From an uncultured Acidimicrobiaceae bacterium (GTDB taxonomy: Bacteria; Actinomycetota; Acidimicrobiia; Acidimicrobiales; RAAP-2): a DNA stretch of 64,000 nt. The notes below the pieces were generated by a model. The model was given only the letters and a program-made list of their open reading frames with translations. It was not told the origin of the DNA and made no database searches. Both the position numbers and the translations under genes were made by a program. Positions 1-64,000 of this stretch are shown piece by piece. The DNA lies in NCBI GenBank assembly GCA_963738545.1, contig CAVTXA010000004.1, positions 8,391-72,390 of the forward strand, given 5' to 3'. Within the stretch, counting starts at the first letter, position 1. The number at the start of each line of letters is the position of its first letter.

Positions 1-1
1 T

Positions 2-805
2 GGCATGGACCCCGAGTACACCGTGATCGGCCGGGTGGCCCGTCGCATCTGGGCCATCGCCATGAAGGAGCGCTACGGCGCCAACGAGCGCTCCCAGAAG
101 CTCAAGTACCACGTGCAGACCTCCGGACGTTCACTCCACGCCCAGGAGATGGCGTTCAACGACATCCGCACCACCCTGCAGGCCCTGTGCGCCATCTACG
201 ACAACGCCGGCAGCCTGCACACCAACGCCTACGACGAGGCGGTCACCACCCCGACCGAGGAGTCCGTCCGTCGGGCCCTGGCCATCCAGATGATCATCAC
301 CAAGGAGTGGGGCCTGGCCATGAACGAGAACCCCCTCCAGGGCAGCTTCATCGTGGAGGAGCTCACCGACCTCGTGGAGCAGGCGGTCCTGGCCGAGCTG
401 GACCGCATCAGCGAGCGCGGCGGCGTGCTCGGAGCCATGGAGACCGGCTACCAGCGGGGCCGGATCCAGGACGACTCGATGCTCTACGAGCACAAGAAGC
501 ACGACGGTAGCCTCCCGATCGTCGGCGTGAACACCTTCACCGCCCCGGCCCAGGACGGCCCCCACGCGCCCATGGAGCTGGCCCGGTCCACCGAAGAGGA
601 GAAGCAGCGCCAGCTCACCCGGCTCCGTGACTACCAGGGACGCCACGCCCTCGACCGGGGGACGGCCCTGGACTCCCTACGCCAGGTCGCCCTCGACGGG
701 GGCAACGTGTTCGCCGAGCTGATGACCACGGTGCGTCACGCCACGCTGGGCGAGATCACGAGCACGCTCTTCGAGGTGGGCGGGGCCTACCGCAGGAACG
801 TCTGA
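2..805 (+). CDS. B12-dependent acyl-CoA mutase family protein, C-terminal fragment (IcmF / isobutyryl-CoA or methylmalonyl-CoA mutase-like); 5' end lies outside the window
   Basis: The frame is open from the window edge. The sequence '[50 protein letters not shown]' matches the mutase substrate-barrel region. The C-terminal '[11 protein letters not shown]' resembles IcmF-type ends. Confidence 0.8.
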
Positions 806-834
806 GTGCGCTCCGGCCGGCCGTGCCCTCCGAC

Positions 835-1635
835 TCACCCTTGACCGAGGGCGGCCTCGACGAGGGCCGACAACGTCGAGCGCGCCGTGGCCATCGACGG
901 TCCGTACCACGTGAGGTCCCGGCCGGACACCAGGGCGCTCGGAATCCCGGGGAAGGCCTCGGGCCCGTCGTCAGGGGCGAAGGGATAGGGCTCGTCGGGC
1001 AACAGGACCAGCTCGGCCCCGATACCCACCACGTCGGGCAGGTCGACCTTCGGGTACCGATCCGCACCGTCGAACACATGGGTCAGGCCCAGTCGGCCCA
1101 CCAGGTCGCCGGTGAACGTTCGCCCACCCACCACCATCCAGGGGTCCCGCCAGATCGGCACCACCACCCGCGCCGGGGTCAGGTCGGCCGGACGGCCCCA
1201 CTCCTCGGTGGCCGCCGACAGCCAGTCCGGCTCGTCAGCGCCGAGGACGTCGACGAGCAGTCTCCGCATGGTGGCCAGGGCCTGGTCGACCGACTCGATC
1301 ACCGTCACCCACACCGGGATGCCGGCAGCACGGAGCCGCTCGACGTCGATCCGACGGTTCTCCTCCCGGTTGACCACCACCAGGTCCGGGCGGAGTGCGT
1401 CGATGGCCGCGTGGTCGGGATTCTTCGTCCCGCGGACGCGGGGGACATCGAGGCCCACCGGATGGGTGCACCAGTCGGTCGCCCCCACGAGGCGGTCGGG
1501 CACCGTGGAGGCGATGGCCTCGGTGAGGGACGGGACCAGCGAAACCACCCGGACGGGGTGACCATCGAGGTCGAGGGGATGGCCAAGGTCGTCCTCGAGT
1601 GTCTCCACGTTCCTCCTGGGGCCCGTCGGGTCCAT
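835..1635 (-). CDS. BtuF-like periplasmic-binding-fold protein (cobalamin/iron-siderophore binding family), without an obvious signal peptide
   Basis: 'VRVVSLVPSLTEAI' and 'LRPDLVVV' are typical of class III substrate-binding proteins. I trimmed the 505-aa track ORF to the ATG at 1635 because its upstream part is antisense to the MarR gene. Confidence 0.65.
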   Translation of the reverse strand: MDPTGPRRNVETLEDDLGHPLDLDGHPVRVVSLVPSLTEAIASTVPDRLVGATDWCTHPVGLDVPRVRGTKNPDHAAIDALRPDLVVVNREENRRIDVERLRAAGIPVWVTVIESVDQALATMRRLLVDVLGADEPDWLSAATEEWGRPADLTPARVVVPIWRDPWMVVGGRTFTGDLVGRLGLTHVFDGADRYPKVDLPDVVGIGAELVLLPDEPYPFAPDDGPEAFPGIPSALVSGRDLTWYGPSMATARSTLSALVEAALGQG

Positions 1636-1671
1636 CCCTCGCTCACCTCCGGATCCGGATAGCGTCATCCG

Positions 1672-2181
1672 GTGGCCACCGAACCCCTCGAGTTCGACCC
1701 TATCGAAGAGGCGCGCCTCCAGTGGTCGGCCCGATGGCAGCCCGACGTCAGCGACGCCATGGCCGCCGCCACCTCGATCATGCGGGCCCAGCAGGTGGTG
1801 CTGGCCGCCGTGGACGGGGCCCTGCGCCCCTTCGGCCTGACCTTCGCCCGCTACGAGGGCCTGGTCCTTCTCCTCTACAGCCGACAGGGGGTGCTCCCCC
1901 TCGGCAAGATGGGGCAGCGCCTGATGATCCACCCCACCAGCGTCACCAACATCATCGACCGGCTGGAGCAACAGGGACTGGTCCGGCGACTCCCCCACCC
2001 GACCGACGGTCGGACCACCCTGGCCGAGATCACCGACGAGGGGCGCCGGCTGGCCCGGCAGGCCACCCGGGCGGTCAACGAGGTGGCCTTCGGTCTGGAC
2101 GGGCTCAGCCCGGGTGACCTCCGGCACCTGATGCGCATCATCAAGAAGCTGCGACTCGGGATCGGGGACTTCACCGAGTAG
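1672..2181 (+). CDS. MarR family transcriptional regulator
   Basis: Winged-HTH region 'LPLGKMGQRLMIHPTSVTNIIDRLEQQGLVRR..HPTDGRTTLAEITDEGR'. Divergent from the BtuF-like gene. Confidence 0.85.
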   Translation: MATEPLEFDPIEEARLQWSARWQPDVSDAMAAATSIMRAQQVVLAAVDGALRPFGLTFARYEGLVLLLYSRQGVLPLGKMGQRLMIHPTSVTNIIDRLEQQGLVRRLPHPTDGRTTLAEITDEGRRLARQATRAVNEVAFGLDGLSPGDLRHLMRIIKKLRLGIGDFTE

Positions 2182-2197
2182 TCCAAATGGCGGCGTC

Positions 2198-3439
2198 GTG
2201 GCCGCTAGCGTCGACGTCGACCGGAGACCGGACCAGCGCCGAGAGGAGCAGACCGTGGCCCTGCACGAGGATCCCGACATGGACGCCCAGCTGGCCCGCA
2301 CCCTCATCGGCACCCTGGTCGGGTCGGCCGACCTGGGTGAGGCGCTGGCCACGGCCCAACGCGTGGAGCCGGGCCGCTACGACCAGTGGTTCGACGAGTG
2401 GGCGGCCACGTCCGCACGCGCCGAGGAGGCGGCCGACCGGGCCGCCGACCGTGGTCATGGGGCGTTGGCCGGGCCCGGCTACCTGCGGGCGGCCGAGTAC
2501 CGGCGCCAGGCCTACTTCTTCCTGCGCCACGACCTCGGTGACCCGCGGGTGCAGTCGGCCTACCGCGGCCAGCGGGATCTCTTCCGACGGGCCCTCGGTC
2601 ACCTGGCGTGGCACGTCGAGGCGGTGTCGATCCCGTTCGATCCCGTCCCGCTCAACGGCTACCTCTTCCGACCCGAAGGAGACGATCCGACGCCCCGACC
2701 GACCGTGCTCTTCCCCGTGGGCTTCGACAGCACGTGCGAGGAGATGTACAAGTACGGCGTCCACGGTGCACTGGCCATGGGCTGGAACGCCCTGGCCTGG
2801 GACGGACCGGGTCAGGGCGGCCAGCTCATCGAGCACGGCGTGACCATGCGACCCGACTTCGAGGTGGTGGTCAACGCCGTGATGGAGTGGACCCTGCATC
2901 AGCGTGTGGTGGCCCCTGAGCGGGTGGCCATGGTCGGTCGGAGCCTGGGTGGCTACCTGGCCCCACGGGGGGCGAGCGCCGAGCCCCGCCTCCGCGCCCT
3001 GGTCTGCGATCCCGGCCAGTACGACTTCACGTCGCGGTTCGTCTCGATGTTCGCGGCCGAGGACTGGCAACGGGTCCTCGACGGCGATCCGGCCATGGAC
3101 GCCCAGCTGGAAGGGTTCCTGGGCGATGACCGCAGCCGTGAGTTCTACGGCGCCCGCATGGCGGCCATGGGGGCACCGACCTTCGGCGACTGGCTCCGGT
3201 TGCTGGTCACCTACACCCTCGAGGGCCGGGCCGAGCACATCGCCTGTCCGACCATGGTGACCGAGGGAGAGGGCGACTTCGCCAGTCAGAGCGGCAAGCT
3301 GTTCGACGCCCTGACCTGTCCCAAGCAGTTCCGCCAGTTCACCGTGGCCGAGGGTGCCGGAGGGCATTGTGAGGGGATGGGCCAGCGGCTGTGGCTCGAT
3401 GCGGTGTGCTCCTGGCTGTCCGACCAGCTGGACTCCTGA
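2198..3439 (+). CDS. alpha/beta hydrolase (dienelactone hydrolase / peptidase S9-like)
   Basis: Nucleophile elbow 'GRSLGG' (GxSxG). The overall size and layout fit an alpha/beta-fold hydrolase with an N-terminal cap. Confidence 0.7.
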   Translation: MAASVDVDRRPDQRREEQTVALHEDPDMDAQLARTLIGTLVGSADLGEALATAQRVEPGRYDQWFDEWAATSARAEEAADRAADRGHGALAGPGYLRAAEYRRQAYFFLRHDLGDPRVQSAYRGQRDLFRRALGHLAWHVEAVSIPFDPVPLNGYLFRPEGDDPTPRPTVLFPVGFDSTCEEMYKYGVHGALAMGWNALAWDGPGQGGQLIEHGVTMRPDFEVVVNAVMEWTLHQRVVAPERVAMVGRSLGGYLAPRGASAEPRLRALVCDPGQYDFTSRFVSMFAAEDWQRVLDGDPAMDAQLEGFLGDDRSREFYGARMAAMGAPTFGDWLRLLVTYTLEGRAEHIACPTMVTEGEGDFASQSGKLFDALTCPKQFRQFTVAEGAGGHCEGMGQRLWLDAVCSWLSDQLDS

Positions 3440-3472
3440 ACGGCCGGTCGCTCCCGAACGGCCGGTCGCTCC
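3437..3472. repeat. 18-bp tandem direct repeat, 2 copies (GAACGGCCGGTCGCTCC core) in a convergent intergenic gap
   Basis: Read directly: tgaacggccggtcgctcc / cgaacggccggtcgctcc, 17 of 18 identical. Confidence 0.85.
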
Positions 3473-3512
3473 TGAGCATCCGGACCACGGGGGCGGAGCC
3501 GGGTGGGAGCGC

Positions 3513-5072
3513 TCAGGGGGATCCCAGCTGGCTGCGGACCACCTTGCCGAGGGCGTTGCGGGGCAGTTCGTCGACCACGTGCACCAACCGGGGCCGCTTG
3601 TAGGGCGCCAGCGTCGACTGCGTGAACCGGGCCAGATCCTCGGCGGTGGGTGAGCGCCCGTCAGGGACGATCCAGGCCGTCACCACCTCGCCCCACTCGT
3701 CCGACGGCGTCCCCGTCACCGCCACCTCGGCCACCCCGGGGTGGGTGACCAGGACCTCTTCGACCTCGCCGGGATAGACATTGAATCCCCCCGAGATGAT
3801 CATCTCCTTGGTGCGCCCCCGGATGACCAGGTAGCCCTCCGAGTCCTCACCCACGTCACCGGTCCGGAACCACGGGAGGCCCCCGACGTCGGCATCGTCG
3901 GCCGCCACGAAGATCTCGGCGTTGGCCTCCGGTCGTTCCCAGTAGCCGTCGAACACGTTGGGCCCCCGGACCAGGATCTCATCGTCCCCGGCCAGGCGCA
4001 CCTCCACGCCGGGGAGGGGGAATCCCACCGTGCCGGCCCTTCGCTCACCCTCGTAGGGGTTGGACACGTTCATCAAGGTCTCGGTCATGCCGTAGCGCTC
4101 GAGGACCACGATGCCGCTGGCCGCCGTGACCGCTCGGTGCAGCTGGGCCGACAGGGGGGCGGAGCCGGACACGCACAACCGCTGGCCCGAGAGGCGTCCG
4201 ATCTGTCCGGACCCGACCAGCCGGTGGTACATGGTAGGCACCCCGAAGAAAAGCGTGGCGGCGTGGTCCTCGGCCGCCGCGGCCACTGCCCCGGGGTCGA
4301 ATCCCGGAAGGAGGACGGCCGATCCGCCGGCCAGGAGGGTGCCGTAGACGCCGACGGCCAGGCCGTGGGCGTGGAAGACGGGCAGGCAGTGGACCAGGCG
4401 GTCCTCGGCGGTCCAGCGCCATGCCGCCACCACCGCCTCCGTGGCCGCCAGCAGGTTCCGGTGGCGGAGCACGGCACCTTTGGGGACGCCCGTGGTACCC
4501 GAGGTGAAGCAGATCAACGCGGGATCGTCGGGCCCGACGGCATCCAGGGCTCCCGGGTCCCCGTCCGCCAGGTCCAGGTCGGGCCCGGTGACCACGACCG
4601 GGCCCGGGGCGGCCCGGCGCACCCACTCGGCCTGGTCGGCCCGGTCGACGATGGCGGCAGACGCACCGACGTCACCGACGATGTGGGCCAGCTCCCGCTC
4701 GGAGTAGGCGGTGTTGGCCGGCACGACCACCAACCCGGCCCGGAGGGCCCCGACGTGGGCCACGAGGGACGCCACCGACGACGGCGTGGACCACACCACC
4801 CGGTCCCCCACCTCGAGACCGGCGGCACGGAAGCGACCGGCCGCTCGGCGGGTGGCGGCGTCGAACGCACCGGCGGTCCACCACCGACCCGGAGGAGAGC
4901 CCGCATCCGACGGGTCCGTCTCCACGACGTGTGGCTCCAACCACAAGAGGGCGCCGGGCTCCTCGTTCCAGCGTCGGGACCAGGCCGCTACCAACGTGCC
5001 CCGGGACGAGAGGTCGGCCACGGCCATGGCCCGACCGCGCGCCAGATGATCACTCCACGGGCGGATGGTCAC
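3513..5072 (-). CDS. AMP-dependent acyl-CoA synthetase/ligase (malonyl-CoA synthetase-like size)
   Basis: AMP-binding motif 'FTSGTTGVPKGAV', 'TGD' motif 'FRTGDVG', and C-terminal 'PRNALGKV'. Confidence 0.85.
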   Translation of the reverse strand: MTIRPWSDHLARGRAMAVADLSSRGTLVAAWSRRWNEEPGALLWLEPHVVETDPSDAGSPPGRWWTAGAFDAATRRAAGRFRAAGLEVGDRVVWSTPSSVASLVAHVGALRAGLVVVPANTAYSERELAHIVGDVGASAAIVDRADQAEWVRRAAPGPVVVTGPDLDLADGDPGALDAVGPDDPALICFTSGTTGVPKGAVLRHRNLLAATEAVVAAWRWTAEDRLVHCLPVFHAHGLAVGVYGTLLAGGSAVLLPGFDPGAVAAAAEDHAATLFFGVPTMYHRLVGSGQIGRLSGQRLCVSGSAPLSAQLHRAVTAASGIVVLERYGMTETLMNVSNPYEGERRAGTVGFPLPGVEVRLAGDDEILVRGPNVFDGYWERPEANAEIFVAADDADVGGLPWFRTGDVGEDSEGYLVIRGRTKEMIISGGFNVYPGEVEEVLVTHPGVAEVAVTGTPSDEWGEVVTAWIVPDGRSPTAEDLARFTQSTLAPYKRPRLVHVVDELPRNALGKVVRSQLGSP

Positions 5073-5129
5073 GATCCGGTCATGCCCTCACCACCATCCA
5101 GCCGACCGTAGTGCGAGGGCCGGTGGCGC

Positions 5130-7487
5130 TCATCCCCCGTTGGCCGCGGCCACGTAGGCCCTACAGGGCTGGCCCCGCAGCGATGGACATGCCGGTTGGG
5201 CGTCGGGCGGGGTGACCCTCTTCACCACCGAGAGGACAAGGGCGGACGGATGGGCGCCTCCGAGACCCACGGTGTCGGTGACCGCACCACCCGTCGAATA
5301 GGTGGCGAACTGCCAGGCCGGCCGGTCACCCCCCGGAGCGGTGACGGACACCCGGATCCGCGAGCCGGTCCGGAAGGCGTAGGCGAACGGTTCGATGGGG
5401 ATTCGGACCTCGGTGAACCGCCCACTCGGGAGCGGGGAGGCGGTGGCCCGGGCGTAGGTGGGGACGGGGTCGGTGGCCGTCGACGCCGAGCGGTCGAGGG
5501 CGCGATCACTGGCCCGTAGCTCGCCGGTCTGGACGAACAGCTCCTGGCCGTTCGGCCGTACCTCCGAGATGGTGGCCTGCAGGTCGGTATCGGCCGCCGT
5601 GCTCTCCACCCACAGGTCGAGACTGGCCGGACCGACGGCCACCACGTCCCCGGTCAGGGGGGTCGAGATGAAGCCGAGGCCGTGCGATCCGGTGGCGGGG
5701 ACCCACTGATACGGCGGGAGGGCCGCCCAGGGGTTGCCGGTGGGGAGGTCGTCGGCCGGTCGGGCCGAGGGGTCCGGCCGGAACGCCACCGTGGCCGACG
5801 GGACCGGCCTGGCGGAGCCCGGGGTGAGCGACGTGGCCGTGAGTGATCCCCCCGGTCCGAGACCGAAGGTGGCCGGCCGGGCCTGTGGTGGCGGCCAGGA
5901 GGTGTAGTCCTGGCTCCACACCGGTTGCATGGCCCCGGGTCCGGCACTCCCGCCGCCGTTGTCGAACAGGACCCGTACCCGGGGCTGTGCCTGGAAGGCG
6001 GCCCGGGCGGCGGCGAGGGTGGGCTCGTCGGTGTAGGCCACCGGGGCAACAGGGCCGGACGGGGCCCCGACCACCTGGGAGTAGAGCGCCGGGGCCAACG
6101 AGGTAAGGGTCGCCGAGGGGGTGGGCACCTTGTCGGCCACGTAGAGGTCCAAGAACTCGAGCCAGCGGGTGATGGTGCCCGGGCCCAGGGAGTCGATGTG
6201 GGTCCCGTTGGTGATGGTGGCCCACACCCGTGGGTCGTGGGAGAGATCCTTGATGATGGCCGGCCACTGGCCCCCGGTCTGCTCGTCCTGGAAGGCACCG
6301 GACACGAACACGGGGACGTCGGCCCGCCGGGCCCAGGTGGCCGGGGCCCGTTGCACGTAGAGGGAAGGCACGTAGTGGGCGGCCTGGCTCAACAGGGTCT
6401 GGATGTTCTGGGCCTGCCCGTGCAGGGCCTGGTCGGCCAGGCACCTGGTGTCCCCCTGGCTGATCAGGGCCTTGGCGTACGCCTGGCCGCCGGCCGGGGC
6501 CACCTCGGCGTCGGACTGGCGCTGCGCCAGCCAGGAGCCGGCGAATCCGCTGTTGAACATGCCACCGGGGAAGCCGGTGGAGTAGAGATCGTCGGTGAGG
6601 CTCATGGGGGCGATGGCCGCCAGGCCCGGGGGCCGGGTCCCGGCCACGAACATCTGGGAGATCCCCGAAAAGGAGATGCCCACCATCCCCACCTTGTGAT
6701 TGGCCACCCACGGCTGGGCCGCGGCGATCTGCACGGCGTCGTACCCGTCGTAGGTGGTGGGCAGGTCGAACAGGTCGAAGGCCCCGCCGGAGCAGCCCGT
6801 CCCCCGCATCTGGAGGCTGATGGTGGCGAAGCCGAGCAGCGGCGCCACCAGTGAGCCCACCACGGTGGCGGAGTCGGGGACGAGGGGGTCCGAGGTGGAC
6901 GCTCCGTTCAGGTGGAGCTCGGCGTCGATCAGGCTGTGCGGCGCGGCGATGGCATAGCCCGACTCCTCGATCACCGTGGGGAACGGACCGTCGGCCAGGG
7001 TCTTCCCCGGTGGGAGGCGCACCGTGGCCGCCAGGGACACGCCGTCACGCATGGTGATGTAGTTCAGTCCCACCTCCAGGTGCTGGGCGCGGTAGAACGA
7101 CTCGGGCGGTGTGTCGCCGGTGGAGAGGACGCGGAACCCTCCCGTGGACGCCGTCGTGCTGCCGTCGGTGGTGCGGAACCGGTACCCGCTGCCGGGCGCC
7201 ACGCCGCGGATGATCAGGCTGCCCTGGGCGTCGACCCGTCCCCGGCCCACGCGCCGGCCGGAGGCGTCGACCAGGGTCGCCTGGGCACCGGGCACACCGC
7301 CGAGCAGATACGCCTGGCCGATCGAGCCGTGACCGCTCTCGGAGCCGGCGGTGGCGTCGGTCGTGACGGCGGGCGACGGAGCTGGCGGATGGGGAGCCGC
7401 GGCCCCGGCCGGATCGGTCCCCACCGCCGACGGAGCGGCCAGCACGGTGGCCAGGGCTACCACCAGCAGCCATTTCCTTCGGCCCAT
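5130..7487 (-). CDS. secreted CocE/NonD-family hydrolase (peptidase S15-like)
   Basis: Signal peptide 'MGRRKWLLVVALATVLAAPSAVG' and GxSxxG nucleophile 'GISFSG'. The large C-terminal beta domain is typical of the family. Start moved to the ATG at 7487; the longer ORF overlaps the neighbouring gene. Confidence 0.75.
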   Translation of the reverse strand: MGRRKWLLVVALATVLAAPSAVGTDPAGAAAPHPPAPSPAVTTDATAGSESGHGSIGQAYLLGGVPGAQATLVDASGRRVGRGRVDAQGSLIIRGVAPGSGYRFRTTDGSTTASTGGFRVLSTGDTPPESFYRAQHLEVGLNYITMRDGVSLAATVRLPPGKTLADGPFPTVIEESGYAIAAPHSLIDAELHLNGASTSDPLVPDSATVVGSLVAPLLGFATISLQMRGTGCSGGAFDLFDLPTTYDGYDAVQIAAAQPWVANHKVGMVGISFSGISQMFVAGTRPPGLAAIAPMSLTDDLYSTGFPGGMFNSGFAGSWLAQRQSDAEVAPAGGQAYAKALISQGDTRCLADQALHGQAQNIQTLLSQAAHYVPSLYVQRAPATWARRADVPVFVSGAFQDEQTGGQWPAIIKDLSHDPRVWATITNGTHIDSLGPGTITRWLEFLDLYVADKVPTPSATLTSLAPALYSQVVGAPSGPVAPVAYTDEPTLAAARAAFQAQPRVRVLFDNGGGSAGPGAMQPVWSQDYTSWPPPQARPATFGLGPGGSLTATSLTPGSARPVPSATVAFRPDPSARPADDLPTGNPWAALPPYQWVPATGSHGLGFISTPLTGDVVAVGPASLDLWVESTAADTDLQATISEVRPNGQELFVQTGELRASDRALDRSASTATDPVPTYARATASPLPSGRFTEVRIPIEPFAYAFRTGSRIRVSVTAPGGDRPAWQFATYSTGGAVTDTVGLGGAHPSALVLSVVKRVTPPDAQPACPSLRGQPCRAYVAAANGG

Positions 7488-7605
7488 CGGCACGTCCCCC
7501 TTGACGGTTGTCGGACCCCGCTCCTCCGACCGGTCTCCTGACCGCAGGCGGCCATGGTAGACGCGGCTCGTCACGGCCGAGGCGGTGGGCGCGCCGTCCT
7601 CGGGC

Positions 7606-9276
7606 CTACCGGCGCCGCCTCGGCGCACTCCGGCGGTTGAGTCGGGCGAACGTCCCGCGTTGCGCACGGTAGAGATCCGGGAAGGCGTTGAAGAGGTGAT
7701 CGTAGGTGGCCCGGCGGCCCGGATCCGGTCGGAACACGGTGTCCACGGGCACCAGCGCCGCCACCTCGGACGGCAGCACGGCCCCGAGGGCCATGGCGGC
7801 GATGAGGGCGGCGCCCCGCAGATTGGCCAGCACCGGTTGGCCGACCCGCTCGATGGTCCTGTCCATCACGTCGGCGTGGATCTGGCACCACAGGTCCGAC
7901 TGGGCCCCACCCCCGACCATCCGGAGAGGGTCGAGCCGTCGCTTGGCGAAGCGTTCGACCGCCTCGTGTAGCCACCGGTTGTTGAACGCCACACCCTCCA
8001 GGACCGCCCGCACCAGGTCGGCCCGGGCGACGGTGAGGGAGAGGTTGTGGAAGCCGGCGCGGGCGTGGCGGTCCTCCACCGGTGACCGCTCGCCGCGCAG
8101 CCACGGCGTGAAGATCACGCCCGACGAGCCCGGCCGGGCCTCCGCGGCCAGGGCGAGCGCCCGGCCGAAGTCGGGACGACCGTCGGCATCGAGGAGTCCC
8201 GGCACCACGCCGCACACCCAGTCGAGGCAGGCCCCACCGGTTTCGTGGTTGTCGGCGATCATGTACCCGCCGCCGCCCAGGCCCGGAACGCTGGCCACCT
8301 GGTGGAAGGCGTCGGTCTTCTTGAACGGCACCGGCGCCCCGATCCACGCGCTGGTGCTCACGGCCAGATGGGCCTGGTAGTCGAGTACGGCCCCCGCACC
8401 GCAGGCCGCCGAGTGGAGATCCGGCGTGCCGGCCACGACCGGCACGCCGGCCGGGAGGCCGAGCTCACGGGCCACCTCGGGACGGACGGTGCCGATGACG
8501 CTGCCGGTGCGATGGAGTGGCGGGAGTCGGGCGGGGTCGACACCGGAGCGGCCCACCAGCACCGGGTCGTAGTCGAGGACGTCGAGGCGGCGGTTGTCGG
8601 TGAGCCAGGCCCCGGCCATGGAGGCGTACGATGCCGCCGCCGCTCCCGTGAAGCACATGGACAGGTAGTCGACCGGCTCGAGGAACCACCTGGCAGCCCG
8701 GACAGGACGCGCCCCGGCAGAAGCCGGTGAGCCCGGAGCGGGATCCGGGGCCCCGGATGATCCCGCGGCCTCCGCCGCCTGCAGGTAGAGGATGTGCCCG
8801 ATGGGGTCGGCTCCCGAGGGGGAAGGGGCACCACCTGACCGCCGGATCCACGAGAGGGTGGTCACCGGCGCGTACCCGGCCGCCGGTCCGGCGATGACCG
8901 CACGGGAATAGGGCCTCCCCCGGGTGTCCATCCACAGGAGACACGGGCCTACGGGCTCGCCCGCGGCGTCGACGGGCACGGTGCTGGCCCACTGCCCGGT
9001 GACGCTGACCGCCAGCACCTGATCGGGCCGCACGACGCCTGAGCCCAGCCCCCGTCTCACCCCCTGACAGACCAGCGTCCACCACCGGGAGGCATCCTGG
9101 GTGGCGGCGTCGCCGTCCACCCGGGTGGCGAGGGATGCCTGCTCATGCCAGGCGATGACCCCGGTCATCGAGACCAGGCCGACCTTGAGCCCGCTGGTGC
9201 CCAGGTCAACCGCCAGAACGAACCTCTGATCCGCCGCTAGCTCCTGACCTGGGGCGTTCCACACGACGGCGTTCAT
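7606..9276 (-). CDS. FGGY-family carbohydrate kinase (xylulokinase-like)
   Basis: N-terminal 'LAVDLGTSGLKVGLV' and C-terminal 'GGGAQSDLWCQIHADV' are FGGY signatures. Confidence 0.8.
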   Translation of the reverse strand: MNAVVWNAPGQELAADQRFVLAVDLGTSGLKVGLVSMTGVIAWHEQASLATRVDGDAATQDASRWWTLVCQGVRRGLGSGVVRPDQVLAVSVTGQWASTVPVDAAGEPVGPCLLWMDTRGRPYSRAVIAGPAAGYAPVTTLSWIRRSGGAPSPSGADPIGHILYLQAAEAAGSSGAPDPAPGSPASAGARPVRAARWFLEPVDYLSMCFTGAAAASYASMAGAWLTDNRRLDVLDYDPVLVGRSGVDPARLPPLHRTGSVIGTVRPEVARELGLPAGVPVVAGTPDLHSAACGAGAVLDYQAHLAVSTSAWIGAPVPFKKTDAFHQVASVPGLGGGGYMIADNHETGGACLDWVCGVVPGLLDADGRPDFGRALALAAEARPGSSGVIFTPWLRGERSPVEDRHARAGFHNLSLTVARADLVRAVLEGVAFNNRWLHEAVERFAKRRLDPLRMVGGGAQSDLWCQIHADVMDRTIERVGQPVLANLRGAALIAAMALGAVLPSEVAALVPVDTVFRPDPGRRATYDHLFNAFPDLYRAQRGTFARLNRRSAPRRRR

Positions 9277-9574
9277 CGACCGAACGCTAACCGTCCCTCC
9301 ACTTCCGCCACCGGGGTCCCGGTGAGGAGCGGCGCCCGGATCGGGACCGTTGCCTTAACTGCGTTCTGTGCCATACCATGCTGAGTGGGCGCTCTCAGTG
9401 GCTGAGTGGTCACTTCGCGAGAGATCGTCCGCGTTTCAGTCAGCAATTCCATAGTGCAAGCGATCCGGCAGGGGCAGGGCTGCTTTCCATGCAAACCGTT
9501 CTCGTAGTGACAGGTTCTCGGTCCGCGATGGCCCGCGCCGCGGCCGCCCTCCTTCCCGGTCCGGCGGTGCGGCC

Positions 9575-12511
9575 ATGACCGTGATCGACTCGCCGGTGCC
9601 GGACCGTCGTTCCCGAGGTCACCGGGGCCCCCGCCTGTTCGAACGCAGCGTGTTCCTCGACGAGCTCGACGCCCTCTTCAACGGCTCGCTGGCTGTGCCC
9701 AGCCCCTGCATCGCCATCGAGGGGACCTGGGGCTCGGGCCGAACAGCGCTCGTCAATGCGGCGGCCGATATGGCCGCCCGTGCCGGCTGCATGGTGCTCC
9801 GGGCCCAGGGAGGGGCACTCGAGGAGCAGACCCCGTTCGCCGTGCTCGGCCGGTTGATCGAGGCGGCCCAAGCCCGCGCCGAGGGCAACCTCGAGGCCCA
9901 GGAGCGGGCCCGTACCCTCGAGCAGCTCGTGGCCGGGCGGCACACCGCGCCCGAAGGCCAGCTCCCGTCCGATCACCCCGCGTCCAACGACCGCGAGATC
10001 GCCTCCCTGTTCCACCGGATGGTCCTGGCCCTCCGCCAGAACGCCCCGGTCCTCATGGTCGTCGACGATGCCGACGAGGCCGACCCGGACAGCCTGGCCG
10101 TGCTCCGCTTCTTGGTCCGTCGGCTCGACCATCAACAGATTTGGCTCGTCCTCGCCTCACGCCCGCTCCAGGTGGGCGGCGGCCTCCGGGCCATCGATGG
10201 GCTGCTCACCGAACCGGACACCAGACAGTTCATCCTCGAGCCCCTCCATGATCCGAGCGTGGACGCCATCCTGACCGCGTTCTTCGAGGTCCGACCCGAC
10301 CCGGCGTTCGTGCGGGCCTGCACCGAAGCCACCGGAGGGTCACCCTTCCTCCTCAAGGCCCTACTCCCCTCGTTGTTGCGGGCCTCGGTGGCCCCCACGG
10401 CCGCCATGGCCCCCTCGGTCGAACTGGTGCGGGCGCCGAAGATCACCCAGTTCGTGCTGACCCGCCTGGCCCACCTGCCGGCGACGACGGCCGACCTGCT
10501 GCAGGCGGCTGCCGTGCTCGGCGAGTCAGCCGACCCCACCCTGGCCCGCCAACTGGCCATGGTGGATGCCCCAACCGCCGACCGGGCCGCTGAAGACGCC
10601 CAACGGATGGAGCTCCTCCAACCCGGGCGACCGTTCCGCTTCACCTCACCGCTCCTCCGTCGTGCCGTCTACCACGACATCCCGTCAGCCCGCCGGTCCG
10701 AGCTCCATGCCGCCGCCGCCCAGCTCCTCGACGCCCACGGGGCCGACGGGGCCACCGTGGCCGGCCACCTGCTCGCCACCGAGCCCGCCGGCGACCTCGA
10801 CATCGCCGACCGCCTGCAGCAGATCGGGCGCCGGGCCCAGGCCGCCGGTGAGGGCGACCTGGCGCTCCGCTGCCTCGAGCGGGCACTGGCCGAGTCCCCG
10901 CTGTCCGAACGACGCACCGCGCTCTACCTCGACCTGGCCGCCGCCGAGGCGGCCGAGCGGGGGGCGCTGGCCCTCGTCCACCTCCGGCGAGCGGTCGAAC
11001 TCGGCGACTTCGATGGTGGCACGATGGTCAGGGTGGGTGTGGACCTCCTCGGCCATCTGGCCGGGGACCCGACCCTGCGTGCCGAGATGCTCACCACGCT
11101 GCTGGAGCTGAGGAGTCAGCTCAACGGGGTCGACCGGGACCTCAGGATCGAGCTGGAACTGACCCTGACCATGGCATTGGACTCGGTCGAGGACCGGGTC
11201 GAGTGCCTGGAGCGGCTCCGCACCCTCTTGGCCGAGCCGGGTGACAACCGGACGGCGACCACCCGACGGGCGCGCTCGGTTGTCAGCCTGCGCTACGTAC
11301 TGTCCTCCCCCGACCTGGCCAGCGATGACGTGGCTGCGGCCCTCGAGCAGCTGGTGGATGTGGAGCAGCTGGTCGACGCGGAGCCGATGGGGGGATGGAT
11401 CCAGGCCACGGCGCTGTTCGGTCTGCTCTGCACCGATCGCTTCGCCATGGTGGACGACGTCCTCGCCCGCGCGTTGATGCGACCGGCGGGAGCCGATCCA
11501 CTGCTCGTCCAACGACGCATCTCGGCGCTGTCCGCCATCTCCTTGTTGTGGCAGGGATCCCTTGTGGCTGCGGACGAGGAGTGCACGCGTACCGAAGAGG
11601 GCATGCCCCATGAGCACGCTGGCCCCGGGCCACGCCCGTTGACCGGTCATATCGACGTGCTCGTGCAACAGGGCCGGTTGGACGAGGCTGAACGGTTGGC
11701 CGACGCGATGGACTCCGGCGGCATCGAGCTCACCGTGTTCCGTGCGCTCTCGGAGATCGAGCGGGGTCGCCTGCTCATGGCCCGCGGCCACGCCGGACGG
11801 GCACTCGAGGCGTTCACGGCCGCCGGCGAGGCGGCCGACCGGGCAGGAATACTCAACGCCGCCATGGTCCCCTGGCGCGCCGACGCGGTGATGGCGCTGG
11901 CGGAGCAGGAGGCCTGGGAGCAGGCGGGAGAGCTGGCGGACGAGAACCTCCGTCTGGCCCGGGCATTCGGTGCACCCCGCCTCATCGGGATGGCGCTGCG
12001 CGCCTCGGCCGCCGCCACCTCGGATCTCGACCGGCGCGTCGGGCTGCTGACCGAGGCCGTGGAGGTGCTCGAGACCTCCGAGGCCCGACTCGAACGCGCC
12101 CACGCCCTGGTCGACCTCGGCACGACGCTGATCGACCAGAACCGCAAAGAGGAGGCCCGGAGCGTCCTCCGACAGGGCGCCAGCTTGGCCTCCCTGTGCG
12201 GGGCCCACCAGCTGTTGGAGCTGGCCGGCGAGCAACTCCGGGCCGCCGGGGCCCGTCCCCGCCGCCTGGGTCTCGTGGGTCCGGAATCACTGACCCCCTC
12301 CGAGCTCCGAGTCGTGCGCATGGCGGCCGACGGTCTCACCAACCAACGGATCGCCGACGACCTGTTCGTGACCTTGAAGACGGTGGAGGGCCATCTGGCC
12401 AAGGCCTATCGCAAGCTGGGGGTCGACGGCCGCCAGGACCTCTCCGAAGCCCTGGCCGGCGGCGACGACGAGGGCGAGTCCGGCGAGATGTTGCGCGCCT
12501 CGGCGGTGTGA
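9575..12511 (+). CDS. LAL-type regulator (large ATP-binding LuxR family)
   Basis: N-terminal P-loop-like 'GTWGSGRTAL', a long helical/TPR-like middle, and C-terminal LuxR HTH 'LTPSELRVVRMAADGLTNQRIADDLFVTLKTVEGHLAKAYRKLGV'. Confidence 0.85.
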   Translation: MTVIDSPVPDRRSRGHRGPRLFERSVFLDELDALFNGSLAVPSPCIAIEGTWGSGRTALVNAAADMAARAGCMVLRAQGGALEEQTPFAVLGRLIEAAQARAEGNLEAQERARTLEQLVAGRHTAPEGQLPSDHPASNDREIASLFHRMVLALRQNAPVLMVVDDADEADPDSLAVLRFLVRRLDHQQIWLVLASRPLQVGGGLRAIDGLLTEPDTRQFILEPLHDPSVDAILTAFFEVRPDPAFVRACTEATGGSPFLLKALLPSLLRASVAPTAAMAPSVELVRAPKITQFVLTRLAHLPATTADLLQAAAVLGESADPTLARQLAMVDAPTADRAAEDAQRMELLQPGRPFRFTSPLLRRAVYHDIPSARRSELHAAAAQLLDAHGADGATVAGHLLATEPAGDLDIADRLQQIGRRAQAAGEGDLALRCLERALAESPLSERRTALYLDLAAAEAAERGALALVHLRRAVELGDFDGGTMVRVGVDLLGHLAGDPTLRAEMLTTLLELRSQLNGVDRDLRIELELTLTMALDSVEDRVECLERLRTLLAEPGDNRTATTRRARSVVSLRYVLSSPDLASDDVAAALEQLVDVEQLVDAEPMGGWIQATALFGLLCTDRFAMVDDVLARALMRPAGADPLLVQRRISALSAISLLWQGSLVAADEECTRTEEGMPHEHAGPGPRPLTGHIDVLVQQGRLDEAERLADAMDSGGIELTVFRALSEIERGRLLMARGHAGRALEAFTAAGEAADRAGILNAAMVPWRADAVMALAEQEAWEQAGELADENLRLARAFGAPRLIGMALRASAAATSDLDRRVGLLTEAVEVLETSEARLERAHALVDLGTTLIDQNRKEEARSVLRQGASLASLCGAHQLLELAGEQLRAAGARPRRLGLVGPESLTPSELRVVRMAADGLTNQRIADDLFVTLKTVEGHLAKAYRKLGVDGRQDLSEALAGGDDEGESGEMLRASAV

Positions 12512-12631
12512 GGAACCTTCCAACGACCCAGCGCGCTCCGACCGTGGAACGGCGGCCACCGACGCTCCCCGTTTCACCGAGGCAGCCCACCGCGCTGCGG
12601 CCCTACGTCACCCGGACCAGCGGGTCAGCGG

Positions 12632-13583
12632 TCACGGGGCCCGTTGCGCCAGCTCGGCCGCCCAGTAGTCGGCCGGCGGAAGGGCACCGAACGGATTGGG
12701 CAGACCGGCGTCGGTGACGTAGACGTATCCGGCGCCCCGCTGGCGGCTGAGGTCCATGGCGTGCTCCATCTCGCCGGTGGAGATGGCCCCGTAGACGATG
12801 TGCCAGATCTGTTCGGGTCCGGCCGGCGTCCACGTCAGCGGCTCGAAGTCCTGACCCACGGCGTCGGGGGCGCCGGTGTAGTTGGCGTAGCTGCCCTCGA
12901 AGGTGACCAGGACATCGGCGGCCGCCGCGTAACAGCGCGGGACGGCGATCCCCGGGTTGAGCACCGTAACCGCACCGGGATCGGCCACCCGTAGACGGTC
13001 CCCGAGCGTCCGGTAGGCGTCGGCGTACCGGTTCGATCCGGCCGTCGGCCCACAGGCGCTGGTCGACTCGTCCAAGAAGATGCCACCGAGGTCGGACCCG
13101 TAGAACCGGTACCACGCATCGATGTCCGCTTGGATCTGCGATAGCCAGGCCTCGGGGCCGAACGCTCCCGAGCGCGTGGGCAGGCCGTCGGCGTGGGCGA
13201 ACGACGGGCTACCGAGGTAGCCCGTGTCCACATAGCCGAGCACTCGGCTCCCCGACGCATGGGCGCTGTGGATCACCGCCGCCCAGTCCGCATTGGGTTG
13301 TGTGCCGGGTCCATTGGCCACGTTGGCCACGACGATCCCGACCGCCCCGGGCGGTGACGCCGCCGAGCTGCTCCCACGAGGAGGCAGCGTGCACCGGATC
13401 GACATAGGCCGGCACGGCCAGACGCTGGACGACGGAGGGCGGGCCGGAGGCGGCGGTCGAGTGGTCGGCGATGGTCGGCGATGGTAGCAAGAGCCAGGCC
13501 ACGGCCACGGTGAGCGAGGCCACGACCACGGCCACGGTCACCACCAGTGCGGCCATGCCGAATGCGCTCCTGCTCCCGTGCAT
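12632..13583 (-). pseudogene. spherulin-4 family (GH135 / Sph3-type) secreted protein, split over two reading frames
   Basis: The N-terminal signal anchor plus 'LAVPAYVDPVHAASSWEQL' is in the frame of ORF 13209..13592. The rest ('GIVVANVANGPG..YVDTGY..GIFLDE..') is in the frame of ORF 12632..13405. The junction lies near 13340-13362 in a C/G run. The 952-nt length is not a multiple of 3. Confidence 0.6.
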
Positions 13584-13936
13584 CGCCGTCAACGGAAGCG
13601 CCGCCGTCGCTCCTCACCCATGATGCAAGCCTACGAACGGTCCCGTTCCGCTACTACCCCTGTTCTTCGGGACGCCCACCCCGGCGCTGACGTCCACCAC
13701 CCTGGCATTTGCCCCGCTCCCGATCGCTCGGCCCCAGGCGCGATGGCGGGTCCGTGACGCGAGACTGGTGACGGACAGGGCGAAGGGGCGCAGTGGCAGA
13801 GAACGCAAGCTGGTGCGGCAATCGTGGCCGCGGTCGTGCTCATCGTGGTGCTGGTGGCGTCCACCGCCTCAGTGGGGACCGCGCCGAGCCATCCGGATGC
13901 GGGGTCCGGGGGAGCCTCCACGGGCATCGGCGCGCC

Positions 13937-14160
13937 GACGCTCGCGTCGCCGCCTACGCCCACGGCCTGGGACTGGCCAATGGGGACGACCCGACCTTCG
14001 CGTCGGCCGTGCAGCCCGTGGCGGACCTCGCGCTCGACGAGCAGTGCCACCAGTACGACACGTGCAGCTCGTTCACACCCTTCGCTGCCGCAGGCAAGGC
14101 CGTGCTCGAGGTGGAGTACTCCCTCTCCCCGGGCCAGTTCTGCCCGGCGGCCGCCACCGC
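13937..14160 (+). pseudogene. C-terminal remnant of a GH114-type endo-alpha-1,4-polygalactosaminidase (PelA-hydrolase / Ega3-like)
   Basis: 'AHGLGLANGDDP..VADLALDEQCHQYDTCSSFTPFAAAGKAVLEVEY' matches my recollection of the GH114 C-terminal consensus (AH.GL..KN..DF.v.EQC..Y.EC..F..GK.V...EY). Only about 340 nt lie upstream before the next gene, so the catalytic N-terminal two thirds cannot be present. A signal-anchor-like ORF start (13824) is in another frame. Confidence 0.45.
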
Positions 14161-14168
14161 CACGGCCG

Positions 14169-16013
14169 CTACTCGACGGTCACCGTCTTGGCCAGGTTCC
14201 GGGGCCGGTCCACGTCGAGCCCATGGGCCTGGGCCAGCCAGTAGGCCAGGAACTGCAGGGGCAGCGCGTCGACGACCGGGGACAGCATGGGCTCGACCGA
14301 CGGCACCCACAGCACATGGTCGGCCAGGTCGGCCGTCTGGAGGTCGCCGTCGTTGGCCACCAGGACGATGGTGGCACCCCGGCTCTTGACCTCTTGGATG
14401 TTGGAGCACACCTTCTCCCACAGGCTGCTGCGGGTGGCCACGCCCACCACCACCGTGCCCGGCTCGATCAGTGCGATGGGACCGTGCTTCAACTCGCCCG
14501 CGGGGTAGCCCTCGGCTCTCAGGTACGAGATCTCCTTGAGCTTCAGCGCGCCCTCCATGGCTACTGGATGACCGACGTGGCGGCCGAGGTAGAAGAAGTC
14601 CCGGGCCTCGCTCAGGTCCTGGGCCACCTCGGCCACGTCCTTGGTGCGTTCGAGTACCTTGTCGAGGACGTCGGGCAGGCCCAGCATCTGCTGCATGATG
14701 GCGTCGCTGGCCGCGACCGTCATGGTCTGGCGGGCCTGGGCCAGCACCAGGGCCAACAGCTCCAGGGCGACGATCTGGGTGAGGTGGGTCTTGGTGGCGG
14801 CGACCCCGATCTCGGGCCCGGCCCGCGTGTACAGCACCCCGTCGGCCTCCCGGGTCATCGAGGAGTCGGCCACGTTGGAGATCACCAGCACCTTGGAGCC
14901 GGCCTCCCGGGCGGCCCGCATCCCCTGCAGGGTGTCCACCGTCTCGCCCGACTGGCTGACGCCGATGGTCAGCGTGCGGTGGTCGAGGACCGGGCTCCGG
15001 TACCGGAACTCGCTGGCGATGTCCACCTCGGTGGGGATCCGGGCCCACTGCTCGATGGCGTACTTGGCCACCATGGCGGCGTGGTAGCTGCTCCCACAGG
15101 CGACGATGCACACCCGCTCGATGTCCCGGAGGTTCTGGGTGGTGAGGCCGGCCGCTGAATCCAGGACCAGGGTCCCGTCAGACCGACGGTGCCCGGCCAG
15201 GGTGTCGGCCACCGCGTCGGGCTGCTCGTGGATCTCCTTGGTCATGAAGTCGTCATAGCCACCCTGTCGGGCCGCCTCCACGTCCCAGTCGATGGTCAGG
15301 GACCGCGGCTGGGCGCACACGCCGTTCAGGTCCGTCACCGAGACCCCTCCGGGTCGGAGCTCGACCAGTTGATCGTCCTCCAGGGTGAACAGGTCGCGCG
15401 TGAGACCGATGAGGGCGGGAATGTCGGAGGCCAGATAGGTCGCCCCGTCGCCGACCCCGACGATGAGCGGTGAGACCCGACGGGCCGCTACCACCAGATC
15501 GGGCTCGTCGGCGTGGACGGCCGCCACGGCGAAGGTCCCGCGCACCAGGCGCAGAGCCCACCGGAGGCCCTCAGCCAAGTTCGATCCCGAGGCCATGGCC
15601 TTCTCGACCATGTGGGCCAGCACCTCGGAGTCGGTCTCGGAGGCCAGCACGTGGCCCTCGGCCTCCAGCTCGCCGGCGATCTCGTCGTAGTTTTCGATGA
15701 TCCCGTTGTGCACGAGGGCGAGGCGGCCGGTGCAGTCGAGGTGGGGATGGGCGTTGACCGTGGTCGGCTTCCCGTGGGTGGCCCACCGGGTGTGACCGAT
15801 CCCACTGCCGCACGGTTCGGGCGCATCGTCGCCGAACGGTCGGAGGTCGGCCACCGAGTGGGTTCCGTCGGCCGCCCGGTTCCGCCACAGGTCGTCGCCG
15901 TGGATGAGGGCCACCCCGGCCGAGTCGTAGCCGCGGTACTCCAGCCGACTCAGGCCTTCGAGCAACAGAGGAAGGGCGTCGTCGACGCCGGTGACTCCGA
16001 TAATCCCGCACAT
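14169..16013 (-). CDS. glmS: glutamine--fructose-6-phosphate aminotransferase
   Basis: 'MCGIIG' Ntn start, two SIS domains, C-terminal 'NLAKTVTVE', 614 aa. Confidence 0.95.
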   Translation of the reverse strand: MCGIIGVTGVDDALPLLLEGLSRLEYRGYDSAGVALIHGDDLWRNRAADGTHSVADLRPFGDDAPEPCGSGIGHTRWATHGKPTTVNAHPHLDCTGRLALVHNGIIENYDEIAGELEAEGHVLASETDSEVLAHMVEKAMASGSNLAEGLRWALRLVRGTFAVAAVHADEPDLVVAARRVSPLIVGVGDGATYLASDIPALIGLTRDLFTLEDDQLVELRPGGVSVTDLNGVCAQPRSLTIDWDVEAARQGGYDDFMTKEIHEQPDAVADTLAGHRRSDGTLVLDSAAGLTTQNLRDIERVCIVACGSSYHAAMVAKYAIEQWARIPTEVDIASEFRYRSPVLDHRTLTIGVSQSGETVDTLQGMRAAREAGSKVLVISNVADSSMTREADGVLYTRAGPEIGVAATKTHLTQIVALELLALVLAQARQTMTVAASDAIMQQMLGLPDVLDKVLERTKDVAEVAQDLSEARDFFYLGRHVGHPVAMEGALKLKEISYLRAEGYPAGELKHGPIALIEPGTVVVGVATRSSLWEKVCSNIQEVKSRGATIVLVANDGDLQTADLADHVLWVPSVEPMLSPVVDALPLQFLAYWLAQAHGLDVDRPRNLAKTVTVE

Positions 16014-16016
16014 GGT

Positions 16017-16940
16017 TCAGCTTCCTGACTGCCAGAGGTCACTCACGGCCTCGGCGATTGACGTGGATGGGACCCAATGAAGATGACGACGGATGAGTGT
16101 CAGATCGGCCTGCTGCCACACCGGGGGCGTGGCGTAGCCGGCCCCTCCGCTCGACTCGAAGATGTCTCCTTCGAACCCGGCCGCAGCGGCCAGCAGCTCG
16201 ACCATGGAGCGGCCTGACATGGCCACACCTCGCCCCACGTTGAGCAGCGGTGGCACGTCCACGCCGACGGCGGCGCGGAGGACGGCGGTGGCCACATCGG
16301 TGACGGCGACGAAGTCCCGGCAGGCGCTCAGCTGGCCGAGCGTCACGAAGCTGGCTCCGATGGCGACGGCCCCGCAGATCTCCCGGACGGCCGTGCCGAC
16401 CGGCGAGTGGTCCGGGGCGCCCGGTCCGACTGGGTCGAAGATCCGCAGCACCGTGGCCCCGACGTCCCCCCGGGCCACCTGGTCCATGACGAGATCCGTC
16501 GCCACCAACTTGGTCCGTCCGTAGTCCCCGATCGGTCGGGCGGTGGCCGACTCGGCGAACGCCACGCCCCGGGGCTGGTTCCCGTACTCGGCGGCCGAGC
16601 CCAGGTGGATGAGCCGGACCGGATCGGAGCGGGTCAGGGCGTCCAGCAGTTTCCGGACCACCGAGACGTTCACGGCCTCGAGCTCCCCCGCCGATCCCAC
16701 CGTGCAGCCGACGCAGTTGATGACCACATCGGGCTTGCCGTAGTCGAGGAGGTGGGCCACGTCCGCCACCGAGGCGCGCACCAGGTCGAGCTGTGTCCAG
16801 TGGCAGGCGGGCGACTCCGGGGGGTTCGAAATGTGCCCGCTGACGGCCACTACGTAGGCACCCCGGTCGGTGCCCAGGATGGCCCGACGCACCTGGTCGC
16901 CCAGGAATCCGTTGGCGCCGAGGAGAAGGTACCGGGTCAT
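16017..16940 (-). CDS. NAD-dependent epimerase/dehydratase (extended SDR), candidate UDP-hexose/HexNAc 4-epimerase
   Basis: 'LLLGANGFLGDQV' (GxxGxxG) and 'DYGRTK' (YxxxK). The ATG at 16940 overlaps the upstream stop (ATGA). Its stop lies 3 nt before the glmS start. The 603-aa track ORF is an off-frame read-through artefact. Confidence 0.85.
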   Translation of the reverse strand: MTRYLLLGANGFLGDQVRRAILGTDRGAYVVAVSGHISNPPESPACHWTQLDLVRASVADVAHLLDYGKPDVVINCVGCTVGSAGELEAVNVSVVRKLLDALTRSDPVRLIHLGSAAEYGNQPRGVAFAESATARPIGDYGRTKLVATDLVMDQVARGDVGATVLRIFDPVGPGAPDHSPVGTAVREICGAVAIGASFVTLGQLSACRDFVAVTDVATAVLRAAVGVDVPPLLNVGRGVAMSGRSMVELLAAAAGFEGDIFESSGGAGYATPPVWQQADLTLIRRHLHWVPSTSIAEAVSDLWQSGS

Positions 16941-18340
16941 CAGTAGCTCAACGGGGAGGCCAGGACCGAGCGGGCCAGGACGAGGAACAGGACGATGGCC
17001 GTGGCCGTGGCCATGAGGAGCGAGAGGAGGCCGTCCATCGGGGCGATGTGCCCCCGGATCTGCTGATCGATGGCGAGGGCGGCACCCAACACCACGAAGG
17101 TGGTGGCCCAGCACCGCAGCACCAGGTTGATCCGGCCCGAGCACGCCAGCAGGAGGGCCATGAAAAAGGCGACTCCGAGCGTGCCGACCGAGGCCAACAA
17201 CAGGGGCACGTCGGGGAGGTGGTGTTGGCGGCCGGCGATCAGGCACACCACCGAGAGCACGGCCAGAGCGCCCACATAGAGCCCGATGGAACGACGGAAG
17301 GCCCGGCCGACACGGTGACCGAAGTCGTCGAGGTCGTAGCTGGCGCTGAGGGCGGCGGTGGCCCGGCTCCGGAACGAGCGCAGCTGCCACTCCATCAGGC
17401 CCAGGGTCAACAGCAGGGGCCAGACGGCGATGGACAGGGCACGGGCACTCCCGTTGACCCCGCTGGCGAAGGCGATGAGCGTGCCCAGCAGGACACCGCA
17501 ACTGATGCCGTAGGCCAGGAACTTGGCTGCCCGCACCCAGTCGGCCCGCGCCAGGCCGGGACGCCGCCACCGGTTGGTGGGCACGAAGCGGTTGGCCACC
17601 ACGGTGACCAGGCCCACCGTGGCCACCACGCACCAGGCCGCTGTCGATGATCCGACGCCGACCGGCAGGTGCCCCAGGGCCAGCACCGACCCGACGACGG
17701 CGGGCACCATGCACACGGCCAACAGCAGTTCGGACTGCTGGAACACCATGATCGCACTGGCGGCGACATACACACCGATGCACGCCACCGTGACCGCGCT
17801 CGACGCATCGCCCCCGAGGGTCCAGCACGCCACCAAAGCGGCGGCCAGACAGGCCAGTCCGGTGACGAGGAGCGTGGCCAGGGCCATGAGGGCGTCGCTA
17901 CGCGAGTCCTTCCGTCCCAGCAGCGCCCAGGCGCAGGTGGCCGCGGCCTGGCTCGTTCCCCAGGCCACGGTGAGGCCCACAGGCAGCACCCACCAGCTGA
18001 GCCGCAGCCCGAAGCCGGTGACCACCACGGGAAGGAAGAGGGCGGGGAGGGCGTAGAGCGCGCCCCGCAGCAGGTCGACGGGTCCGCCCCGGTCCGGGAC
18101 CGAAGGGGCCGGCGGCACCACGTCGTGGAACGGCAGCTCGCGGTAGACAGCCTCGGCCGTGCTGAACACGTCGGCGTAGCCGAACGTGTCCACGGCCACC
18201 TGGCTGCTCACGCCGTGGGACTCGAGGCGTGCGGCGATCTCGACGGGGTCGACGGCGGCACCGCAGGCCACCGACAGCATGGGATCGTCGGACAGCCACG
18301 AGGTGATCCGATCGAGCCGCTCCCGATCCGTTGCGCTCAT
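16940..18340 (-). CDS. polytopic (about 12 TM) membrane protein with a roughly 90-aa soluble N-terminal domain; candidate PelG-analogous export/assembly component
   Basis: About twelve hydrophobic segments read by eye. The start shares one nucleotide with the GT stop (TGATG) and the stop overlaps the epimerase start. I recognise no family motif. Confidence 0.6.
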   Translation of the reverse strand: MSATDRERLDRITSWLSDDPMLSVACGAAVDPVEIAARLESHGVSSQVAVDTFGYADVFSTAEAVYRELPFHDVVPPAPSVPDRGGPVDLLRGALYALPALFLPVVVTGFGLRLSWWVLPVGLTVAWGTSQAAATCAWALLGRKDSRSDALMALATLLVTGLACLAAALVACWTLGGDASSAVTVACIGVYVAASAIMVFQQSELLLAVCMVPAVVGSVLALGHLPVGVGSSTAAWCVVATVGLVTVVANRFVPTNRWRRPGLARADWVRAAKFLAYGISCGVLLGTLIAFASGVNGSARALSIAVWPLLLTLGLMEWQLRSFRSRATAALSASYDLDDFGHRVGRAFRRSIGLYVGALAVLSVVCLIAGRQHHLPDVPLLLASVGTLGVAFFMALLLACSGRINLVLRCWATTFVVLGAALAIDQQIRGHIAPMDGLLSLLMATATAIVLFLVLARSVLASPLSY

Positions 18341-19836
18341 CAGGAGGCCGCCGACAGCATCTCGTCGTCAGACTCGGTGGGCAGCGCCACGAGGTCCGTC
18401 CGGTCCCGCACACCGGCGCTCCGGTCGACCACCGTCCGGTAGACGTCGCCGTACTCGGCCAGATTCTGCTCCAAGGTGAACTTGGACAGCACGCGGGCCC
18501 GGGCCGCCTCGGCGATCCACCGACGGAACCCGTCGCTGGTGAGCAGGCTGAGACAGGCCTCGGCCGTGTGCCTCGGGCTCTGGGGTGGCACGATCAGGCC
18601 GGCGTCCCCGGTGGCCTCGGCCACCCCGCCCACGTCGGTGGCGACCGTAGCCATACCGGATGCCATCGCCTCGATGAGGCTGTAGGGAAAGCCCTCCGAG
18701 ATGCTGGTCAGGATAACCACGTGCCCGGTGTGGTACGCCTCGACGACCGAGTCGGTCTGACCCTCGAAGGTGGCGCACTCCTCCAGGCCGAGGCGCGCAC
18801 GCAGGGCCAGGCACCGGTCGAAGTAGGCCGCGTTCTCCTCGGACACCCCGCCGTACATGCGGAGCCGGGCCGCCGGCAGGGCCTCGTGCACGAGCGCGAA
18901 GGACTCGATCAGCGTCTCGACGTCCTTCAGGGGACCGATGCGCCCCATCCAGACCAGGGTGGGCTCCTCGGGCTCGGTGGCGCTGACGGTGAAGTGGTCG
19001 GTGTCGACCCCGTTGTAGATGGTCTGGATGCGGCCGGGGTCGGCGCCGTTGGCCTCCTGCCACCGACGGTTGTAGTCACACACGGGTGCGATCGAGCCGG
19101 CGATCTGGTAGCCGGCCCAGGCCAGGTGCTTGTAGAAGCGGAGCATGAGCGAGCGGACGGCGAACGAGAACCGGTCGGGGGCGTAGGAGAAGTAGCGCTC
19201 CCGGAGGTAGATGCCGTGCTCACTCAGTACCAGCGGTGTCTCGTCGATCCAGTGGGAGCCGAGGGCCATGAGAATGGACAACCCGTTGGCCGAGGCATGG
19301 CACAGGTCGGCCCGGGGTGCAGGGGCATAGAGCGGGCGGAGGAGATGGTCGAGGTGGTCGAGGACCTGGCTGGCATCGTGCACGGTCACCGGTCCCACGT
19401 CGGCGGCGAACTCCCGGTCACCCGGCGTGGCGTCCTGCATGGCGCCCAGCAGCACCTCGATCGACTCCCGGGTGCGCAGGGCGCCGGCCATGGGTACCTC
19501 CTGCGCCAGCTGGTGGAGCTGGTGGAGCGCGTCGAGAAACTGCGCCTCGCCATCGACCCGGGCCAAGGACTGGGCCAGGCCGTGGAAGGCCGACCGGAGC
19601 TCGACCGAGTGGTGGAGCGGATGCCTCGACTCGGGACCGGCACCCCAGAGGGGAACGGTGTGCACGGCGACCACATTGTCGGGGATGTCCCAGATCACGT
19701 CGTTGTCATCCCCGGCGGTGATGGCATGGACCGTGAAGCGGTGCGCGTCGAGTCCCCGGATCAACTGGTCGCACCACACGCTGACCCCTCCAGCCTTGTG
19801 CGGGTAGGTGGCCTCGGTGAGCAGTGCTACGTCCAC
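18340..19836 (-). CDS. PelF-like GT4 glycosyltransferase with a DUF3492-type N-terminal domain
   Basis: 'DVALLTEATYPHKAGGVSVWCDQLIRGL' and 'SEHGIYLRERY' resemble the PelF N-domain. 'SISEGFPYSLIEAMASG' is the GT4 E-x7-E region. Confidence 0.8.
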   Translation of the reverse strand: MDVALLTEATYPHKAGGVSVWCDQLIRGLDAHRFTVHAITAGDDNDVIWDIPDNVVAVHTVPLWGAGPESRHPLHHSVELRSAFHGLAQSLARVDGEAQFLDALHQLHQLAQEVPMAGALRTRESIEVLLGAMQDATPGDREFAADVGPVTVHDASQVLDHLDHLLRPLYAPAPRADLCHASANGLSILMALGSHWIDETPLVLSEHGIYLRERYFSYAPDRFSFAVRSLMLRFYKHLAWAGYQIAGSIAPVCDYNRRWQEANGADPGRIQTIYNGVDTDHFTVSATEPEEPTLVWMGRIGPLKDVETLIESFALVHEALPAARLRMYGGVSEENAAYFDRCLALRARLGLEECATFEGQTDSVVEAYHTGHVVILTSISEGFPYSLIEAMASGMATVATDVGGVAEATGDAGLIVPPQSPRHTAEACLSLLTSDGFRRWIAEAARARVLSKFTLEQNLAEYGDVYRTVVDRSAGVRDRTDLVALPTESDDEMLSAAS

Positions 19837-20233
19837 GGTCCACCACCGACTCGGCCGTAGTCCTTCGTCTGGGGTGTCCAGGTATGTCCGGTGACGCGTG
19901 GGTTCGCTTTCATCGTTGGCTACGACAGTACGGATGCAGCTGCCTGCTGCCTACCCCCGACTTTCCGCTCCGCCGGTCGGTCGTCGGCCGTACCTGATCG
20001 ACCCCGACCCCTGCGTCGGGGCACGCGACCCTGGCCCTAGCGGGTCGCCACCCTCGGGCTAGCCGACGGCACCAGGGGACGACGGGGAGCCGTGCCTCTC
20101 AGCCGGTCCCAATGTTGTGGTCCCGGACCCGGGCGACCTGGGTGGCGCGGCGCGATGAGTGGCTCACGCGACCCCACCCCATCGACCTCGTCGCGGAGCC
20201 GGTCCCTGCTATCGACGGGGGATCCCCCGCCAA

Positions 20234-20264
20234 AGTGCAGGGTCTCCCCGGCACAGTGCAGGGT
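20234..20264 (+). promoter_or_regulatory. two exact 10-bp direct repeats (AGTGCAGGGT) spaced 21 bp start to start, 70-100 bp upstream of the large secreted-protein gene
   Basis: Read directly at 20234-20243 and 20255-20264, inside the 495-bp divergent intergenic region. Confidence 0.35.
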
Positions 20265-20331
20265 AGAGATCCACCCACTCGGGGCTTACCGTTCGAAGAG
20301 GCTTTGCGGGCAGAGGGCACGCGGCCAAAGG

Positions 20332-23300
20332 ATGAGCGATTCCATGACCCGAGTGCGCCAGCCCATTGTGAAGGTCATCACCACAGCGGTGATGGCCAGT
20401 CTGCTTCTCGCCACGCTGTTGTCGGTCGGGGCCCGCCCCGCGGCGGCGGCGTCACCGCCCCAGCTCGATCTGCGGGTCCTCCTCATCGGAGACACGGCCA
20501 CCCAGGGCACCACCACGGCGGCATGGGAGTCCTCCCTCAGCAGCGACGGGGTCGCCTACACCTTGGTGACCGCCTCGGGCTCCTACAGTGCCGAGACGGT
20601 CACACTGCCGTCCCTCACCTCGGGATCGACCGGCAACTTCAACGGCGTGGTCATTGCCGACGCCCCCGCCGGGTTCGCCCCCGGCCAGCTCAACGCCCTC
20701 TCCACCTATGAATCCCAGTTCGGCGTCCGTCAGATCGACGGTTCGGCCTATCCGTCGCCGGCCCTCGGGCAGACCGCCGTGTCCGGCGCCAGCCAGACCC
20801 TCGACAACACCACCGCCTCCCTGACCGCCGCCGGCCTGGCCGGCCTGCCCGGTCTGAAGGGCATCGTCCCCTTCGCCGCCGGTACCTTCGGCACCCCGGC
20901 CACGGCTGACGCCGGTGCACCCTTCACCCCGTGGATGGAGAACGCCGCCGGCCAGTCCCTCGGCGGGGTCTACCAGCATCCGAGCACCGCCTCCGACCTG
21001 CAGGCCGGGGTGTCCGAGCTCAGCCTCAACTTCAACTACAACGCCAACCAGATCCAGTGGCTGCTGCTGGCCCCCGGGCTCATCGACTGGGTGACCCAGG
21101 ACACCCACCTCGGGCTGTCGCGCAACTACTTCGGCCAGGACGTCGACGACGTGTTCATCGCCGACAACGAGTGGAGCTCCCAGTTCCAGTGCACCCCCGG
21201 GGCCCAGGACCCACCCGACTACACCTGCCCGGCCGGCGTGGACAACAACCCGGCCGACACGCCCCCCGACGTCCAGATGAACGCCGCTGATGTGGCCTAC
21301 GTCACCAACTGGGAGGCCCAGACCGGCATCAAGTTGAATCTGGCCTTCAACGCCGTCGGGGCGTGCACCGGGACCACCGCGTCCTCAGCCGTGTGTAACG
21401 GCTCCACCACCGAGAGCGGGGCGGGCGAGAACGGCAAGACCTACACCGACCCCGGCTATGTGATCGATGCCACCATGCCCAACGATGCCGCCTTCGTGGA
21501 CGCCCTGCTCGGGGCGAAGTCCGACTTCAACTGGGTGACCCACACCTGGAGCCATCAGTTCCTGGGGTGCAACGTCTGGCAGCCCCAGGCCCTCACCAGT
21601 GTGACGGCCAACGCTTCCGGCGGCTCCTTCACCGCCGGCTCCTACAGCTACGAGATCACCGCCGCCACCGCCTACGGTGAGTCCGAGCCGTCACTGCCCA
21701 AGACCGCAGTCGTGGCCTCCAACGGCTCGGTCACCTTGGCCTGGCCCGACGCCACCAACGGGGTGGGCACCGACGGGACCCCGGGCCCGACTCTGGCTCA
21801 ACTGGAAGCCGACCACGATGCCGGAACCGGCACCGGCTTCTGGGGCTACAACATCTACCGCGAGGACCCCGGCACCACCGCCTACGGCCTCGTCGGCCAG
21901 GTGGCCGAGAACGGGGCCACCCCCACCTACAGCTTCACCGACACAGGCGCCACCGCCCCCGGGGACGCCCCCGGATCGTCGGACTCCTTCCCCACGGCCA
22001 CCGACCCCGGCATCGACTGCTCGAGTGCGCCGGGCAGCTGGGAGCCGGCGGTCGACCCGGCGGGCAGCTCCGACGTCTCGATCGGCACGGAGATCGGCCT
22101 GGACCAGGCCTTCGCCGCCGCCAACGCACTGCCCAACTACACCCCGGCCGCGGTCGTGACCGGCGAGCACTCCGGCCTCGAGAACCCCAACATCACCTCC
22201 GCCTTCGCCGGCGTCGGCATCACGACCTTCGCCGCCGACGGCTCCCGCCAGTCGGCCCCGTACTCCCTGGGGGCAGCCCACTCGGCACCCCGCTACCCGA
22301 CCAACATCTACTACAACGCCGCCAACTGGACCGACGAGCTGAACGAGTACAACACCCTCTACGCCTCGACCACCACGCCGATCGGCAACGGCGAGTACGG
22401 CCACTGTGCCAGCACCTCGTCGACCACGTGCCTCAGCGCACCGGCCACCGAGGCGTCGTTGATCGCTTCGGAGACCGGCATCATGATGAGCCACATCCTG
22501 GCCAACAACCCACGGGTCGACTACGCCCACCAGTCCAATCTGATCGGGTCCGCCGACCCCGCCAACGGGTACACCCTGCTGACCACGCTGAGCGCCATGC
22601 AGTCGCTCTACAACTCGTACGAGAGTGCCAGCGCACCCCTGGCCCCGACGACGGACGTCACCGAGGCCCAGACGCTGGCCCAGCAGTCGGCATGGGCCAC
22701 AGCCGACGCCGCCAACACGGTGACGGCCACCCTCAACGAGGCCACCGGGGCGGTCACCGTGACCAACTCGGGTGGCGCTCCCGTCGACGTGCCGCTCACC
22801 ACCCCGCAGGGCACCACGCTCAGCGGCGGTGGCGCCTACGGCGAGTCCTACGCCGGCCAACTGTCGACCTGGACGTCTGTCGCCCCAGGCACACCGCTGG
22901 TGGTGAACGAGCACGTGGCACCGACCATCATCAGTGCCGCCTCGGCCACCGCCATCGCCGGAACACCGTTCACCACCACGATCACCACCACCGGTGAGCC
23001 GTCCACGGCCATCACCGAGACCGGTGCACTGCCGGCCGGGATCACCCTCACCGACAACGGCGACGGGACGGCCACCCTGGCCGGCACGCCCGGAGCCGCC
23101 ACCGGCGGGAGCTATCCGATCACCATCACGGCCACCAACCCGTCGGGGACGGCCACCCAGGCCTTCACCCTGACCGACGTCCAGGCACCGGCTGTGACCA
23201 GTGCCCCGACCGCCACCTTCTACACGGGGGTCAACGGCACGTACACGGTGACCACCACCGGGTACCCGATGGCCACGGTCACCGAGACAGGTGCCCTTCC

Positions 23301-24789
23301 GGCCGGGATCACCTTCACCGACAACGGCAACGGCACGGCCACCATCGCCGGCGTCACCACCGCCGCCGCCGGGACCTTCCCCGTGTCCGTCTCCGCCACC
23401 AACAGCACCGGGAGCGTGGCCACACTGCCCCTGACGCTGACCGTGGCCACGTCGGGTCCCCCGACCGTCACCAGCGGTGCGACGGCGTTCTTCACCCTCA
23501 ACCAGGCCGGTGCCTTCGCTGTCACCACGAACGGAGCCCCCATCGCCGCCATCACCGAGGTCGGCTCCCTTCCCGCCGGGCTCACCATGGTCGACGAGGG
23601 CAACGGGGAGGCACTCATCTCGGGCACCCCGACCGCCACCGGCACGGCCAGCCTGGCCGTCACGGCGGCCAACGGTCAGACTCCGAATGCCACCCAGACC
23701 CTCGCCATCATCGTGGGGAGCGCGCCGGCGGTGACCAGTCCCACCGCGACCACCTTCGTGGCCGGGGCCCCGGGCACCTTCACCGTCGCCACCTCGGGCT
23801 ACCCCGCACCCTCGCTGGGTGAGACCGGGACCCTGCCGGCCGGGATCACCTGGACCGACAACGGCAACGGGACGGCCACGCTGGCCGGCTCGCCGGATGC
23901 GGTGACCACACCGACGGACTTCCCGGTCACCATCCAGGCCACCGACGGAACGGGCTCGGTCGTCCAGTCGTTCACACTGACGGTGGCACCGGCCCCGGCC
24001 AGTGGCGGCACCATCCCCCCCGTGGGCACGCCGCCTTCGGTCGCCACACCCACCCCTGCGCCCACCTCGGCGCTGGCCGGTGGGGACCGGTTGGCCGCCA
24101 CTCCCGACGGCCTGGGCTACTGGGTCGTGGGGACCAACGGTTCGGTCACCCCGTACGGATCGGCCACCAACTACGGCTCGATGGCCGGGCACGTCCTCAA
24201 CCAGCCCATCGTCGGCGTGGCCGCCACACCCGACGGCCGGGGCTACTGGCTGGTGGCCACCGACGGCGGGATCTTCAGCTTCGGTGACGCCCAGTTCTAC
24301 GGGTCCACCGGGAATCTCAAGCTGAACAAGCCCATCGTGGGCATCACCGGCACCCCGGACGGCAAGGGGTACTGGATGGTGGCCTCCGACGGAGGCGTGT
24401 TCAGCTTCGGTGACGCCCAGTTCTACGGCTCCACCGGGAACATCAAGCTGAACAAGCCCATCGTGGGCATGGCCTCCGACCCGGATGGGAAGGGGTACTG
24501 GCTGGTGGCCTCCGACGGTGGGATCTTCACCTTCGGTGACGCCCAGTTCTACGGCTCCACGGGCAACATCAAGCTCAACAAGCCGGTCATGGGCATGGCC
24601 GCCGACCGCACCGGTCACGGCTACTGGCTGGTGGCCTCCGACGGTGGGATCTTCACCTTCGGCGACGCCCAGTTCCACGGGTCGGGCGGGAGTGCCGGGC
24701 GCACCGCGGTGGGACTCATCGCCTCCCCCACCAGCCCGGGTTACGCCCTCATCGACCTCGACGGCACCCGGACCAACTTCGGGTGGTGA
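20332..24789 (+). CDS. secreted multidomain protein: Agd3/CE4-like polysaccharide deacetylase-type domain with an FN3-like insert, 4 Ig-like repeats, a Pro/Thr linker and a C-terminal 42-aa repeat array
   Basis: Signal peptide 'VITTAVMASLLLATLLSVGARPAAAA'. 'GQDVDDVF' and 'THTWSH' (DD and HxxxH) lie about 131 aa apart. FN3-like 'SYSYEITAATAYGESEPS..TLAW..YNIYRE'. Repeats 'LPAGIT.TDNG.GTATLAG'. Repeats 'GYWLVASDGGIF.FGDAQFYGSTGNIKLNKPIVGMA'. Start chosen at the ATG at 20332 (alternative 20344) after AAAGGA. Confidence 0.85.
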   Translation: MSDSMTRVRQPIVKVITTAVMASLLLATLLSVGARPAAAASPPQLDLRVLLIGDTATQGTTTAAWESSLSSDGVAYTLVTASGSYSAETVTLPSLTSGSTGNFNGVVIADAPAGFAPGQLNALSTYESQFGVRQIDGSAYPSPALGQTAVSGASQTLDNTTASLTAAGLAGLPGLKGIVPFAAGTFGTPATADAGAPFTPWMENAAGQSLGGVYQHPSTASDLQAGVSELSLNFNYNANQIQWLLLAPGLIDWVTQDTHLGLSRNYFGQDVDDVFIADNEWSSQFQCTPGAQDPPDYTCPAGVDNNPADTPPDVQMNAADVAYVTNWEAQTGIKLNLAFNAVGACTGTTASSAVCNGSTTESGAGENGKTYTDPGYVIDATMPNDAAFVDALLGAKSDFNWVTHTWSHQFLGCNVWQPQALTSVTANASGGSFTAGSYSYEITAATAYGESEPSLPKTAVVASNGSVTLAWPDATNGVGTDGTPGPTLAQLEADHDAGTGTGFWGYNIYREDPGTTAYGLVGQVAENGATPTYSFTDTGATAPGDAPGSSDSFPTATDPGIDCSSAPGSWEPAVDPAGSSDVSIGTEIGLDQAFAAANALPNYTPAAVVTGEHSGLENPNITSAFAGVGITTFAADGSRQSAPYSLGAAHSAPRYPTNIYYNAANWTDELNEYNTLYASTTTPIGNGEYGHCASTSSTTCLSAPATEASLIASETGIMMSHILANNPRVDYAHQSNLIGSADPANGYTLLTTLSAMQSLYNSYESASAPLAPTTDVTEAQTLAQQSAWATADAANTVTATLNEATGAVTVTNSGGAPVDVPLTTPQGTTLSGGGAYGESYAGQLSTWTSVAPGTPLVVNEHVAPTIISAASATAIAGTPFTTTITTTGEPSTAITETGALPAGITLTDNGDGTATLAGTPGAATGGSYPITITATNPSGTATQAFTLTDVQAPAVTSAPTATFYTGVNGTYTVTTTGYPMATVTETGALPAGITFTDNGNGTATIAGVTTAAAGTFPVSVSATNSTGSVATLPLTLTVATSGPPTVTSGATAFFTLNQAGAFAVTTNGAPIAAITEVGSLPAGLTMVDEGNGEALISGTPTATGTASLAVTAANGQTPNATQTLAIIVGSAPAVTSPTATTFVAGAPGTFTVATSGYPAPSLGETGTLPAGITWTDNGNGTATLAGSPDAVTTPTDFPVTIQATDGTGSVVQSFTLTVAPAPASGGTIPPVGTPPSVATPTPAPTSALAGGDRLAATPDGLGYWVVGTNGSVTPYGSATNYGSMAGHVLNQPIVGVAATPDGRGYWLVATDGGIFSFGDAQFYGSTGNLKLNKPIVGITGTPDGKGYWMVASDGGVFSFGDAQFYGSTGNIKLNKPIVGMASDPDGKGYWLVASDGGIFTFGDAQFYGSTGNIKLNKPVMGMAADRTGHGYWLVASDGGIFTFGDAQFHGSGGSAGRTAVGLIASPTSPGYALIDLDGTRTNFGW
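22918..23991 (+). repeat. four tandem coding repeats of about 89 aa (bacterial Ig-like / 'putative Ig' type)
   Basis: Each unit contains 'TSA/GP..F..G....FTV.TTG.P...I.ETG.LPAGIT.TDNGNGTATLAG.P....G.....I.ATN..G...Q.FTLTV'. Confidence 0.75.
24223..24726 (+). repeat. four near-identical 126-nt (42-aa) tandem coding repeats, within a longer 5-6 unit array (24082-24786)
   Basis: Successive units align by eye with few mismatches. An example unit is gg(c/g)aaggggtactgg(a/c)tggtggcctccgacgg...ttcggtgacgcccagttctacggctccac. Confidence 0.85.
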
Positions 24790-24825
24790 CGGTCAACAAC
24801 TTCGGGTGGTAGGGATACGGAGCGA

Positions 24826-24848
24826 CTGGACCCCGGGGGGCGGTCCAG
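24826..24848 (+). terminator. GC-rich hairpin (7-bp stem CTGGACC/GGTCCAG) 37 nt after the stop of the large gene; no U-tract
   Basis: Read directly. Terminators without a U-tract are common in actinobacteria, but this one is weak. Confidence 0.3.
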
Positions 24849-25001
24849 ACGCTCCGGCCACCCGGACAAGTGGCCCCCGGTTCGGCGCTCACAGCCCGAA
24901 TCGGGGGCCACTCCCGCGTTTGGGAACCGGTGTCCGCCGGGCAGGTCGGCACGATCCGTCACCGGTACCCTGGTGGGAGGGGGAGCCGGAGAGGAGGCGC
25001 C

Positions 25002-25163
25002 ATGGAGCCAGGAGCCCGGGCCGACAACGGTGACGGGACCACCCCGTCGGAGGACGACCGGATCGACGAGATGGTGGAGGAGTCGTTTCCGGCCAGTGAT
25101 CCCCCGACCGGCTGGGCCGGCGAGGATCCGAGGGACCGCCCCGATCCTCCACTCGTGGATTAG
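25002..25163 (+). CDS. 53-aa acidic protein carrying the conserved 'EESFPASDPP' motif (unknown function)
   Basis: The ATG is preceded by GGAGAGGAGG. I recall the motif 'DEMVEESFPASDPPTGW' from a widespread family of small hypothetical proteins. Confidence 0.45.
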   Translation: MEPGARADNGDGTTPSEDDRIDEMVEESFPASDPPTGWAGEDPRDRPDPPLVD

Positions 25164-25167
25164 TGGA

Positions 25168-26829
25168 TCAGGAGAGCGACTCGTCGAGCTCGCCCAGCGA
25201 GTGGATGAGCTCGAGGTTGGCCGAATAGTCGACGGGACAGGCGATGACCGAGACGGTGTCGGCGGACAAGGCCGTGCGCAGGGTGGGCAGCAGCTCCTCG
25301 GCCCGGGTGATCCGGTAGCCGACGGCGCCGAAGCTCTCGGCGTAGGCCACAAAGTCAGGGTTGGAGAACGTGGTGTCGACGTCATGGCCCAGCTCCAGGT
25401 CCATCTTCCAGCTGATCAGGCCGTAGGCGTCGTCCACCCAGATGAGGACGACCATGGCGATCCGTTCCCGCAGGGCGGTCTCGATCTCCTGGCTGTTCAT
25501 GAGGAAGGAGCCGTCCCCGGTGGCCACCAGCACCTTGGCCTCGGGCCGGGCGATCTTGGCGCCGATGGCGCCGGGAAGGGTCCAGGCCATGGTGGACAGA
25601 CCGTTGGAGATCAGACAGGTGTTCGGTGCGTAGGTGGGGTAGAGCCGGGCCATCCACATCTTGAGGGCGCCGGTGTCCACCAACACGATGTCGTCGCGGC
25701 CGAGAGCGGCCCGCGTGTCGGCCACGATGCGCGCCGGTGCCAACGGGAAGCGGGCGTCGCCCCGGCCCCGGTCCAGCTCGTCGGCCAGGAGGCCCCGGAT
25801 GCTGAACCCGTCGACCGGCGCGTCGAAGCGCCGGTCGACCGCCGTGCCCAGCGCATCGAGGCTGGCTCCGATGTCGGCCTGGAGGCCCACCGCCACGTTG
25901 TAGTGCCGGTCCACTTCGGCCGGGAACCGGTGGATATGGATGATCGCCTTGTCCCCACGGGGATTGATCCGCACCGGATCGAACTCCTGGAGCTCGTAGC
26001 CGACCGTCACCACCACGTCCGCCTGGTCGAAGCCGAAGTTGACGTAGTCGTGGCGCATGAACCCGATGGCCCCGAGGGCGAGCGGGTGGTCATCGGGGAA
26101 CACCCCCTTGCCGTGGAAGGTGGTGGCCACCGAGACCCCCAGCGTCTCGGCGAACCGGCGGAGCGCGTCGCCCGCACCCGCCCGGGTGGCGCCGTGACCG
26201 GCCAGCACCACCGGGCTCGCCGCCGACCCGAGGATGGCCGCGGCCCGCGAGACCTGCTCGTGGGAGGGGTCGTCGGACCGGGGGACGTTGACCGGCAGGG
26301 GCTCGGCGTCCCCGGGGGCGGGCGCCTTCTCCACGTCCTCGGGCACGGCCAGGTACACCGCCCCCGGGCGCTCGGTCTGGGCCAGTTTGAAGGCCTTGCG
26401 GATCATCTCGGGGGCCGCACCCGGGGTGGCCACCAGTGCCGACCACTTGGTCACCGGCGCGAACATCGACACCAGGTCCACCCCCTGGTGGGACTCCTTG
26501 TAGCTCCGGTCCATGCCCACCTGGGCACTCAGGGCCACCACCGGTGTGGAGTTCGTGGTGGCATCGGCCACGCCCAGCAGGAGGTTGATGGCCCCGGGGC
26601 CGAGCGTGGCCGAGCACACCCCGGCCCGTCCGGTGAGTCGGCCGTAGGTCTCGGCCATGAACGAGGCGGCCTGCTCGTGGCGGACCAGGACGTAGTGGAT
26701 GGGCGAGCGGGAGAGGGCTTCGACCAGGTGGATGTTCTCCTCCCCGGGGATGCCGAACACATGGGTCACGCCCTCGGTCTCGAGGCAGCCGACCATCAGT
26801 TCGGCCACGCTCCGGTCGGTTCCGTCCAT
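25168..26829 (-). CDS. thiamine-diphosphate enzyme, acetolactate synthase-like (large subunit / catabolic type)
   Basis: 'GIPGEENIHL', 'ATLGPGAINL', TPP motif 'GDGSFLMNSQE'. Start set at the ATG at 26829; the 785-aa ORF runs antisense through the MarR gene. Confidence 0.85.
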   Translation of the reverse strand: MDGTDRSVAELMVGCLETEGVTHVFGIPGEENIHLVEALSRSPIHYVLVRHEQAASFMAETYGRLTGRAGVCSATLGPGAINLLLGVADATTNSTPVVALSAQVGMDRSYKESHQGVDLVSMFAPVTKWSALVATPGAAPEMIRKAFKLAQTERPGAVYLAVPEDVEKAPAPGDAEPLPVNVPRSDDPSHEQVSRAAAILGSAASPVVLAGHGATRAGAGDALRRFAETLGVSVATTFHGKGVFPDDHPLALGAIGFMRHDYVNFGFDQADVVVTVGYELQEFDPVRINPRGDKAIIHIHRFPAEVDRHYNVAVGLQADIGASLDALGTAVDRRFDAPVDGFSIRGLLADELDRGRGDARFPLAPARIVADTRAALGRDDIVLVDTGALKMWMARLYPTYAPNTCLISNGLSTMAWTLPGAIGAKIARPEAKVLVATGDGSFLMNSQEIETALRERIAMVVLIWVDDAYGLISWKMDLELGHDVDTTFSNPDFVAYAESFGAVGYRITRAEELLPTLRTALSADTVSVIACPVDYSANLELIHSLGELDESLS

Positions 26830-26900
26830 GTTCGTGAGACTAATGGGGATCGACCACCCCACCCCGGTCGTCCGTCCCTCGGCCCGGGCTCCGACGCCCT

Positions 26901-27401
26901 TCAACCCACCGGGCCGTGGTCTCCGGCCTGGAGGAGATCGCTCAGACGCTCGAGCACGGGTACGGCGCGGCGCACGGCCCGCTGCTCTTCGCGGGTCAGC
27001 TCGGCCATGGCCCCCCGCAGGACCTCGGTGTAGCGGGCACGGATCTCGTTGAGGAGGGCACCACCCCGCGGGCTGAGCCGTACCAGGCTGGCCCTCCCGT
27101 CCAGGGGATCGGGCACCCGGTCGATCAGGGATCGGTCGGCCAGGCTGTCGATGACCCGGCTCATGGTGGCCGCGGTGGTCCCCTCCAGCTCGGCCAGCGT
27201 GCCCAACCGCACCGGGCCCGACTGCTCGATGCGGGACAGGGCCGAGGACTGGGAGGGGGTGATGTCCGATGCCGTCTTCGAGCGGAGCTGGCGTTGGATG
27301 CGGACCAGGGCCACCCGCAGGCCGGTCGCCTCCTCGACGGCACGGAGCTCGCCGTCGCCCGCCCGGCCTCTCCGCTCCTCGCCCTTGGTCTCCAGCTTCA
27401 T
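26901..27401 (-). CDS. MarR family transcriptional regulator
   Basis: 'LSRIEQSGPVRLGTLAELEGTTAATMSRVIDSLADRSLIDRVPDPLDGRASLVRLSPRG'. Divergent from the MFS gene. An alternative GTG start is at 27419. Confidence 0.8.
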   Translation of the reverse strand: MKLETKGEERRGRAGDGELRAVEEATGLRVALVRIQRQLRSKTASDITPSQSSALSRIEQSGPVRLGTLAELEGTTAATMSRVIDSLADRSLIDRVPDPLDGRASLVRLSPRGGALLNEIRARYTEVLRGAMAELTREEQRAVRRAVPVLERLSDLLQAGDHGPVG

Positions 27402-27441
27402 CGCTTCCCCTTGTACCACCGCCGGTCCGGTTCAGTATACT

Positions 27442-27457
27442 TAGTTGTTGACAACTA
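27442..27457. promoter_or_regulatory. perfect 7-2-7 palindrome TAGTTGT-TG-ACAACTA containing a TTGACA hexamer; candidate MarR operator / -35 box
   Basis: Read directly in the 110-bp AT-rich gap between the divergent MarR and MFS genes. Confidence 0.5.
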
Positions 27458-27511
27458 TCTACCCGTCCGCCCCGCCCCGTCCCACGGGAGCAGAGCCGGA
27501 GCAGGAGCCGG

Positions 27512-29305
27512 ATGCCCCCCGTCACCGAATCGAAGAACTACAAGTGGGTGGCCCTCACCAACACCACGATCGGCACCCTGATGGTCACCATCAACGCCTC
27601 GATCCTGCTCATCGCCCTGCCCGACATCTTCCGGGGCATCGGCCTCAACCCTCTCTCCCCGGGCAACACCTCCTACTTCCTGTGGATCCTGATGGGTTTC
27701 CTCCTGGTGACCTCGGTGCTGGTGGTGAGCTTCGGGAGGGTCGGCGACATCTTCGGCCGGGTCAGGATGTACACCCTCGGCTTCGCCATCTTCACCGTCT
27801 TCTCCATCCTCTTGTCGGTCACCTGGATGACGGGGCCCGACGCCGCCCTGTGGATCATCATCATGCGGGTGGGCCAGGGGGTCGGCGGCGCCTTCATCTT
27901 CGCCAACTCCATGGCCATCATCACCGACGCCTTCCCTCCCGGCGAACGCGGCTTCGCCATCGGGATCCAAGGGGTGGCGGCCATCGGCGGCTCGTTCATC
28001 GGCCTCCTGCTGGGCGGGCTGCTGGCGCCCGTCGAGTGGCGACTGGTCTTTCTCGTCTCGGTGCCCTTCGGCATCTTCTCCACCCTGTGGGCCTACTTCC
28101 GGCTCCACGACAACGGGGTGCGGATCCAGGCCAGCATCGACTGGATCGGCAACATCGCCTTCGCCGTCGGTCTGGTGGCCGTGCTGACCGGCATCGTCTA
28201 CGGGCTCCAGCCCTACGGGGGCCACACCATGGGGTGGACCAGCCCCTTCGTGCTGGGCTGCCTGCTCGGCGGCGTGGCCGTGCTCGCCGGGTTCGTGCTC
28301 ATCGAGCACCACGTGGACGACCCCATGTTCCAGCTCCACCTGTTCCGGTCCCGGGCCTTCACCATGGGCAACCTGGCCGGCCTGCTGGCCGCCCTGGCCC
28401 GGGGCGGCCTGCAGTTCATGCTGATCATCTGGCTGCAGGGGATCTGGCTCCCCCTCCACGGGTACAGCTTCGAGCAGACCCCCCTCTGGGCCGGGATCTA
28501 CATGGTCCCCCTGACCGTGGGGTTCTTCATCTCGGGACCCCTGTCCGGGCGGCTGGCCGACCGGTTCGGCCCCCGTCCCTTCGCCACCGCCGGCCTGGTC
28601 CTCACCGGGATCAGCCTGCTCGGACTGCAGGCCCTGCCCATGAACTTCCCCTACCCCCTGTTCGCCCTCATGCTCCTCCTCTTCGGCCTCTCGCTCGGCA
28701 TGTTCGCCGCACCCAACACCAGTGCCGTGATGAACAGCCTCCCGGCCAATCAGCGGGGGGCGGGCGGCGGCATGCTCAACACCTTCCAGAACTCGGCCAG
28801 CGTGCTCTCCATCGGCTTCTTCTTCACGCTCATCACCCTGGGGCTGGCCTCGGCCCTCCCCCACGCGCTGCTCTCCGGGCTCACCGCCCAGGGGGTGCCG
28901 GCCTCCGCGGCCCGGTCCATCTCCCACCTCTCCCCCATCGGCAGCCTGTTCGCCGCCTTCCTCGGGATCAACCCCATCCACCAGCTCCTCGGCACCCACC
29001 TGTTGGCCCAGCCCGGCGTGCACGCCAGCTACCTGACCGGCACGAGTTTCTTCCCCAACCTCATCGCCGGTCCCTTCGGCAAGGGGTTGCGGCTGGCCTT
29101 CGTGATGGCCGCGGCCATGTGCTTCCTCGGCGCGGTGTTCTCCTGGCTGCGGGGGCCCGGACCGTCGGTGCAGATGCTGACGGCGGCCGAGGAGGCCGAA
29201 GAAGGTCTGGCCGACGTCGGTGACGTCGCCATGGCCGAGGTCGGGGCAGGGTCCCCGGGTGCGTACTTCGAGCCCGACGTCACCGCCGGCGCCCGGAGTA
29301 CCTGA
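27512..29305 (+). CDS. MFS transporter, DHA2 (14-TMS EmrB/QacA-like) family
   Basis: 'SILLIALPDI', 'GRVGDIFGRVRMY', about 14 hydrophobic segments. Confidence 0.85.
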   Translation: MPPVTESKNYKWVALTNTTIGTLMVTINASILLIALPDIFRGIGLNPLSPGNTSYFLWILMGFLLVTSVLVVSFGRVGDIFGRVRMYTLGFAIFTVFSILLSVTWMTGPDAALWIIIMRVGQGVGGAFIFANSMAIITDAFPPGERGFAIGIQGVAAIGGSFIGLLLGGLLAPVEWRLVFLVSVPFGIFSTLWAYFRLHDNGVRIQASIDWIGNIAFAVGLVAVLTGIVYGLQPYGGHTMGWTSPFVLGCLLGGVAVLAGFVLIEHHVDDPMFQLHLFRSRAFTMGNLAGLLAALARGGLQFMLIIWLQGIWLPLHGYSFEQTPLWAGIYMVPLTVGFFISGPLSGRLADRFGPRPFATAGLVLTGISLLGLQALPMNFPYPLFALMLLLFGLSLGMFAAPNTSAVMNSLPANQRGAGGGMLNTFQNSASVLSIGFFFTLITLGLASALPHALLSGLTAQGVPASAARSISHLSPIGSLFAAFLGINPIHQLLGTHLLAQPGVHASYLTGTSFFPNLIAGPFGKGLRLAFVMAAAMCFLGAVFSWLRGPGPSVQMLTAAEEAEEGLADVGDVAMAEVGAGSPGAYFEPDVTAGARST

Positions 29306-29320
29306 CTCGTCGCCCTACGA

Positions 29321-30250
29321 CTAGCCGATCTGCATCAGCAGCGAACCCCAGGCCATGCCGGCCCCGAACCCGGCCATCACCACGGTGTCCCCGGCCCGCA
29401 GGCGGTCCGAGGCCACGGCGGCGTCGAGGGCCAGGGGGATCGAGGCGGCCGAGGTGTTGCCGGTGTCCGCGACCACCGACAGGCACCGGTCCTCGGGGAT
29501 GCCCAGCCGGACCGTGATGGCCTCGATGATGCGCTGGTTGGCCTGGTGGGGTACGAAGAACGACACGTCATCGACGGCGTGACCCGCCTCGTCGAGCAGT
29601 CGGGCCACCGAGTCCGAACAGAGCCGGACGGCCTGTCGGAACACCTCGGACCCCTTCATCACGAAGGTGCCGCCGTGGTCGGCATAGAGGGCCCAGCCGA
29701 GCGAGCCGTCCATGCCGAGGTCGGCCCAGACGCCGTGCTCGGGGAGCGGTGACCGTTCGAGGACGATGGCCCCCGCCCCGTCGGCCATCAGGATGGCGGT
29801 GCTCCGGTCGAGCGGGTCCGTGATCCGGGACAGCTGCTCGGCCCCGATGACCAGGATCCGCCGGTGGCTGGCCGTGAGGCTGCTGGCGATGGCTGTGGCG
29901 TAGACGAAGCCGGTGCAGGCCACATTGATGTCGAAAGCCGCGCAGTGCAGGCCCAGTTCGTCCTGGACGGCGGCCGACGTCGGGGGCAGGATCTGGTCCG
30001 GGGTGCAGGTGGCCAGCACCAGGCAGTCGATGTCGCCGGGGTCCAGTCCGGCCCGGCCCAGGGCTTGGCGTGCCGCTCCGGCGGCCAGCGCCGACGTGGG
30101 CCCGCCGTGGCGCCGGCTGGCGATACCGGTGCGGGTCCTGATCCACTCGTCGCTGGTGTCGAGGTACGAAGCGAAGTGCTCGTTGGTCACCACGGCGTCG
30201 GGCAGCGACTGCCCGACGCCGATGATCTTCGCTCGTCCCATGAGAGGCAT
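29321..30250 (-). CDS. fabH: 3-oxoacyl-ACP synthase III
   Basis: 'TSDEWIRTRTGI', active-site 'ACTGFVYA', 'VPHQANQRII', 'GNTSAASIP'. Start set at the ATG at 30250. Confidence 0.85.
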   Translation of the reverse strand: MPLMGRAKIIGVGQSLPDAVVTNEHFASYLDTSDEWIRTRTGIASRRHGGPTSALAAGAARQALGRAGLDPGDIDCLVLATCTPDQILPPTSAAVQDELGLHCAAFDINVACTGFVYATAIASSLTASHRRILVIGAEQLSRITDPLDRSTAILMADGAGAIVLERSPLPEHGVWADLGMDGSLGWALYADHGGTFVMKGSEVFRQAVRLCSDSVARLLDEAGHAVDDVSFFVPHQANQRIIEAITVRLGIPEDRCLSVVADTGNTSAASIPLALDAAVASDRLRAGDTVVMAGFGAGMAWGSLLMQIG

Positions 30251-30342
30251 GGTGGTCTGCTCCGCGCTGCAAGGTGGGTCACCGCGCCCACTCCCGATCG
30301 TCCGCCAGGGAGAGCCCGATGCATCACCCGCCATTCAACATC

Positions 30343-30359
30343 GGCTCGGGCCCCGAGCC
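30343..30359 (-). terminator. GC hairpin GGCTCGGG/CCCGAGCC about 110 nt downstream of the aldo/keto reductase gene
   Basis: Read directly. It is followed on the minus strand by GATGTTGAATGG. Weak. Confidence 0.3.
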
Positions 30360-30471
30360 AATTCCGATGACACAGGTTCTAGTGCCTTCGGCACCCCGGC
30401 ACCTCCATGGTGACCCGGTATGAAGTCCTACCGGTGGGTAACCCGCACACGGGTGCCGGTCAGAGCCAGGG

Positions 30472-31335
30472 TCAGTTCGGGATGTAGTCGAAGGTGTCCG
30501 GATCGGGCCCGGTCCGCTCGTCACGGTTGAGACCGCTGATGGCCTCCATGGCCTCATCGTCGAGCTCGAAGTCGAAGAGCTCGAAGTTGTCCCGCACGCG
30601 GGACGCGGTCACCGACTTGGGGAAGACGATGTCCCCCCGCTGGATGTGCCAGCGCAGCACCACCTGGGCCGGCGTCCGGGCCGCAGCCGCGGCCACCGAG
30701 GTGATGACCGGATCGTCGAGGACCAGTCCCTGGGCGATGGGTGACCAGGCCTCGGTGGCGATCCCGTGATCGGCGTCATACTTCCGCAGCGGATCCTGGG
30801 TCAGGTAGGGGTGGATCTCGATCTGGTTCACCGCCGGCACCACGTCGGTCTCGTCCCGCAACCGGTCCAGATGATGGGGCTGGAAGTTCGAGACGCCGAT
30901 GGACCGGACCCGCCCGTCGCGCTGGAACTCGATGAGGGTCTGCCAGGTGGCCACGAAGTCGCCGTCGTAGAGGGTGGGGAGCGGCCAGTGGATGAGGAAC
31001 AGGTCGAGGTAGTCGAAACCCAGTGCCTCGAGCGTCCCGTCGAAGGCTTTCCGGGCGTCGTCCGGTCGGTGGAACCCGTTGTTGAGCTTGCTGGTGACGA
31101 ACACCTCCCCACGGTCGAGCCCCGATCGGGCCACCGCCTCGCCCACCTCCCGCTCGTTGCCGTACATCTCGGCCGTGTCGATGTGGCGATAGCCGATCTC
31201 CAGGGCCCGTGCCGTGGCCTCCACGGTCTCGGCCGGCTTGATCTGGAAGACCCCGAACCCGAGCTGGGGGATGGTGTGGCCGTCGTTGAGGGTCAACGCG
31301 GGCACGTTCCCCGGTCCTGTCGCCTGCTGGTCCAT
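30472..31335 (-). CDS. aldo/keto reductase (2,5-diketo-D-gluconate reductase-like)
   Basis: 'IPQLGFGVF', 'YRHIDTAEMYGNE', 'LFLIHWP'. Confidence 0.85.
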   Translation of the reverse strand: MDQQATGPGNVPALTLNDGHTIPQLGFGVFQIKPAETVEATARALEIGYRHIDTAEMYGNEREVGEAVARSGLDRGEVFVTSKLNNGFHRPDDARKAFDGTLEALGFDYLDLFLIHWPLPTLYDGDFVATWQTLIEFQRDGRVRSIGVSNFQPHHLDRLRDETDVVPAVNQIEIHPYLTQDPLRKYDADHGIATEAWSPIAQGLVLDDPVITSVAAAAARTPAQVVLRWHIQRGDIVFPKSVTASRVRDNFELFDFELDDEAMEAISGLNRDERTGPDPDTFDYIPN

Positions 31336-31599
31336 CGGTGCCTCTCCTCGTCGTCGATGATGCCGCGGGGCTACGCCCCGCCCCCACCTTGTACCCCGTG
31401 CGGGCCGGTGGCAACCCGCACCACGTCACCGGCGCTGGGTCGACCCTCCGGGCCCCGGCCGCCCACCCCGTATGCCCGGCCCGTGGGCGGTACGCTGCCG
31501 GGGATCCGGTACCCCGACGCCCCGTCGTGGCGGGGAGATCCGGTGGGTGGACCCCGACAGAGACCTGACGAGCCGATGACCTGGTGATCTGGTGACACA

Positions 31600-32304
31600 G
31601 TGACGGAGGAAGCGACCGGCCCCCGGCGGCCCCTCGGGGCCGTCCGTCGCAGCGCCGAGGGCGATCAGGGGGAGCCCCGCTGGCCCATGGCCGTGGCCGT
31701 GCTGGCCACCGGGGTCCTCCGGGCCGGACTGCCGGGCCCGCTTCGGGCCGGCGACTCGCGGTGGCTGTACCTGGTGGTGGTGACCGTCCTCCTCGGCATC
31801 CTGATCATCGGCGATCCGGGGCGCATCGACCGGGACAAGCGGTGGCTGCGGATCATGACCGGGTCGCTCATCGGCCTCATCTCCCTGGTCAACGCCACGG
31901 CGGCGGTGAGGCTGGTCGCCAGCATCCTCAGCACCCAGCCCTTCACCAACGATGCCAACACCCTGCTGATCAGCGGAGGGGCCATCTGGCTCACCAATGT
32001 GATCGCCTTCGGGCTCTGGTACTGGGACGTGGACGGTGGCGGCGCGGCCGCCCGGGCCCGGGGTCCGGTGGCCCACCCGGCCTTCGTCTTCCCCGAGATG
32101 ATCAACCCCCAGTTCGTGCGGGCCGGGTGGTATCCGAAGTTCGTCGACTACCTCCACCTCTCCTTCACCACCGCCACCGCCTTCAGCCCTACCGACGTCT
32201 CCGCCGTCCGGCCGTGGGCCAAGCTCATGATGATGGCCGAGGAGTCCATCTCGCTGGTGGTGGCCATCCTGGTCGTGGCCAGGGCCGTCAACATCCTGAA
32301 GTAG
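31600..32304 (+). CDS. DUF1345-type membrane protein
   Basis: 'FVDYLHLSFTTATAFSPTDV' and the 4-5 TM layout match my recollection of DUF1345. Confidence 0.65.
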   Translation: MTEEATGPRRPLGAVRRSAEGDQGEPRWPMAVAVLATGVLRAGLPGPLRAGDSRWLYLVVVTVLLGILIIGDPGRIDRDKRWLRIMTGSLIGLISLVNATAAVRLVASILSTQPFTNDANTLLISGGAIWLTNVIAFGLWYWDVDGGGAAARARGPVAHPAFVFPEMINPQFVRAGWYPKFVDYLHLSFTTATAFSPTDVSAVRPWAKLMMMAEESISLVVAILVVARAVNILK

Positions 32305-32322
32305 CCGGCCCCACCCCCTCCC

Positions 32323-33474
32323 TCAGTCGAAGGCGCCCGTCCCGAGGCACGCCACGAGCGCCTCCTCGATGCACCGGGCCGTGTCCCCGATGGCCCGATC
32401 CCGCCCGAACCGCTCGGTGAGGGAGACCACGGTGGCACCGGACCCAGTGGCCGATGCCACCGCCCCGTCGGTGGCCCGGCCGGCGATGATCACCACCGGG
32501 ACGCCTGCCGCCGAGGCGTCACGCAGTACCGAACCCACCACCTTGCCCAAGAGGGAGGTCTCGTCGAAGGCGCCCTCGCCGGTCACCACCACCCGGCTGG
32601 CCGCCAGGGCCTCATGGAAGCCCAGCAACTCGGCGACCACCTCGAATCCCGACCGCAACCGTCCCCCGAGGGCCACGATGGCCCCGCCCAGCCCTCCGGC
32701 CGCGCCGGCCCCGGCCACCGAACCCACGTCGACCCCGTACCGGTCCCGGTAGGCCAGGGCCAGGGCGTCAAGCCGCTCCACCAACATCCCCACCTGGCTG
32801 TCGTCGGCCCCCTTCTGGGGCCCGAACCGGGGGGCGGCCTCGACGAAGCCCACGTCCACGTCACAGGCCCCGACCAACGACACCCCGCCGAGGCCGCCCC
32901 CCTCCTCGATGGCCGACAGCGCACCCCATCCGCCGTCCGTGGTGGCCGACCCCCCGAGACCCACCACCACCGTGCCCGTCTCGCCCGCACCGGCCGATCC
33001 GGCTCCCGCCGGCCCCGTGCCCGGCCCACGGGGGCCGGTGAGGGATCGGGCGGCGGCCAGGACCAGCTGGCCGGTGCCCCGCGTGGAGGCCGCCAACGGG
33101 TCGTTCCCTTCGGCCCCGCCGGCCAGGAGCAGGCCGGAGGCCTGGGCCATCTCCACTACCGCCACGCGGCCGACTCGCAGCCACCCCGCGGTCACCGGGG
33201 AGCCCAACGGGCCCTCCACCTCGACCTCGAGGCGCTCGCCCCCCACGGCGCCGAGCGCCTCGAGCAGTCCCTCGCCGCCGTCGGCCAGCGGCAGCTGCCG
33301 GGTGGACCACCCGAGCGCCGAGGCGCCACGGGCCATGGCCCCGGCCGCCTCGGCAGCGCTGACGGTGCCCCGGAACTTGTCCGGGGCGGCCAGGAGCTGG
33401 CGATCCGCTCCCCCTCCGGGTCCACCGGGAGCGGGCCCCTCGTCCCTCGTCCGCCGGTCGCCCACGAGCTCCAT
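32323..33474 (-). CDS. glycerate kinase
   Basis: 'APDKFRGTVSAAEAA', 'LPLADGGEGLLEAL', C-terminal 'VVTGEGAFDETSLLGKV'. Confidence 0.8.
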   Translation of the reverse strand: MELVGDRRTRDEGPAPGGPGGGADRQLLAAPDKFRGTVSAAEAAGAMARGASALGWSTRQLPLADGGEGLLEALGAVGGERLEVEVEGPLGSPVTAGWLRVGRVAVVEMAQASGLLLAGGAEGNDPLAASTRGTGQLVLAAARSLTGPRGPGTGPAGAGSAGAGETGTVVVGLGGSATTDGGWGALSAIEEGGGLGGVSLVGACDVDVGFVEAAPRFGPQKGADDSQVGMLVERLDALALAYRDRYGVDVGSVAGAGAAGGLGGAIVALGGRLRSGFEVVAELLGFHEALAASRVVVTGEGAFDETSLLGKVVGSVLRDASAAGVPVVIIAGRATDGAVASATGSGATVVSLTERFGRDRAIGDTARCIEEALVACLGTGAFD

Positions 33475-33597
33475 GCCCTTGTCTTACTCGACGCACCCAC
33501 TGCCGCCCCACTCGGGACCGGGCACCCGCTCGGGGCCGAGCCCCACCTGCACGGGGTGGCGAGTAATCTCCCTGCGGGGGGCATGCCTGCTCTCCGC

Positions 33598-34248
33598 ATG
33601 CACGTCTCTATGGACCCCTCCGCCGACGACACGACCGCTACCGTCGCCGCCACGGCCGGGGCCGTCCTCCCGGGGCCGGCCCGGTCCGATGACCGGGTGT
33701 GGAAGATCCTGGCCGCGGTGGCCGCCGTGGTCCTCGTCGGCTTCATCGTCTTCGTGGTGACCCGGCCCCGCCACCCCAGGGTGACGACCTTCCCGGCCAC
33801 GCCGCCAGCCACCCTGCCGCTGCACAGCACGGCCCCACCCTTCACCCTGCCCCGTCTCGGTGGTGGTCCCGCGGTCAGCCTCACCTCGACCCGGGGCACA
33901 CCGACCGTGGTGAACTTCTTCGCCTCGTGGTGCCCCGACTGCAAGGCAGAGCTGGCCGCCTTCGGGACCCTGGCCGCCCAGACGTCCGGGCGGATGGCCG
34001 TCATCGGCGTGGACTCGAACGACAACTCCGGGAGCGCGGCCCAGACCCTGCTGGCCGCGGCCAAGGCCACCTATCCGGTGGGCGTGGACCCCAACGCCAC
34101 CGTGGCCACCTCGTTTCAGATCGAGGCCCTGCCCGTGACCTACTTCCTTGACGCCCAGGGCCGGGTGGTGCACGTGTCCTTCGGAACCCAGACCCTGGCC
34201 GCGCTGGAGCACTGGAGCGCCGTGCTGACCGGCGGAGCCGCGGCATGA
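33598..34248 (+). CDS. membrane-anchored TlpA/ResA-like thiol-disulfide oxidoreductase
   Basis: TM anchor 'ILAAVAAVVLVGFIVFVV' and thioredoxin motif 'FFASWCPDCKAE'. Alternative starts at 33583 and 33610. Confidence 0.75.
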   Translation: MHVSMDPSADDTTATVAATAGAVLPGPARSDDRVWKILAAVAAVVLVGFIVFVVTRPRHPRVTTFPATPPATLPLHSTAPPFTLPRLGGGPAVSLTSTRGTPTVVNFFASWCPDCKAELAAFGTLAAQTSGRMAVIGVDSNDNSGSAAQTLLAAAKATYPVGVDPNATVATSFQIEALPVTYFLDAQGRVVHVSFGTQTLAALEHWSAVLTGGAAA

Positions 34249-35179
34249 GCCCCGAACCGATCGGCCCGGGCGACGGCGAGGGGGCCGTCGGGACCGAAGG
34301 GCGTACCCGCGTCGCCGGGCTGTCCGAGGCGGAGCGGGCCGCGGCCTTCACCTCCGGCCAGGTGCCGGTCGACCGGAAGGCCGCGCTGCGGGCCGGGAGC
34401 GTCCCCGTCCCCCGCCGGTTCGTGCTGTGGGTCGTCGGCGGCCTTCGCCGTCCTCGGGCTGGGCGGCCTGGCCGCCGAGCACTTCCTCGGCAATGCCGGG
34501 GTCGAGTCGGTCATCTCCACCCCCCTCACCACCCTGGCCGGGACCGGCACCACCCCACCGTCCACCCCCTCGAGCCCCGACCGGCCCGGCGGTGGGCGCC
34601 TCCCCGGCGGCGGTGATCGGACTCAGGACCCTGGCCCCGAACGTGCCCCCGGCGTTGCACCTGACCGACCAGCAGGGCACCCCCTGGACCCTCGGCGAGG
34701 TCCGGGGGAAGGTGGTGGTGGTCTCCTTCCTCAACGCCGAGTGCAACGACGTCTGCCCGGTCCTGGGGTCCGAGATCGTCCAGGCCGACCGTCTGCTCGG
34801 GTCCCGGGCGTCGTCGGTGGCCTTCGTCATCGTCAACACCGACCCCCTGGAGACCTCGCTGTCGATCACACCCCCCGTCCTCACCCAGACCGGCCTCGGC
34901 TCCCTCCCCAACGTCACGTTCCTCACCGGCCCGCTCGGTGACCTGAGCCGGGTGTGGAAGGCCTACGGTGTCACCGTGGCCCTGAGCAACATCACCCGGC
35001 TGGTCAGCCACAACGACGTCATGGAGTTCATCAACCCCTCGGGGCGGTTCGCCCTGCAGGCCACGCCCTTCGGCAATGAGGACAGCTTCGGTGCCTACAG
35101 CCTCGACCCGACCACGATCCACACCTTCGCCGAGGGCGTGGCCGCGGCCGCCCGTGGCCTGATCCGGAGCCAGCCGTGA
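34245..35179 (+). pseudogene. SCO1/SenC-family copper chaperone, with coding sense spread over three frames
   Basis: The ATG at 34245 overlaps the TlpA stop (ATGA). 'RRFVLWVVGG' (frame 0) continues as 'AFAVLGLGGLAAEHF' (frame 1). 'AAVIGLRTLAPNVPPALHLTDQQG..FLNAECNDVCP..SHND' follows in frame 2. The 935-nt length is not a multiple of 3. Confidence 0.6.
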
Positions 35180-35850
35180 CCGACACCACCCCGGAGGATC
35201 CGCTCCCCAACGATCCCTTCACCCTCGAGGGCATCATCGCCCAGGAGCCGGTGAAGCCCGTCTGGTACCGGCGGGGATGGGTGCTGGTGGCCGTGGCCGT
35301 CACCGTGCTCATCGTGGCCTCGGTGCTGGTGGACCTGCCCACCAACACCACACCGGCCACCGACACCGCCGACCAGGTGGCGGTGATGAAGCAGATCAAC
35401 TCGGCCATCAGCGGCTGCTCCTACGCCGCCAAGGAGACCTTCACCATCTACCAGGACCTCCAGGCCCACTCGCTCAGCGCCGCCGACGTGGCCCTGACCC
35501 CGTCCATGCTCCGTGACGACCAGTCGGCCTGCTCGTTCACCAGCAGCTCCATCTACGACCTGTCGAACGTCGAGGGCACCGGCACACCGGCGGGCAAGGA
35601 CATCAACCAGGTGGTGAACGTGGCCACCATCTGGGCCACCTCCGACGCCCTGGCCGCCATCGAGGACATCCAGACCCTCAGCACCGACCCGGACAACGCC
35701 GCCGCCCGGGCCGACCTGGCCAAGCGCGAGACCGCCTTGGCCCAGGACCGGGCCAAGGCCGACGGCTTCGTGACGTCGGCCGACCACATCCTGCACGCCA
35801 CCCTGCCCCGGCCCGACCTTCCCAACCTGCCGACCCCCGCCGGCAGCTGA
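35176..35850 (+). CDS. hypothetical single-pass membrane protein
   Basis: The GTG start overlaps the SCO1 stop (GTGA). TM 'WVLVAVAVTVLIVASVLV'. No recognisable family. Confidence 0.5.
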   Translation: MTDTTPEDPLPNDPFTLEGIIAQEPVKPVWYRRGWVLVAVAVTVLIVASVLVDLPTNTTPATDTADQVAVMKQINSAISGCSYAAKETFTIYQDLQAHSLSAADVALTPSMLRDDQSACSFTSSSIYDLSNVEGTGTPAGKDINQVVNVATIWATSDALAAIEDIQTLSTDPDNAAARADLAKRETALAQDRAKADGFVTSADHILHATLPRPDLPNLPTPAGS

Positions 35851-35857
35851 CCCGGGC

Positions 35858-36733
35858 TCACGTCGTGGTCTGACCACCCGGCCCGGTACGCCCCCGCAAC
35901 CGCTCCACCCGGAGCAGGTGGTGGAGCTCCTCGTCGGGATCCTCCTCGGACTGGAGCCACTGGATCAGGTTCCAGAAGACCACGGGGATGAACGCGCACC
36001 CCGAGATGAACCACATCATCCCGGTGCTCAGCTGCTGGTCGGCCGAGAGGCTGAGGCCGGTACCGGCGTGGTGGGTGAAGGCGTGGTACCACGAGGCGTG
36101 GGACAGCCCGACGAGGTAGGCCAGGACCCAGATGGCCCACATGGACACGGCGGCCAGCGCCACCCGGTGGGGACGGGACAGCCGGGGCACCAGCGGCGGG
36201 GACTCCACCAGCTCCAGCCACAGCCCGGTCCCGAGCGCCACCAGGGTCACCGCCTCCACCACCAGCAGCCACGGGTGCCGGATCAGGGCGTCGACGGTGG
36301 CCGGGAATCCTCCAGAGGATGGCCCCGGCCAGATACAGGACGAAGAAGCAGGCGCTCCGGAGCGCCTCGGGGTGGCGACGACGGCCGTGGGCCAACCGGT
36401 CCACGGGCCCGGGACCGGAAGCTGACGCGTGTCCCGGGCCACCGGCTGCATGGGGGAGACTCCTCAGTCCTCGGTCACCGGTCCGTCACGGGAGGCCAGG
36501 CCCAACCGTCGCCACGGAGCGCCCACGGCCACCAGGGCCGGGATGACCACCCCCAGGATCGAGTACTGGATGGCCTCGGCGAACTCGTAGCGCCGGGCCT
36601 GGGTGGCCAGGGGCGGGACCAGGCACAGGATCAGGAGGACGATCGCCACGCCGAGGACCACGTCCCGGAAGGCCCGGTGGGTGTCTGCGTCGAGCGGCTG
36701 CGGGGACCGGTCTGACTCGGCCCCGGTGGTCAC
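35858..36733 (-). pseudogene. caa3-type CtaG-like cytochrome oxidase assembly factor, interrupted (in-frame TGA plus an out-of-frame segment)
   Basis: Collinear with the intact paralog at 41527..42447. 'GAPWRRLGL' ends at the TGA at 36464-36466. 'VDRLAHGRRRHPEALRSACFFVLYLAGAILWRIP' is in another frame (36306-36404). 'ATVDALIRHPW..WFISGCAFIPVVFW' returns to the first frame. Confidence 0.6.
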
Positions 36734-36846
36734 CGGTTGGTGCGCCGTTGGAAGAATCCCCACAAGAGCACCACGAACAGGGTGCCGAGGGGAATGGCCA
36801 GGGTAAGTACCTGGGGCCCGATGAAGGTGTCTGTGGCAAGAGTCAC
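36730..36846 (-). CDS. 38-aa single-TM ORF (VTLATDTFIGPQVLTLAIPLGTLFVVLLWGFFQRRTNR) between ctaE and the CtaG-like gene; too short for the ORF track
   Basis: The GTG start has GAGG about 12 nt upstream. Its TGA overlaps a GTG start of the next gene (GTGA). The position matches that of small oxidase subunits. Confidence 0.35.
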   Translation of the reverse strand: MTLATDTFIGPQVLTLAIPLGTLFVVLLWGFFQRRTNR

Positions 36847-36920
36847 TGGCCGACCAACCTCGCTGTCATTCGCTCATGAACATGGTACCCGGACGGCCGT
36901 TGCGTCAGCCACCACCCGGA

Positions 36921-37598
36921 TCAGATGAGATAGAAGAACGTCCAGAACAGGCCACTGACGACGGCGATGAACCCGAAGAAGTAGGTGCACGCCTCGACGT
37001 TGGCCCGGAACAGCTGGGCCGAGGGCCCGCTCGACGACGAAGGATCCCCGTCGTCGGCGTCGATGCGCTTCAGCCGGTGGCTGAGGGCCAGGTTGGTCTC
37101 GAGCCAGTAGAAGCCGGCGAAGAGCAGCATGAGGTTCATGACGGCCCAGCCGATGAAGCACGAGGCATAGCCGCTGGAGCCGGGGAAGAACGGCAGCTGG
37201 GTGAGTTGCCAGATCTGGAGGCCGAAGGCCACCACCATGCCCAGCACGGCCACCCAACCGCTGACCTGCCAGTCGAGGAGGGAGTCCCGGCGCATGCGCC
37301 ACTGCCCGTAGATGACCAGGAGGGTGGAGGCCAGCACCACGGCGAAGATGGCCCAGCCGATACCGGTGGGGGCGGTGATCTGCTTGGGACGCCACAGGTC
37401 GCCGGAGTTGGCCGACTTCAGGTAGAAGTAGGCGAAGGCCAGCGAGGCGAACAGGAAGGTGAACATCCCGATCAGCAGACGGCCTCCGGTCCAGTAGGAG
37501 CCCACCGCCGCCCGGAGTTCGAACTCCCGTTCCTCGGGGGTCTCGGTGAACAGCGCTGGCTTGTCGGCAGTATCGGTCACCGCGTTGTCTCCACTCAT
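36921..37598 (-). CDS. ctaE: cytochrome c oxidase subunit III
   Basis: Five-helix layout with 'FYLKSAN', 'GFYWLETN' and 'TYFFGFIAVVSGLFW'. The start overlaps the ctaD stop (ATGA). Confidence 0.8.
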   Translation of the reverse strand: MSGDNAVTDTADKPALFTETPEEREFELRAAVGSYWTGGRLLIGMFTFLFASLAFAYFYLKSANSGDLWRPKQITAPTGIGWAIFAVVLASTLLVIYGQWRMRRDSLLDWQVSGWVAVLGMVVAFGLQIWQLTQLPFFPGSSGYASCFIGWAVMNLMLLFAGFYWLETNLALSHRLKRIDADDGDPSSSSGPSAQLFRANVEACTYFFGFIAVVSGLFWTFFYLI

Positions 37599-39587
37599 TG
37601 GGCCGGCGGGCGGGGGTCTTCGGCCACGCTGGCCGGGGAGGATGCTCCGGCGGCCACCAGGGTGCCGTCACCCAGGTCGGCGACCGCGGGGGCGTCGTAC
37701 TCACCGTAGTGATAGGGATCGCTGAGCACGACGGGGATGCGCTCGAAGTTGTAGTACGGCACCGGGGTGGGCGTCTGCCACTCGAGGCCCAACGAGTCCC
37801 AGGGATTGGCCGGCGACGGCGTGGGCTTGATGAAGATCGACCACACGAAGTTGGCCACGAACACGAGGAACGAGGCGCCGAGGATGAAGGCGCTGACCGA
37901 GGCGAAGTCGTTCAGCCCCTGGAGATTGTGGGCGTACTCGAAGACCCGTCGGGGCTGGCCCAGCAGGCCGATGAGGAACATGGGGAAGAAGGTCAGGTTG
38001 AAGAAGATGAACATGAGCCAGAAGTGGATCTTCCCGAGCTTCTTGTTCATGGTCTTGCCCGGTCATCTTCGGGCAGCCAGTAGTAGAGGCCACCGAAGAA
38101 GGCGAAGATCAGACCGCCCATGATCGTGTAGTGGAAGTGGGCCAGCACGAAGAAGCTCCCGTGCACGGTGACGTTCACCGGCACGTCGGAGAGGAAGACC
38201 CCGGTCACCCCGCCGATCAGGAAGTTGAAGAACACGGCGAGGCAGAAGAGCATCGGCACTTCGAACCGTATCTTCGCCTTGTACAGGGTTCCCATCCCCA
38301 CGAGGAAGATGAAGCCGGTCGGGATGGAGATGAGCTCGGTGGTGAGCATGAACAACGGGCGCATGTCCGGGTTGATCCCGCTCTGGAAGAGATGGTGCTG
38401 CCAGACGAAGAAGGAAAGCAGGGCCACGCCCACCATCCCGGCCGCCGCCACCTTGTAGGCGAAGAGCGGCTTTCGGGTGAACACGGGAAGCAGCTCGGCC
38501 ACGATCCCGAATCCGGGCAGCGCCATGATGTACACCTCGGGGTGGCCGAAGAACCAGAACAGGTTCTGCCACAGGAACGAGCTGCCGCCGTGCTCGGTGA
38601 CGTAGAAGGCGGTCTGGGCGGTGTGGTCGAGGATGCCGAACAGCCCCGCGGCCACCAGGGTGGGCGTGGCCAGGGTGAGCAGGGCGCAGGTGGCCAGGAT
38701 GGACCAGACGAAGATCGGGATGCGGCTCCAGGTCATGCCCGGGGCCCGGTAGTTGATGATCGTCACGGCCAGGTTGAAGCCGGCCGTCATCATGCCCAGG
38801 CCGATGACGGCGAAGCCGACCAGGTAGGACATCATGGCCACGCCGGCCTGGGTCTGGAGGGGGGCATACCCGGTCCAACCCGTGGGGAAGCCGCCGTAGA
38901 AGAGGGCGGACATGATGACGAGGTAGCCGGCGGTGAAGACCCAGAAGCTGAAGGCCTCCACGCGGGGGAAGGCCGTCCGGCGGGCCCCGATCATGAGGGG
39001 CACCAGCCAGTTGCCCAAGGGACCGACGATCACCGAGGTGGCCATCATCATCATGACCGTGCCGTGCTCGCTCACGACGGAGATGTAGGTACCGGGGCCG
39101 AAGACGTGGCTGGTGGGCGAGAGGAGCTCGGTGCGGATGGCCATGGCCAGCAGGCCACCGGTGAACAGGAAGAGCAGGACGCCGATGACGTACTGCATGC
39201 CGACCACCTTGTGGTCGGCGGTGTAGCGCAGGTACCGGGTCCAGCTGGTCGACTCGTAGTCGGGCCGCGGCTCCATGCCCACCATCTTGGCCAGCGGGTA
39301 GTTGAGGGCCCCGATGCCCAGCAGCCAACCGATGACCCCGAGCGAGCAGACCGGCGGTGACGGCGATCGAGTTGGCGCCACTGGTTGGAGCACGTTGGGT
39401 AGCCGCTGGCCACCACGTTGCCGAGCCAGTGGCCGAGCAGGTAGCCACCCACGGCCAGGATGGCGGCGGTGCCCAGGTGCTGGCTGAACCAGCCCGGTCG
39501 TGACGGGAGCCCCTGGAACCCGCCCAGCACGGGCGGCGTGGGATCGGGGTAGACGACTTCGGTTTCGCGCTCGGCGGCAAGGGTCAT
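37595..39587 (-). pseudogene. ctaD: cytochrome c oxidase subunit I, with sense distributed over 4 frame segments
   Basis: The central 448-aa ORF carries 'GHPEVYI', 'WQHHLF' and 'HFHYTIMGG'. The N-terminal part (from the ATG at 39587) and the C-terminal part ('MNKKLGKIHFW...') are in other frames. 'KMTG' is encoded out of frame at 38060-38071. The 1993-nt length is not a multiple of 3. Confidence 0.8.
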
Positions 39588-39609
39588 AGCGGGATCGTCA
39601 ACTTTCTCA

Positions 39610-40519
39610 TCATCCGGAGGGAGTCGGCTTTCCGGGGGTGGCGCCGTAGACCTCGGCATTGCTGTAGGGGTCCACGTTGTCGGGGTAGTACCCGCCGTCG
39701 GCACCGTTGGCATCAGGTACGTAGGTCAGGGCGTAGGGCGGGAGGAGCGCTGGTGTTCTTGGCCGTGCGCAGCTGGGTCAGACGTGGCCCAGGTCTCGAA
39801 GGACGACTTGGACACCACGCGTGCCGTAGTTGAACATGGACCCGTGCCAGATCCCGCACAACTCGCTGCAGCGCACGGTGATGTTGCCGGTCTGGCGGGT
39901 CGTGGTGAAGGCCACGTTGTCCTGCTGGGGGTTGGCGTCGGCCTTGACGCTCAACTGGTAGGCCCAGAAGCTGTGGATGACGTCCAACGAGGTCACGTGG
40001 AACTCGATGGTGGTGTCGACCGGGAGCACCAGCTGGCTGGTCTCGAAGCCACCGAACGTCGGGTACCGGTAGGTGAACTTCCACTGCTGGCCGATCACCT
40101 GCACGGGCAGGATGTGGGCCGACGTCGGGGTCCAGATGGGGTTGGGACCCTCACCGCCACCCGAGCCCGCGCCGGTGATGAGGCGCACCGTCCCGAAGGT
40201 GAAGAGGCCCAGCACGATGACCGTGGTAGTCACGATCCAGCCGACCTGCACACCCAGGTTGCGTCCGGGCCGCCGGGCCGCCCACCGGCTCGGGCACCCC
40301 GGGGCGGGAGGACCGCCACGTGATGACGCAGTAGGCCAGGTACACCCACACGGCGATCAGCACCGGGAGGGCGATCATCAAGAGGATGTTGAAGTCGAAC
40401 TGGTTGTCCGACGCCGAGGAGGTCATGGTCCCCGGTGGCACGTGGGGCCCGACCAGGGTGTAGAAGAGCACGTCGGCGATGATGGCCAGGACCAGCCAGA
40501 TGGTCACCATCCGCCACAT
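39610..40519 (-). pseudogene. ctaC: cytochrome c oxidase subunit II (CuA), with multiple frame changes
   Basis: CuA motif 'CSELCGIWHGSM'. The N-terminal TM hairpin is in ORF 40151..40519. The C-terminal sense passes through all three frames ('RVVSKSSFETWATS', 'QLRTAKNTSA', 'LLPPYALTYVPDANG..PSG*'). The 910-nt length is not a multiple of 3. Confidence 0.75.
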
Positions 40520-40613
40520 GTGCCGGGGCTGCGCGCTCCCCGGTTCGGCCCGACCGAGGTGCGGCCGCCGAGCTGCCGACCGCCCTGGTTGTCCGTGGTG
40601 CCGCTGGTCTCGC

Positions 40614-41319
40614 TCACGCCACGACGTCCAGGAAGCCGCCCATGTAGCCCAGCGTGCTCATCGGACCCCCGTTTCCGTACAAGTAGCCACATCCACAGGG
40701 GACGAAGCACTGCCAGCTGTAGCTACCGGGCGCCGGGCGTCACGAAGGAGGACTTCGATGATGTTGGGGCGAAGTTCGTCGAGGCACGGAGCGGAGCTGC
40801 AGGTGTTGTTGGCGTTGCCGTTGACGCCCGACCAGAGGGCACGTTGATGACTCAGGGCCGGCACGGTGAAGGTGTGCCCGACGCCATATTGCCGGTGTTG
40901 GAGTCGTAGTACCGAGATCGGCTTGCCGTTGAGAACCTCGTGGCCCTGAGGGTGCCCTGCACCCGACCCCAGTTCTGGTTGCGCAGCGGGCTGCCCGAGT
41001 CGTACTGGTCGATGGTCAGGTTGATGCGGGTGTGGGCGGGAAGCTGCCAGATGGTCGAGTGGACCCACTGGCCCTGCGGGTTCTGGACCAGATAGGACAC
41101 CCAGACCGGTTGGAAGCCGTAACGTCCGATGGCCGGGACCGTCTGCACGGTCAGTTGGACGGGCGCACCCGGCGGGCGCGACGCGGTGAAGCCACGGTGG
41201 CGCGGCTGGGGCAGGAGGAACCCGACCACGCCCCACACGGCGAAGCCGATGACTACGACGAGGAGACCGAGAACAACGGTGAGCCTTCCCCCGAACGACA
41301 TGTTGCACTCCTCTGCCAT
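40614..41319 (-). pseudogene. membrane-anchored cupredoxin-like protein upstream of ctaC, with sense alternating between frames
   Basis: Protein-like strings alternate between frames: 'GHEVLNGKPISV', 'YYDSNTGNMA', 'VGHTFTVPAL', 'WSGVNGNANNTCSSAPC', 'SSFVTPGA' and 'PGSYSWQCFVPCGCGYLYGNGGPMSTLGYMGGFLDVVA*'. The family call is weak. Confidence 0.45.
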
Positions 41320-41421
41320 GTTGGCAATCCAGCGCCAGCGGTGTGACCCGGCCGACCCCCCGAGGGTCCCGGTCCAGGGATAACGGTCGACCTTTTGTCA
41401 CATTTCTGTAAGGCAGTGCTG

Positions 41422-41450
41422 ACAGTATGCCGAACGGAAGGCCCGGTCAA
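41422..41450 (-). promoter_or_regulatory. sigma-70-like promoter TTGACC-17nt-TACTGT upstream of the oxidase operon
   Basis: Read on the minus strand in an AT-rich patch about 100 nt upstream of the first gene. Confidence 0.35.
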
Positions 41451-41526
41451 GCATCAATTGCCGGCCCGGCCCGGGCGGGTTGGCCGACGTCCCCCGGAAC
41501 CCGCGGCCCCGTTGGGGATCGGCTGT

Positions 41527-42447
41527 TCAGGCGTGGTCGCCCGCCCCCGCCCGCTGGGGCCTCATCTCGGCCACCGAAGGGGGTGGGGTGCGGTGGGCGA
41601 GGCGCTCGAGTACCCCCGACAGCGAGCCTTCCTGGTCGACGGCCCGCTTGATGATGACCACCAGTGCGGGTACCGCCCAGAAGTCGCCGCACACCCACAG
41701 GATGGCCGCTCCGATCTGCTGGTCGGCGAACGGGGACAGGGTCACGCCCGGGAGGTGGGCGTACACCGAGTACCAGCTGGAGGCGGAGAAGATGGAGAGG
41801 GACATGGCGAGGATGAACATCACGATGTTGGTGCTGATGACCGCTCCGGCCTGCCAGATCGGGCTGGCCTTCAGCCGGAACGGGTGGGACGGGATGATCT
41901 GAAGCCAGAAGAGCACCCCGGTGACGAAGAAGCTGCCGTGCATCAGCCAGATGTGCGCGGTCTGGTTGCGCTCCGAGTAGTCGAAGAGGGCGGGGAAGTG
42001 CCACACCACCATCACCAGGTTGAACGAGATCAGCGCGAACCACGGGCTGGTCACCACCCGGCCCACCGGCCGGAGCACCCGTGACCACGACCCCAGCATG
42101 AGAAAGCGGCCCACCTTCCGCCGGGCCCCGACGGGGAGGGCGAACAGCAGGGGGATCCAGGGTGCACCCAGCACGATCAGGATCGGCGCGTAGAAGGCGA
42201 TGAGCAGGTGCTCGAGCATGTGGACGAAGAAGTAGTCGCTCGCCCAATAGTCGATGGGCGAGTCGATGGCTAACAGGAGCACGCCGAGGCCGCCGTAGAA
42301 GGCCAGCGACCGGAGCCGACGGCGCCGGGAGCGGCTCGGGTCGGATCGGTGTCGGAGCCGGGACAGACCGATCTCGTGGGCTACGACCAGCACGGCGACG
42401 ACGATGAGGAAGGGATCGAACGACCAGTTCTGGGTGATGTAGTTCAC
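41527..42447 (-). CDS. caa3-type CtaG-like cytochrome oxidase assembly factor (intact paralog)
   Basis: 306 aa and uninterrupted. '[21 protein letters not shown]', '[11 protein letters not shown]', '[17 protein letters not shown]', '[10 protein letters not shown]'. Confidence 0.75.
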
Positions 42448-42584
42448 GGTCGCACTCCTCGGCCCGCCTCAGGGGGACGGAACGCCGTCAGGCTATCCGC
42501 TCCCTCCAGCCGGAGGAAGACGTCCCTCCGGGAGTCGGACGCCCCGATCGGGTACGGACGTCGCCCAGGCCGGTGGTCCTGTCG

Positions 42585-43817
42585 TCAACCGGATGATCCG
42601 TACTGGATGGGGACGCTCAGCGACTGAGTCCGCACCCACCCGGTGCCAGCCAAGGCGTAGACCACCAGTGTGGACTGCTGGGACACGAGGGCGTCGTACC
42701 CGCCTTCGGGGGTGCCCGTGACCGAGGCGGTATCCGCCGGTAGGGGCGCCAGGGACTGCCACTCGGTGCCCGATGCGCCGATGTCCGATGCGGACCGCGA
42801 GCCGCCGGTCCCCTTGGTGGCGACGACGAAGCCGCCGCCCACCGTCGTCCCGGTGGAGACCAGGACCCCTCCGGCGAGGGGCAGTCCGGCCGACACCGAC
42901 CAGGTGCGGAGTCCGTTGGAGCTCCACAGGGCCACCACCCGGGCCGAAGCCCCTTCGCCGGCAACCACCAGGGCGCCGGTGGCGCTCGCCGTCTGGTCCA
43001 GGCGGATCACTTCGGTGGGTCCGCTGCCACCACCGGGGATGCCCGGTCCCACCGACTCCCATCCGGTGGGGGTCGAGGCGAAGATCCCGGCCTGGCCCCC
43101 CCGGCTGCACGACGTGCCGACCAGGGGCGTGCCCGACCCGTCATAGGCCACGGCGGTGAGCCCCGTGAGGTGACAGCCACGGGGGCCAGGGAGCGAGGCC
43201 AACGCGTTGGCGCTGGTCACCGACGTCCACGTCGAGAGGTCCTGGTCGTTGCCCAGGACGGTTCCAGCGCTGGTCCGGAGAAGGGCCAGCGAGTGTCCGT
43301 CGCCGTTCTCGGCCAACGCCTCGGGCACCGCCGCCATCCCGGCCGGCAGGATGCCCGAGGACCAGGTGGATCCCTCGTCGGCGCTGCGGGCCAAGGGGGA
43401 GAACCGGAGCGCGTTGGTCGGCTCGAACCCGGCCAGCACCGAGGTCATTCCGGTGGCGGCGACCAGGCCCCCGTTGCTGGCCACGCCGGGAGGGGTGGCC
43501 AGCTCCCAGGGGGAACCACCGCTCAGGGCCAAGAGCTGCCAGAAGGTGTTGAGGGGATCGCTGAGATGGCCCATGGCCAGGGTGGCCCACGTCGTGGAAC
43601 CGACGGTCGAGCTGGTCAGGGGAATCGACGGCAGGCCGCCGGCGGTGCCGAGGGCGGGATCGGCGGGCGGGGAGCTGCCGGACGACGAGCAACCGGCCAG
43701 GACGCCGGCGGCCAGGGCTACGACCAGCGGGGCGGCCAGCCTCCGACGAGCCGAGGACCGGCGCCGACCGGGTGCACGGGGGCGTGGTCCGCCCGTTCCG
43801 GGCCGACGACCGGTCAC
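42585..43817 (-). CDS. lipoprotein with BNR/Asp-box beta-propeller-type repeats (Ycf48/sialidase-like fold)
   Basis: Arg-rich N-terminus and lipobox 'LAGC'. Asp-box 'SADEGSTW' plus degenerate copies ('DLSTW', 'NGLRTW'). Confidence 0.65.
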   Translation of the reverse strand: MTGRRPGTGGPRPRAPGRRRSSARRRLAAPLVVALAAGVLAGCSSSGSSPPADPALGTAGGLPSIPLTSSTVGSTTWATLAMGHLSDPLNTFWQLLALSGGSPWELATPPGVASNGGLVAATGMTSVLAGFEPTNALRFSPLARSADEGSTWSSGILPAGMAAVPEALAENGDGHSLALLRTSAGTVLGNDQDLSTWTSVTSANALASLPGPRGCHLTGLTAVAYDGSGTPLVGTSCSRGGQAGIFASTPTGWESVGPGIPGGGSGPTEVIRLDQTASATGALVVAGEGASARVVALWSSNGLRTWSVSAGLPLAGGVLVSTGTTVGGGFVVATKGTGGSRSASDIGASGTEWQSLAPLPADTASVTGTPEGGYDALVSQQSTLVVYALAGTGWVRTQSLSVPIQYGSSG

Positions 43818-45697
43818 GAGTGGGCGATGTGCTGGACCTGGCTGGTGAGCAGGGCCGAGAACGAGGACTGTGACGGCGCCGAGCCGTTGCCGGGATCGGA
43901 GCTGAGGATCTCACGGGTGTGTCCGGACTTGTCGATGATGTAGACGATGTCGCCGTGGGCGATCATGGCCCCGGCCGGCGTGACCTGGATCTGGACCCCG
44001 TAGTCGTTCCAGACCGCGTGCAGCTGGTTCAGCGACCCCGTGAGGTAGGACCAGTTGGCCAGATGGTCGAGACCCTCCTGCTTGTCGAAGGCCGTGGTCG
44101 CCACCGTGGAGGTGTACAGGGGGTTGGCCACCACCGCCACCATCTCCACCGGCCCCGCCGTCGAACCCAGCATCTGGTCGGCCAGCCGCAACTCTTGGGC
44201 GATCAGCGGGCAGTCCGACGTGCAGACCGGGTCGAGAAAGGTGAGCACCACGGTGCGACCGGCGAGGGACGAGAGCGACACGGTGTGCCCGTGCTGGTCG
44301 GTGAGGGTAAACGGGGCCGCCGGCACGTCGACCAGGTTGGGCGAGCCGTTGGCCGCCTCGGTCAGGATGGGGTCGGCATTGGGGTTGGTGGCGGCCACGG
44401 CCATGGGGGCGGCACCCACCAGGACGATCCCCAACGCCCCGATGGCCAGGAGGGATCGGAGCAGATAGCTAGGGCTGAGACGGTCCAGCCAACCCGGCTG
44501 GGACGGCTCGGGTTGCGCGGGTTGCGCGGGTTGCGGCCTGACGGTCTCCCCGGCGGTCGGCGTCTCCAGTTCGGTGACCGTCGCCCGTGTCGGCAGCCTC
44601 ACCATGGCCAGATAGGCACCCCCGAAGATGAGGGCCATGGGGATCATGGAGTTGGGGTCGGTCCCCACACCCCCGAAGAACCCGAAGTCCTGGATCAGGA
44701 CCCAGACGGCCAGGCACAGCACAGCCCCTGTGGCCAGGCCGACCCGCACGATCCGAAGGTTGGTGCTGAAGAAGCTGAGGCCGATCCCGATGAGCAGGAC
44801 CACCACGACGAAGTTCACCGCCCATGCGTGCCCGGCCTGGAAGTCGGCGAAGGACCGGACCCACGAGGCCAGGACGGAAGGCTGGGACACCTGGGACATC
44901 TGCCGCACCATGGCCGTGAGGTTCCCCGGGGTGGCCGACGCCGGGACCTGTCCCGACCAGAACCCCCGACCGGGCCACGCCTGCAGGATCCCCATGCCCA
45001 CGAAGAGCACGCCCATCCCCCGCAGCACGCCCTTCCCCAGGCGGGGGGTCTCCCACGAGGCGTCGGGCAGGGCCACCAGCAGCCCGGCCACGGCGTAGAA
45101 CAGGACCGCCCCGGGGGAGCCGAACAGCCAGCTGCTGCCGTGCCCGAAGATGCCACCGAAGGCCTCGCCGAACACCCAGACCACGAGGCCCCACCCCAGG
45201 CTCACCGCACCCGCCGCCCGGGACCAGTAGCCCCGTGGTGCCACCAGCAAGAAGAGGCCCACACCGACCTGGATCCACACCGTGGCCGCGGCCGCCGACA
45301 CCGGGTGATCGGACCAGATGGTGGTGCCCGAGTTGACCAGGCTCTGGACCCAACCCGGAGACGAGGAGGCCGCAGGGGTGATGACCGAGCCGGGCAGGCC
45401 CAGCGGCATGGCCGCCTGCAGTTGCAAGAGGCCGTCGAACAGCCACAGGAAGCCGAAGGCGAGACGGAGGAACCGGCGGGCCGGCGGCTCGGGGTACTCC
45501 CACGTCTCCACCACCGGGTCGTCTGCCGTGCCCGCGGCCACCGCCCGTCGGTAGTGCACGGTCCGGGCCACGTTCCAGGCCACCGCCAGGAGTACCCCGA
45601 TGACGACCAGGATCAGGAGCTGGTGGTCGAGGGTGGACCGGAAGGCGGCGGCAATGGTGGGGTTGTTGGACTGGAGTCCATGCCCCATTCCTTGCAT
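43814..45697 (-). CDS. fusion protein: N-terminal polytopic membrane domain (about 400 aa) plus C-terminal SCO1/SenC thioredoxin-fold domain
   Basis: The C-terminal part has 'FTLTDQHGHTVSL..VVLTFLDPVCTSDCP' (CxxxC) and 'AHGDIVYIID'. The N-terminal part has about 9-10 TM segments. Linker 'PQPAQPAQPEPSQP'. A 4-nt overlap joins it to the next gene. Confidence 0.7.
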   Translation of the reverse strand: MQGMGHGLQSNNPTIAAAFRSTLDHQLLILVVIGVLLAVAWNVARTVHYRRAVAAGTADDPVVETWEYPEPPARRFLRLAFGFLWLFDGLLQLQAAMPLGLPGSVITPAASSSPGWVQSLVNSGTTIWSDHPVSAAAATVWIQVGVGLFLLVAPRGYWSRAAGAVSLGWGLVVWVFGEAFGGIFGHGSSWLFGSPGAVLFYAVAGLLVALPDASWETPRLGKGVLRGMGVLFVGMGILQAWPGRGFWSGQVPASATPGNLTAMVRQMSQVSQPSVLASWVRSFADFQAGHAWAVNFVVVVLLIGIGLSFFSTNLRIVRVGLATGAVLCLAVWVLIQDFGFFGGVGTDPNSMIPMALIFGGAYLAMVRLPTRATVTELETPTAGETVRPQPAQPAQPEPSQPGWLDRLSPSYLLRSLLAIGALGIVLVGAAPMAVAATNPNADPILTEAANGSPNLVDVPAAPFTLTDQHGHTVSLSSLAGRTVVLTFLDPVCTSDCPLIAQELRLADQMLGSTAGPVEMVAVVANPLYTSTVATTAFDKQEGLDHLANWSYLTGSLNQLHAVWNDYGVQIQVTPAGAMIAHGDIVYIIDKSGHTREILSSDPGNGSAPSQSSFSALLTSQVQHIAHS

Positions 45698-45914
45698 GTG
45701 CCCTCCACTCTCCTGTCGTCCGATCTCACCGCTGCGTCCCAGCGCCCATGGAGCGCCCGGCCCCGGTCCGACAGAGTGTAGGGCGCGCTCCCACCCGACC
45801 TACCGCGGCCTGTCCAACCCACAGGGCGCAGCCGTCCCCACGGCATCGGTACCGAGATGGGCGTCCGGACCGGGGGTCAGGACGCCTGGGGTGGAGACAG
45901 ACGGCCTCCACCAC

Positions 45915-46328
45915 TCACGGCGTGGGTCCGCTCTGGCTCGGCCCACTGTGTGCCTCGGCTTCGGCTTCGGCCTGTGCGGCGGCCAGGGAGCGCTGGTGGT
46001 CCTGCCAGTTCTTGAGCATCTGGACATGCTCGGGGGCCACGACCTTGGGAGTGGGTCCCTTCCGTCGCTTCCGTCGGTTCTGATGGAGGGTGGTCCACCA
46101 CATGTACACGCCGAAAACGGCGAAGATGGGCCATTCGAAGACGTAGGCCCAGCTCAGTTCGTTGCCACCGAGAGCGCGCCGCAACTCGAACCAGAAGGCG
46201 GCAAGACACAGGGCCAGGACCACGGCGAGGGTGATGTGCACCTTGCCTGCCTCCCACCCGACGAGTCGCGTGCCCTCCGGGCCCGGAGGGGTCGGCTCGG
46301 GTGGCTCGGGTGGATCCACATCGGCCAC
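45915..46328 (-). CDS. small two-TM membrane protein, unknown function
   Basis: 'ITLAVVLALCLAAFWF' and 'WPIFAVFGVYMWW', with a basic 'NRRKRRKG' stretch. Confidence 0.5.
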   Translation of the reverse strand: MADVDPPEPPEPTPPGPEGTRLVGWEAGKVHITLAVVLALCLAAFWFELRRALGGNELSWAYVFEWPIFAVFGVYMWWTTLHQNRRKRRKGPTPKVVAPEHVQMLKNWQDHQRSLAAAQAEAEAEAHSGPSQSGPTP

Positions 46329-46343
46329 CCTACCGGCGGCCGC

Positions 46344-47213
46344 CTACTCGCCGAAGAGCAGCCCGTAGTTGGCTCCCCGGCGCAGATGGTGGCCCCCGTC
46401 GATGGGAACGTTGACGCCGGTGATCCAGGTCGACTCCGGGCCGGCCAGGAACCGCACGAGCGCGGCGATGTCCCCGACGGTGCCGAGACGGCTGACGGGC
46501 ATCTCGGCCAGGTAGTCGTCGAGCAGGGGTCCGCCGGCGGTGATGGGAGCCATGAGCTCGTCGTCCACGATGCCGGGCTGTAGGGAGTTGACCCGCACGC
46601 CGGTGGCACCGAGCTCCTCCGCCGCGTACTTGCACAGCATGTCCACGCCGGCCTTGGACGAGCCGTAGGCCCACAGATAGCGGTGCGGGAATCCCCCCGC
46701 CCCCGAGGACATCCCGATGATCGACCCTCCCGGCGCCGGCTCCCCGTCCACGCCGGTACCCACCCCGGCGGCCATCAGAGGGGCAGCGTGCTTGATGCAC
46801 AGGAAGGTGCCGACGAAGTTGACGTCCACGGTGGCCCGCACCGCATCCAGCTCGGCACTCAGGATCGGTCCCATGTGGAGGGAGCCGCCGGCGTTGGCGA
46901 ACAGGATGTCGAGACGACCCCGGTCGGCCGAGGCCACCGAGACCGCCGCGGCCACCTGGTCCTCGTCGGTGACGTCGGCCACCACGTAGGTGGCGGTCCC
47001 CCCGGCCGTGGCCGTGCCCGACGCCTCGGCGGCGGCCTGCTCCAGGACCGTGACCGCCGCCGCCAGCTTCTCCTCGGTGCGGCCGCAGATGGTGACGTGG
47101 GCACCGTCGGCCACCAGTCGGGTAGCCGTGCCCAGGCCGATGCCACTGCCGCCTCCGGTGACCAGCGCCGATCGTCCAACGATGCCCGGTGTGGGGTTCT
47201 GCTCACTGCTCAC
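46344..47213 (-). CDS. SDR-family oxidoreductase
   Basis: 'ALVTGGGSGIGLG' and 'YGSSKAG' (YxxxK). Confidence 0.85.
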   Translation of the reverse strand: MSSEQNPTPGIVGRSALVTGGGSGIGLGTATRLVADGAHVTICGRTEEKLAAAVTVLEQAAAEASGTATAGGTATYVVADVTDEDQVAAAVSVASADRGRLDILFANAGGSLHMGPILSAELDAVRATVDVNFVGTFLCIKHAAPLMAAGVGTGVDGEPAPGGSIIGMSSGAGGFPHRYLWAYGSSKAGVDMLCKYAAEELGATGVRVNSLQPGIVDDELMAPITAGGPLLDDYLAEMPVSRLGTVGDIAALVRFLAGPESTWITGVNVPIDGGHHLRRGANYGLLFGE

Positions 47214-47356
47214 GTCGTGCTCCTCTGGGTAGGCGGAACGGTCGGTCGCCGCCGGGCACGGCGCCTCGGCGTGCTACGACTTGACGGTTCGAGACAGCAT
47301 GTTACGGGACCGGATCGACGCTCCCGTCCGTCAGTACCCAGACGAGGAGTGGAGCC

Positions 47357-48970
47357 ATGGGTGACCGGCAGTTCAATTTGGCCGACCTGTTCGAGGTGGT
47401 GGCCGACACCGTCCCGGGACGGTTGGCCCTGGTGGCCGGGACCAGCCGGCTGACCTACCGCCAGCTCGACGAGCGGGCCAACCGCTTCGCCCACTACCTC
47501 AGCAACCAGGGCATCGCTGCCGGTGCCCACGTCGGCATCCTGTCCTTCAATCGGGCCGAGTGGGTCGAGGCCATGATCGGCTGCTACAAGGCCCGGGTCG
47601 TGCCCGTGAACCTCAACTACCGCTACGTCGCACCCGAGCTGCGCTACGTGATCGACAACGCCGACCTCGAGATGCTGGTCTTCGAACGGGCCCTTGCCCC
47701 CTTGGTGACCGAGGCCACCGAGGGGGTGGAACGTCACACTCCTTTGACGCTGGTGATGATCGAGGACGGGTCGGGAGCGGACACGTCCGGTCTTCAGATC
47801 GTGTCCTACGAGTTCGCCCTCGACTCGTCGTCCCCCGACCGCGACTTCGGGTCCCGCTCACCCGACGACATCTACATTCTCTACACGGGCGGGACCACGG
47901 GCATGCCCAAAGGCGTCCTGTGGCGCCAGGAGGACATCTTCTTCGCGGCCATGGGCGGCGGCGGCTGGGGGTCAGAACCGATCACCCACGCCGATGAGCT
48001 GGCGGAACGGCTCAATCCCGACGACGCCACCCGGGTGGTGATGCTGGTGGTGGCGCCGCTCATGCACGGCAATGCCCAGTGGGTCATGTGGAACGCCTTC
48101 ATGATGGGCGGGACCGCCGTCCTGTTCACCGGACACCGCTTCGACCCCGACGCCCTGTGGCGCATCGTGGGCGAGGAGAGGGTGGTCTCGGTGGGGCTGG
48201 TCGGCGACGCCATGGCCCGACCATTGGCCGACGCCCTGGCCCACGCACCGGCCGGCACCTACGACACGTCGAGCCTGGTGGTGGTGGGATCCGGTGGCGC
48301 CATGCTGTCCAAGACGGTGAAGGACGAGCTGAGGGACCGTCTGCCGTCGATCATGGTGCTGGACAGCTTCGGCTCCAGCGAGAGCGGGGCCCAAGGTGCG
48401 GTGCAGGACGGGGCCAGTGGACCGCGCTTCGTCATGCGGGACGACACGACCGTGCTCGACGAGGACCTCCTCCCGCTGACTCCCGGTGACGGCCGCGTCG
48501 GCCGGCTGGCCCGGACCGGCCGCATCCCCCTCGGCTACCACAAGGACCCGACCAAGACGGCCGCCACCTTCCCGGTGGACGCCAACGGGGTCCGGTGGTC
48601 GATGCCCGGTGACCTGGCCTCGGTCGAGCCCGACGGCACCATCACCGTGCACGGACGGGGCTCGGCCTCCATCAACTCCGGTGGCGAGAAGATCTTCCCC
48701 GAGGAGGTGGAAGCGGCGGTCAAGTCCCATCCCGGGGTGTTCGACGCCATCGTGGTGGGCATCCCCGATGAGCGCTTCGGCGAACGGGTGGCGGTCGTCC
48801 TCCACCCGAGGGGGCCCAACAGCGCCCCCACACTCGAGGAACTCCAAGAGCACTGCCGGTCCCACATCGCCGGCTACAAGCTCCCCCGGGAGCTCCTGTT
48901 GGTCGAGGCGATCCCCCTCACGGCCTCGGGCAAGCCCGACTCCAAGGCGGCCAAGACCCTCTTTGGATGA
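47357..48970 (+). CDS. acyl-CoA synthetase (FadD-type AMP-binding enzyme)
   Basis: 'YTGGTTGMPKGVLW', 'GSSESG', 'PGDLA', 'SGKPD'. Confidence 0.85.
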   Translation: MGDRQFNLADLFEVVADTVPGRLALVAGTSRLTYRQLDERANRFAHYLSNQGIAAGAHVGILSFNRAEWVEAMIGCYKARVVPVNLNYRYVAPELRYVIDNADLEMLVFERALAPLVTEATEGVERHTPLTLVMIEDGSGADTSGLQIVSYEFALDSSSPDRDFGSRSPDDIYILYTGGTTGMPKGVLWRQEDIFFAAMGGGGWGSEPITHADELAERLNPDDATRVVMLVVAPLMHGNAQWVMWNAFMMGGTAVLFTGHRFDPDALWRIVGEERVVSVGLVGDAMARPLADALAHAPAGTYDTSSLVVVGSGGAMLSKTVKDELRDRLPSIMVLDSFGSSESGAQGAVQDGASGPRFVMRDDTTVLDEDLLPLTPGDGRVGRLARTGRIPLGYHKDPTKTAATFPVDANGVRWSMPGDLASVEPDGTITVHGRGSASINSGGEKIFPEEVEAAVKSHPGVFDAIVVGIPDERFGERVAVVLHPRGPNSAPTLEELQEHCRSHIAGYKLPRELLLVEAIPLTASGKPDSKAAKTLFG

Positions 48971-48982
48971 CCGTCCCGTAGG

Positions 48983-49852
48983 TCAGGCCGCCAGGGGACG
49001 CCGGGCCTCCACCACGGCGGCCACGACGGCCACGACCAGATCGGCCGCCGCGGCCAGCGCTCCCTCATCGATCTCGACCGAGCGGTCCGCTCCGGAGGCG
49101 GGCCACAGTCCGAGGACCCGGGCCGGGACCGGTCGCGACGGCGAGCGCAACGCAGCCACGAGGGCCAGGTACGCCAACTCCTCCCGCCACACGTCGGACG
49201 GGTGGCCGCCGCTGACCGACACCAGGGCCACCGCCTCCCCGTCCCCTCGCACCCGAGGCGCCGACGTCCCGGCCACCAGGGGGACACGCAGTTCGGACCG
49301 ACCCTTCAGGCGCAGCGTGCGGACGGCGGGGCACACCCACGTGTCGTCGGACCCGCCGATCTCGGGAACGCCGCCGATGACCGACCAGTCGAGGGCCGAC
49401 CACAACGACGAGGCCCAGCCCACCGCCTCAGCCAGCACCGCGGCACGGGCCCCGGGGGCCAGGCCGGCCACCCACGGCTCCCAGTGGTAGGTGCGCCACC
49501 CGGTCTCCCTCCACTGGTCCACGGCCTCGGCCACGACCGGCCCCACGGCATCGAGCGGGCTACGGAACCTCCGGTGGGCGCAGGCGTCCACGACGGCCAG
49601 GCCCAACGACCGGCGGACGAAGACCGGCCGCCAGGCGAAGGGTTCATCCGGTTCGGACAACGCCTCGGGTCGTGTCCGGGCCCGGCGGAGGAGGGGCAGA
49701 TCCACCACCACGGGCGGCCCGGGGGGCAGGAGTGCGGCCAATGGGGCCAGCCGTGACACCAGGTCATTGCGGAGCTGCACGCGGACGCTTGCCTCGATCG
49801 CCCCTACCGCAGGGGCCACGAGGGCCTCGGTACGGTCCCCGGCCGCAGTCAC
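48983..49852 (-). CDS. hypothetical protein, possible catalytically degenerate PD-(D/E)XK-like paralog of the upstream gene
   Basis: A 4-nt overlap joins it to the upstream gene. 'ELRVPL..ALVSVSGGHPSDVWREELAYLALV' lines up with 'ARVDLV..AIVEIKSGSRRVEHRADLHFYALL' of its neighbour but lacks D/E-x-K. Confidence 0.45.
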   Translation of the reverse strand: MTAAGDRTEALVAPAVGAIEASVRVQLRNDLVSRLAPLAALLPPGPPVVVDLPLLRRARTRPEALSEPDEPFAWRPVFVRRSLGLAVVDACAHRRFRSPLDAVGPVVAEAVDQWRETGWRTYHWEPWVAGLAPGARAAVLAEAVGWASSLWSALDWSVIGGVPEIGGSDDTWVCPAVRTLRLKGRSELRVPLVAGTSAPRVRGDGEAVALVSVSGGHPSDVWREELAYLALVAALRSPSRPVPARVLGLWPASGADRSVEIDEGALAAAADLVVAVVAAVVEARRPLAA

Positions 49853-51006
49853 CCGACAGCCTCCAGCCCAGCGCCCACGGCTTCGCCCCTCCTGGGGGTG
49901 TCACTACAACCATCGACGGGCCACAGCCCGAGGGAACCGACGGGCAGGATCGAACAGCGTCCGCACAGGGGGCCGGGCCGGCGATCGGGCTCGATCCCAC
50001 CGGCCAGGTCGACCAGTCGCCGGGCCCCTACCCCCGTGCGGCGGGCCGCTGCGACCAGGAGCTCATCGGTGACCGGGTCCACGTCCAGCTCGCCGGTCCT
50101 GGCGTAGTACGTGGCCACGGCGAACGGCGGCGCCGGGCTGCGCAGCGCCTCCAGCAACGCGTAGAAATGTAGGTCGGCCCGGTGCTCGACCCGGCGACTC
50201 CCGGACTTGATCTCGACGATGGCCACCGACCCGACGTCGCCTGACGGTCGGCCGATCACCAGGTCCACCCGAGCCGACAGTTCGACCGCTCCGCCACTCG
50301 CCCGGACCCGAAGCGTCTCTTGGGTACGGGGCAGCCACGCCGGGTCGAGGGCCGGCCAACGTCGGCCGAGAGCGTAGGCCTGTCGTTCGACCTCGGCCCG
50401 GAGCTCGTCGCGCTCCGGGCCGGCCAGCCCTTCCAGCCAGGCCACCAGGTCCGACTGGTGATCGTCGACGGAGAGGGCGGCGAGCCCGTCCTCCATGGGG
50501 TCGCCGATGGAGCCCACCGTGACCAGCTGCCGGAAGAGGACGTCGACGAGGGCACCACAGGCCAGGGCCACCGAGAAGGATCGGGTCCCGAAGTCGGCAC
50601 CCGTCTGGTGGACCTCACAGGCCAGCACGTGGGTCAGCCGGTCCTTCGTGACCACGACGGGGGTCCGCCCTCCCCGTCCGGACCAGACGCCCACACCGGC
50701 CGACGGGGACCCACCCTCGACGCCGCCCGGCGGAGTCTCCAGTCCCGACTCGAGGAGGGCCCGCAACGTCCCGGATAGCTCGGGACGGGCCTCGGGACGC
50801 GGCCGGCCGGTCACCCGCAACCGCTGCAACAGAGCATCTCCGGACAACGGCTCCCAGCTTCCCTGTCGGCGACGGGGCCGGGACACCGCCGGGGCCCCCG
50901 ATGAGGGGACCGGCGGCACGGGCGCACGACGACCCTCCACCCCGGGAGCACCCCTCCGACCAGGGCCCGGCCCCACGGCGGGGCGCTCGATGTCTATGAC
51001 CGGCAT
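49849..51006 (-). CDS. PD-(D/E)XK nuclease superfamily (RecB/Cas4-like) protein
   Basis: 'RVDLVIG...VAIVEIKSG...HRADLHFYALL' gives the D...ExK...Y motif order. C-terminal 'CGRC'. The N-terminus is low complexity. Confidence 0.55.
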   Translation of the reverse strand: MPVIDIERPAVGPGPGRRGAPGVEGRRAPVPPVPSSGAPAVSRPRRRQGSWEPLSGDALLQRLRVTGRPRPEARPELSGTLRALLESGLETPPGGVEGGSPSAGVGVWSGRGGRTPVVVTKDRLTHVLACEVHQTGADFGTRSFSVALACGALVDVLFRQLVTVGSIGDPMEDGLAALSVDDHQSDLVAWLEGLAGPERDELRAEVERQAYALGRRWPALDPAWLPRTQETLRVRASGGAVELSARVDLVIGRPSGDVGSVAIVEIKSGSRRVEHRADLHFYALLEALRSPAPPFAVATYYARTGELDVDPVTDELLVAAARRTGVGARRLVDLAGGIEPDRRPGPLCGRCSILPVGSLGLWPVDGCSDTPRRGEAVGAGLEAVG

Positions 51007-51074
51007 GCCTCTACTGTGCCCGGGGGGTGTGACAGAGAGGGAGGGGGGCCGGGTCGCCGGTAGCCTCTGGACCG

Positions 51075-52262
51075 ATGATGTTCCCGGCCGCCATCACCCT
51101 CTTCGCCGTGGTCTTCACCGTCTTCGTGGTGGTCAGCGTGGTGTTGGTCGTGCTGGTCCTCCGGTTCACACTGCAACGGGCGGCGGTGGCCCGGTCCCGG
51201 TGGCTGGACGAGCAGGAGCTCGAGGACCAGGACCCCGACGAAGACCGGCCTCGCACGGCACTGGTGCTGGGCGGCGGCGGGACCCGGGGGGCGGTCCAGA
51301 TCGGGATGCTCCAGGTCCTCGTCGAGCACGGCTTCGTCCCCGACCGCGTCTACGGCTCGTCGGTGGGCGCGGTCAACGGCGCCGCCTTCGCCGGGGACCC
51401 CACCCGGGAGGGCGTCCAACGGATGACCGAGATCTGGCGGAGCCTCACCCGCGAGGACGTGTACCCGCAGGGCCGGCTGCACGGGCCCTGGCTCTATTTC
51501 CAACAGCGGGACTCGGTGTTCGCCAACGCCGGACTCCGCAAGGTCATCGAGGAGGGGATCACCTTCGAGCGGCTCGAGGACGCCCTCATCCCCGTCGAGG
51601 TGGTGGCCACCTCCCTCACCGACGGTCGTGAGCGCTGGTTCACCTACGGGCCGGCGGTGGAGGCCGTGCTGGCCTCGTCGGCCGTGCCCGCCATCTTCCC
51701 TCCGGTCGAGATCGACGAGGAACGGTTCATCGACGGGGCCGTGGTCAACAACGTGCCCATCCGCCGGGCCATCGACGGGGGGGCCACCCGGATCGTGGTG
51801 CTGCTGTGCTCGCCTCCCTCCTTCACCCCGACGTCACCCCGGCGTCCCGTCGAGGCGATGCTCAACGCGCTGTTGATCTCCATCCACGCCCGCTTCGTCC
51901 GGGACCTGGCCCAGCTACCTCCGGGGGTCGAGGTCATCGTATGCAGCGGGGCCGAGCAGGGAGTCCGGGACTTCGACGACTTCTCGACCACCGAGGCCCT
52001 GATCGCCCAGGGACGCGAGGAGGCGTCAGAGGTGATCCGGCGCTACGGGCTCGGCCGACCCGATGCCGAACTCGCCACGGCCTCGGGTGGCACGGCATCG
52101 GGTGGCACGGCGTCGGGTGGCACGGCATCGGGTGTCCCCTCCGGGCCACCCAAGGTGGGCGTCCCCGGGGAGGGCTCCGGCGGGGACCCAGGCGTGGCGG
52201 TGGCGGTGGGCACCGAGCCCTCCGTCGAGGGACCGTCGACCCAACCCGAACCGGGCTCGTAG
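51075..52262 (+). CDS. patatin-like phospholipase with an N-terminal TM anchor
   Basis: 'LVLGGGGTRGA', 'GSSVGA' (GxSxG), 'IDGAVVNNVP' (DGA). Confidence 0.8.
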   Translation: MMFPAAITLFAVVFTVFVVVSVVLVVLVLRFTLQRAAVARSRWLDEQELEDQDPDEDRPRTALVLGGGGTRGAVQIGMLQVLVEHGFVPDRVYGSSVGAVNGAAFAGDPTREGVQRMTEIWRSLTREDVYPQGRLHGPWLYFQQRDSVFANAGLRKVIEEGITFERLEDALIPVEVVATSLTDGRERWFTYGPAVEAVLASSAVPAIFPPVEIDEERFIDGAVVNNVPIRRAIDGGATRIVVLLCSPPSFTPTSPRRPVEAMLNALLISIHARFVRDLAQLPPGVEVIVCSGAEQGVRDFDDFSTTEALIAQGREEASEVIRRYGLGRPDAELATASGGTASGGTASGGTASGVPSGPPKVGVPGEGSGGDPGVAVAVGTEPSVEGPSTQPEPGS

Positions 52263-52969
52263 CGCCGGACGATGCGGGCAGGCACGCCGGCGATCACGCA
52301 GTGGTCGGGGAAGGTGCCCCGGACCACGGCCCCCGCGCCCACCACCACGTTCCTCCCCAGTCGGCTGCCCGGGAGCACCACGACACCGGTGCCCAGCCAA
52401 CTGCCGGTGCCGATGTGGACCGGGTCGTCGCTCGGCCACTGGACGTGGACCACCTCGTCGGGATTCTCGTAGCCGTGGTTCTGATCGGTGATGTAGACGT
52501 AGGGACCGGTGTGGACGTCGTCGCCGATCTCCACCTCGAAATGACCGACGATGTGGCTGCCGCGGCCGATCATGCACCGGTCCCCGATGCGGACCACTGG
52601 GTCGGTGACCATGGTCTGGCCGGGGACCATGCCGGCCGAGATGCTCACGTACGGGCCCACCAGGGTGTCCCGGCCGATGTGGACCCACCGCTCACCGAAG
52701 ACCGCGCCGGTGGGGAAGGCCAGGCAGCTCCCGGACCCGAAGGCCCCGAACCGAGTCGCCAATCGGTCGTCGGGACCGGTGGCCCCGTACCGCGACACCC
52801 AGTTCCATCCGGCATGGATCAGGGCATTGGCCCAGCGACGGTGGCGGGGGGACGGTGCGTGACCCGACAGGGAGGGATGGCGGGGGGCGGGCGCCATCGG
52901 ATCCTCGACCGACCGGTCCCCGCCGTCCGAGACTGACCGGTCGTCACGGCCCGGGCTGGCTGCGGTCAC
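52043..52969 (-). CDS. hexapeptide-repeat (LbH) acyltransferase with a long low-complexity C-terminal tail
   Basis: 'VRIGDRCMIGRGSHIVGHFEVEIGDDVHTGPYVYI', 'IGTGSWLGTGVVVLPGSRLGRNVVVGAGAVV'. A possible start is at 52897. Confidence 0.75.
   Translation of the reverse strand: MTAASPGRDDRSVSDGGDRSVEDPMAPAPRHPSLSGHAPSPRHRRWANALIHAGWNWVSRYGATGPDDRLATRFGAFGSGSCLAFPTGAVFGERWVHIGRDTLVGPYVSISAGMVPGQTMVTDPVVRIGDRCMIGRGSHIVGHFEVEIGDDVHTGPYVYITDQNHGYENPDEVVHVQWPSDDPVHIGTGSWLGTGVVVLPGSRLGRNVVVGAGAVVRGTFPDHCVIAGVPARIVRRYEPGSGWVDGPSTEGSVPTATATPGSPPEPSPGTPTLGGPEGTPDAVPPDAVPPDAVPPEAVASSASGRPSP
52083..52134. repeat. 15-nt tandem repeat (TCGGGTGGCACGGCA) x3.5, coding on both strands
   Basis: Read directly. It encodes (ASGGT)n on the plus strand and (PDAVP)n on the minus strand. 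Confidence 0.85.
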
Positions 52970-53069
52970 CCCGCGACGGTAACTGATGGACGGCAGTACG
53001 GGCGATCCGAGGCCCCGTCCGGTGGTCGGCTGGGTCCCGAAGGTGGATGACCCTCCCTAGAGTTGCCGT

Positions 53070-53903
53070 GTGGACGACAACCCGACCGCTGACGAGCCAT
53101 CGGCCGAACCGCCGGGCCCTCCCGGCTCCGGCGACCGTGTCGATGGCCGGGCTGCGGCGCGGTCGCAGCTCGGACGGGCCGGGTTCGAGTCGGGGTCGGA
53201 CATCTACGAGCGGGCCCGGCCCACCTATCCTCCCGAGGCGGTGGACCTGCTGGCCGCGACTGCAGGTCTGGTTCCCGGTGATCGGGTCCTGGACCTGGCC
53301 GCCGGCACGGGAAAGATGACCCGTGGGCTGATCGAGCGGGGCCTTCGCTGCGTAGCCGCCGAGCCGTCACCGTCCATGCGCGACGTGTTCGCCGGGGTGC
53401 TCCCCGGGGTGCCGCTGGTCGGGGCGACGGCCGAGCACATCCCCCTCGGTGACGACACCGTGCACGCCGTCGTGGTGGCCCAGGCCTTCCACTGGTTCGA
53501 CCCCCCGACCGCCCTGGCCGAGATGGCCAGGGTCCTCCGGGCCGACGGGTGGCTCGCCCTCATCTGGAACGAGCGGGACGAGTCGGACCCGGTGGTGAGC
53601 GAACTGGTCCGTATCTCGAAGTGGGACACCATGGCGCCGTACCCCGTGGGGAAGGACTTCAGTGCCGACATCGACCGGAGCGGTCTGTTCGGGCCCGTCG
53701 AGCGCACGAAACTCCCGTTCACCCAGTGGCTGGACCTTCCGACCTTCGTCGGCCAGGTGGCCTCCAGGAGCTACGTCCAGGTGTTGCCCGAGGCCCAGCG
53801 GCAGGCGTTGCTCGACGAGGTCGAGGCGTTCGGCGCCACCCTCCCCCAGCCCATCGCCATGCCCTACATCACCGACCTGTTCTGCGCCCGGGTCGCCGAC
53901 TGA
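53070..53903 (+). CDS. class I SAM-dependent methyltransferase
   Basis: 'VLDLAAGTGKMT' motif I and 'HAVVVAQAFHWF'. Confidence 0.8.
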   Translation: MDDNPTADEPSAEPPGPPGSGDRVDGRAAARSQLGRAGFESGSDIYERARPTYPPEAVDLLAATAGLVPGDRVLDLAAGTGKMTRGLIERGLRCVAAEPSPSMRDVFAGVLPGVPLVGATAEHIPLGDDTVHAVVVAQAFHWFDPPTALAEMARVLRADGWLALIWNERDESDPVVSELVRISKWDTMAPYPVGKDFSADIDRSGLFGPVERTKLPFTQWLDLPTFVGQVASRSYVQVLPEAQRQALLDEVEAFGATLPQPIAMPYITDLFCARVAD

Positions 53904-53996
53904 CCACGTGGCCAGTGCCCGAAGGGCCGGCGGGACGGGGGCCTATGGTGGTCCCGGCCGCGTGCCCACCAGGACCACCAGGGGAGGACCGACTCG

Positions 53997-54362
53997 ATGA
54001 TCAAGCTGACCTGTCTGCTCAAGCGCAAGGAGGGGATGACCCCGGCGGAGTTCCAGGAATACTGGAAGAACAGCCACGGCCCGCTCATCGCCTCGAGCCA
54101 GTGCGGCAGCCACGTGATCCGCTACGAACAGAACCCCCGTCCCCTCGGCGACTACCGGGGAGACGACGACCGGTCCGGGTACGACGGGGTCACCGTCCAG
54201 TGGTTTGCCTCCATGGACGACTACTACGCCCACATGAGCGATGTCGACTCACCGGCCATGTTCGAGGATCTCCCCAAGTTCCTCGACACCGACCACCTCG
54301 AGTTCGTCCTGACCGAGGAGCCCCGCGTGATCATGGACGGCGAGGTGGACTGGGCCCTCTGA
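53997..54362 (+). CDS. EthD-domain protein
   Basis: 'MIKLTCLLKRKEGMTPAEFQEYWKNSHGPL' is a typical EthD start. 121 aa. Confidence 0.7.
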   Translation: MIKLTCLLKRKEGMTPAEFQEYWKNSHGPLIASSQCGSHVIRYEQNPRPLGDYRGDDDRSGYDGVTVQWFASMDDYYAHMSDVDSPAMFEDLPKFLDTDHLEFVLTEEPRVIMDGEVDWAL

Positions 54363-54428
54363 CCGACCGATCGGGCCGGGCGGGCGGCGTTCCCGCATGG
54401 CCTCCCCCGGCGATCCGGGACCGAAGGG

Positions 54429-55340
54429 GTGCCTTGGTACCGTGACCCGGTGCGCATCGTCTCCCTCCTCCCCTCGGCCACCGAGATCCTCTTCGCCATC
54501 GGCGCCGGGGACGACGTCCTCGGCGTCACCTTCGAGTGCGACTACCCCGAGGAAGCCCGGCTCCGGACCATCGTGTCGTCCACGGAGCTGCCGGGCGGGC
54601 TCACCCCCTCGGCGATCGATGCCCAGGTACGGCAACGCCTGGCCGACGGCGAGGACCTCTACACCCTGGACGAGGGTGCCCTCCGTGACCTCGATCCCGA
54701 CCTGGTGGTGACCCAGGACCTGTGCGCCGTCTGCGCCGTGGACAGCACCGAGGTCGATGCCGCCCTCGACCATCTGGGCTGCCGTGCCGAGGTGCTGACG
54801 CTCGATCCCATGACCCTCGCTGAGGTGCTGGACTCGATCGCTGCCGTCGGTCGGGCCACCGGGTGCCACCCGGCCGCCGAGGCCCTGGTGGCCGACCTGC
54901 GCCGGCGACTGGAAGCGGTGGCCGCCGGTGTGGCCGGGAGGGATCGTCCCAGCGTCGCCGTCCTGGAGTGGACGGACCCTCCGTACTCCTCGGGGCACTG
55001 GGTGCCCGACATGGTCGAGGCCGCCGGGGGTCGGTCGGTGCTGGGACGGTCCGGCGCCCGGTCGGCGCCAGTGCGCTGGGAGGACATCGCCGCCGTGCAC
55101 GCCGACCTGGTCGTGGTGGCCCCGTGCGGGTTCCACCTGGACGGCGCGGCGGCCCTGGCGCAGGACCTGGTGGCCCGGGGACGCATCCCGGGTGGCGTCC
55201 CGATCTGGGCGGTCGACGCCGACGCCGCCTTCGTGAGGCCCGGTCCCCGGCTGGTGGACGGGATCGAGGCCCTGGCCGCCGTGATCCACCCTGGTGCCGT
55301 CCCTCCCCGGCTCGATCTCGCTGCCCTGGTCCGAGCCTGA
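54429..55340 (+). CDS. BtuF-like periplasmic-binding-fold protein without a signal peptide (second copy in the window)
   Basis: 'RIVSLLPSATEILFAIG', 'LDPDLVVTQDLCAVCAV', 'GHWVPDMVEAAGG'. Confidence 0.65.
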   Translation: MPWYRDPVRIVSLLPSATEILFAIGAGDDVLGVTFECDYPEEARLRTIVSSTELPGGLTPSAIDAQVRQRLADGEDLYTLDEGALRDLDPDLVVTQDLCAVCAVDSTEVDAALDHLGCRAEVLTLDPMTLAEVLDSIAAVGRATGCHPAAEALVADLRRRLEAVAAGVAGRDRPSVAVLEWTDPPYSSGHWVPDMVEAAGGRSVLGRSGARSAPVRWEDIAAVHADLVVVAPCGFHLDGAAALAQDLVARGRIPGGVPIWAVDADAAFVRPGPRLVDGIEALAAVIHPGAVPPRLDLAALVRA

Positions 55341-55358
55341 CTACCCCCGGTCTTGCCG

Positions 55359-55387
55359 TTGACGCAACGTTCGTTCGGACGTACGAT
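55359..55387 (+). promoter_or_regulatory. sigma-70-like promoter TTGACG-17nt-TACGAT
   Basis: Read directly. It lies immediately upstream of the palindrome and about 50 nt before the P450 start. Confidence 0.45.
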
Positions 55388-55420
55388 CCATTGGATCGGA
55401 CACTCTGTCCGATCCAATGG
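55388..55420. promoter_or_regulatory. perfect 15-bp inverted repeat CCATTGGATCGGACA-CTC-TGTCCGATCCAATGG; candidate operator for the downstream TetR
   Basis: Read directly. It abuts the -10 box and overlaps the first possible ATG of the P450 ORF. Confidence 0.55.
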
Positions 55421-56688
55421 AAAGAGCATCCGACATGCCCATGGACGAGATCGACATCAGCAACGTCACCTTCGACGACATCAACCTGCTGGACTCCAAG
55501 GCCTTCACCGGGGGTGTCCCCCATGAGTGGTTCGCCTTCCTGCGGAAGAACGCCCCGGTGTGGTGGCATGAGGAAGAGGCCGGTCCTGGGTTCTGGGCGG
55601 TGACCTCCCATGCCGGGGCCACCACGGTCAACCGTGACTATGAGCACTTCTCCTCGTCCAAGCAGGCCACGTTCCTGTGGGACCTCGAAGCCGACGAACT
55701 GGCCCAGCAGCAGATGCTCATGTTGAACATGGACCCCCCGCTCCACACCCGCTACCGCCGCCTGGTCAACAAAGGGTTCACACCCCGCATGGTCAACCAG
55801 CTCCACGAGCGGATCGACGCAGCCGCCGACGACATCATCGACTCGGTCATCGAGAAGGGCAGCGCCGACTTCGTCACCGACATCGCCGCCGAGCTCCCCC
55901 TCGTGGTCATCGCCGAGCTCCTGGGCGTTCCCAACGAGGACCGCCACCGGATGTTCAACTGGTCCAACCGCATGATCGGCAGCGACGATCCCGAGTACCA
56001 GACCGATGAGTCCATTCCCCAGCAGGCGGCCATGGAGCTGTACGCCTATGCGTCGGCTCTCTTCGAGAACAAGCGCATCGATCCCCACCAGGACCTCATG
56101 AGCGTCCTGACCGAGGTCGAGGTGGAGGGGGAGAAACTCAACTCGGTCGAGCTCGAACTGTTCTTCCTGCTCCTCACGGTGGCCGGCAACGAGACCACCC
56201 GCAATCTCATCTCCGGAGGGATGGTCGCCTTCTTCGACCATCCCGACCAGTGGGAGCTGCTCCGCAACGACCGGAGCCTGCTCCCGTCGGCCACCGAGGA
56301 GATGCTGCGTTACGTCAGCCCGGTGATGAACTTCCGCCGCCAGACCACCAGCGCCTTCGACCTCGGTGACCAGCACATCGACGAGGACACCAAGGTCGTC
56401 TTCTTCCATATCTCGGCCAACCGCGACGAGTCGGTGTTCGAGAACCCCCACACCTTCGACATCACCCGGGACCCCAACCCCCACCTGGCCTTCGGTGCGG
56501 GCGGACCCCACTTCTGCCTCGGGGCCAACCTGGCCCGCATGGAGATCCGGGTCATGTTCGAGCACCTCCTCGACCGCATGCCCGACATCCGGCTGGACGG
56601 TGAGGTGGAGCGGCTCCAGTCCGCCTTCATCAGCGGCGTCAAGCACATTCCCGTGGCTTTCCCGACGGCCGCACGCGTCTCGGTCTGA
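55417..56688 (+). CDS. cytochrome P450
   Basis: Heme loop 'FGAGGPHFCLGANLA', 'EEMLRY' (ExxR), I-helix 'LLLTVAGNETT'. A more likely start is the ATG at 55435, after GGAAAGAG. Confidence 0.9.
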   Translation: MERASDMPMDEIDISNVTFDDINLLDSKAFTGGVPHEWFAFLRKNAPVWWHEEEAGPGFWAVTSHAGATTVNRDYEHFSSSKQATFLWDLEADELAQQQMLMLNMDPPLHTRYRRLVNKGFTPRMVNQLHERIDAAADDIIDSVIEKGSADFVTDIAAELPLVVIAELLGVPNEDRHRMFNWSNRMIGSDDPEYQTDESIPQQAAMELYAYASALFENKRIDPHQDLMSVLTEVEVEGEKLNSVELELFFLLLTVAGNETTRNLISGGMVAFFDHPDQWELLRNDRSLLPSATEEMLRYVSPVMNFRRQTTSAFDLGDQHIDEDTKVVFFHISANRDESVFENPHTFDITRDPNPHLAFGAGGPHFCLGANLARMEIRVMFEHLLDRMPDIRLDGEVERLQSAFISGVKHIPVAFPTAARVSV

Positions 56689-57308
56689 TGCCAGAGCGCC
56701 GGCAGGCCGGCAATCTCAAGGAGGTCATTCGGGACTTCCGACGGGATCAGGTCATCGAGGTGGCCCGGCGTCTCTTCGGTGAGCGCGGCACCACCGACGT
56801 GTCAATGGACGAGATCGCCGCCGAAGCCGGGGTGGCCCGATCTACGGTGTACGTCTACTTCGCCAACCGCGACGAGCTGCTGCGAGCCTGTCTTAAGGGC
56901 ATGCACGACCAACTGCTGGAGGACATCGCCGAGACCTGGGAGCACGACGCCGAGCCGACCCGCCGCCTCGAGCGTCTGGTGGAGGCCATGCTGGTGCGGA
57001 TCGACGACAACCCGGCCTTCTTCCGCCTGGCCCTGCTGACCCAGGGGACGGTCAGCCAGGGAGGGGAGGCGGTGGGGACCGAGCTGGCACTCATCGGCCT
57101 CAACATCGCCCGGCTCATCGCCGACCTCTACGTCGACGGCGTGGCCTCTGGTGACTTCCGCCCGATGGACACGGATCGGGCCGTCAACCTCATCGGCCAG
57201 CAGATCTACGGGGCCATGTCGGTCCGGGCGGCCGAGCCGTTGCCCCCCGACGCCGCCACCGAGGCCGCGCACATCAGTGCGTTCATGCTGCGCGGCCTCG
57301 GAGTCTGA
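56688..57308 (+). CDS. TetR family transcriptional regulator
   Basis: 'VSMDEIAAEAGVARSTVYVYFANRDEL'. The start shares one nt with the P450 stop (TGATG). Confidence 0.85.
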   Translation: MPERRQAGNLKEVIRDFRRDQVIEVARRLFGERGTTDVSMDEIAAEAGVARSTVYVYFANRDELLRACLKGMHDQLLEDIAETWEHDAEPTRRLERLVEAMLVRIDDNPAFFRLALLTQGTVSQGGEAVGTELALIGLNIARLIADLYVDGVASGDFRPMDTDRAVNLIGQQIYGAMSVRAAEPLPPDAATEAAHISAFMLRGLGV

Positions 57309-57438
57309 GCCCACGCAGCTCTCCGTCGCCGGTCGTGGACCGGCAGGAACGTGGCGGGCGATCGCAAGCGCTGCGTCAGGAAGAAGGGCGTCGACCTCGG
57401 GGCGGCCGTTCGGCCCCCCAGCCCCGGGCGTGGGCCCG

Positions 57439-57714
57439 TTATCCCCCGGCGACGGCGGGGACGATCGACAGTGTCTGACCGTCGGTCACCGGGGTATCGA
57501 GACCTTCGAGGAAGCGCACGTCCTCGTCGGCCAGGAAGACATTCACGAACCGGCGGAGTCCACCCTGTTCGTCGAAGATCCGTTCGGCGAAGCCAGCGTG
57601 GGCGGCGTCGAGGGCCTTCAGGGCCTCGCCCACCGTCGAACCTTCCACACTGACCTCGCCGGCCCCGCTGGTGAGTGGGCGGAGTTGGGTAGGGACGCGG
57701 ACCGTGATGCTCAT
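57439..57714 (-). CDS. ThiS/MoaD-family sulfur-carrier protein
   Basis: 91 aa ending in 'AVAGG' (C-terminal Gly-Gly). A 4-nt overlap joins it to the upstream gene. Confidence 0.75.
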   Translation of the reverse strand: MSITVRVPTQLRPLTSGAGEVSVEGSTVGEALKALDAAHAGFAERIFDEQGGLRRFVNVFLADEDVRFLEGLDTPVTDGQTLSIVPAVAGG

Positions 57715-58982
57715 CGTCTGCTCCTCGCCGCCGTGGTGTCGGTCGGAATGTCGGTCTCGGCCATGGCCTCATCGAAGGCCTCCAGCGTGGGGGCGATGGT
57801 GCAGGTGGGTCCGACCGAGCCGGTGAGGGCCTCGACCGTCTTCAGCCCGTGCCCGGTGACGAGGGCCACCACCCGCTCGTCCGAGCGGATCACCCCCTGG
57901 GAGGCCAGCTTGGCCAGGGTGGCGATGGTCACACCCCCGGCCGTCTCGGCGAAGATCCCCTCGGTTCGGGCCAAGAGGCTGATCCCCTCGAGGACCTCGT
58001 CGTCGGTGACCGACGCGCACGACCCGCCCGATGAACGGATGGCGTCGAGTGCGTACCACCCGTCAGCGGGATTGCCGATGGCCAGGGACTTGGCGATGGT
58101 GTCGGGCTTGACCGGCCGGATGGCATCGGTCCCCTCGGCGAAGGCGGTGGCCACGGGCGAGCATCCCGCCGCCTGGGCCCCCGAGATGCGCACGTGGGGC
58201 TGTTCGTCGAGCAGTCCCACCTTCCACAACTCGTCGAACCCCTTGGCCACCTTGGTCAGCTGGCTGCCTGATCCGATCGGGACCACCACGTGGTCGGGGG
58301 CCTGCCACCCCAGTTGCTCGGCCACCTCGAACGCCAGCGTCTTCGAGCCCTCGGCGTAGTAGGTGCGCACGTTGACGTTCACGAACGCCCAAGTCGGCTG
58401 CTCGCTGGTCAGCTCGGCGCAGAGCCGGTTGACGTCGTCGTAGCTTCCTTCGACGGCGATCACCCTGCCCCCGTAGACCGACGTCATGGTGATCTTGGCC
58501 GTCTCGAGGTCGTGGGGGATCAGGACCACCGACTCCATGCCGGCCCGGGCCGCGTGGGCGGCGACCGAGTTGGCCAGGTTTCCCGTCGAGGCGCAGGCGG
58601 CGATCTTGAAGCCCAGCTGGCGGGCCTTGGTCAGGGCCACCGATACGACGCGGTCCTTGAAGGAGCCCGTGGGGTTGGCCGTGTCGTCTTTGATCCACAG
58701 TTCGCCGAGGCCGAGCTCGGCGGCGAGACGGTCGGCCCGGACGAGCGGCGTGAAGCCCGCCCCGAGGTCGACCGGTGCCGGATCGTGCACGGGCAGGAGG
58801 TCGGCGTACCGCCAGATGGACCGGGGTCCGGCCGCCACCCGCTCCCGGGAGATGGTGGCCGCCACCGCCTCGTAGTCGTAGGCGACCTCGAGCGGCCCGA
58901 AGCAGTAGTCGCACACGTGCAACGCCTCGGCCGGATAGTCACGTCCACATTCACGGCAACGAAGCCCAGAAACGAAGTCCAC
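57711..58982 (-). CDS. threonine-synthase-family PLP enzyme with an N-terminal zinc-ribbon (ThrC-like; candidate MetM-type homocysteine synthase)
   Basis: 'CRECG..CDYCFG' ribbon, PLP-lysine motif 'NPTGSFKDR', 'GSGSQ'. Confidence 0.85.
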   Translation of the reverse strand: MDFVSGLRCRECGRDYPAEALHVCDYCFGPLEVAYDYEAVAATISRERVAAGPRSIWRYADLLPVHDPAPVDLGAGFTPLVRADRLAAELGLGELWIKDDTANPTGSFKDRVVSVALTKARQLGFKIAACASTGNLANSVAAHAARAGMESVVLIPHDLETAKITMTSVYGGRVIAVEGSYDDVNRLCAELTSEQPTWAFVNVNVRTYYAEGSKTLAFEVAEQLGWQAPDHVVVPIGSGSQLTKVAKGFDELWKVGLLDEQPHVRISGAQAAGCSPVATAFAEGTDAIRPVKPDTIAKSLAIGNPADGWYALDAIRSSGGSCASVTDDEVLEGISLLARTEGIFAETAGGVTIATLAKLASQGVIRSDERVVALVTGHGLKTVEALTGSVGPTCTIAPTLEAFDEAMAETDIPTDTTAARSRR

Positions 58983-58992
58983 GGCAGTCTCC

Positions 58993-59106
58993 TCATCGCT
59001 CGGGCATTGGCACCTGGTACGAGGCCCGATGGTCGAAACCGCTCGGTATCTCGCTCTGGTTGCCGCGGCGTCGCAGGGCCCGGTCCCTCAGCCGCTCTGG
59101 ATGATG
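58993..59106 (-). promoter_or_regulatory. SAM-I (S-box) riboswitch
   Basis: The minus-strand RNA is CAUCAUCCAGAGCGGCUGAGGGACCGGGCCCUGCGACGCCGCGGCAACC...AGGUGCCAAUGCC...GCGAUGAGGAG. It matches the conserved AGAG.GG..GAGGGA..GGCCC..GA..CC..GCAACC and GGUGC.AA..CC blocks. The 3' strand of P1 (GAUGA) overlaps the GAGGAG ribosome-binding site. Confidence 0.8.
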
Positions 59107-59112
59107 GGGTCC

Positions 59113-59141
59113 ATTTTGGCCGAACGACGGGCCCCCGTCAA
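59113..59141 (-). promoter_or_regulatory. sigma-70-like promoter TTGACG-17nt-CAAAAT driving the riboswitch leader
   Basis: Read on the minus strand. The -10 ends about 7 nt before the P1 stem. Confidence 0.45.
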
Positions 59142-59245
59142 TGCGACCTCACCCGTCTCCACGGTGGTGCGGGCCGATGGAGCCGTCCCCAACCCCTCCT
59201 TCGGCTGCTTCCACATACCCTGTCCCGGTGAACGATGATGGCGCC

Positions 59246-60052
59246 ATGTCCTTCGCTCCCCCGTCCGGCGAGGACGCACGGACTGCTCCCTCCCGCTCGG
59301 TCGACGTGGCGGATTTGGTCGCAGCCAAGGGGGACCGAAGCATCGCCGTCTGCATCCCGGCCCGAAACGAGGCCGCCACGGTGGGACCGATCATCGACGC
59401 CATCGTCACCACCCTGACCGATCGCTCCGGTGGCGCACCCCTGGTCGACGACGTAGTGGTCGTCGACGACGGCTCCGATGACGGGACCGCCGACCTGGCC
59501 CGGAGGGCCGGCGCCCGGGTGATCCGCTCGGAACACCGGGCCGGGGGGAAGGGTCAGGCCATGCGGTCGGCCCTCATCGCCACCGACGCCGATCTGGTCG
59601 CCTTCGTCGACGCCGACGTCACCAACTTCGGGGCACATTTCGTCACGGGGCTGCTCGAGCCCCTGCTGACCGACGACTCGGTGAGCCTGGTGAAGGGCTT
59701 CTACCGACGACCCCTGCACGGCTCCCCCGATGGGGGCGGCCGGGTGACCGAGCTCATGGCCCGACCCGTGATCGACCTCCTCTTCCCCCACCTGGCGGTG
59801 ATCGAGCAGCCCCTGGCCGGCGAGACCGCCGCGCCGAGGTCGGTACTGGAGAAGTGCGGGCTGGCCGATGGCTACGCCGTGGAGCTGGCGCTGCTGATCG
59901 ACGTGGCCGCCCTCTACGGCGTGGATTCGATCGCCCAGGTGGACCTCGGCATCCGGATCCACCGGAACCGGCCGCTCGACGAGCTCCGACCCCAGGCCAC
60001 CGACGTGCTCCGTGCCGCTCTGGCCCGGGCCCGTCCCGTCACGCCCGACTGA
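59246..60052 (+). CDS. gpgS: glucosyl-3-phosphoglycerate synthase (GT81)
   Basis: 'IAVCIPARNEAATV', 'VVDDGSDDGT', 'GGGRVTELMARPVIDLLFPHL', 'GYAVELALLID'. Start set at the ATG at 59246. Confidence 0.8.
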   Translation: MSFAPPSGEDARTAPSRSVDVADLVAAKGDRSIAVCIPARNEAATVGPIIDAIVTTLTDRSGGAPLVDDVVVVDDGSDDGTADLARRAGARVIRSEHRAGGKGQAMRSALIATDADLVAFVDADVTNFGAHFVTGLLEPLLTDDSVSLVKGFYRRPLHGSPDGGGRVTELMARPVIDLLFPHLAVIEQPLAGETAAPRSVLEKCGLADGYAVELALLIDVAALYGVDSIAQVDLGIRIHRNRPLDELRPQATDVLRAALARARPVTPD

Positions 60053-60132
60053 TCGGGTCACCCCTGACGCGTGCGCCGAATCCCTCCGGACAGGGCCGCC
60101 GGTAGGGAGTGCCCCCCACCGACGGCCCTCGC

Positions 60133-61830
60133 TCAGGAGGCGGCGAGGGGGCTGGACTCGCAGAGGGTGCGGGGCGGGCCGGCCGCCCCCACCAGCTCGC
60201 CGGTCGCCGCCGGCTGCAGGGGACTGCCGGCCAGATCCGGGAGCACCTCGGGTGCAACCAGGTCGACCTGGTCCGGACGGTTGCGGCGGTTGGGGACGAG
60301 CATGGCGGCGATGGCACCGATGGCGACCACGGCCGCTCCGGCGTAGACGGCCACGGTCATCCCGTTGACGTAGTCCTGGCCCGAGGCGTAGCTCCCGTGG
60401 GAGCTGAAGATGGCCCCGAGCACGGCGATGCCGAGCACGCCACCCAGCTCCCGGAAGGCGGCGTTGGCCCCCGAAGCCACACCCTCGAGGGCACGGGGCA
60501 CGGCCCCGAGCACGAGCGAGGCCAAGGGCACGAAGAAGAGGGTCATCCCGATGCCGCAGAGCACGAATGGCACGACCAGGTCGGCATAGGGGACCGTTGG
60601 CGTCGTCACCGATGCGAGCCAGGTCAGCCCGACGGCCTGGAGGCTCAGACCGGTGACCACGAGGGGCTTACCCCCCCACCGCTCCGCCAGCTGCCCGACG
60701 ACCGGGGCCAGGAGCATGGGCATGGCCGTCCAGGGCAGGATCCGGACCCCGGCCGCCAAAGGCGAGAGGCCCTGGACGGTCTGGAGGAACTGCACGAGGA
60801 AGAAGATGGCGCCGAACATCCCGAAGCTGAAGAGCATCGCCGTCACGTTGACCGAGGTGAAGCCGCGGTCACGGAACAGGCGCATGTCCAACATCGGATG
60901 GTCGGAGCGGAGCTCCCAGAACATGAAGGTCACCAGCGTCACCGCTCCCACGGCGAAGGAGGAGAGGACCAACGTGCTGGTCCACCCGTGGCTGTTGCCG
61001 TCGACCAGCCCCAGGACCACCCCGAGGAGTCCGACGCTGACCAGGCCCACACCGACCAGGTCGAGACGGGCCCGGGCCCCGCGGGACTCGGACAACTTCC
61101 ACCAGGCGAGGGGGATGAGCACCAGACCGACCGGGACGTTGAGCCAGAAGATGTACTGCCAGGACCATCCGCTGGTAACCGCCCCCCCGACCAGAGGGCC
61201 GAGGGCGACCGCAGCCCCACCGATGGCACCCCAGATCCCGAGGGCGACGTTGCGCCGCTCCGGCGGCACGGCCGCGCTGAGCAGGGTGAGCGAGAGCGGC
61301 ATGATCATGGCCCCTCCGGCACCCTGGACTGCTCGGGCCATGACGAGGACGCCGATGCTCGGGGCCAGTGCGGCCAGGGCCGACGCTGCGGTGAACACGG
61401 CGATGCCCAGCACGAAGATGCGCCGCCGACCGAAGCGCTCACCCACGGCTGCCGCCGACAGGAGCAGGACGGCGAAGGTCAGCGTGTACACGTTGACCGT
61501 CCACTCCAGCCCCGAGAGCCCCGCGTGCAGGTGCTCACGGATTACCGGAAGGGCCGTCGAGACGACCAGATTGTCCAGCGAGGCCATGAACAGGGCGAGG
61601 CCGGTGATGGCCACGGCCCACACGGCCCGGGACCGGGTCCGGCGGCGGTCCCCGTCCGAGCCGATCGGATCGACGTGCTCCGACCGGAGAGCGTTCGGTG
61701 CGGCCTCCCTGACATCGGGCACCACGGCCGGCGCTGCCGACTCGGCCGCGGCCACGGTCGGCACATCACCCGTACGCCCGAGGGGACGGGTACGCCCGAG
61801 GGGACGGGCCCACCGACGTCGCGACGTCAT
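60133..61830 (-). CDS. MFS transporter, DHA2 (14-TMS) family
   Basis: 'LDNLVVSTALPVI', 'GERFGRRRIF', about 14 TM segments. Start set at the ATG at 61830, which is preceded by GAAGGTGG. Confidence 0.85.
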   Translation of the reverse strand: MTSRRRWARPLGRTRPLGRTGDVPTVAAAESAAPAVVPDVREAAPNALRSEHVDPIGSDGDRRRTRSRAVWAVAITGLALFMASLDNLVVSTALPVIREHLHAGLSGLEWTVNVYTLTFAVLLLSAAAVGERFGRRRIFVLGIAVFTAASALAALAPSIGVLVMARAVQGAGGAMIMPLSLTLLSAAVPPERRNVALGIWGAIGGAAVALGPLVGGAVTSGWSWQYIFWLNVPVGLVLIPLAWWKLSESRGARARLDLVGVGLVSVGLLGVVLGLVDGNSHGWTSTLVLSSFAVGAVTLVTFMFWELRSDHPMLDMRLFRDRGFTSVNVTAMLFSFGMFGAIFFLVQFLQTVQGLSPLAAGVRILPWTAMPMLLAPVVGQLAERWGGKPLVVTGLSLQAVGLTWLASVTTPTVPYADLVVPFVLCGIGMTLFFVPLASLVLGAVPRALEGVASGANAAFRELGGVLGIAVLGAIFSSHGSYASGQDYVNGMTVAVYAGAAVVAIGAIAAMLVPNRRNRPDQVDLVAPEVLPDLAGSPLQPAATGELVGAAGPPRTLCESSPLAAS

Positions 61831-61850
61831 CGTGCGCCACCTTCTAGTTT

Positions 61851-61862
61851 GTGACTGATCAC
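61851..61862. promoter_or_regulatory. GTGACTGATCAC, copy 1 of a shared TTGTGAyTGrTCACT motif (candidate TetR operator) between the TetR and MFS genes
   Basis: Read directly in the AT-rich 74-nt spacer. Confidence 0.4.
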
Positions 61863-61904
61863 TAGCTACACGGGGCAAAAAAAGAGGTACGGAGAAGGGC
61901 TGAC

Positions 61905-62552
61905 TCATGCGGGAACCTCCTGGTTCTCGTCCTGGTCGACCTGGTGACGGTCGGCCAGGGCCTGGCTGGCGGCTTTGATGGCATTGGCTTTGTTGGGAAT
62001 TTCACAGATGCCCTGGGCCCAGGAGTCGGGCACGGAGAGCACGTCGATGGCGGACATGACGTTGATGAGCATGCCCATGGCGAAGAACTCGCGCAGGTCG
62101 TCCTCGGTGCCGTGGGTCCGCTCGTAGAAGACATCGGCCAGAACGTCGAACGTGCGCCGGCAACTGCGGGCGATGTCGGGATCGGCCGGGGCGGCGGCGA
62201 AGCCGTGTAGCTGGACCTGGAGTATCTCGGGGTCCTGCATCAGCTCGAGGTAGGCCTCGCCCATGGCCGCCTTGGCCTCTTGGCCCTCCAGTCCCTCGCC
62301 GGCCTTGGTCAACTCGTTGATGATCCGCAACCCGACCAGGTCGTAGGTGGCGACGAATAGGTCCTTCTTGGTCCCGAACAGCCGGAAGAGGTAGGGCTGG
62401 GAGATGCCGGCCCTTGAGGCGATGGCTTCGGTCGAGGTCCCGGCGTAGCCCGCCCGTGCGAACTCGGTGATGGCCGCGGCCAGGACAGCGATCCGGCGCT
62501 CCCCTGCGGTCTGTCGACTTGGAACCATCATGGGTACATTGTGATTGGTCAC
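61905..62552 (-). CDS. TetR family transcriptional regulator
   Basis: 'TSTEAIASRAGISQPYLFRLFGTKKDLF'. An alternative ATG start is at 62531. Confidence 0.8.
   Translation of the reverse strand: MTNHNVPMMVPSRQTAGERRIAVLAAAITEFARAGYAGTSTEAIASRAGISQPYLFRLFGTKKDLFVATYDLVGLRIINELTKAGEGLEGQEAKAAMGEAYLELMQDPEILQVQLHGFAAAPADPDIARSCRRTFDVLADVFYERTHGTEDDLREFFAMGMLINVMSAIDVLSVPDSWAQGICEIPNKANAIKAASQALADRHQVDQDENQEVPA
62541..62552. promoter_or_regulatory. GTGATTGGTCAC, copy 2 of the TTGTGAyTGrTCACT motif at the 5' end of the TetR gene
   Basis: Read directly. It has the same flanks (TT...T) as copy 1. Confidence 0.4.
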
Positions 62553-62618
62553 TCACTATCTTGTCAAGGGGGCTTCCCTCATTGTCTTCTCGGACCCTTC
62601 AACGGGTAGCGTCCCTCC

Positions 62619-64000
62619 ATGGCCGAGGACCGCATCCCCCGCTGGGGCGAGGGCTCGCTGGCCGATACCGTCCTGGTGTCCAACCGGGGACCCCTGACCT
62701 TCCACCTCGAAGACGGTGTTCCCGTGGCCGGTTCCTCGGCCGGCGGGTTGGCCGGATCCATGCACCCCCTGGTGGTCGGCACCGGAGCCACATGGGTGGC
62801 CGCAGCCCTCGGCGAGGCCGACCGGGCCGCAGCGGCGGCTGGACTCATGTCCGAGGACGGCCTGCTCATCGAGCTGGTCGAGCCCGACGCCGACGTCTAC
62901 AACCTGGCCTACAACGTGGTGTCCAACTCCATGCTGTGGTTCTGCCACCATCACCTCTTCGACGCCGTCCGCCGACCCCGTGCCGATCAGCGGTGGTTGG
63001 AGGCCTGGGACGCGTATCGCGAGTTCAACCAGCTGTTCGCCCAGCGGGTGGCCAAGGTCGCACCCGAGGGTGGCCGGGTCCTCGTCCAGGACTACCACCT
63101 CGCCCTCATGGGATCAGAGCTGGCCCGCCTGCGACCCGACCTCCGGACCACCCACTTCACCCACACCCCCTTCGCCGATCCTTCCGTGCTCCGCATGCTT
63201 CCGACCGCGGTGGGCCACGAGCTGATGGGCAACATGGCCGACTTCGGGGCCTGTGGGTTCCATACGGCTCGATGGGCTTCGTCCTACCGGGCCGACCAGG
63301 ACATGGTCTTCGGCCAGACGATGTCCGGCGACCGCAGTGGTCCCACCTTCGTGTCGCCGCTCTCCACCGATCCCGTCAAACTGGCCAGGGCTGCGGCGGA
63401 GCCGGCCGTGGGTCGGGCGCTGGCCCGCATCGAGGAGAAGATCGGCGGTTCCGACCGCCAGGTCATCGTCCGCGTGGACCGGATGGAGCTCTCGAAGAAC
63501 CTCCTGCGTGGGTTCTGGGCCTTTGACGAGCTGCTCGAACTCCAGCCCCACCGGCGGGAGCGGGTCGTCTTCGTGGCCCTGGCCTACCCCACCCGACAGG
63601 GGCTGCCCGAGTACCTCGCCTACCAGAACGAGGTGGAGTCCACGGTGGACCGCATCAACCACCAGTGGGGCACGACGGGGTGGACGCCGATCGTGCTGGA
63701 GGTCGAGGACGACTACCCGCGCTCGCTGGCCGCCCTCACCCGCTACGACGTCCTCATGGTCAATCCGGTGAGGGACGGCCTCAATCTCGTGGCCAAGGAA
63801 GGGCCGCTGATCAACACCCGCGACGGCGTCCTCGCCCTGTCCCGAGAGGCGGGCGCCTTTGAGACGTTGTCGCCCGGTGCCCTCGAATTGAACCCGTTCG
63901 ATGTCTCGGGCACTGCAGCTGTGCTGGCCGAGGCCCTGGACATGGAGCCCGGGCTCCGGTCCGTCCAGGCAGCCCGCCTCCGTCAGCTGATCCTCTCCCA
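62619..64000 (+). CDS. otsA: trehalose-6-phosphate synthase (GT20), 3' end outside the window; absent from the supplied ORF track
   Basis: My own translation from the ATG at 62619 gives 'LVSNRGPLTF', 'YNVVSNSMLWFCHHHLF', 'VLVQDYHLAL', 'THFTHTPF', 'VRVDRMELSKN', 'NPVRDGLNLVAKE'. The frame stays open to the window end. Confidence 0.85.
   Translation, partial: MAEDRIPRWGEGSLADTVLVSNRGPLTFHLEDGVPVAGSSAGGLAGSMHPLVVGTGATWVAAALGEADRAAAAAGLMSEDGLLIELVEPDADVYNLAYNVVSNSMLWFCHHHLFDAVRRPRADQRWLEAWDAYREFNQLFAQRVAKVAPEGGRVLVQDYHLALMGSELARLRPDLRTTHFTHTPFADPSVLRMLPTAVGHELMGNMADFGACGFHTARWASSYRADQDMVFGQTMSGDRSGPTFVSPLSTDPVKLARAAAEPAVGRALARIEEKIGGSDRQVIVRVDRMELSKNLLRGFWAFDELLELQPHRRERVVFVALAYPTRQGLPEYLAYQNEVESTVDRINHQWGTTGWTPIVLEVEDDYPRSLAALTRYDVLMVNPVRDGLNLVAKEGPLINTRDGVLALSREAGAFETLSPGALELNPFDVSGTAAVLAEALDMEPGLRSVQAARLRQLILS

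Follow-up and report, generated by a model that had tools for sequence, protein, structure and literature searches.

A putative Agd3-family polysaccharide de-N-acetylase with a nested FN3-like module, Ig-like repeats and a propeller tail in an uncultured Acidimicrobiaceae bacterium

Partial de-N-acetylation is the step that makes biofilm polymers of the Pel, GAG and PNAG types adhesive. To our knowledge, the bacterial members of the CE18 family are predicted enzymes, none of which has been biochemically characterised. In Agd3 of Aspergillus fumigatus, residues D378 and H510 are 132 positions apart (PMC7229062). Bacterial Agd3 homologues encoded in clusters of the type described below were published in 2020 (PMC7229062), and the arrangement 'Agd3, GTB, TM, [Epi], GH135' was given for Kytococcus, Streptomyces and Actinoplanes (PMC7229062 Supplementary Data 2). 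Pel deacetylases are PelA (CE21) of Pseudomonas and PelA_DA (CE26/CBM114) of Bacillus cereus (PMC12022489, PMC13254593).

In the present work, a stretch of 64,000 nucleotides from an uncultured Acidimicrobiaceae bacterium was analysed; the whole of it is referred to as the window. One gene of the window encodes a large protein that is probably a secreted, metal-dependent de-N-acetylase of the Agd3 family (CE18 + CBM87), likely retained at the cell surface and belonging to a Pel/GAG-like exopolysaccharide locus. The enzyme family and the cluster type are known; the extra modules are undescribed, but the elaborated form is common in Actinomycetota (76 loci).

Organization of the gene and its neighbourhood

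The features of the locus are as follows (residues are numbered from the ATG at 20332):

12632..13592, strand −: Sph3-like GH135 (Spherulin4) protein with an N-terminal membrane anchor (Pfam PF12138, 110 bits)
14169..16013, strand −: GlmS, glutamine--fructose-6-phosphate aminotransferase (NCBIfam TIGR01135, 761 bits)
16017..16940, strand −: NAD-dependent sugar epimerase, GalE-like (Pfam Epimerase, 104 bits)
16940..18340, strand −: multi-span membrane protein, the start of which overlaps the PelF stop codon
18340..19836, strand −: PelF-family GT4 glycosyltransferase, divergent (NCBIfam NF038011, Pfam DUF3492 and Glycos_transf_1)
20092..24789, strand +: single open frame containing the deacetylase gene
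20332..20451, strand +: start region and Sec-type signal peptide, aa 1-40 (read from the sequence)
20464..21051, strand +: CBM87-like N-terminal domain, aa ~45-240 (Pfam PF25116; profile aligned to 6NWZ 26-261)
21052..21567, strand +: CE18 catalytic domain, first half, with CM1, the long CM1-CM2 segment and CM2 (profile alignment to Agd3, conservation)
21568..22020, strand +: FN3-like beta-sandwich and Pro/Ser/Asp-rich linker, bracketed by C413 and C563 (weak FN3 matches, alignment gap)
22078..22656, strand +: CE18 catalytic domain, second half, with GEHSG, CM3 R654, R728 and CM4 H733 (profile alignment, conservation)
22657..22917, strand +: beta-rich C-terminal domain of the Agd3-type core, aa ~776-862 (6NWZ alignment up to residue 670)
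22918..23991, strand +: four He_PIG Ig-like repeats (Pfam PF05345, sequence)
23992..24087, strand +: Pro/Thr/Ala-rich linker, aa 1221-1252 (sequence)
24088..24789, strand +: six-bladed beta-propeller, aa 1253-1485, and stop codon (AF2, Foldseek, TRF)

Translation from the ATG at 20332 to position 24789 (+) gives a product of 1,485 aa. A database protein (P0001) that is 100% identical to the window protein has a length of 1,481 aa, so the ATG at 20344, which has AAGGA about 10 nt upstream, is the likelier start. The signal peptide consists of an R/K-rich N-region followed by a hydrophobic core and AAAA/S near aa 40. With the whole protein as a query, CBM87_Agd3 and He_PIG were above the cutoff in Pfam, and the NCBIfam scan gave no family. 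Promoter and terminator scans of positions 19700-25100 found nothing and are uninformative in DNA of 70% GC. The window was also searched for further occurrences of the propeller, the He_PIG repeats and the FN3-like module, and none was found.

The deacetylase gene is located head-to-head with an operon for PelF, the membrane protein, the epimerase and GlmS, together with the GH135 gene. The glycosyltransferase matched the PelF equivalog NF038011 over its full length (172.6 bits, cutoff 100), and the match of the epimerase to the GalE model was weak (52.7 bits, cutoff 262). The membrane protein was not attributed to any Pfam or NCBIfam family, its 83 homologues were all without a name, and a likeness to PelG was sought in it and not found. 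The GH135 gene is frameshifted in the window after 'SSWEQL', around nt 13,340-13,360, and lies in two frames; intact orthologues were found at the related loci L001, L003, L004 and L012. In the ORFs that were scanned in the 5-36 kb region, neither GH114 (Ega3-like) nor PelA, PelB, PelC, PelD, PelE or PelG was detected. A comparison of 76 related loci revealed syntenic PelF in 42, the membrane protein in 40 and the epimerase in 41, with Pseudonocardiaceae and Kutzneria among the lineages that share this synteny. The neighbouring PelF, GH135, epimerase and GlmS genes fit the secreted, polymer-modifying role that had been proposed from the protein sequence.

The Agd3-type core and the nested FN3-like module

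The sequence-only reading described the core as an Agd3-like deacetylase, and every motif that it quoted was recovered in place in the ORF translation, namely GQDVDDVF (aa 268-275; DD at nt 21145-21150), THTWSH (aa 403-408, nt 21538-21555; H404/H408 spanning nt 21541-21555), PRYPTNIYY (aa 653-661; R654 at nt 22291-22293), MMSHIL (aa 718-723) and YAHQSN (aa 731-736; H733 at nt 22528-22530). CE18 proteins have more than 120 residues between CM1 and CM2 owing to the beta2 insertion, which is about twice the spacing in CE4. D273 and H404 of the window protein are separated by 131 residues and thus lie in the CE18 range; the spacing of about 130 residues given for Agd3 in the sequence-only reading agrees with the published D378-H510 distance (PMC7229062).

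A profile built from 112 family sequences matched the Agd3 crystal structure (6NWZ chain A) with E=9.9e-35. The alignment included residues 26-261 and 378-670 of the chain, so that significant homology covers the CBM, CE and C-terminal domains and all four motifs CM1-CM4 are aligned; a smaller family profile gave E=6.4e-9. In addition, Pfam CBM87_Agd3 (PF25116) matched the protein with 32.4-33.4 bits at a cutoff of 27.6, which assigns the N-terminal domain to CBM87. The profile match and the CBM87_Agd3 score above the cutoff show that the matches of the core are not due to chance, and the proposed Agd3/CE18-type core was thereby upheld. The window protein alone reached 12.2 bits with Pfam Agd3_CE (PF25115), below the cutoff of 27.6; in the window protein the nested insert splits this model. 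Of 19 diverse relatives, 10 matched it at E<=1e-3 (best E=2.6e-16). A phmmer search of PDB with the core as a single sequence found nothing, and Agd3 was reached by profiles only.

The aspartates of CM1 (D272/D273) align with the catalytic base and metal ligand D377/D378 in QIDDMFL of Agd3 and are invariant in the 112 sequences. The CM2 histidines (H404/H408 in HTWSH) correspond to the metal ligands H510/H514 in HTFTH and are kept in at least 90% of the same set. A lack of conservation of the DD and HxxxH residues in orthologues would have spoken against a deacetylase; in the relatives compared, these residues are conserved. In the alignment with relatives of 30-42% identity, R654 of CM3 (PRYPTNIYYN, PRWATRIYYN in Agd3) and H733 of CM4 (AHQSNL, FHQANL with the catalytic acid H668 in Agd3) are invariant. 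Seven residues were checked (pattern DDHH-R-R-H), namely the catalytic and metal-binding ones together with two conserved arginines; the window protein has all of them, and so do 98 of 112 relatives. Since both the CM1-CM2 spacing and the motifs CM3 and CM4 are of the CE18 type, an ordinary NodB deacetylase of family CE4 can be ruled out.

An AF2 model of aa 1-873, for which 25 sequences of 58-83% identity were aligned, was of low confidence (pLDDT 48.3, pTM 0.27) and had strands at aa 797-859, in the beta-rich C-terminal domain. A Foldseek search with this model gave no matches at E<=0.001; the best ones above that limit were NDST1 (2e-3) and an Ig-like domain of the SPO1 capsid. The Agd3-like barrel fold proposed for the core is therefore predicted from sequence homology.

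Directly after CM2, the catalytic domain is interrupted by an insert of about 150 aa with the motifs SYSYEITAATAYGESEPS (aa 437-454), TLAW (aa 468-471) and YNIYRE (aa 506-511). It is missing from the sampled relatives of 30-42% identity in the alignment. Residues C413 and C563, which bracket it, co-vary: of the 30 sequences most similar to the window protein, 29 have cysteine at both positions and one has A/V. Inside the low-confidence core model, AF2 predicted seven strands between aa 423 and 537, where the pLDDT was moderate. The window segment in its native strand order did not match Pfam fn3 at E<=10, and Pfam gave no meaningful matches for the isolated insert or the isolated C-terminal beta domain. 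Homologues of the insert in native order matched only fn3 positions 61-83 (E=0.12-0.37); after circular permutation, positions 20-81 were matched with E=0.0055 and 0.014. Weak matches to titin FN3 domains in PDB were also found. The position in the alignment and these weak matches bear out the FN3-like module that had been placed after HxxxH.

The strand order of the insert appears to be circularly permuted, with the F-G hairpin first. The order F-G-A/B-C-C'-E would bring the ends of the sandwich together and so make nesting inside a disulfide-closed active-site loop of CE18 possible. In a clade of 33-45% identity, a module of this kind may lie in the adjoining loop, behind the GEHSG motif instead of CM2. 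Its nesting in neighbouring loops of two clades would suggest that an additional wall of the substrate groove was selected for more than once.

The C-terminal tail and its distribution

The four Ig-like repeats noticed earlier were identified as He_PIG (PF05345) with E=8e-11 (42.7 bits, cutoff 24) in four stretches. The repeats are 88-91 aa long, with bounds at aa 863-951, 952-1042, 1043-1130 and 1131-1220. Behind the linker, six repeats of 40-42 aa carry GYW/GYA at aa 1262, 1304, 1346, 1388, 1430 and 1470, and at the DNA level TRF found a 126-nt period with 3.8 copies and 85% matches at 24199-24680. AF2 modeling of this part gave pLDDT 93.9 and pTM 0.89, with six blades of three DSSP-defined strands each. 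Foldseek returned 1,554 matches at E<=0.001, of which the best 50 were all beta-propellers, mostly WD40-type (TMq 0.55-0.72, identity 9-20%). The tail is thus modeled as a closed ring of repeated blades, and the propeller of 42-aa repeats expected from the sequence proved to be a six-bladed one.

The propeller was not attributed to any Pfam or NCBIfam family, and matches of the repeat to the Pfam entries CSD_RNase_II, BPL_C and L24e were short and spurious. In a phmmer search of PDB, a weak match to the YVTN repeats of 1l0q_A was obtained (E=1.1e-4). This was not taken as membership of the YVTN repeats, since a profile of 29 repeat sequences did not match PDB at E<=0.01. The repeat module was present in 7,993 of 8,000 database candidates scored, mostly from Acidimicrobiia judging from source names, and it is often fused to peptidoglycan hydrolases: among the best 120 carriers, fusions to NlpC/P60 (17), CHAP (3), 3D (1) and transglycosylase-like domains (1) were found. 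Literature searches turned up neither an account of the propeller module nor one of long Agd3 homologues. This abundant propeller without a family would be a general cell-wall-targeting module of Acidimicrobiia. We tentatively raise the possibility that both this wall propeller and the permuted FN3 sandwich in a CE18 loop are new as kinds.

The combination of a deacetylase with Ig-like and propeller arrays had been called an unusual architecture in the sequence-only reading. Among related loci it is not rare: 68 of the 76, spread over Actinomycetota, have He_PIG repeats behind the Agd3-type core, although only 12 carry the propeller tail. The long form is also carried by culturable Kitasatospora, Kutzneria and Streptomyces sp. 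(loci L041 and L048-L057).

Putative function and comparison with known systems

The assignment of a Pel/GAG-like GalNAc polymer as the probable substrate is based on the neighbouring genes only. GlmS and the epimerase would supply UDP-GalNAc, and the PelF-type glycosyltransferase with the adjoining membrane protein would build a GalNAc-rich chain, probably alpha-1,4-linked, and carry it out of the cell, where the GH135 hydrolase may trim it. Outside the membrane, the deacetylase would take off part of the N-acetyl groups, yielding a cationic polymer that sticks to the cell and to surfaces. From the homology, D273, H404 and H408 are predicted to bind the metal, with D272 as the base, H733 as the acid and R654 in support of the base. 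The FN3-like sandwich in the disulfide-bracketed loop by CM2 probably supplies the groove for the substrate with a further wall or an extension. A stalk would be formed by the four Ig-like repeats together with the P/T linker, and the propeller most likely serves as a non-covalent tether of the enzyme to a cell-wall glycan.

A CE18-type deacetylase could instead act on another N-acetylated glycan, such as a GlcNAc polymer, a secondary cell-wall polymer or peptidoglycan. The weak GalE likeness of the epimerase (52.7 bits against 262) and the occurrence of the propeller module in peptidoglycan hydrolases would agree with such a substrate. The GlcNAc-specific N-deacetylase domain of NDST1 is weakly touched by the family profile (E~1e-4) and weakly matched by the poor AF2 core model (Foldseek 2e-3), and Pfam HSNSD-CE was matched by 3 of 19 relatives. 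However, Agd3 is by far the nearest solved relative (E=1e-34 versus 1e-4 for NDST1), and PelF, above its equivalog cutoff, and GH135 of the Sph3 family are syntenic with the gene in many lineages. In characterised Pel and GAG systems both are tied to alpha-1,4-GalNAc polymers, and we consider another glycan unlikely. A still smaller chance is given to the protein being mainly a surface adhesin or matrix scaffold, in which the Agd3-like head is a lectin-like polysaccharide binder and no active enzyme. More than 40% of the protein belongs to the non-catalytic Ig-like, FN3-like and propeller modules, and CBM87 is part of the core itself, but neither the window protein nor 98 of 112 relatives have lost any of the seven checked residues. 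Pseudoenzymes usually lose catalytic or metal-binding residues, and the intact residues make a pseudoenzyme unlikely.

The role of the propeller is a separate matter, and a function other than wall anchoring has some, though the lesser, probability. The module may be a multivalent exopolysaccharide lectin that raises processivity or a docking module for other proteins. The fold is generic, as the mostly WD40-type best 50 Foldseek matches with 9-20% identity indicate; the repeat profile matches nothing in PDB, and a propeller lectin might just as well have the polymer as its ligand. The presence of the tail in 12 of 76 loci means that the propeller is dispensable for the enzyme. On the other hand, the repeated fusion of the module to NlpC/P60, CHAP, 3D and transglycosylase-like hydrolases unrelated to the polymer points to a common envelope target, and we favour the tether to the cell wall.

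Thus, a system of Agd3, GT-B, membrane protein, epimerase and GH135 is present in Actinomycetota of soil and peat, uncultured Acidimicrobiaceae among them, with an elaborated, probably wall-tethered version of the deacetylase. At its core, the finding is a further member of a known family; it opens no new question. If the sandwich shapes the groove and Acidimicrobiia in general use the propeller to anchor proteins to the wall, the two would provide handles for annotating thousands of 'hypothetical' proteins and help to explain how a Gram-positive cell holds a polymer-modifying enzyme at its surface.

A comparison with Agd3 of A. fumigatus (CE18 + CBM87, 6NWZ, PMC7229062) indicated the same order of CBM87, catalytic domain and beta-rich C-terminal domain. 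The DD of CM1, the HxxxH of CM2, the arginine of CM3 and the histidine of CM4 all align, and the spacing is 131 residues in the window protein and 132 in Agd3. Both proteins are secreted and both genes adjoin genes for GalNAc-type polymers, including GH135. However, identity is low and the kinship is seen by profile searches only. The window protein, from a bacterial (Acidimicrobiaceae-like) and not a fungal host, also contains the FN3-like module of about 150 aa after CM2, an extra Cys-containing segment of about 40 aa between CM1 and CM2, and about 620 more C-terminal residues (four He_PIG repeats, linker and propeller).

The short bacterial Agd3 homologues from Kytococcus, Streptomyces lavendulae, Actinoplanes and other bacteria (PMC7229062 Fig. 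8 and Supplementary Data 2) belong to the same family and have the same motifs. Their clusters agree with that of the window in content and order, namely deacetylase, cytoplasmic GT-B, multi-span membrane protein, epimerase and GH135. Some published clusters include GH114 ('GH135/GH114'), whereas in the window GH114 was not found among the ORFs of 5-36 kb. Compared by length alone, these homologues have 618-894 aa (PMC7229062) and the window protein 1,481-1,485 aa, so there is no room in the former for the insert, the Ig-like repeats and the propeller tail. In the surface-layer YVTN propeller of Methanosarcina (1L0Q) and in WD40-type propellers, a repeat of about 42 aa likewise forms one blade, whereas the window propeller is six-bladed with three strands per blade and has no Pfam or NCBIfam family.

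PelA (CE21) and PelA_DA (CE26) belong to other CE families than the CE18-like deacetylase of the window, where PelD, PelE and PelG were not detected. They can be regarded as functional analogues, being extracytoplasmic metal-dependent de-N-acetylases that act on an alpha-1,4-GalNAc polymer together with PelF-containing machinery, and PelA_DA also shares the three-domain Agd3-like layout.

The gene product and its Agd3-type core

The region contains a single long ORF (20092..24789, + strand), which encodes 1,485 aa if ATG 20332 is taken as the start; residues are numbered from this codon. ATG 20344, with AAGGA approximately 10 nt upstream, is the likelier start, because a database protein 100% identical to the window protein (P0001) consists of 1,481 aa. 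The N-terminal residues look like a Sec signal peptide that is cleaved around aa 40, and neither a sortase motif nor a membrane anchor was found at the C-terminal end (...TNFGW). All motifs quoted in the sequence-only reading were recovered at their positions in the translated ORF.

Motifs of the translated ORF (CM1 and CM2, catalytic motifs of Agd3)
aa 272-273, nt 21145-21150, + strand: DD, CM1
aa 403-408, nt 21538-21555, + strand: THTWSH, CM2
aa 437-511, + strand: FN3-like strings, from sequence
aa 653-661, + strand: PRYPTNIYY, from sequence
aa 718-723, + strand: MMSHIL, from sequence
aa 731-736, + strand: YAHQSN, from sequence

The window protein alone scored 32.4 bits against Pfam CBM87_Agd3 (threshold 27.6) and matched Agd3_CE weakly (12.2 bits). 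The crystal structure of Aspergillus fumigatus Agd3 (6NWZ) was matched at E=6.4e-9 by a profile of 25 close homologues and at E=9.9e-35 (chain residues 26-261 and 378-670) by a profile of 112 relatives that are 32-84% identical to the window protein. The family profile places VDDVF opposite IDDMF of Agd3 (CM1), HTxSH opposite HTFTH (CM2), PRYPxNIYYN opposite PRWATRIYYN (CM3) and AHQSNL opposite FHQANL (CM4). The CM1-CM2 spacing, stressed for Agd3 as exceeding 120 residues (PMC7229062), is 131 residues in the window protein and 132 in Agd3. For Agd3, the base has been assigned to D377, the metal triad to D378/H510/H514 and the acid to H668 (PMC7229062). By alignment of the motifs, D272 is predicted to be the base of the window protein, D273/H404/H408 its metal triad and H733 its acid.

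The heptad D272-D273-H404-H408-R654-R728-H733 is unbroken in 98 of the 112 relatives, and 10 of 19 diverse relatives matched Agd3_CE directly (best E=2.6e-16), so the DD and HxxxH residues, to which the sequence-only reading had tied its deacetylase assignment, proved to be conserved. Modeling of the core using AF2 with a shallow 25-sequence alignment led to a model with a pLDDT of 48, for which Foldseek returned no significant match. At the level of sequence homology, the core belongs with the Agd3-type (CE18/CBM87) enzymes.

The insert after CM2

Alignment with relatives of 30-42% identity revealed that aa ~415-580 form an insertion, absent from these shorter relatives (604-787 aa) and located between 'GC' after CM2 and the helix 'EIGLDQAFAAA'. 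C413 and C563 flank it; among the 30 sequences closest to the window protein, 29 have Cys at both positions and the remaining one has the pair A/V. Short-loop family members contain exactly two Cys within the loop in 45 of 71 cases. The C413/C563 bracket and the paired Cys of the short loops suggest a domain nested within a disulfide-closed loop.

Pfam made no fn3 call for the insert, and its profile matched titin FN3 weakly, spanning the boundary between two tandem domains. The apparent strand order starts with an FN3 F-G hairpin motif (Y.Y.ITAAT.YGESEPS), followed by B (GSVTLAW), C (FWGYNIYRE), C' and E (TYSFTDTG). When the pieces were re-joined in canonical FN3 order and searched, two homologues matched fn3 positions 20-81 (E=0.0055 and 0.014), compared with positions 61-83 (E=0.12-0.37) in the native order; in profile form, the permuted sequence ran without a break along single FN3 domains of titin. 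The low-confidence AF2 core model shows seven strands in the insert, with locally moderate confidence. The insert is suggestive, short of proof, of a circularly permuted FN3-like sandwich. Since the loops after beta3 and beta4 of Agd3 line the active-site cleft, which is capped by the beta2 insertion (PMC7229062), we infer a position of the insert along the edge of the substrate groove.

In a more distant clade of 33-45% identity within the alignment of 112 family members, A4 (P0138, P0144, P0149, P0158, P0177, P0242, P0250, P0262 and P0265), the position after the 'VTGEHSGLANLVPGNP' motif, and not the one directly after CM2, is taken by a nested FN3-like module whose motifs follow the order seen in the window protein; thus, two neighbouring loops hold a like insert in different clades. 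Inserts of at least 100 aa occur in this part of the barrel in 41 of the 112 members. Between CM1 and CM2 (aa ~343-388, window 21358-21495, + strand) there is another, smaller insertion that is specific to a clade and has a conserved Cys pair, C345/C355 (C/C in 29 of 112 aligned sequences); the equivalent segment is far shorter (7-33 residues) in most more distant relatives.

The Ig-like repeats, linker and propeller

Modules of the tail
aa 863-1220, + strand: four He_PIG repeats of 88-91 aa each (Pfam, sequence)
aa 1221-1252, + strand: P/T/A-rich linker (sequence)
window 24088-24786, + strand: six-repeat propeller (AF2, Foldseek, repeats)

The last module consists of six repeats of 40-42 aa with a 126-nt period at the DNA level. 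Modeling of aa 1246-1485 with 29 homologues (pLDDT 93.9, pTM 0.89) gave 18 strands, three to each of six groups, and Foldseek found 1,554 PDB matches at E<=0.001, the best 50 of which were all beta-propellers (query-normalised TM-scores 0.55-0.72). The model and these matches confirm the previously proposed repeat propeller and show it to be six-bladed. Pfam and NCBIfam contained no family for this module. A phmmer match to the YVTN propeller 1L0Q (E=1.1e-4) was not reproduced with a repeat profile.

The module is very common, being matched at E<=1e-3 by 7,993 of 8,000 candidates scored. The 120 best proteins (P0271-P0390) are mostly 260-400 aa long, and those with a named source come largely from Acidimicrobiia; fusions among them include 17 with NlpC/P60, 3 with CHAP, 1 with 3D and 1 with a transglycosylase-like domain. 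This partnership with cell-wall hydrolases argues for the propeller as a putative wall-glycan-binding anchor; the rival reading is that it binds the polymer and not the wall. Such fusions are frequent in this very large module family and extend to CAP domains, and some sources mislabel its members 'ribosomal protein L24E'.

The locus, its proposed role and described systems

Upstream of the deacetylase gene, tightly packed minus-strand genes are divergent from it; the downstream genes are unrelated.

Neighbouring genes
18340-19836, - strand: PelF-family GT4 (NF038011, 172.6 bits, cutoff 100)
16940-18340, - strand: multi-span membrane protein, 466 aa, no known family
~16017-16940, - strand: NAD-dependent epimerase (family match)
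14169-16013, - strand: GlmS (family match)
12632-13592, - strand: Sph3-like GH135 gene (family match)
9575-12511, + strand: AAA_16+LuxR regulator (family match)

Among 76 related loci taken from one-genome-per-species contigs, PelF was found within 10 kb of the deacetylase in 42, the membrane protein in 40 and the epimerase in 41; GH135 is close by in 25. He_PIG repeats are present in 68 loci and the propeller tail in only 12, of which 11 belong to Acidimicrobiaceae or Acidimicrobiales MAGs. The nearest relatives come from Acidimicrobiaceae MAGs (89% identity), and others from Streptomyces, Kitasatospora, Kutzneria, Pseudonocardiaceae and Thermoleophilia.

Translation of the membrane protein gene is coupled to that of the PelF-like gene. 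Its product matched no Pfam or NCBIfam family, its homologues (83 matches) are all unnamed, and it may export the polymer or act as a co-polymerase. The GH135 gene is split over two frames right after 'SSWEQL', at a GGCGGCG run near nt 13,340-13,360; the split reflects either a mistake in the assembly or a hydrolase that is truly inactivated. Unbroken orthologues of 310-330 aa occur in four related loci (L001, L003, L004 and L012) and carry a membrane anchor at the N-terminus. The LAL-like regulator, which may control the exopolysaccharide locus, occupies the same place in 17 of the 76 loci.

We consider it probable that the window protein is a secreted, surface-retained, metal-dependent de-N-acetylase acting on a Pel/GAG-like GalNAc polymer. 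The divergent operon would make this polymer and the enzyme would partly deacetylate it, with the FN3-like insert extending the substrate groove, the Ig-like repeats and linker serving as a stalk and the propeller holding the enzyme at the wall. Homology, conservation of the motifs, the order of the domains, synteny and the fold of the propeller are established; the substrate, what the insert does and the anchoring are deduced. Less probably, the enzyme acts on a different glycan, a reading against which the recurrence of PelF near the deacetylase speaks; a non-catalytic adhesin is an unlikely further reading, against which the preserved heptad speaks.

Bacterial Agd3 homologues were already reported by Bamford et al. 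2020, with actinobacterial clusters annotated 'Agd3, GTB, TM, GH135' in Kytococcus, '...GH135, GH114' in Streptomyces lavendulae and '...Epi, GTA, Epi, GH135, GH114' in Actinoplanes (PMC7229062). The bacterial proteins in their tree are all 618-894 aa long, compared with 1,481-1,485 aa for the window protein, and their text makes no mention of FN3 or Ig-like modules (PMC7229062). Thus, the window gene belongs to a known family and cluster type but is a longer, undescribed architectural form, one common in sequence databases under the usual name 'putative Ig domain-containing protein'. For polymers made by PelF, the functional analogues that have been characterised are PelA (CE21) and PelA_DA (CE26) (PMC12022489, PMC13254593); in the window locus, a CE18 enzyme is predicted to fill their role.

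Follow-up and report, generated by a model that had tools for sequence, protein, structure and literature searches.

Do the oxidase genes of this bacterium carry real inactivating mutations, or has a local stretch of its genome been assembled with errors? A reading of the sequence alone had noticed frame changes in five genes of a respiratory oxidase locus and offered two explanations: a locally low-quality assembly with homopolymer indels, or a recent, selective decay of the aa3 operon. The locus lies in the window, the 64,000-nt stretch analysed here, to which all coordinates refer unless prefixed by a contig (C3, C4 or C8). The window belongs to a metagenome-derived bin of nine contigs (4.29 Mb, 70% GC). 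Sequence comparisons lead us to regard the frame breaks as very probably local errors of the assembly consensus, and not as mutations of the organism or decay of its oxidase.

The oxidase locus and its frame breaks

34245-35179, plus strand: SCO1/SenC-like copper chaperone gene; ortholog matches PF02630; extra bases near 34437 and 34574
34350-40950 (C4:42.7-49.4 kb), no strand: low-quality patch of ~6.6 kb, containing every frame-breaking single-base indel of the locus
35176-35850, plus strand: orf224, an intact, conserved 224-aa ORF, single-frame against 225-226-aa orthologs
35867-36763, minus strand: CtaG-like (Caa3_CtaG) assembly factor gene; ortholog matches PF09678
36924-37598, minus strand: intact 225-aa ORF at the place of subunit III; one frame throughout, with 68-88% identity to the relatives
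37595-39587, minus strand: ctaD, A-type heme-copper oxidase subunit I; extra bases at 38058/38060, 38070, 39343 and 39378-39394
39613-40710, minus strand: ctaC (subunit II); ortholog matches PF00116 and TIGR02866
40617-41301, minus strand: upstream 225-250-aa gene, earlier called cupredoxin-like; seven extra-base events at 40732-40910 and a missing base at 40937
41422-41450, minus strand: promoter-like element (TTGACC, 17 nt, TACTGT), read directly from the sequence
41530-42447, minus strand: intact Caa3_CtaG gene just outside the patch (PF09678, E 9e-48; single-frame against 306-aa orthologs), the clean flank for comparison

The locus looks like a regular and functional cytochrome oxidase cluster of the A type (aa3-like). 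The upstream 225-250-aa gene is followed by ctaC, ctaD, the 225-aa ORF and the CtaG-like gene, and then by the convergent orf224 and SCO1. The COX1 (PF00115) and COX2 (PF00116) genes are adjacent, TIGR02891 and TIGR02866 were matched below their cut-offs, and assembly factor genes lie nearby (two with PF09678, two with PF02630). Neither orf224 nor the "cupredoxin-like" gene matched a family in Pfam or NCBIfam. Neither Pfam and NCBIfam nor PDB gave a COX3 match for the 225-aa ORF, which owes its earlier label, ctaE, to position only. The promoter proposed upstream is present as a minus-strand TTGACC/TACTGT pair; it scores below the threshold of a consensus promoter scan, which returned nothing above threshold over 41250-41600.

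Frame breaks were tested by tblastn using intact orthologs from four relatives as queries. Indels were placed on a MAFFT alignment of the window with four relatives, and a closer Illumina contig served as a second source. About 20 single extra bases and one missing base, between 34.4 and 40.95 kb, break SCO1, the CtaG-like gene, ctaD, ctaC and the "cupredoxin-like" gene. The frame changes described earlier in these five genes are thus confirmed by the tblastn frames, by the alignment and by a GC3 phase plot, the switches of which agree with the tblastn frame series. A comparison with sister genomes, which the sequence-only reading had proposed, found all seven genes of the locus in a single frame in the four related genomes, and every neighbouring gene with an ortholog there is single-frame by tblastn as well.

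Single extra bases specific to the window were placed by MAFFT at 34437, 34574, 36301, 38058, 38070, 39343, 39394, 39749, 39780 and 39819 (34-39 kb) and at 40262, 40732, 40756, 40827, 40840, 40850 and 40910 (40-41 kb); relative to the four relatives, two bases are extra at 40886 and one is missing at 40937. The closer Illumina contig added events at 36306, 36450 (two bases), 36463 and 36471 in the CtaG-like gene and at 39378 and 39380 in ctaD. One extra base per shift, as had been suggested for most of them, describes the pattern well, while the "several" lost bases suggested for 40.7-41.0 kb reduce to a single loss.

By tblastn, the frames run 3/1/2 in SCO1 (34263-35167, plus strand), -3/-1/-2/-1 in ctaD (39587-37598, minus strand), -2/-1/-2 in ctaC (40710-39613, minus strand) and -2/-3 in the "cupredoxin-like" gene (41301-40617, minus strand). 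In the relatives, ctaD is a single 662-aa ORF with 90-96% identity; in the window, the PF00115 profile matches it in two separate places. Its length of 1993 nt, correctly reported as off-frame, compares with 1989 nt in the relatives and therefore fits four extra bases. The ctaD core (38070-39343) is uninterrupted; this core, the ORF at 36924-37598 and the neighbouring genes had rightly been called clean. In ctaC, the extra bases at 39749, 39780 and 39819 jointly restore the frame, and another lies at 40262. The indels of the CtaG-like gene (~36301/36306, +1; 36450, +2; 36463, -1; 36471, +1) produce a local out-of-frame stretch with a stop; GC3 phase is disturbed over 36280-36460, and the ORFs split at 36451/36464.

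The indels are mostly single insertions and are often sub-clustered. Many of them lie outside homopolymer runs of 3 or more. In a genome of 70% GC, the claim that almost all sites fall in short C/G runs is therefore weak, and a homopolymer-only error model was rejected on the same ground.

Substitutions and short-read support

Unique amino-acid changes were counted with the cox genes in the relatives' frame and the window-only inserted columns dropped. Where the four relatives agree, the window has 55 such changes and the intact relatives have 31-127, which is no excess. The amino-acid sense is well preserved, as stated earlier. Against Illumina contigs at least 97% alike, ctaD shows 27 differences (24 synonymous and 3 nonsynonymous), and the one in-frame stop in the cox genes lies inside the locally shifted stretch. 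By these counts, the cox genes appear to be under unrelaxed selection, with purifying substitutions intact.

The Illumina contigs come from other samples, cover part of the sites and, inside the patch, represent strains 1-7% different, so that they speak for the intactness of close relatives rather than of this strain. Alignment to them gave 4 indel rows in a 7.4-kb flank and 34 in the locus. An 81-nt contig found in two independent Illumina metagenomes has no mismatches to the window and lacks both extra bases, 38060 and 38070. At 41314, the additional T is real: an Illumina contig and the window show 0 differences over 41264-41400. A patch elsewhere in the genome, at mdh, has a single-base discrepancy against Illumina of the same kind.

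Short-read pieces 99-100% like the flanks vanish inside the cox patch and inside a patch on contig C8. For pieces at least 98% alike (runs X21, X25 and X26), 0 of 27 run-bins are occupied inside the cox patch against 26 of 54 in its flank. The C8 patch gave 4 of 48 and 39 of 72, respectively. This loss of same-strain pieces in two patches suggests that another haplotype, with poor support, was assembled there. The loose ends that short-read contigs show where the patch begins or ends were searched in the genome as a test for insertion/deletion polymorphism and gave no matches. A search for the source reads among public runs reached a best word share of 0.26 and met no nanopore-labelled runs.

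Frame changes across the genome

The 4.29 Mb were scanned for frame changes with a codon-model frame tracker. The tracker is noisy: its precision was ~80% on a small validation set (12 of 15 candidates testable against the relatives' DNA were true), and it detected 3 of the ~20 events at the cox locus. Use of the relatives' stop-to-stop ORFs as whole-genome tblastn queries was abandoned after many false junctions (shadow-frame and upstream-extension matches); the reverse test, whether a relative holds both halves in one open frame, was used instead. A count of coding segments lacking a stop at their end proved too noisy (background ~2.5 per 5 kb), and the strict filter was retained. In the window outside the cox locus, the tracker made two calls, 7634 and 13342. 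The call at 7634 was rejected as a frame error, since it marks the ordinary boundary of an FGGY kinase gene with a gene for an S15 peptidase.

The 357 candidate frame changes are clumped (variance/mean 2.8), with 20 of the 7-kb bins holding at least four against 1.8 expected, and are enriched 3.5-fold at contig ends (p = 4e-7). They form ~15 or more error-dense patches of 1.5-20 kb each that hit unrelated genes. In the other patches, single Pfam domains run on across 3-7 frame segments, and the broken genes include mdh, fatty-acid desaturase, NMO, cysN/cysC, T2SSE ATPase, GH92, dxs, ilvB, TldD/PmbA and LLM oxidoreductase. For dxs, the only DXP_synthase_N match of the assembly falls in two frames. 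The damage is not selective for the oxidase operon, since unrelated patches are equally broken.

That the strain has very recently and selectively lost the operon by genuine pseudogenisation, and uses a second heme-copper oxidase, is therefore hard to credit. A search for another terminal oxidase, as had been proposed, did find an intact COX1 gene with a 597-aa open frame at C3:64285-65622, which would make loss of the cox operon tolerable, and the genes neighbouring the operon in the window are clean. Yet some 15 unrelated patches bear the same damage, the sole dxs copy among them; nonsynonymous and nonsense changes are not in excess despite ~20 indels; a cytochrome bd oxidase, searched for as a further back-up, was not found; and four of four close relatives have the operon conserved and without breaks. 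With damage that is non-selective and no sign of relaxed constraint, the suggestion of selective decay is not supported.

About as improbable are genuine mosaic recombination tracts from a divergent strain, with real inactivating indels. The organism would then carry patchwise-inactivated genes, the oxidase operon included, through a tract-limited, indel-prone process, for instance uptake of damaged environmental DNA or local error-prone repair. Same-strain short reads stop exactly inside two patches, as a different haplotype there would predict, and the cox patch differs from 98-99% contigs at third codon positions, which points to a natural haplotype. Against such tracts, the enrichment at contig ends indicates a technical cause, a viable cell is unlikely to have lost essential single-copy genes such as dxs and ilvB, and indel-only damage combined with purifying substitutions misfits a mutational process. 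Programmed recoding, by translational frameshifting or transcript editing, would agree with the preserved amino-acid sense and has no other support, and its probability is negligible: the ~20 sites share no motif in an alignment of the locus, each of these proteins is encoded in a single frame in relatives, and the pattern recurs in genes unrelated to the locus as well as at contig ends.

Probable consensus errors and known systems

The breaks are very probably consensus errors of a bin that is highly contiguous and accurate over most of its length, and that has dense single-base indels in ~15 or more stretches and at several contig ends. Inside the patches, the assembler's path may have left the well-supported strain for another haplotype, or may have very few supporting reads, and consensus and polishing would leave raw-read-like indel errors there, at ~0.3%. 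Mixing of alleles from co-occurring strains may worsen the errors, and would account for both the bias towards insertions and the sub-clustering. We infer the sequencing platform, the low read depth and the strain switch alike. Of the low-quality assembly first suggested, the local low quality is upheld and the mainly homopolymer origin is not, most events being single insertions. Indels that are often outside homopolymers and, in the cox patch, nearly all insertions are not the textbook nanopore error profile, which speaks against an artefact.

The main value of the locus is a quality warning about a species-representative genome in which error-dense patches make up ~3% of the length. Annotation and metabolic reconstruction will find spurious pseudogenes and broken-up gene calls in these patches, at the oxidase, dxs, ilvB, mdh and cysNC genes among others. 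Loss of same-strain short reads, with which the patches coincide, can serve to diagnose stretches of contiguous metagenome bins that are strain-chimeric and poorly polished. The cox frame breaks hold no new biology unless the source reads contradict their reading as an artefact.

Coverage-dependent, indel-driven frameshifts are documented in long-read metagenome bins (PMC9262707). As in the long-read (meta)genome indel errors detected by IDEEL-type tests (PMC9262707; proovframe preprint 10.1101/2021.08.23.457338), single-base indels here fragment conserved genes, the damage depends on local support (contig ends and patches are enriched), and the same or near-identical short-read contigs, from other samples and at some sites, lack the indels. 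Unlike evenly spread long-read errors, the damage forms discrete patches of 1.5-20 kb; unlike typical ones, the cox patch holds mostly insertions, often outside long homopolymers, and at the patches the sequence appears to leave the flank-matching strain.

With the actinobacterial-type aa3 operon (ctaC/ctaD/ctaE plus CtaG and SCO1), the cluster shares COX1 and COX2 domains and adjoining Caa3_CtaG and SCO1/SenC genes. The closest solved sequences to CtaD are cytochrome c oxidase subunit 1 chains (PDB 8hcr, 6adq and 7q21; E 1e-116 to 1e-122). The CtaD orthologs here differ in their 662 aa, with ~120 residues ahead of the COX1 domain, and in falling below NCBIfam equivalog cut-offs, and the subunit III-position ORF and the upstream 225-250-aa gene are without a profile match.

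Mycobacterium leprae is a case of genuine reductive pseudogenisation in which many genes are frame-disrupted. The genome studied here likewise has many frame-disrupted genes. Unlike M. leprae, it shows no relaxed selection, nonsense excess or larger deletions, and its damage does not extend beyond patches and contig ends.

Frame breaks in the oxidase cluster

Genes were called in syntenic DNA from four related genomes (G004, G005, G008 and G009) and compared with the window using tblastn. In all four relatives every member of the cluster is one uninterrupted reading frame, as a second check re-confirmed.

Genes of the oxidase cluster and their lengths in the four relatives
Upstream gene, called cupredoxin-like in the sequence-only reading: 225-250 aa
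ctaC: 358-363 aa
ctaD: 662 aa
36924-37598, minus strand, ORF in the subunit III position ('ctaE'): 225-227 aa
CtaG-like gene: 276-303 aa
orf224 ortholog: 225-226 aa
SCO1: single frame

When the relatives' orthologs were aligned to the window, SCO1 fell into frames 3/1/2, ctaD into -3/-1/-2/-1, ctaC into -2/-1/-2 and the cupredoxin-like gene into -2/-3, and a GC3 phase plot displayed recurrent phase switches within genes from 34.2 to 41.3 kb. MAFFT alignment with the four relatives revealed 17 single extra bases exclusive to the window (34437 to 40910), a two-base insertion at 40886 and a single-base loss at 40937, and comparison to a closer Illumina contig added four events in the CtaG-like gene (36306-36471) and two at 39378 and 39380. 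Neighboring genes with orthologs in the relatives are single-frame throughout, and 34 indel rows were counted in the locus versus 4 in the 7.4-kb flank against the same Illumina contigs. The frame breaks amid clean neighbors, first noticed from the sequence alone, are therefore confirmed. No interruption affects the 225-aa 'ctaE' ORF, orf224 or the ctaD core (38070-39343), as had been claimed for 'ctaE' and the center of ctaD.

Identity and constraint of the oxidase genes

Pfam and NCBIfam back the COX1, COX2, Caa3_CtaG and SCO1/SenC identities, and among solved structures CtaD is closest to subunit 1 chains of cytochrome c oxidase (e.g. 8hcr, 6adq and 7q21). CtaD orthologs (37595-39587, minus strand, in the window; L016:1941-3929) are 662 aa long with ~120 residues N-terminal to the COX1 domain, and score below NCBIfam equivalog cut-offs (556 vs 671 bits). 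Because the genome under study (G000) encodes another, intact COX1 at C3:64285-65622, the cluster would appear to be a second, divergent A-type oxidase. The 'ctaE' ORF matched neither COX3 in Pfam and NCBIfam nor any PDB chain; it is kept in all relatives at 68-88% identity and may represent a highly diverged subunit III or another small membrane subunit. Profile and PDB searches of the cupredoxin-like gene gave no match. Oxidase assembly factors are unusually abundant in the region, with two further intact genes just outside the broken stretch:

41530-42447, minus strand, second Caa3_CtaG gene
43817-45697, minus strand, 627-aa protein ending in a SCO1/SenC domain

The reading frame of the intact orthologs was imposed on the window, leaving out inserted columns found only in the window. 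Lineage-specific amino-acid changes at positions where the other four genomes agree numbered 55 in the window, 65 in G008, 31 in G004, 127 in G005 and 119 in G009, and the sole in-frame stop fell within the part of the CtaG-like gene where the frame is locally shifted. Relative to Illumina contigs at least 97% alike, ctaD carries 27 substitutions, 24 of them synonymous and 23 at third codon positions. Approximately 20 indels without relaxed constraint is unlike gene decay. The intact second COX1 would make loss of the operon tolerable, but a search of the whole 92% complete assembly found no cytochrome bd subunit I (PF01654).

Frame-broken patches across the genome

A codon log-odds model trained on 831 long ORFs was used in a seven-state Viterbi frame tracker of the whole genome, in which a candidate was a same-strand frame switch with the old frame open for at least 8 further codons. 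This yielded 357 candidates. Validation against 0.5 Mb of relatives' DNA, requiring both halves in one open frame there, classed 12 testable candidates as true and 3 as not; sensitivity was low, with only 3 of the ~20 events in the oxidase locus detected. Candidates were strongly clumped (variance/mean = 2.8; 20 7-kb bins with at least 4 candidates vs 1.8 expected; 42% of candidates in the top 5% of bins) and 3.5-fold enriched at contig ends (p = 4e-7). About 15 patches of 1.5-20 kb were delineated, including:

C8:397.9-412.5 kb
C7:1132-1151 kb
C7:1167-1187.5 kb
C7:214.6-227.8 kb
C7:462-477 kb
Starts of C1 and C3

Broken genes in the patches were reassembled from their frame segments and the resulting proteins searched for Pfam domains; single domains span 3-7 segments. 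Products included malate dehydrogenase (mdh), fatty-acid desaturase, nitronate monooxygenase (NMO), CysN/CysC, T2SSE ATPase, GH92, DXP synthase (dxs), acetolactate synthase large subunit (ilvB), TldD/PmbA and a luciferase-like oxidoreductase; DXP_synthase_N matches the assembly only once, with the match divided between two frames. It is unlikely that all of these are true pseudogenes in one viable cell. The damage is not specific to the oxidase operon, and with unrelated genes equally broken we consider real decay of the operon highly improbable.

The tracker also flagged a possible frame change at 13342-13562 (minus strand), immediately ahead of a Spherulin4-family gene (12632-13405); the 73-aa upstream piece has no family match, so the call may reflect one frameshift or an independent small ORF. 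The ctaD ortholog of a further relative (G006:C6:117354-119337; 30-contig assembly) also has a frame change near residue 590-607, perhaps an assembly error of this sort in a second contiguous bin.

Short-read evidence and probable origin of the patches

Peat and soil metagenomes contain sequences related to the window; a search of public runs found no source reads of the G000 bin. Each of two Illumina peat metagenomes has an 81-nt contig covering 38027-38109 with 0 mismatches and without either extra base (38060, 38070). The mdh patch shows single-base disagreements of like kind, in both directions. Four shallow Illumina runs from one 2024 soil study contain pieces 99-100% identical to the window flanks, many with 0 differences across 151-343 nt. 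At a 98% threshold in three runs (X21, X25 and X26), 26 of 54 run-bins were occupied in the left flank and 0 of 27 inside the patch, excluding the bin with the universally conserved words at 38530-38574. On C8, occupancy in all four runs fell from 39/72 up to C8:397,952, the start of the frameshift patch, to 4/48 past it. The few 98-99% pieces within the oxidase patch differ at third codon positions; from this and the loss of flank-matching pieces it follows that the patch represents a distinct, naturally occurring haplotype rather than random noise. That such tracts are real mosaics with real indels is, in our judgment, a very slim prospect.

Of the two explanations offered by the sequence-only reading, low-quality assembly is supported by damage in about 15 patches and contig ends, retained constraint and the 81-nt Illumina contigs lacking the extra bases at 38060 and 38070, while selective decay is not, the damage being unspecific and constraint unrelaxed. 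The frame breaks are almost certainly an assembly artefact, not a biological feature. The finding is useful as a quality flag for G000, ~3% of which is affected and where annotations of the patches will give false pseudogenes.

The patches are probably stretches in which the assembly path departed from the well-supported strain, or which had very few reads, and their consensus would have retained indel errors like those of raw reads (~0.3%). The insertion bias and non-homopolymer context of indels in the locus are not a textbook error profile. The G000 assembly (4.29 Mb, 9 contigs, 70% GC, 92% completeness, 2% contamination), in which the window occupies C4:8391-72390, fits the profile of a contiguous metagenome bin. 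Indel and frameshift errors in long-read metagenome bins depend on coverage (PMC9262707).
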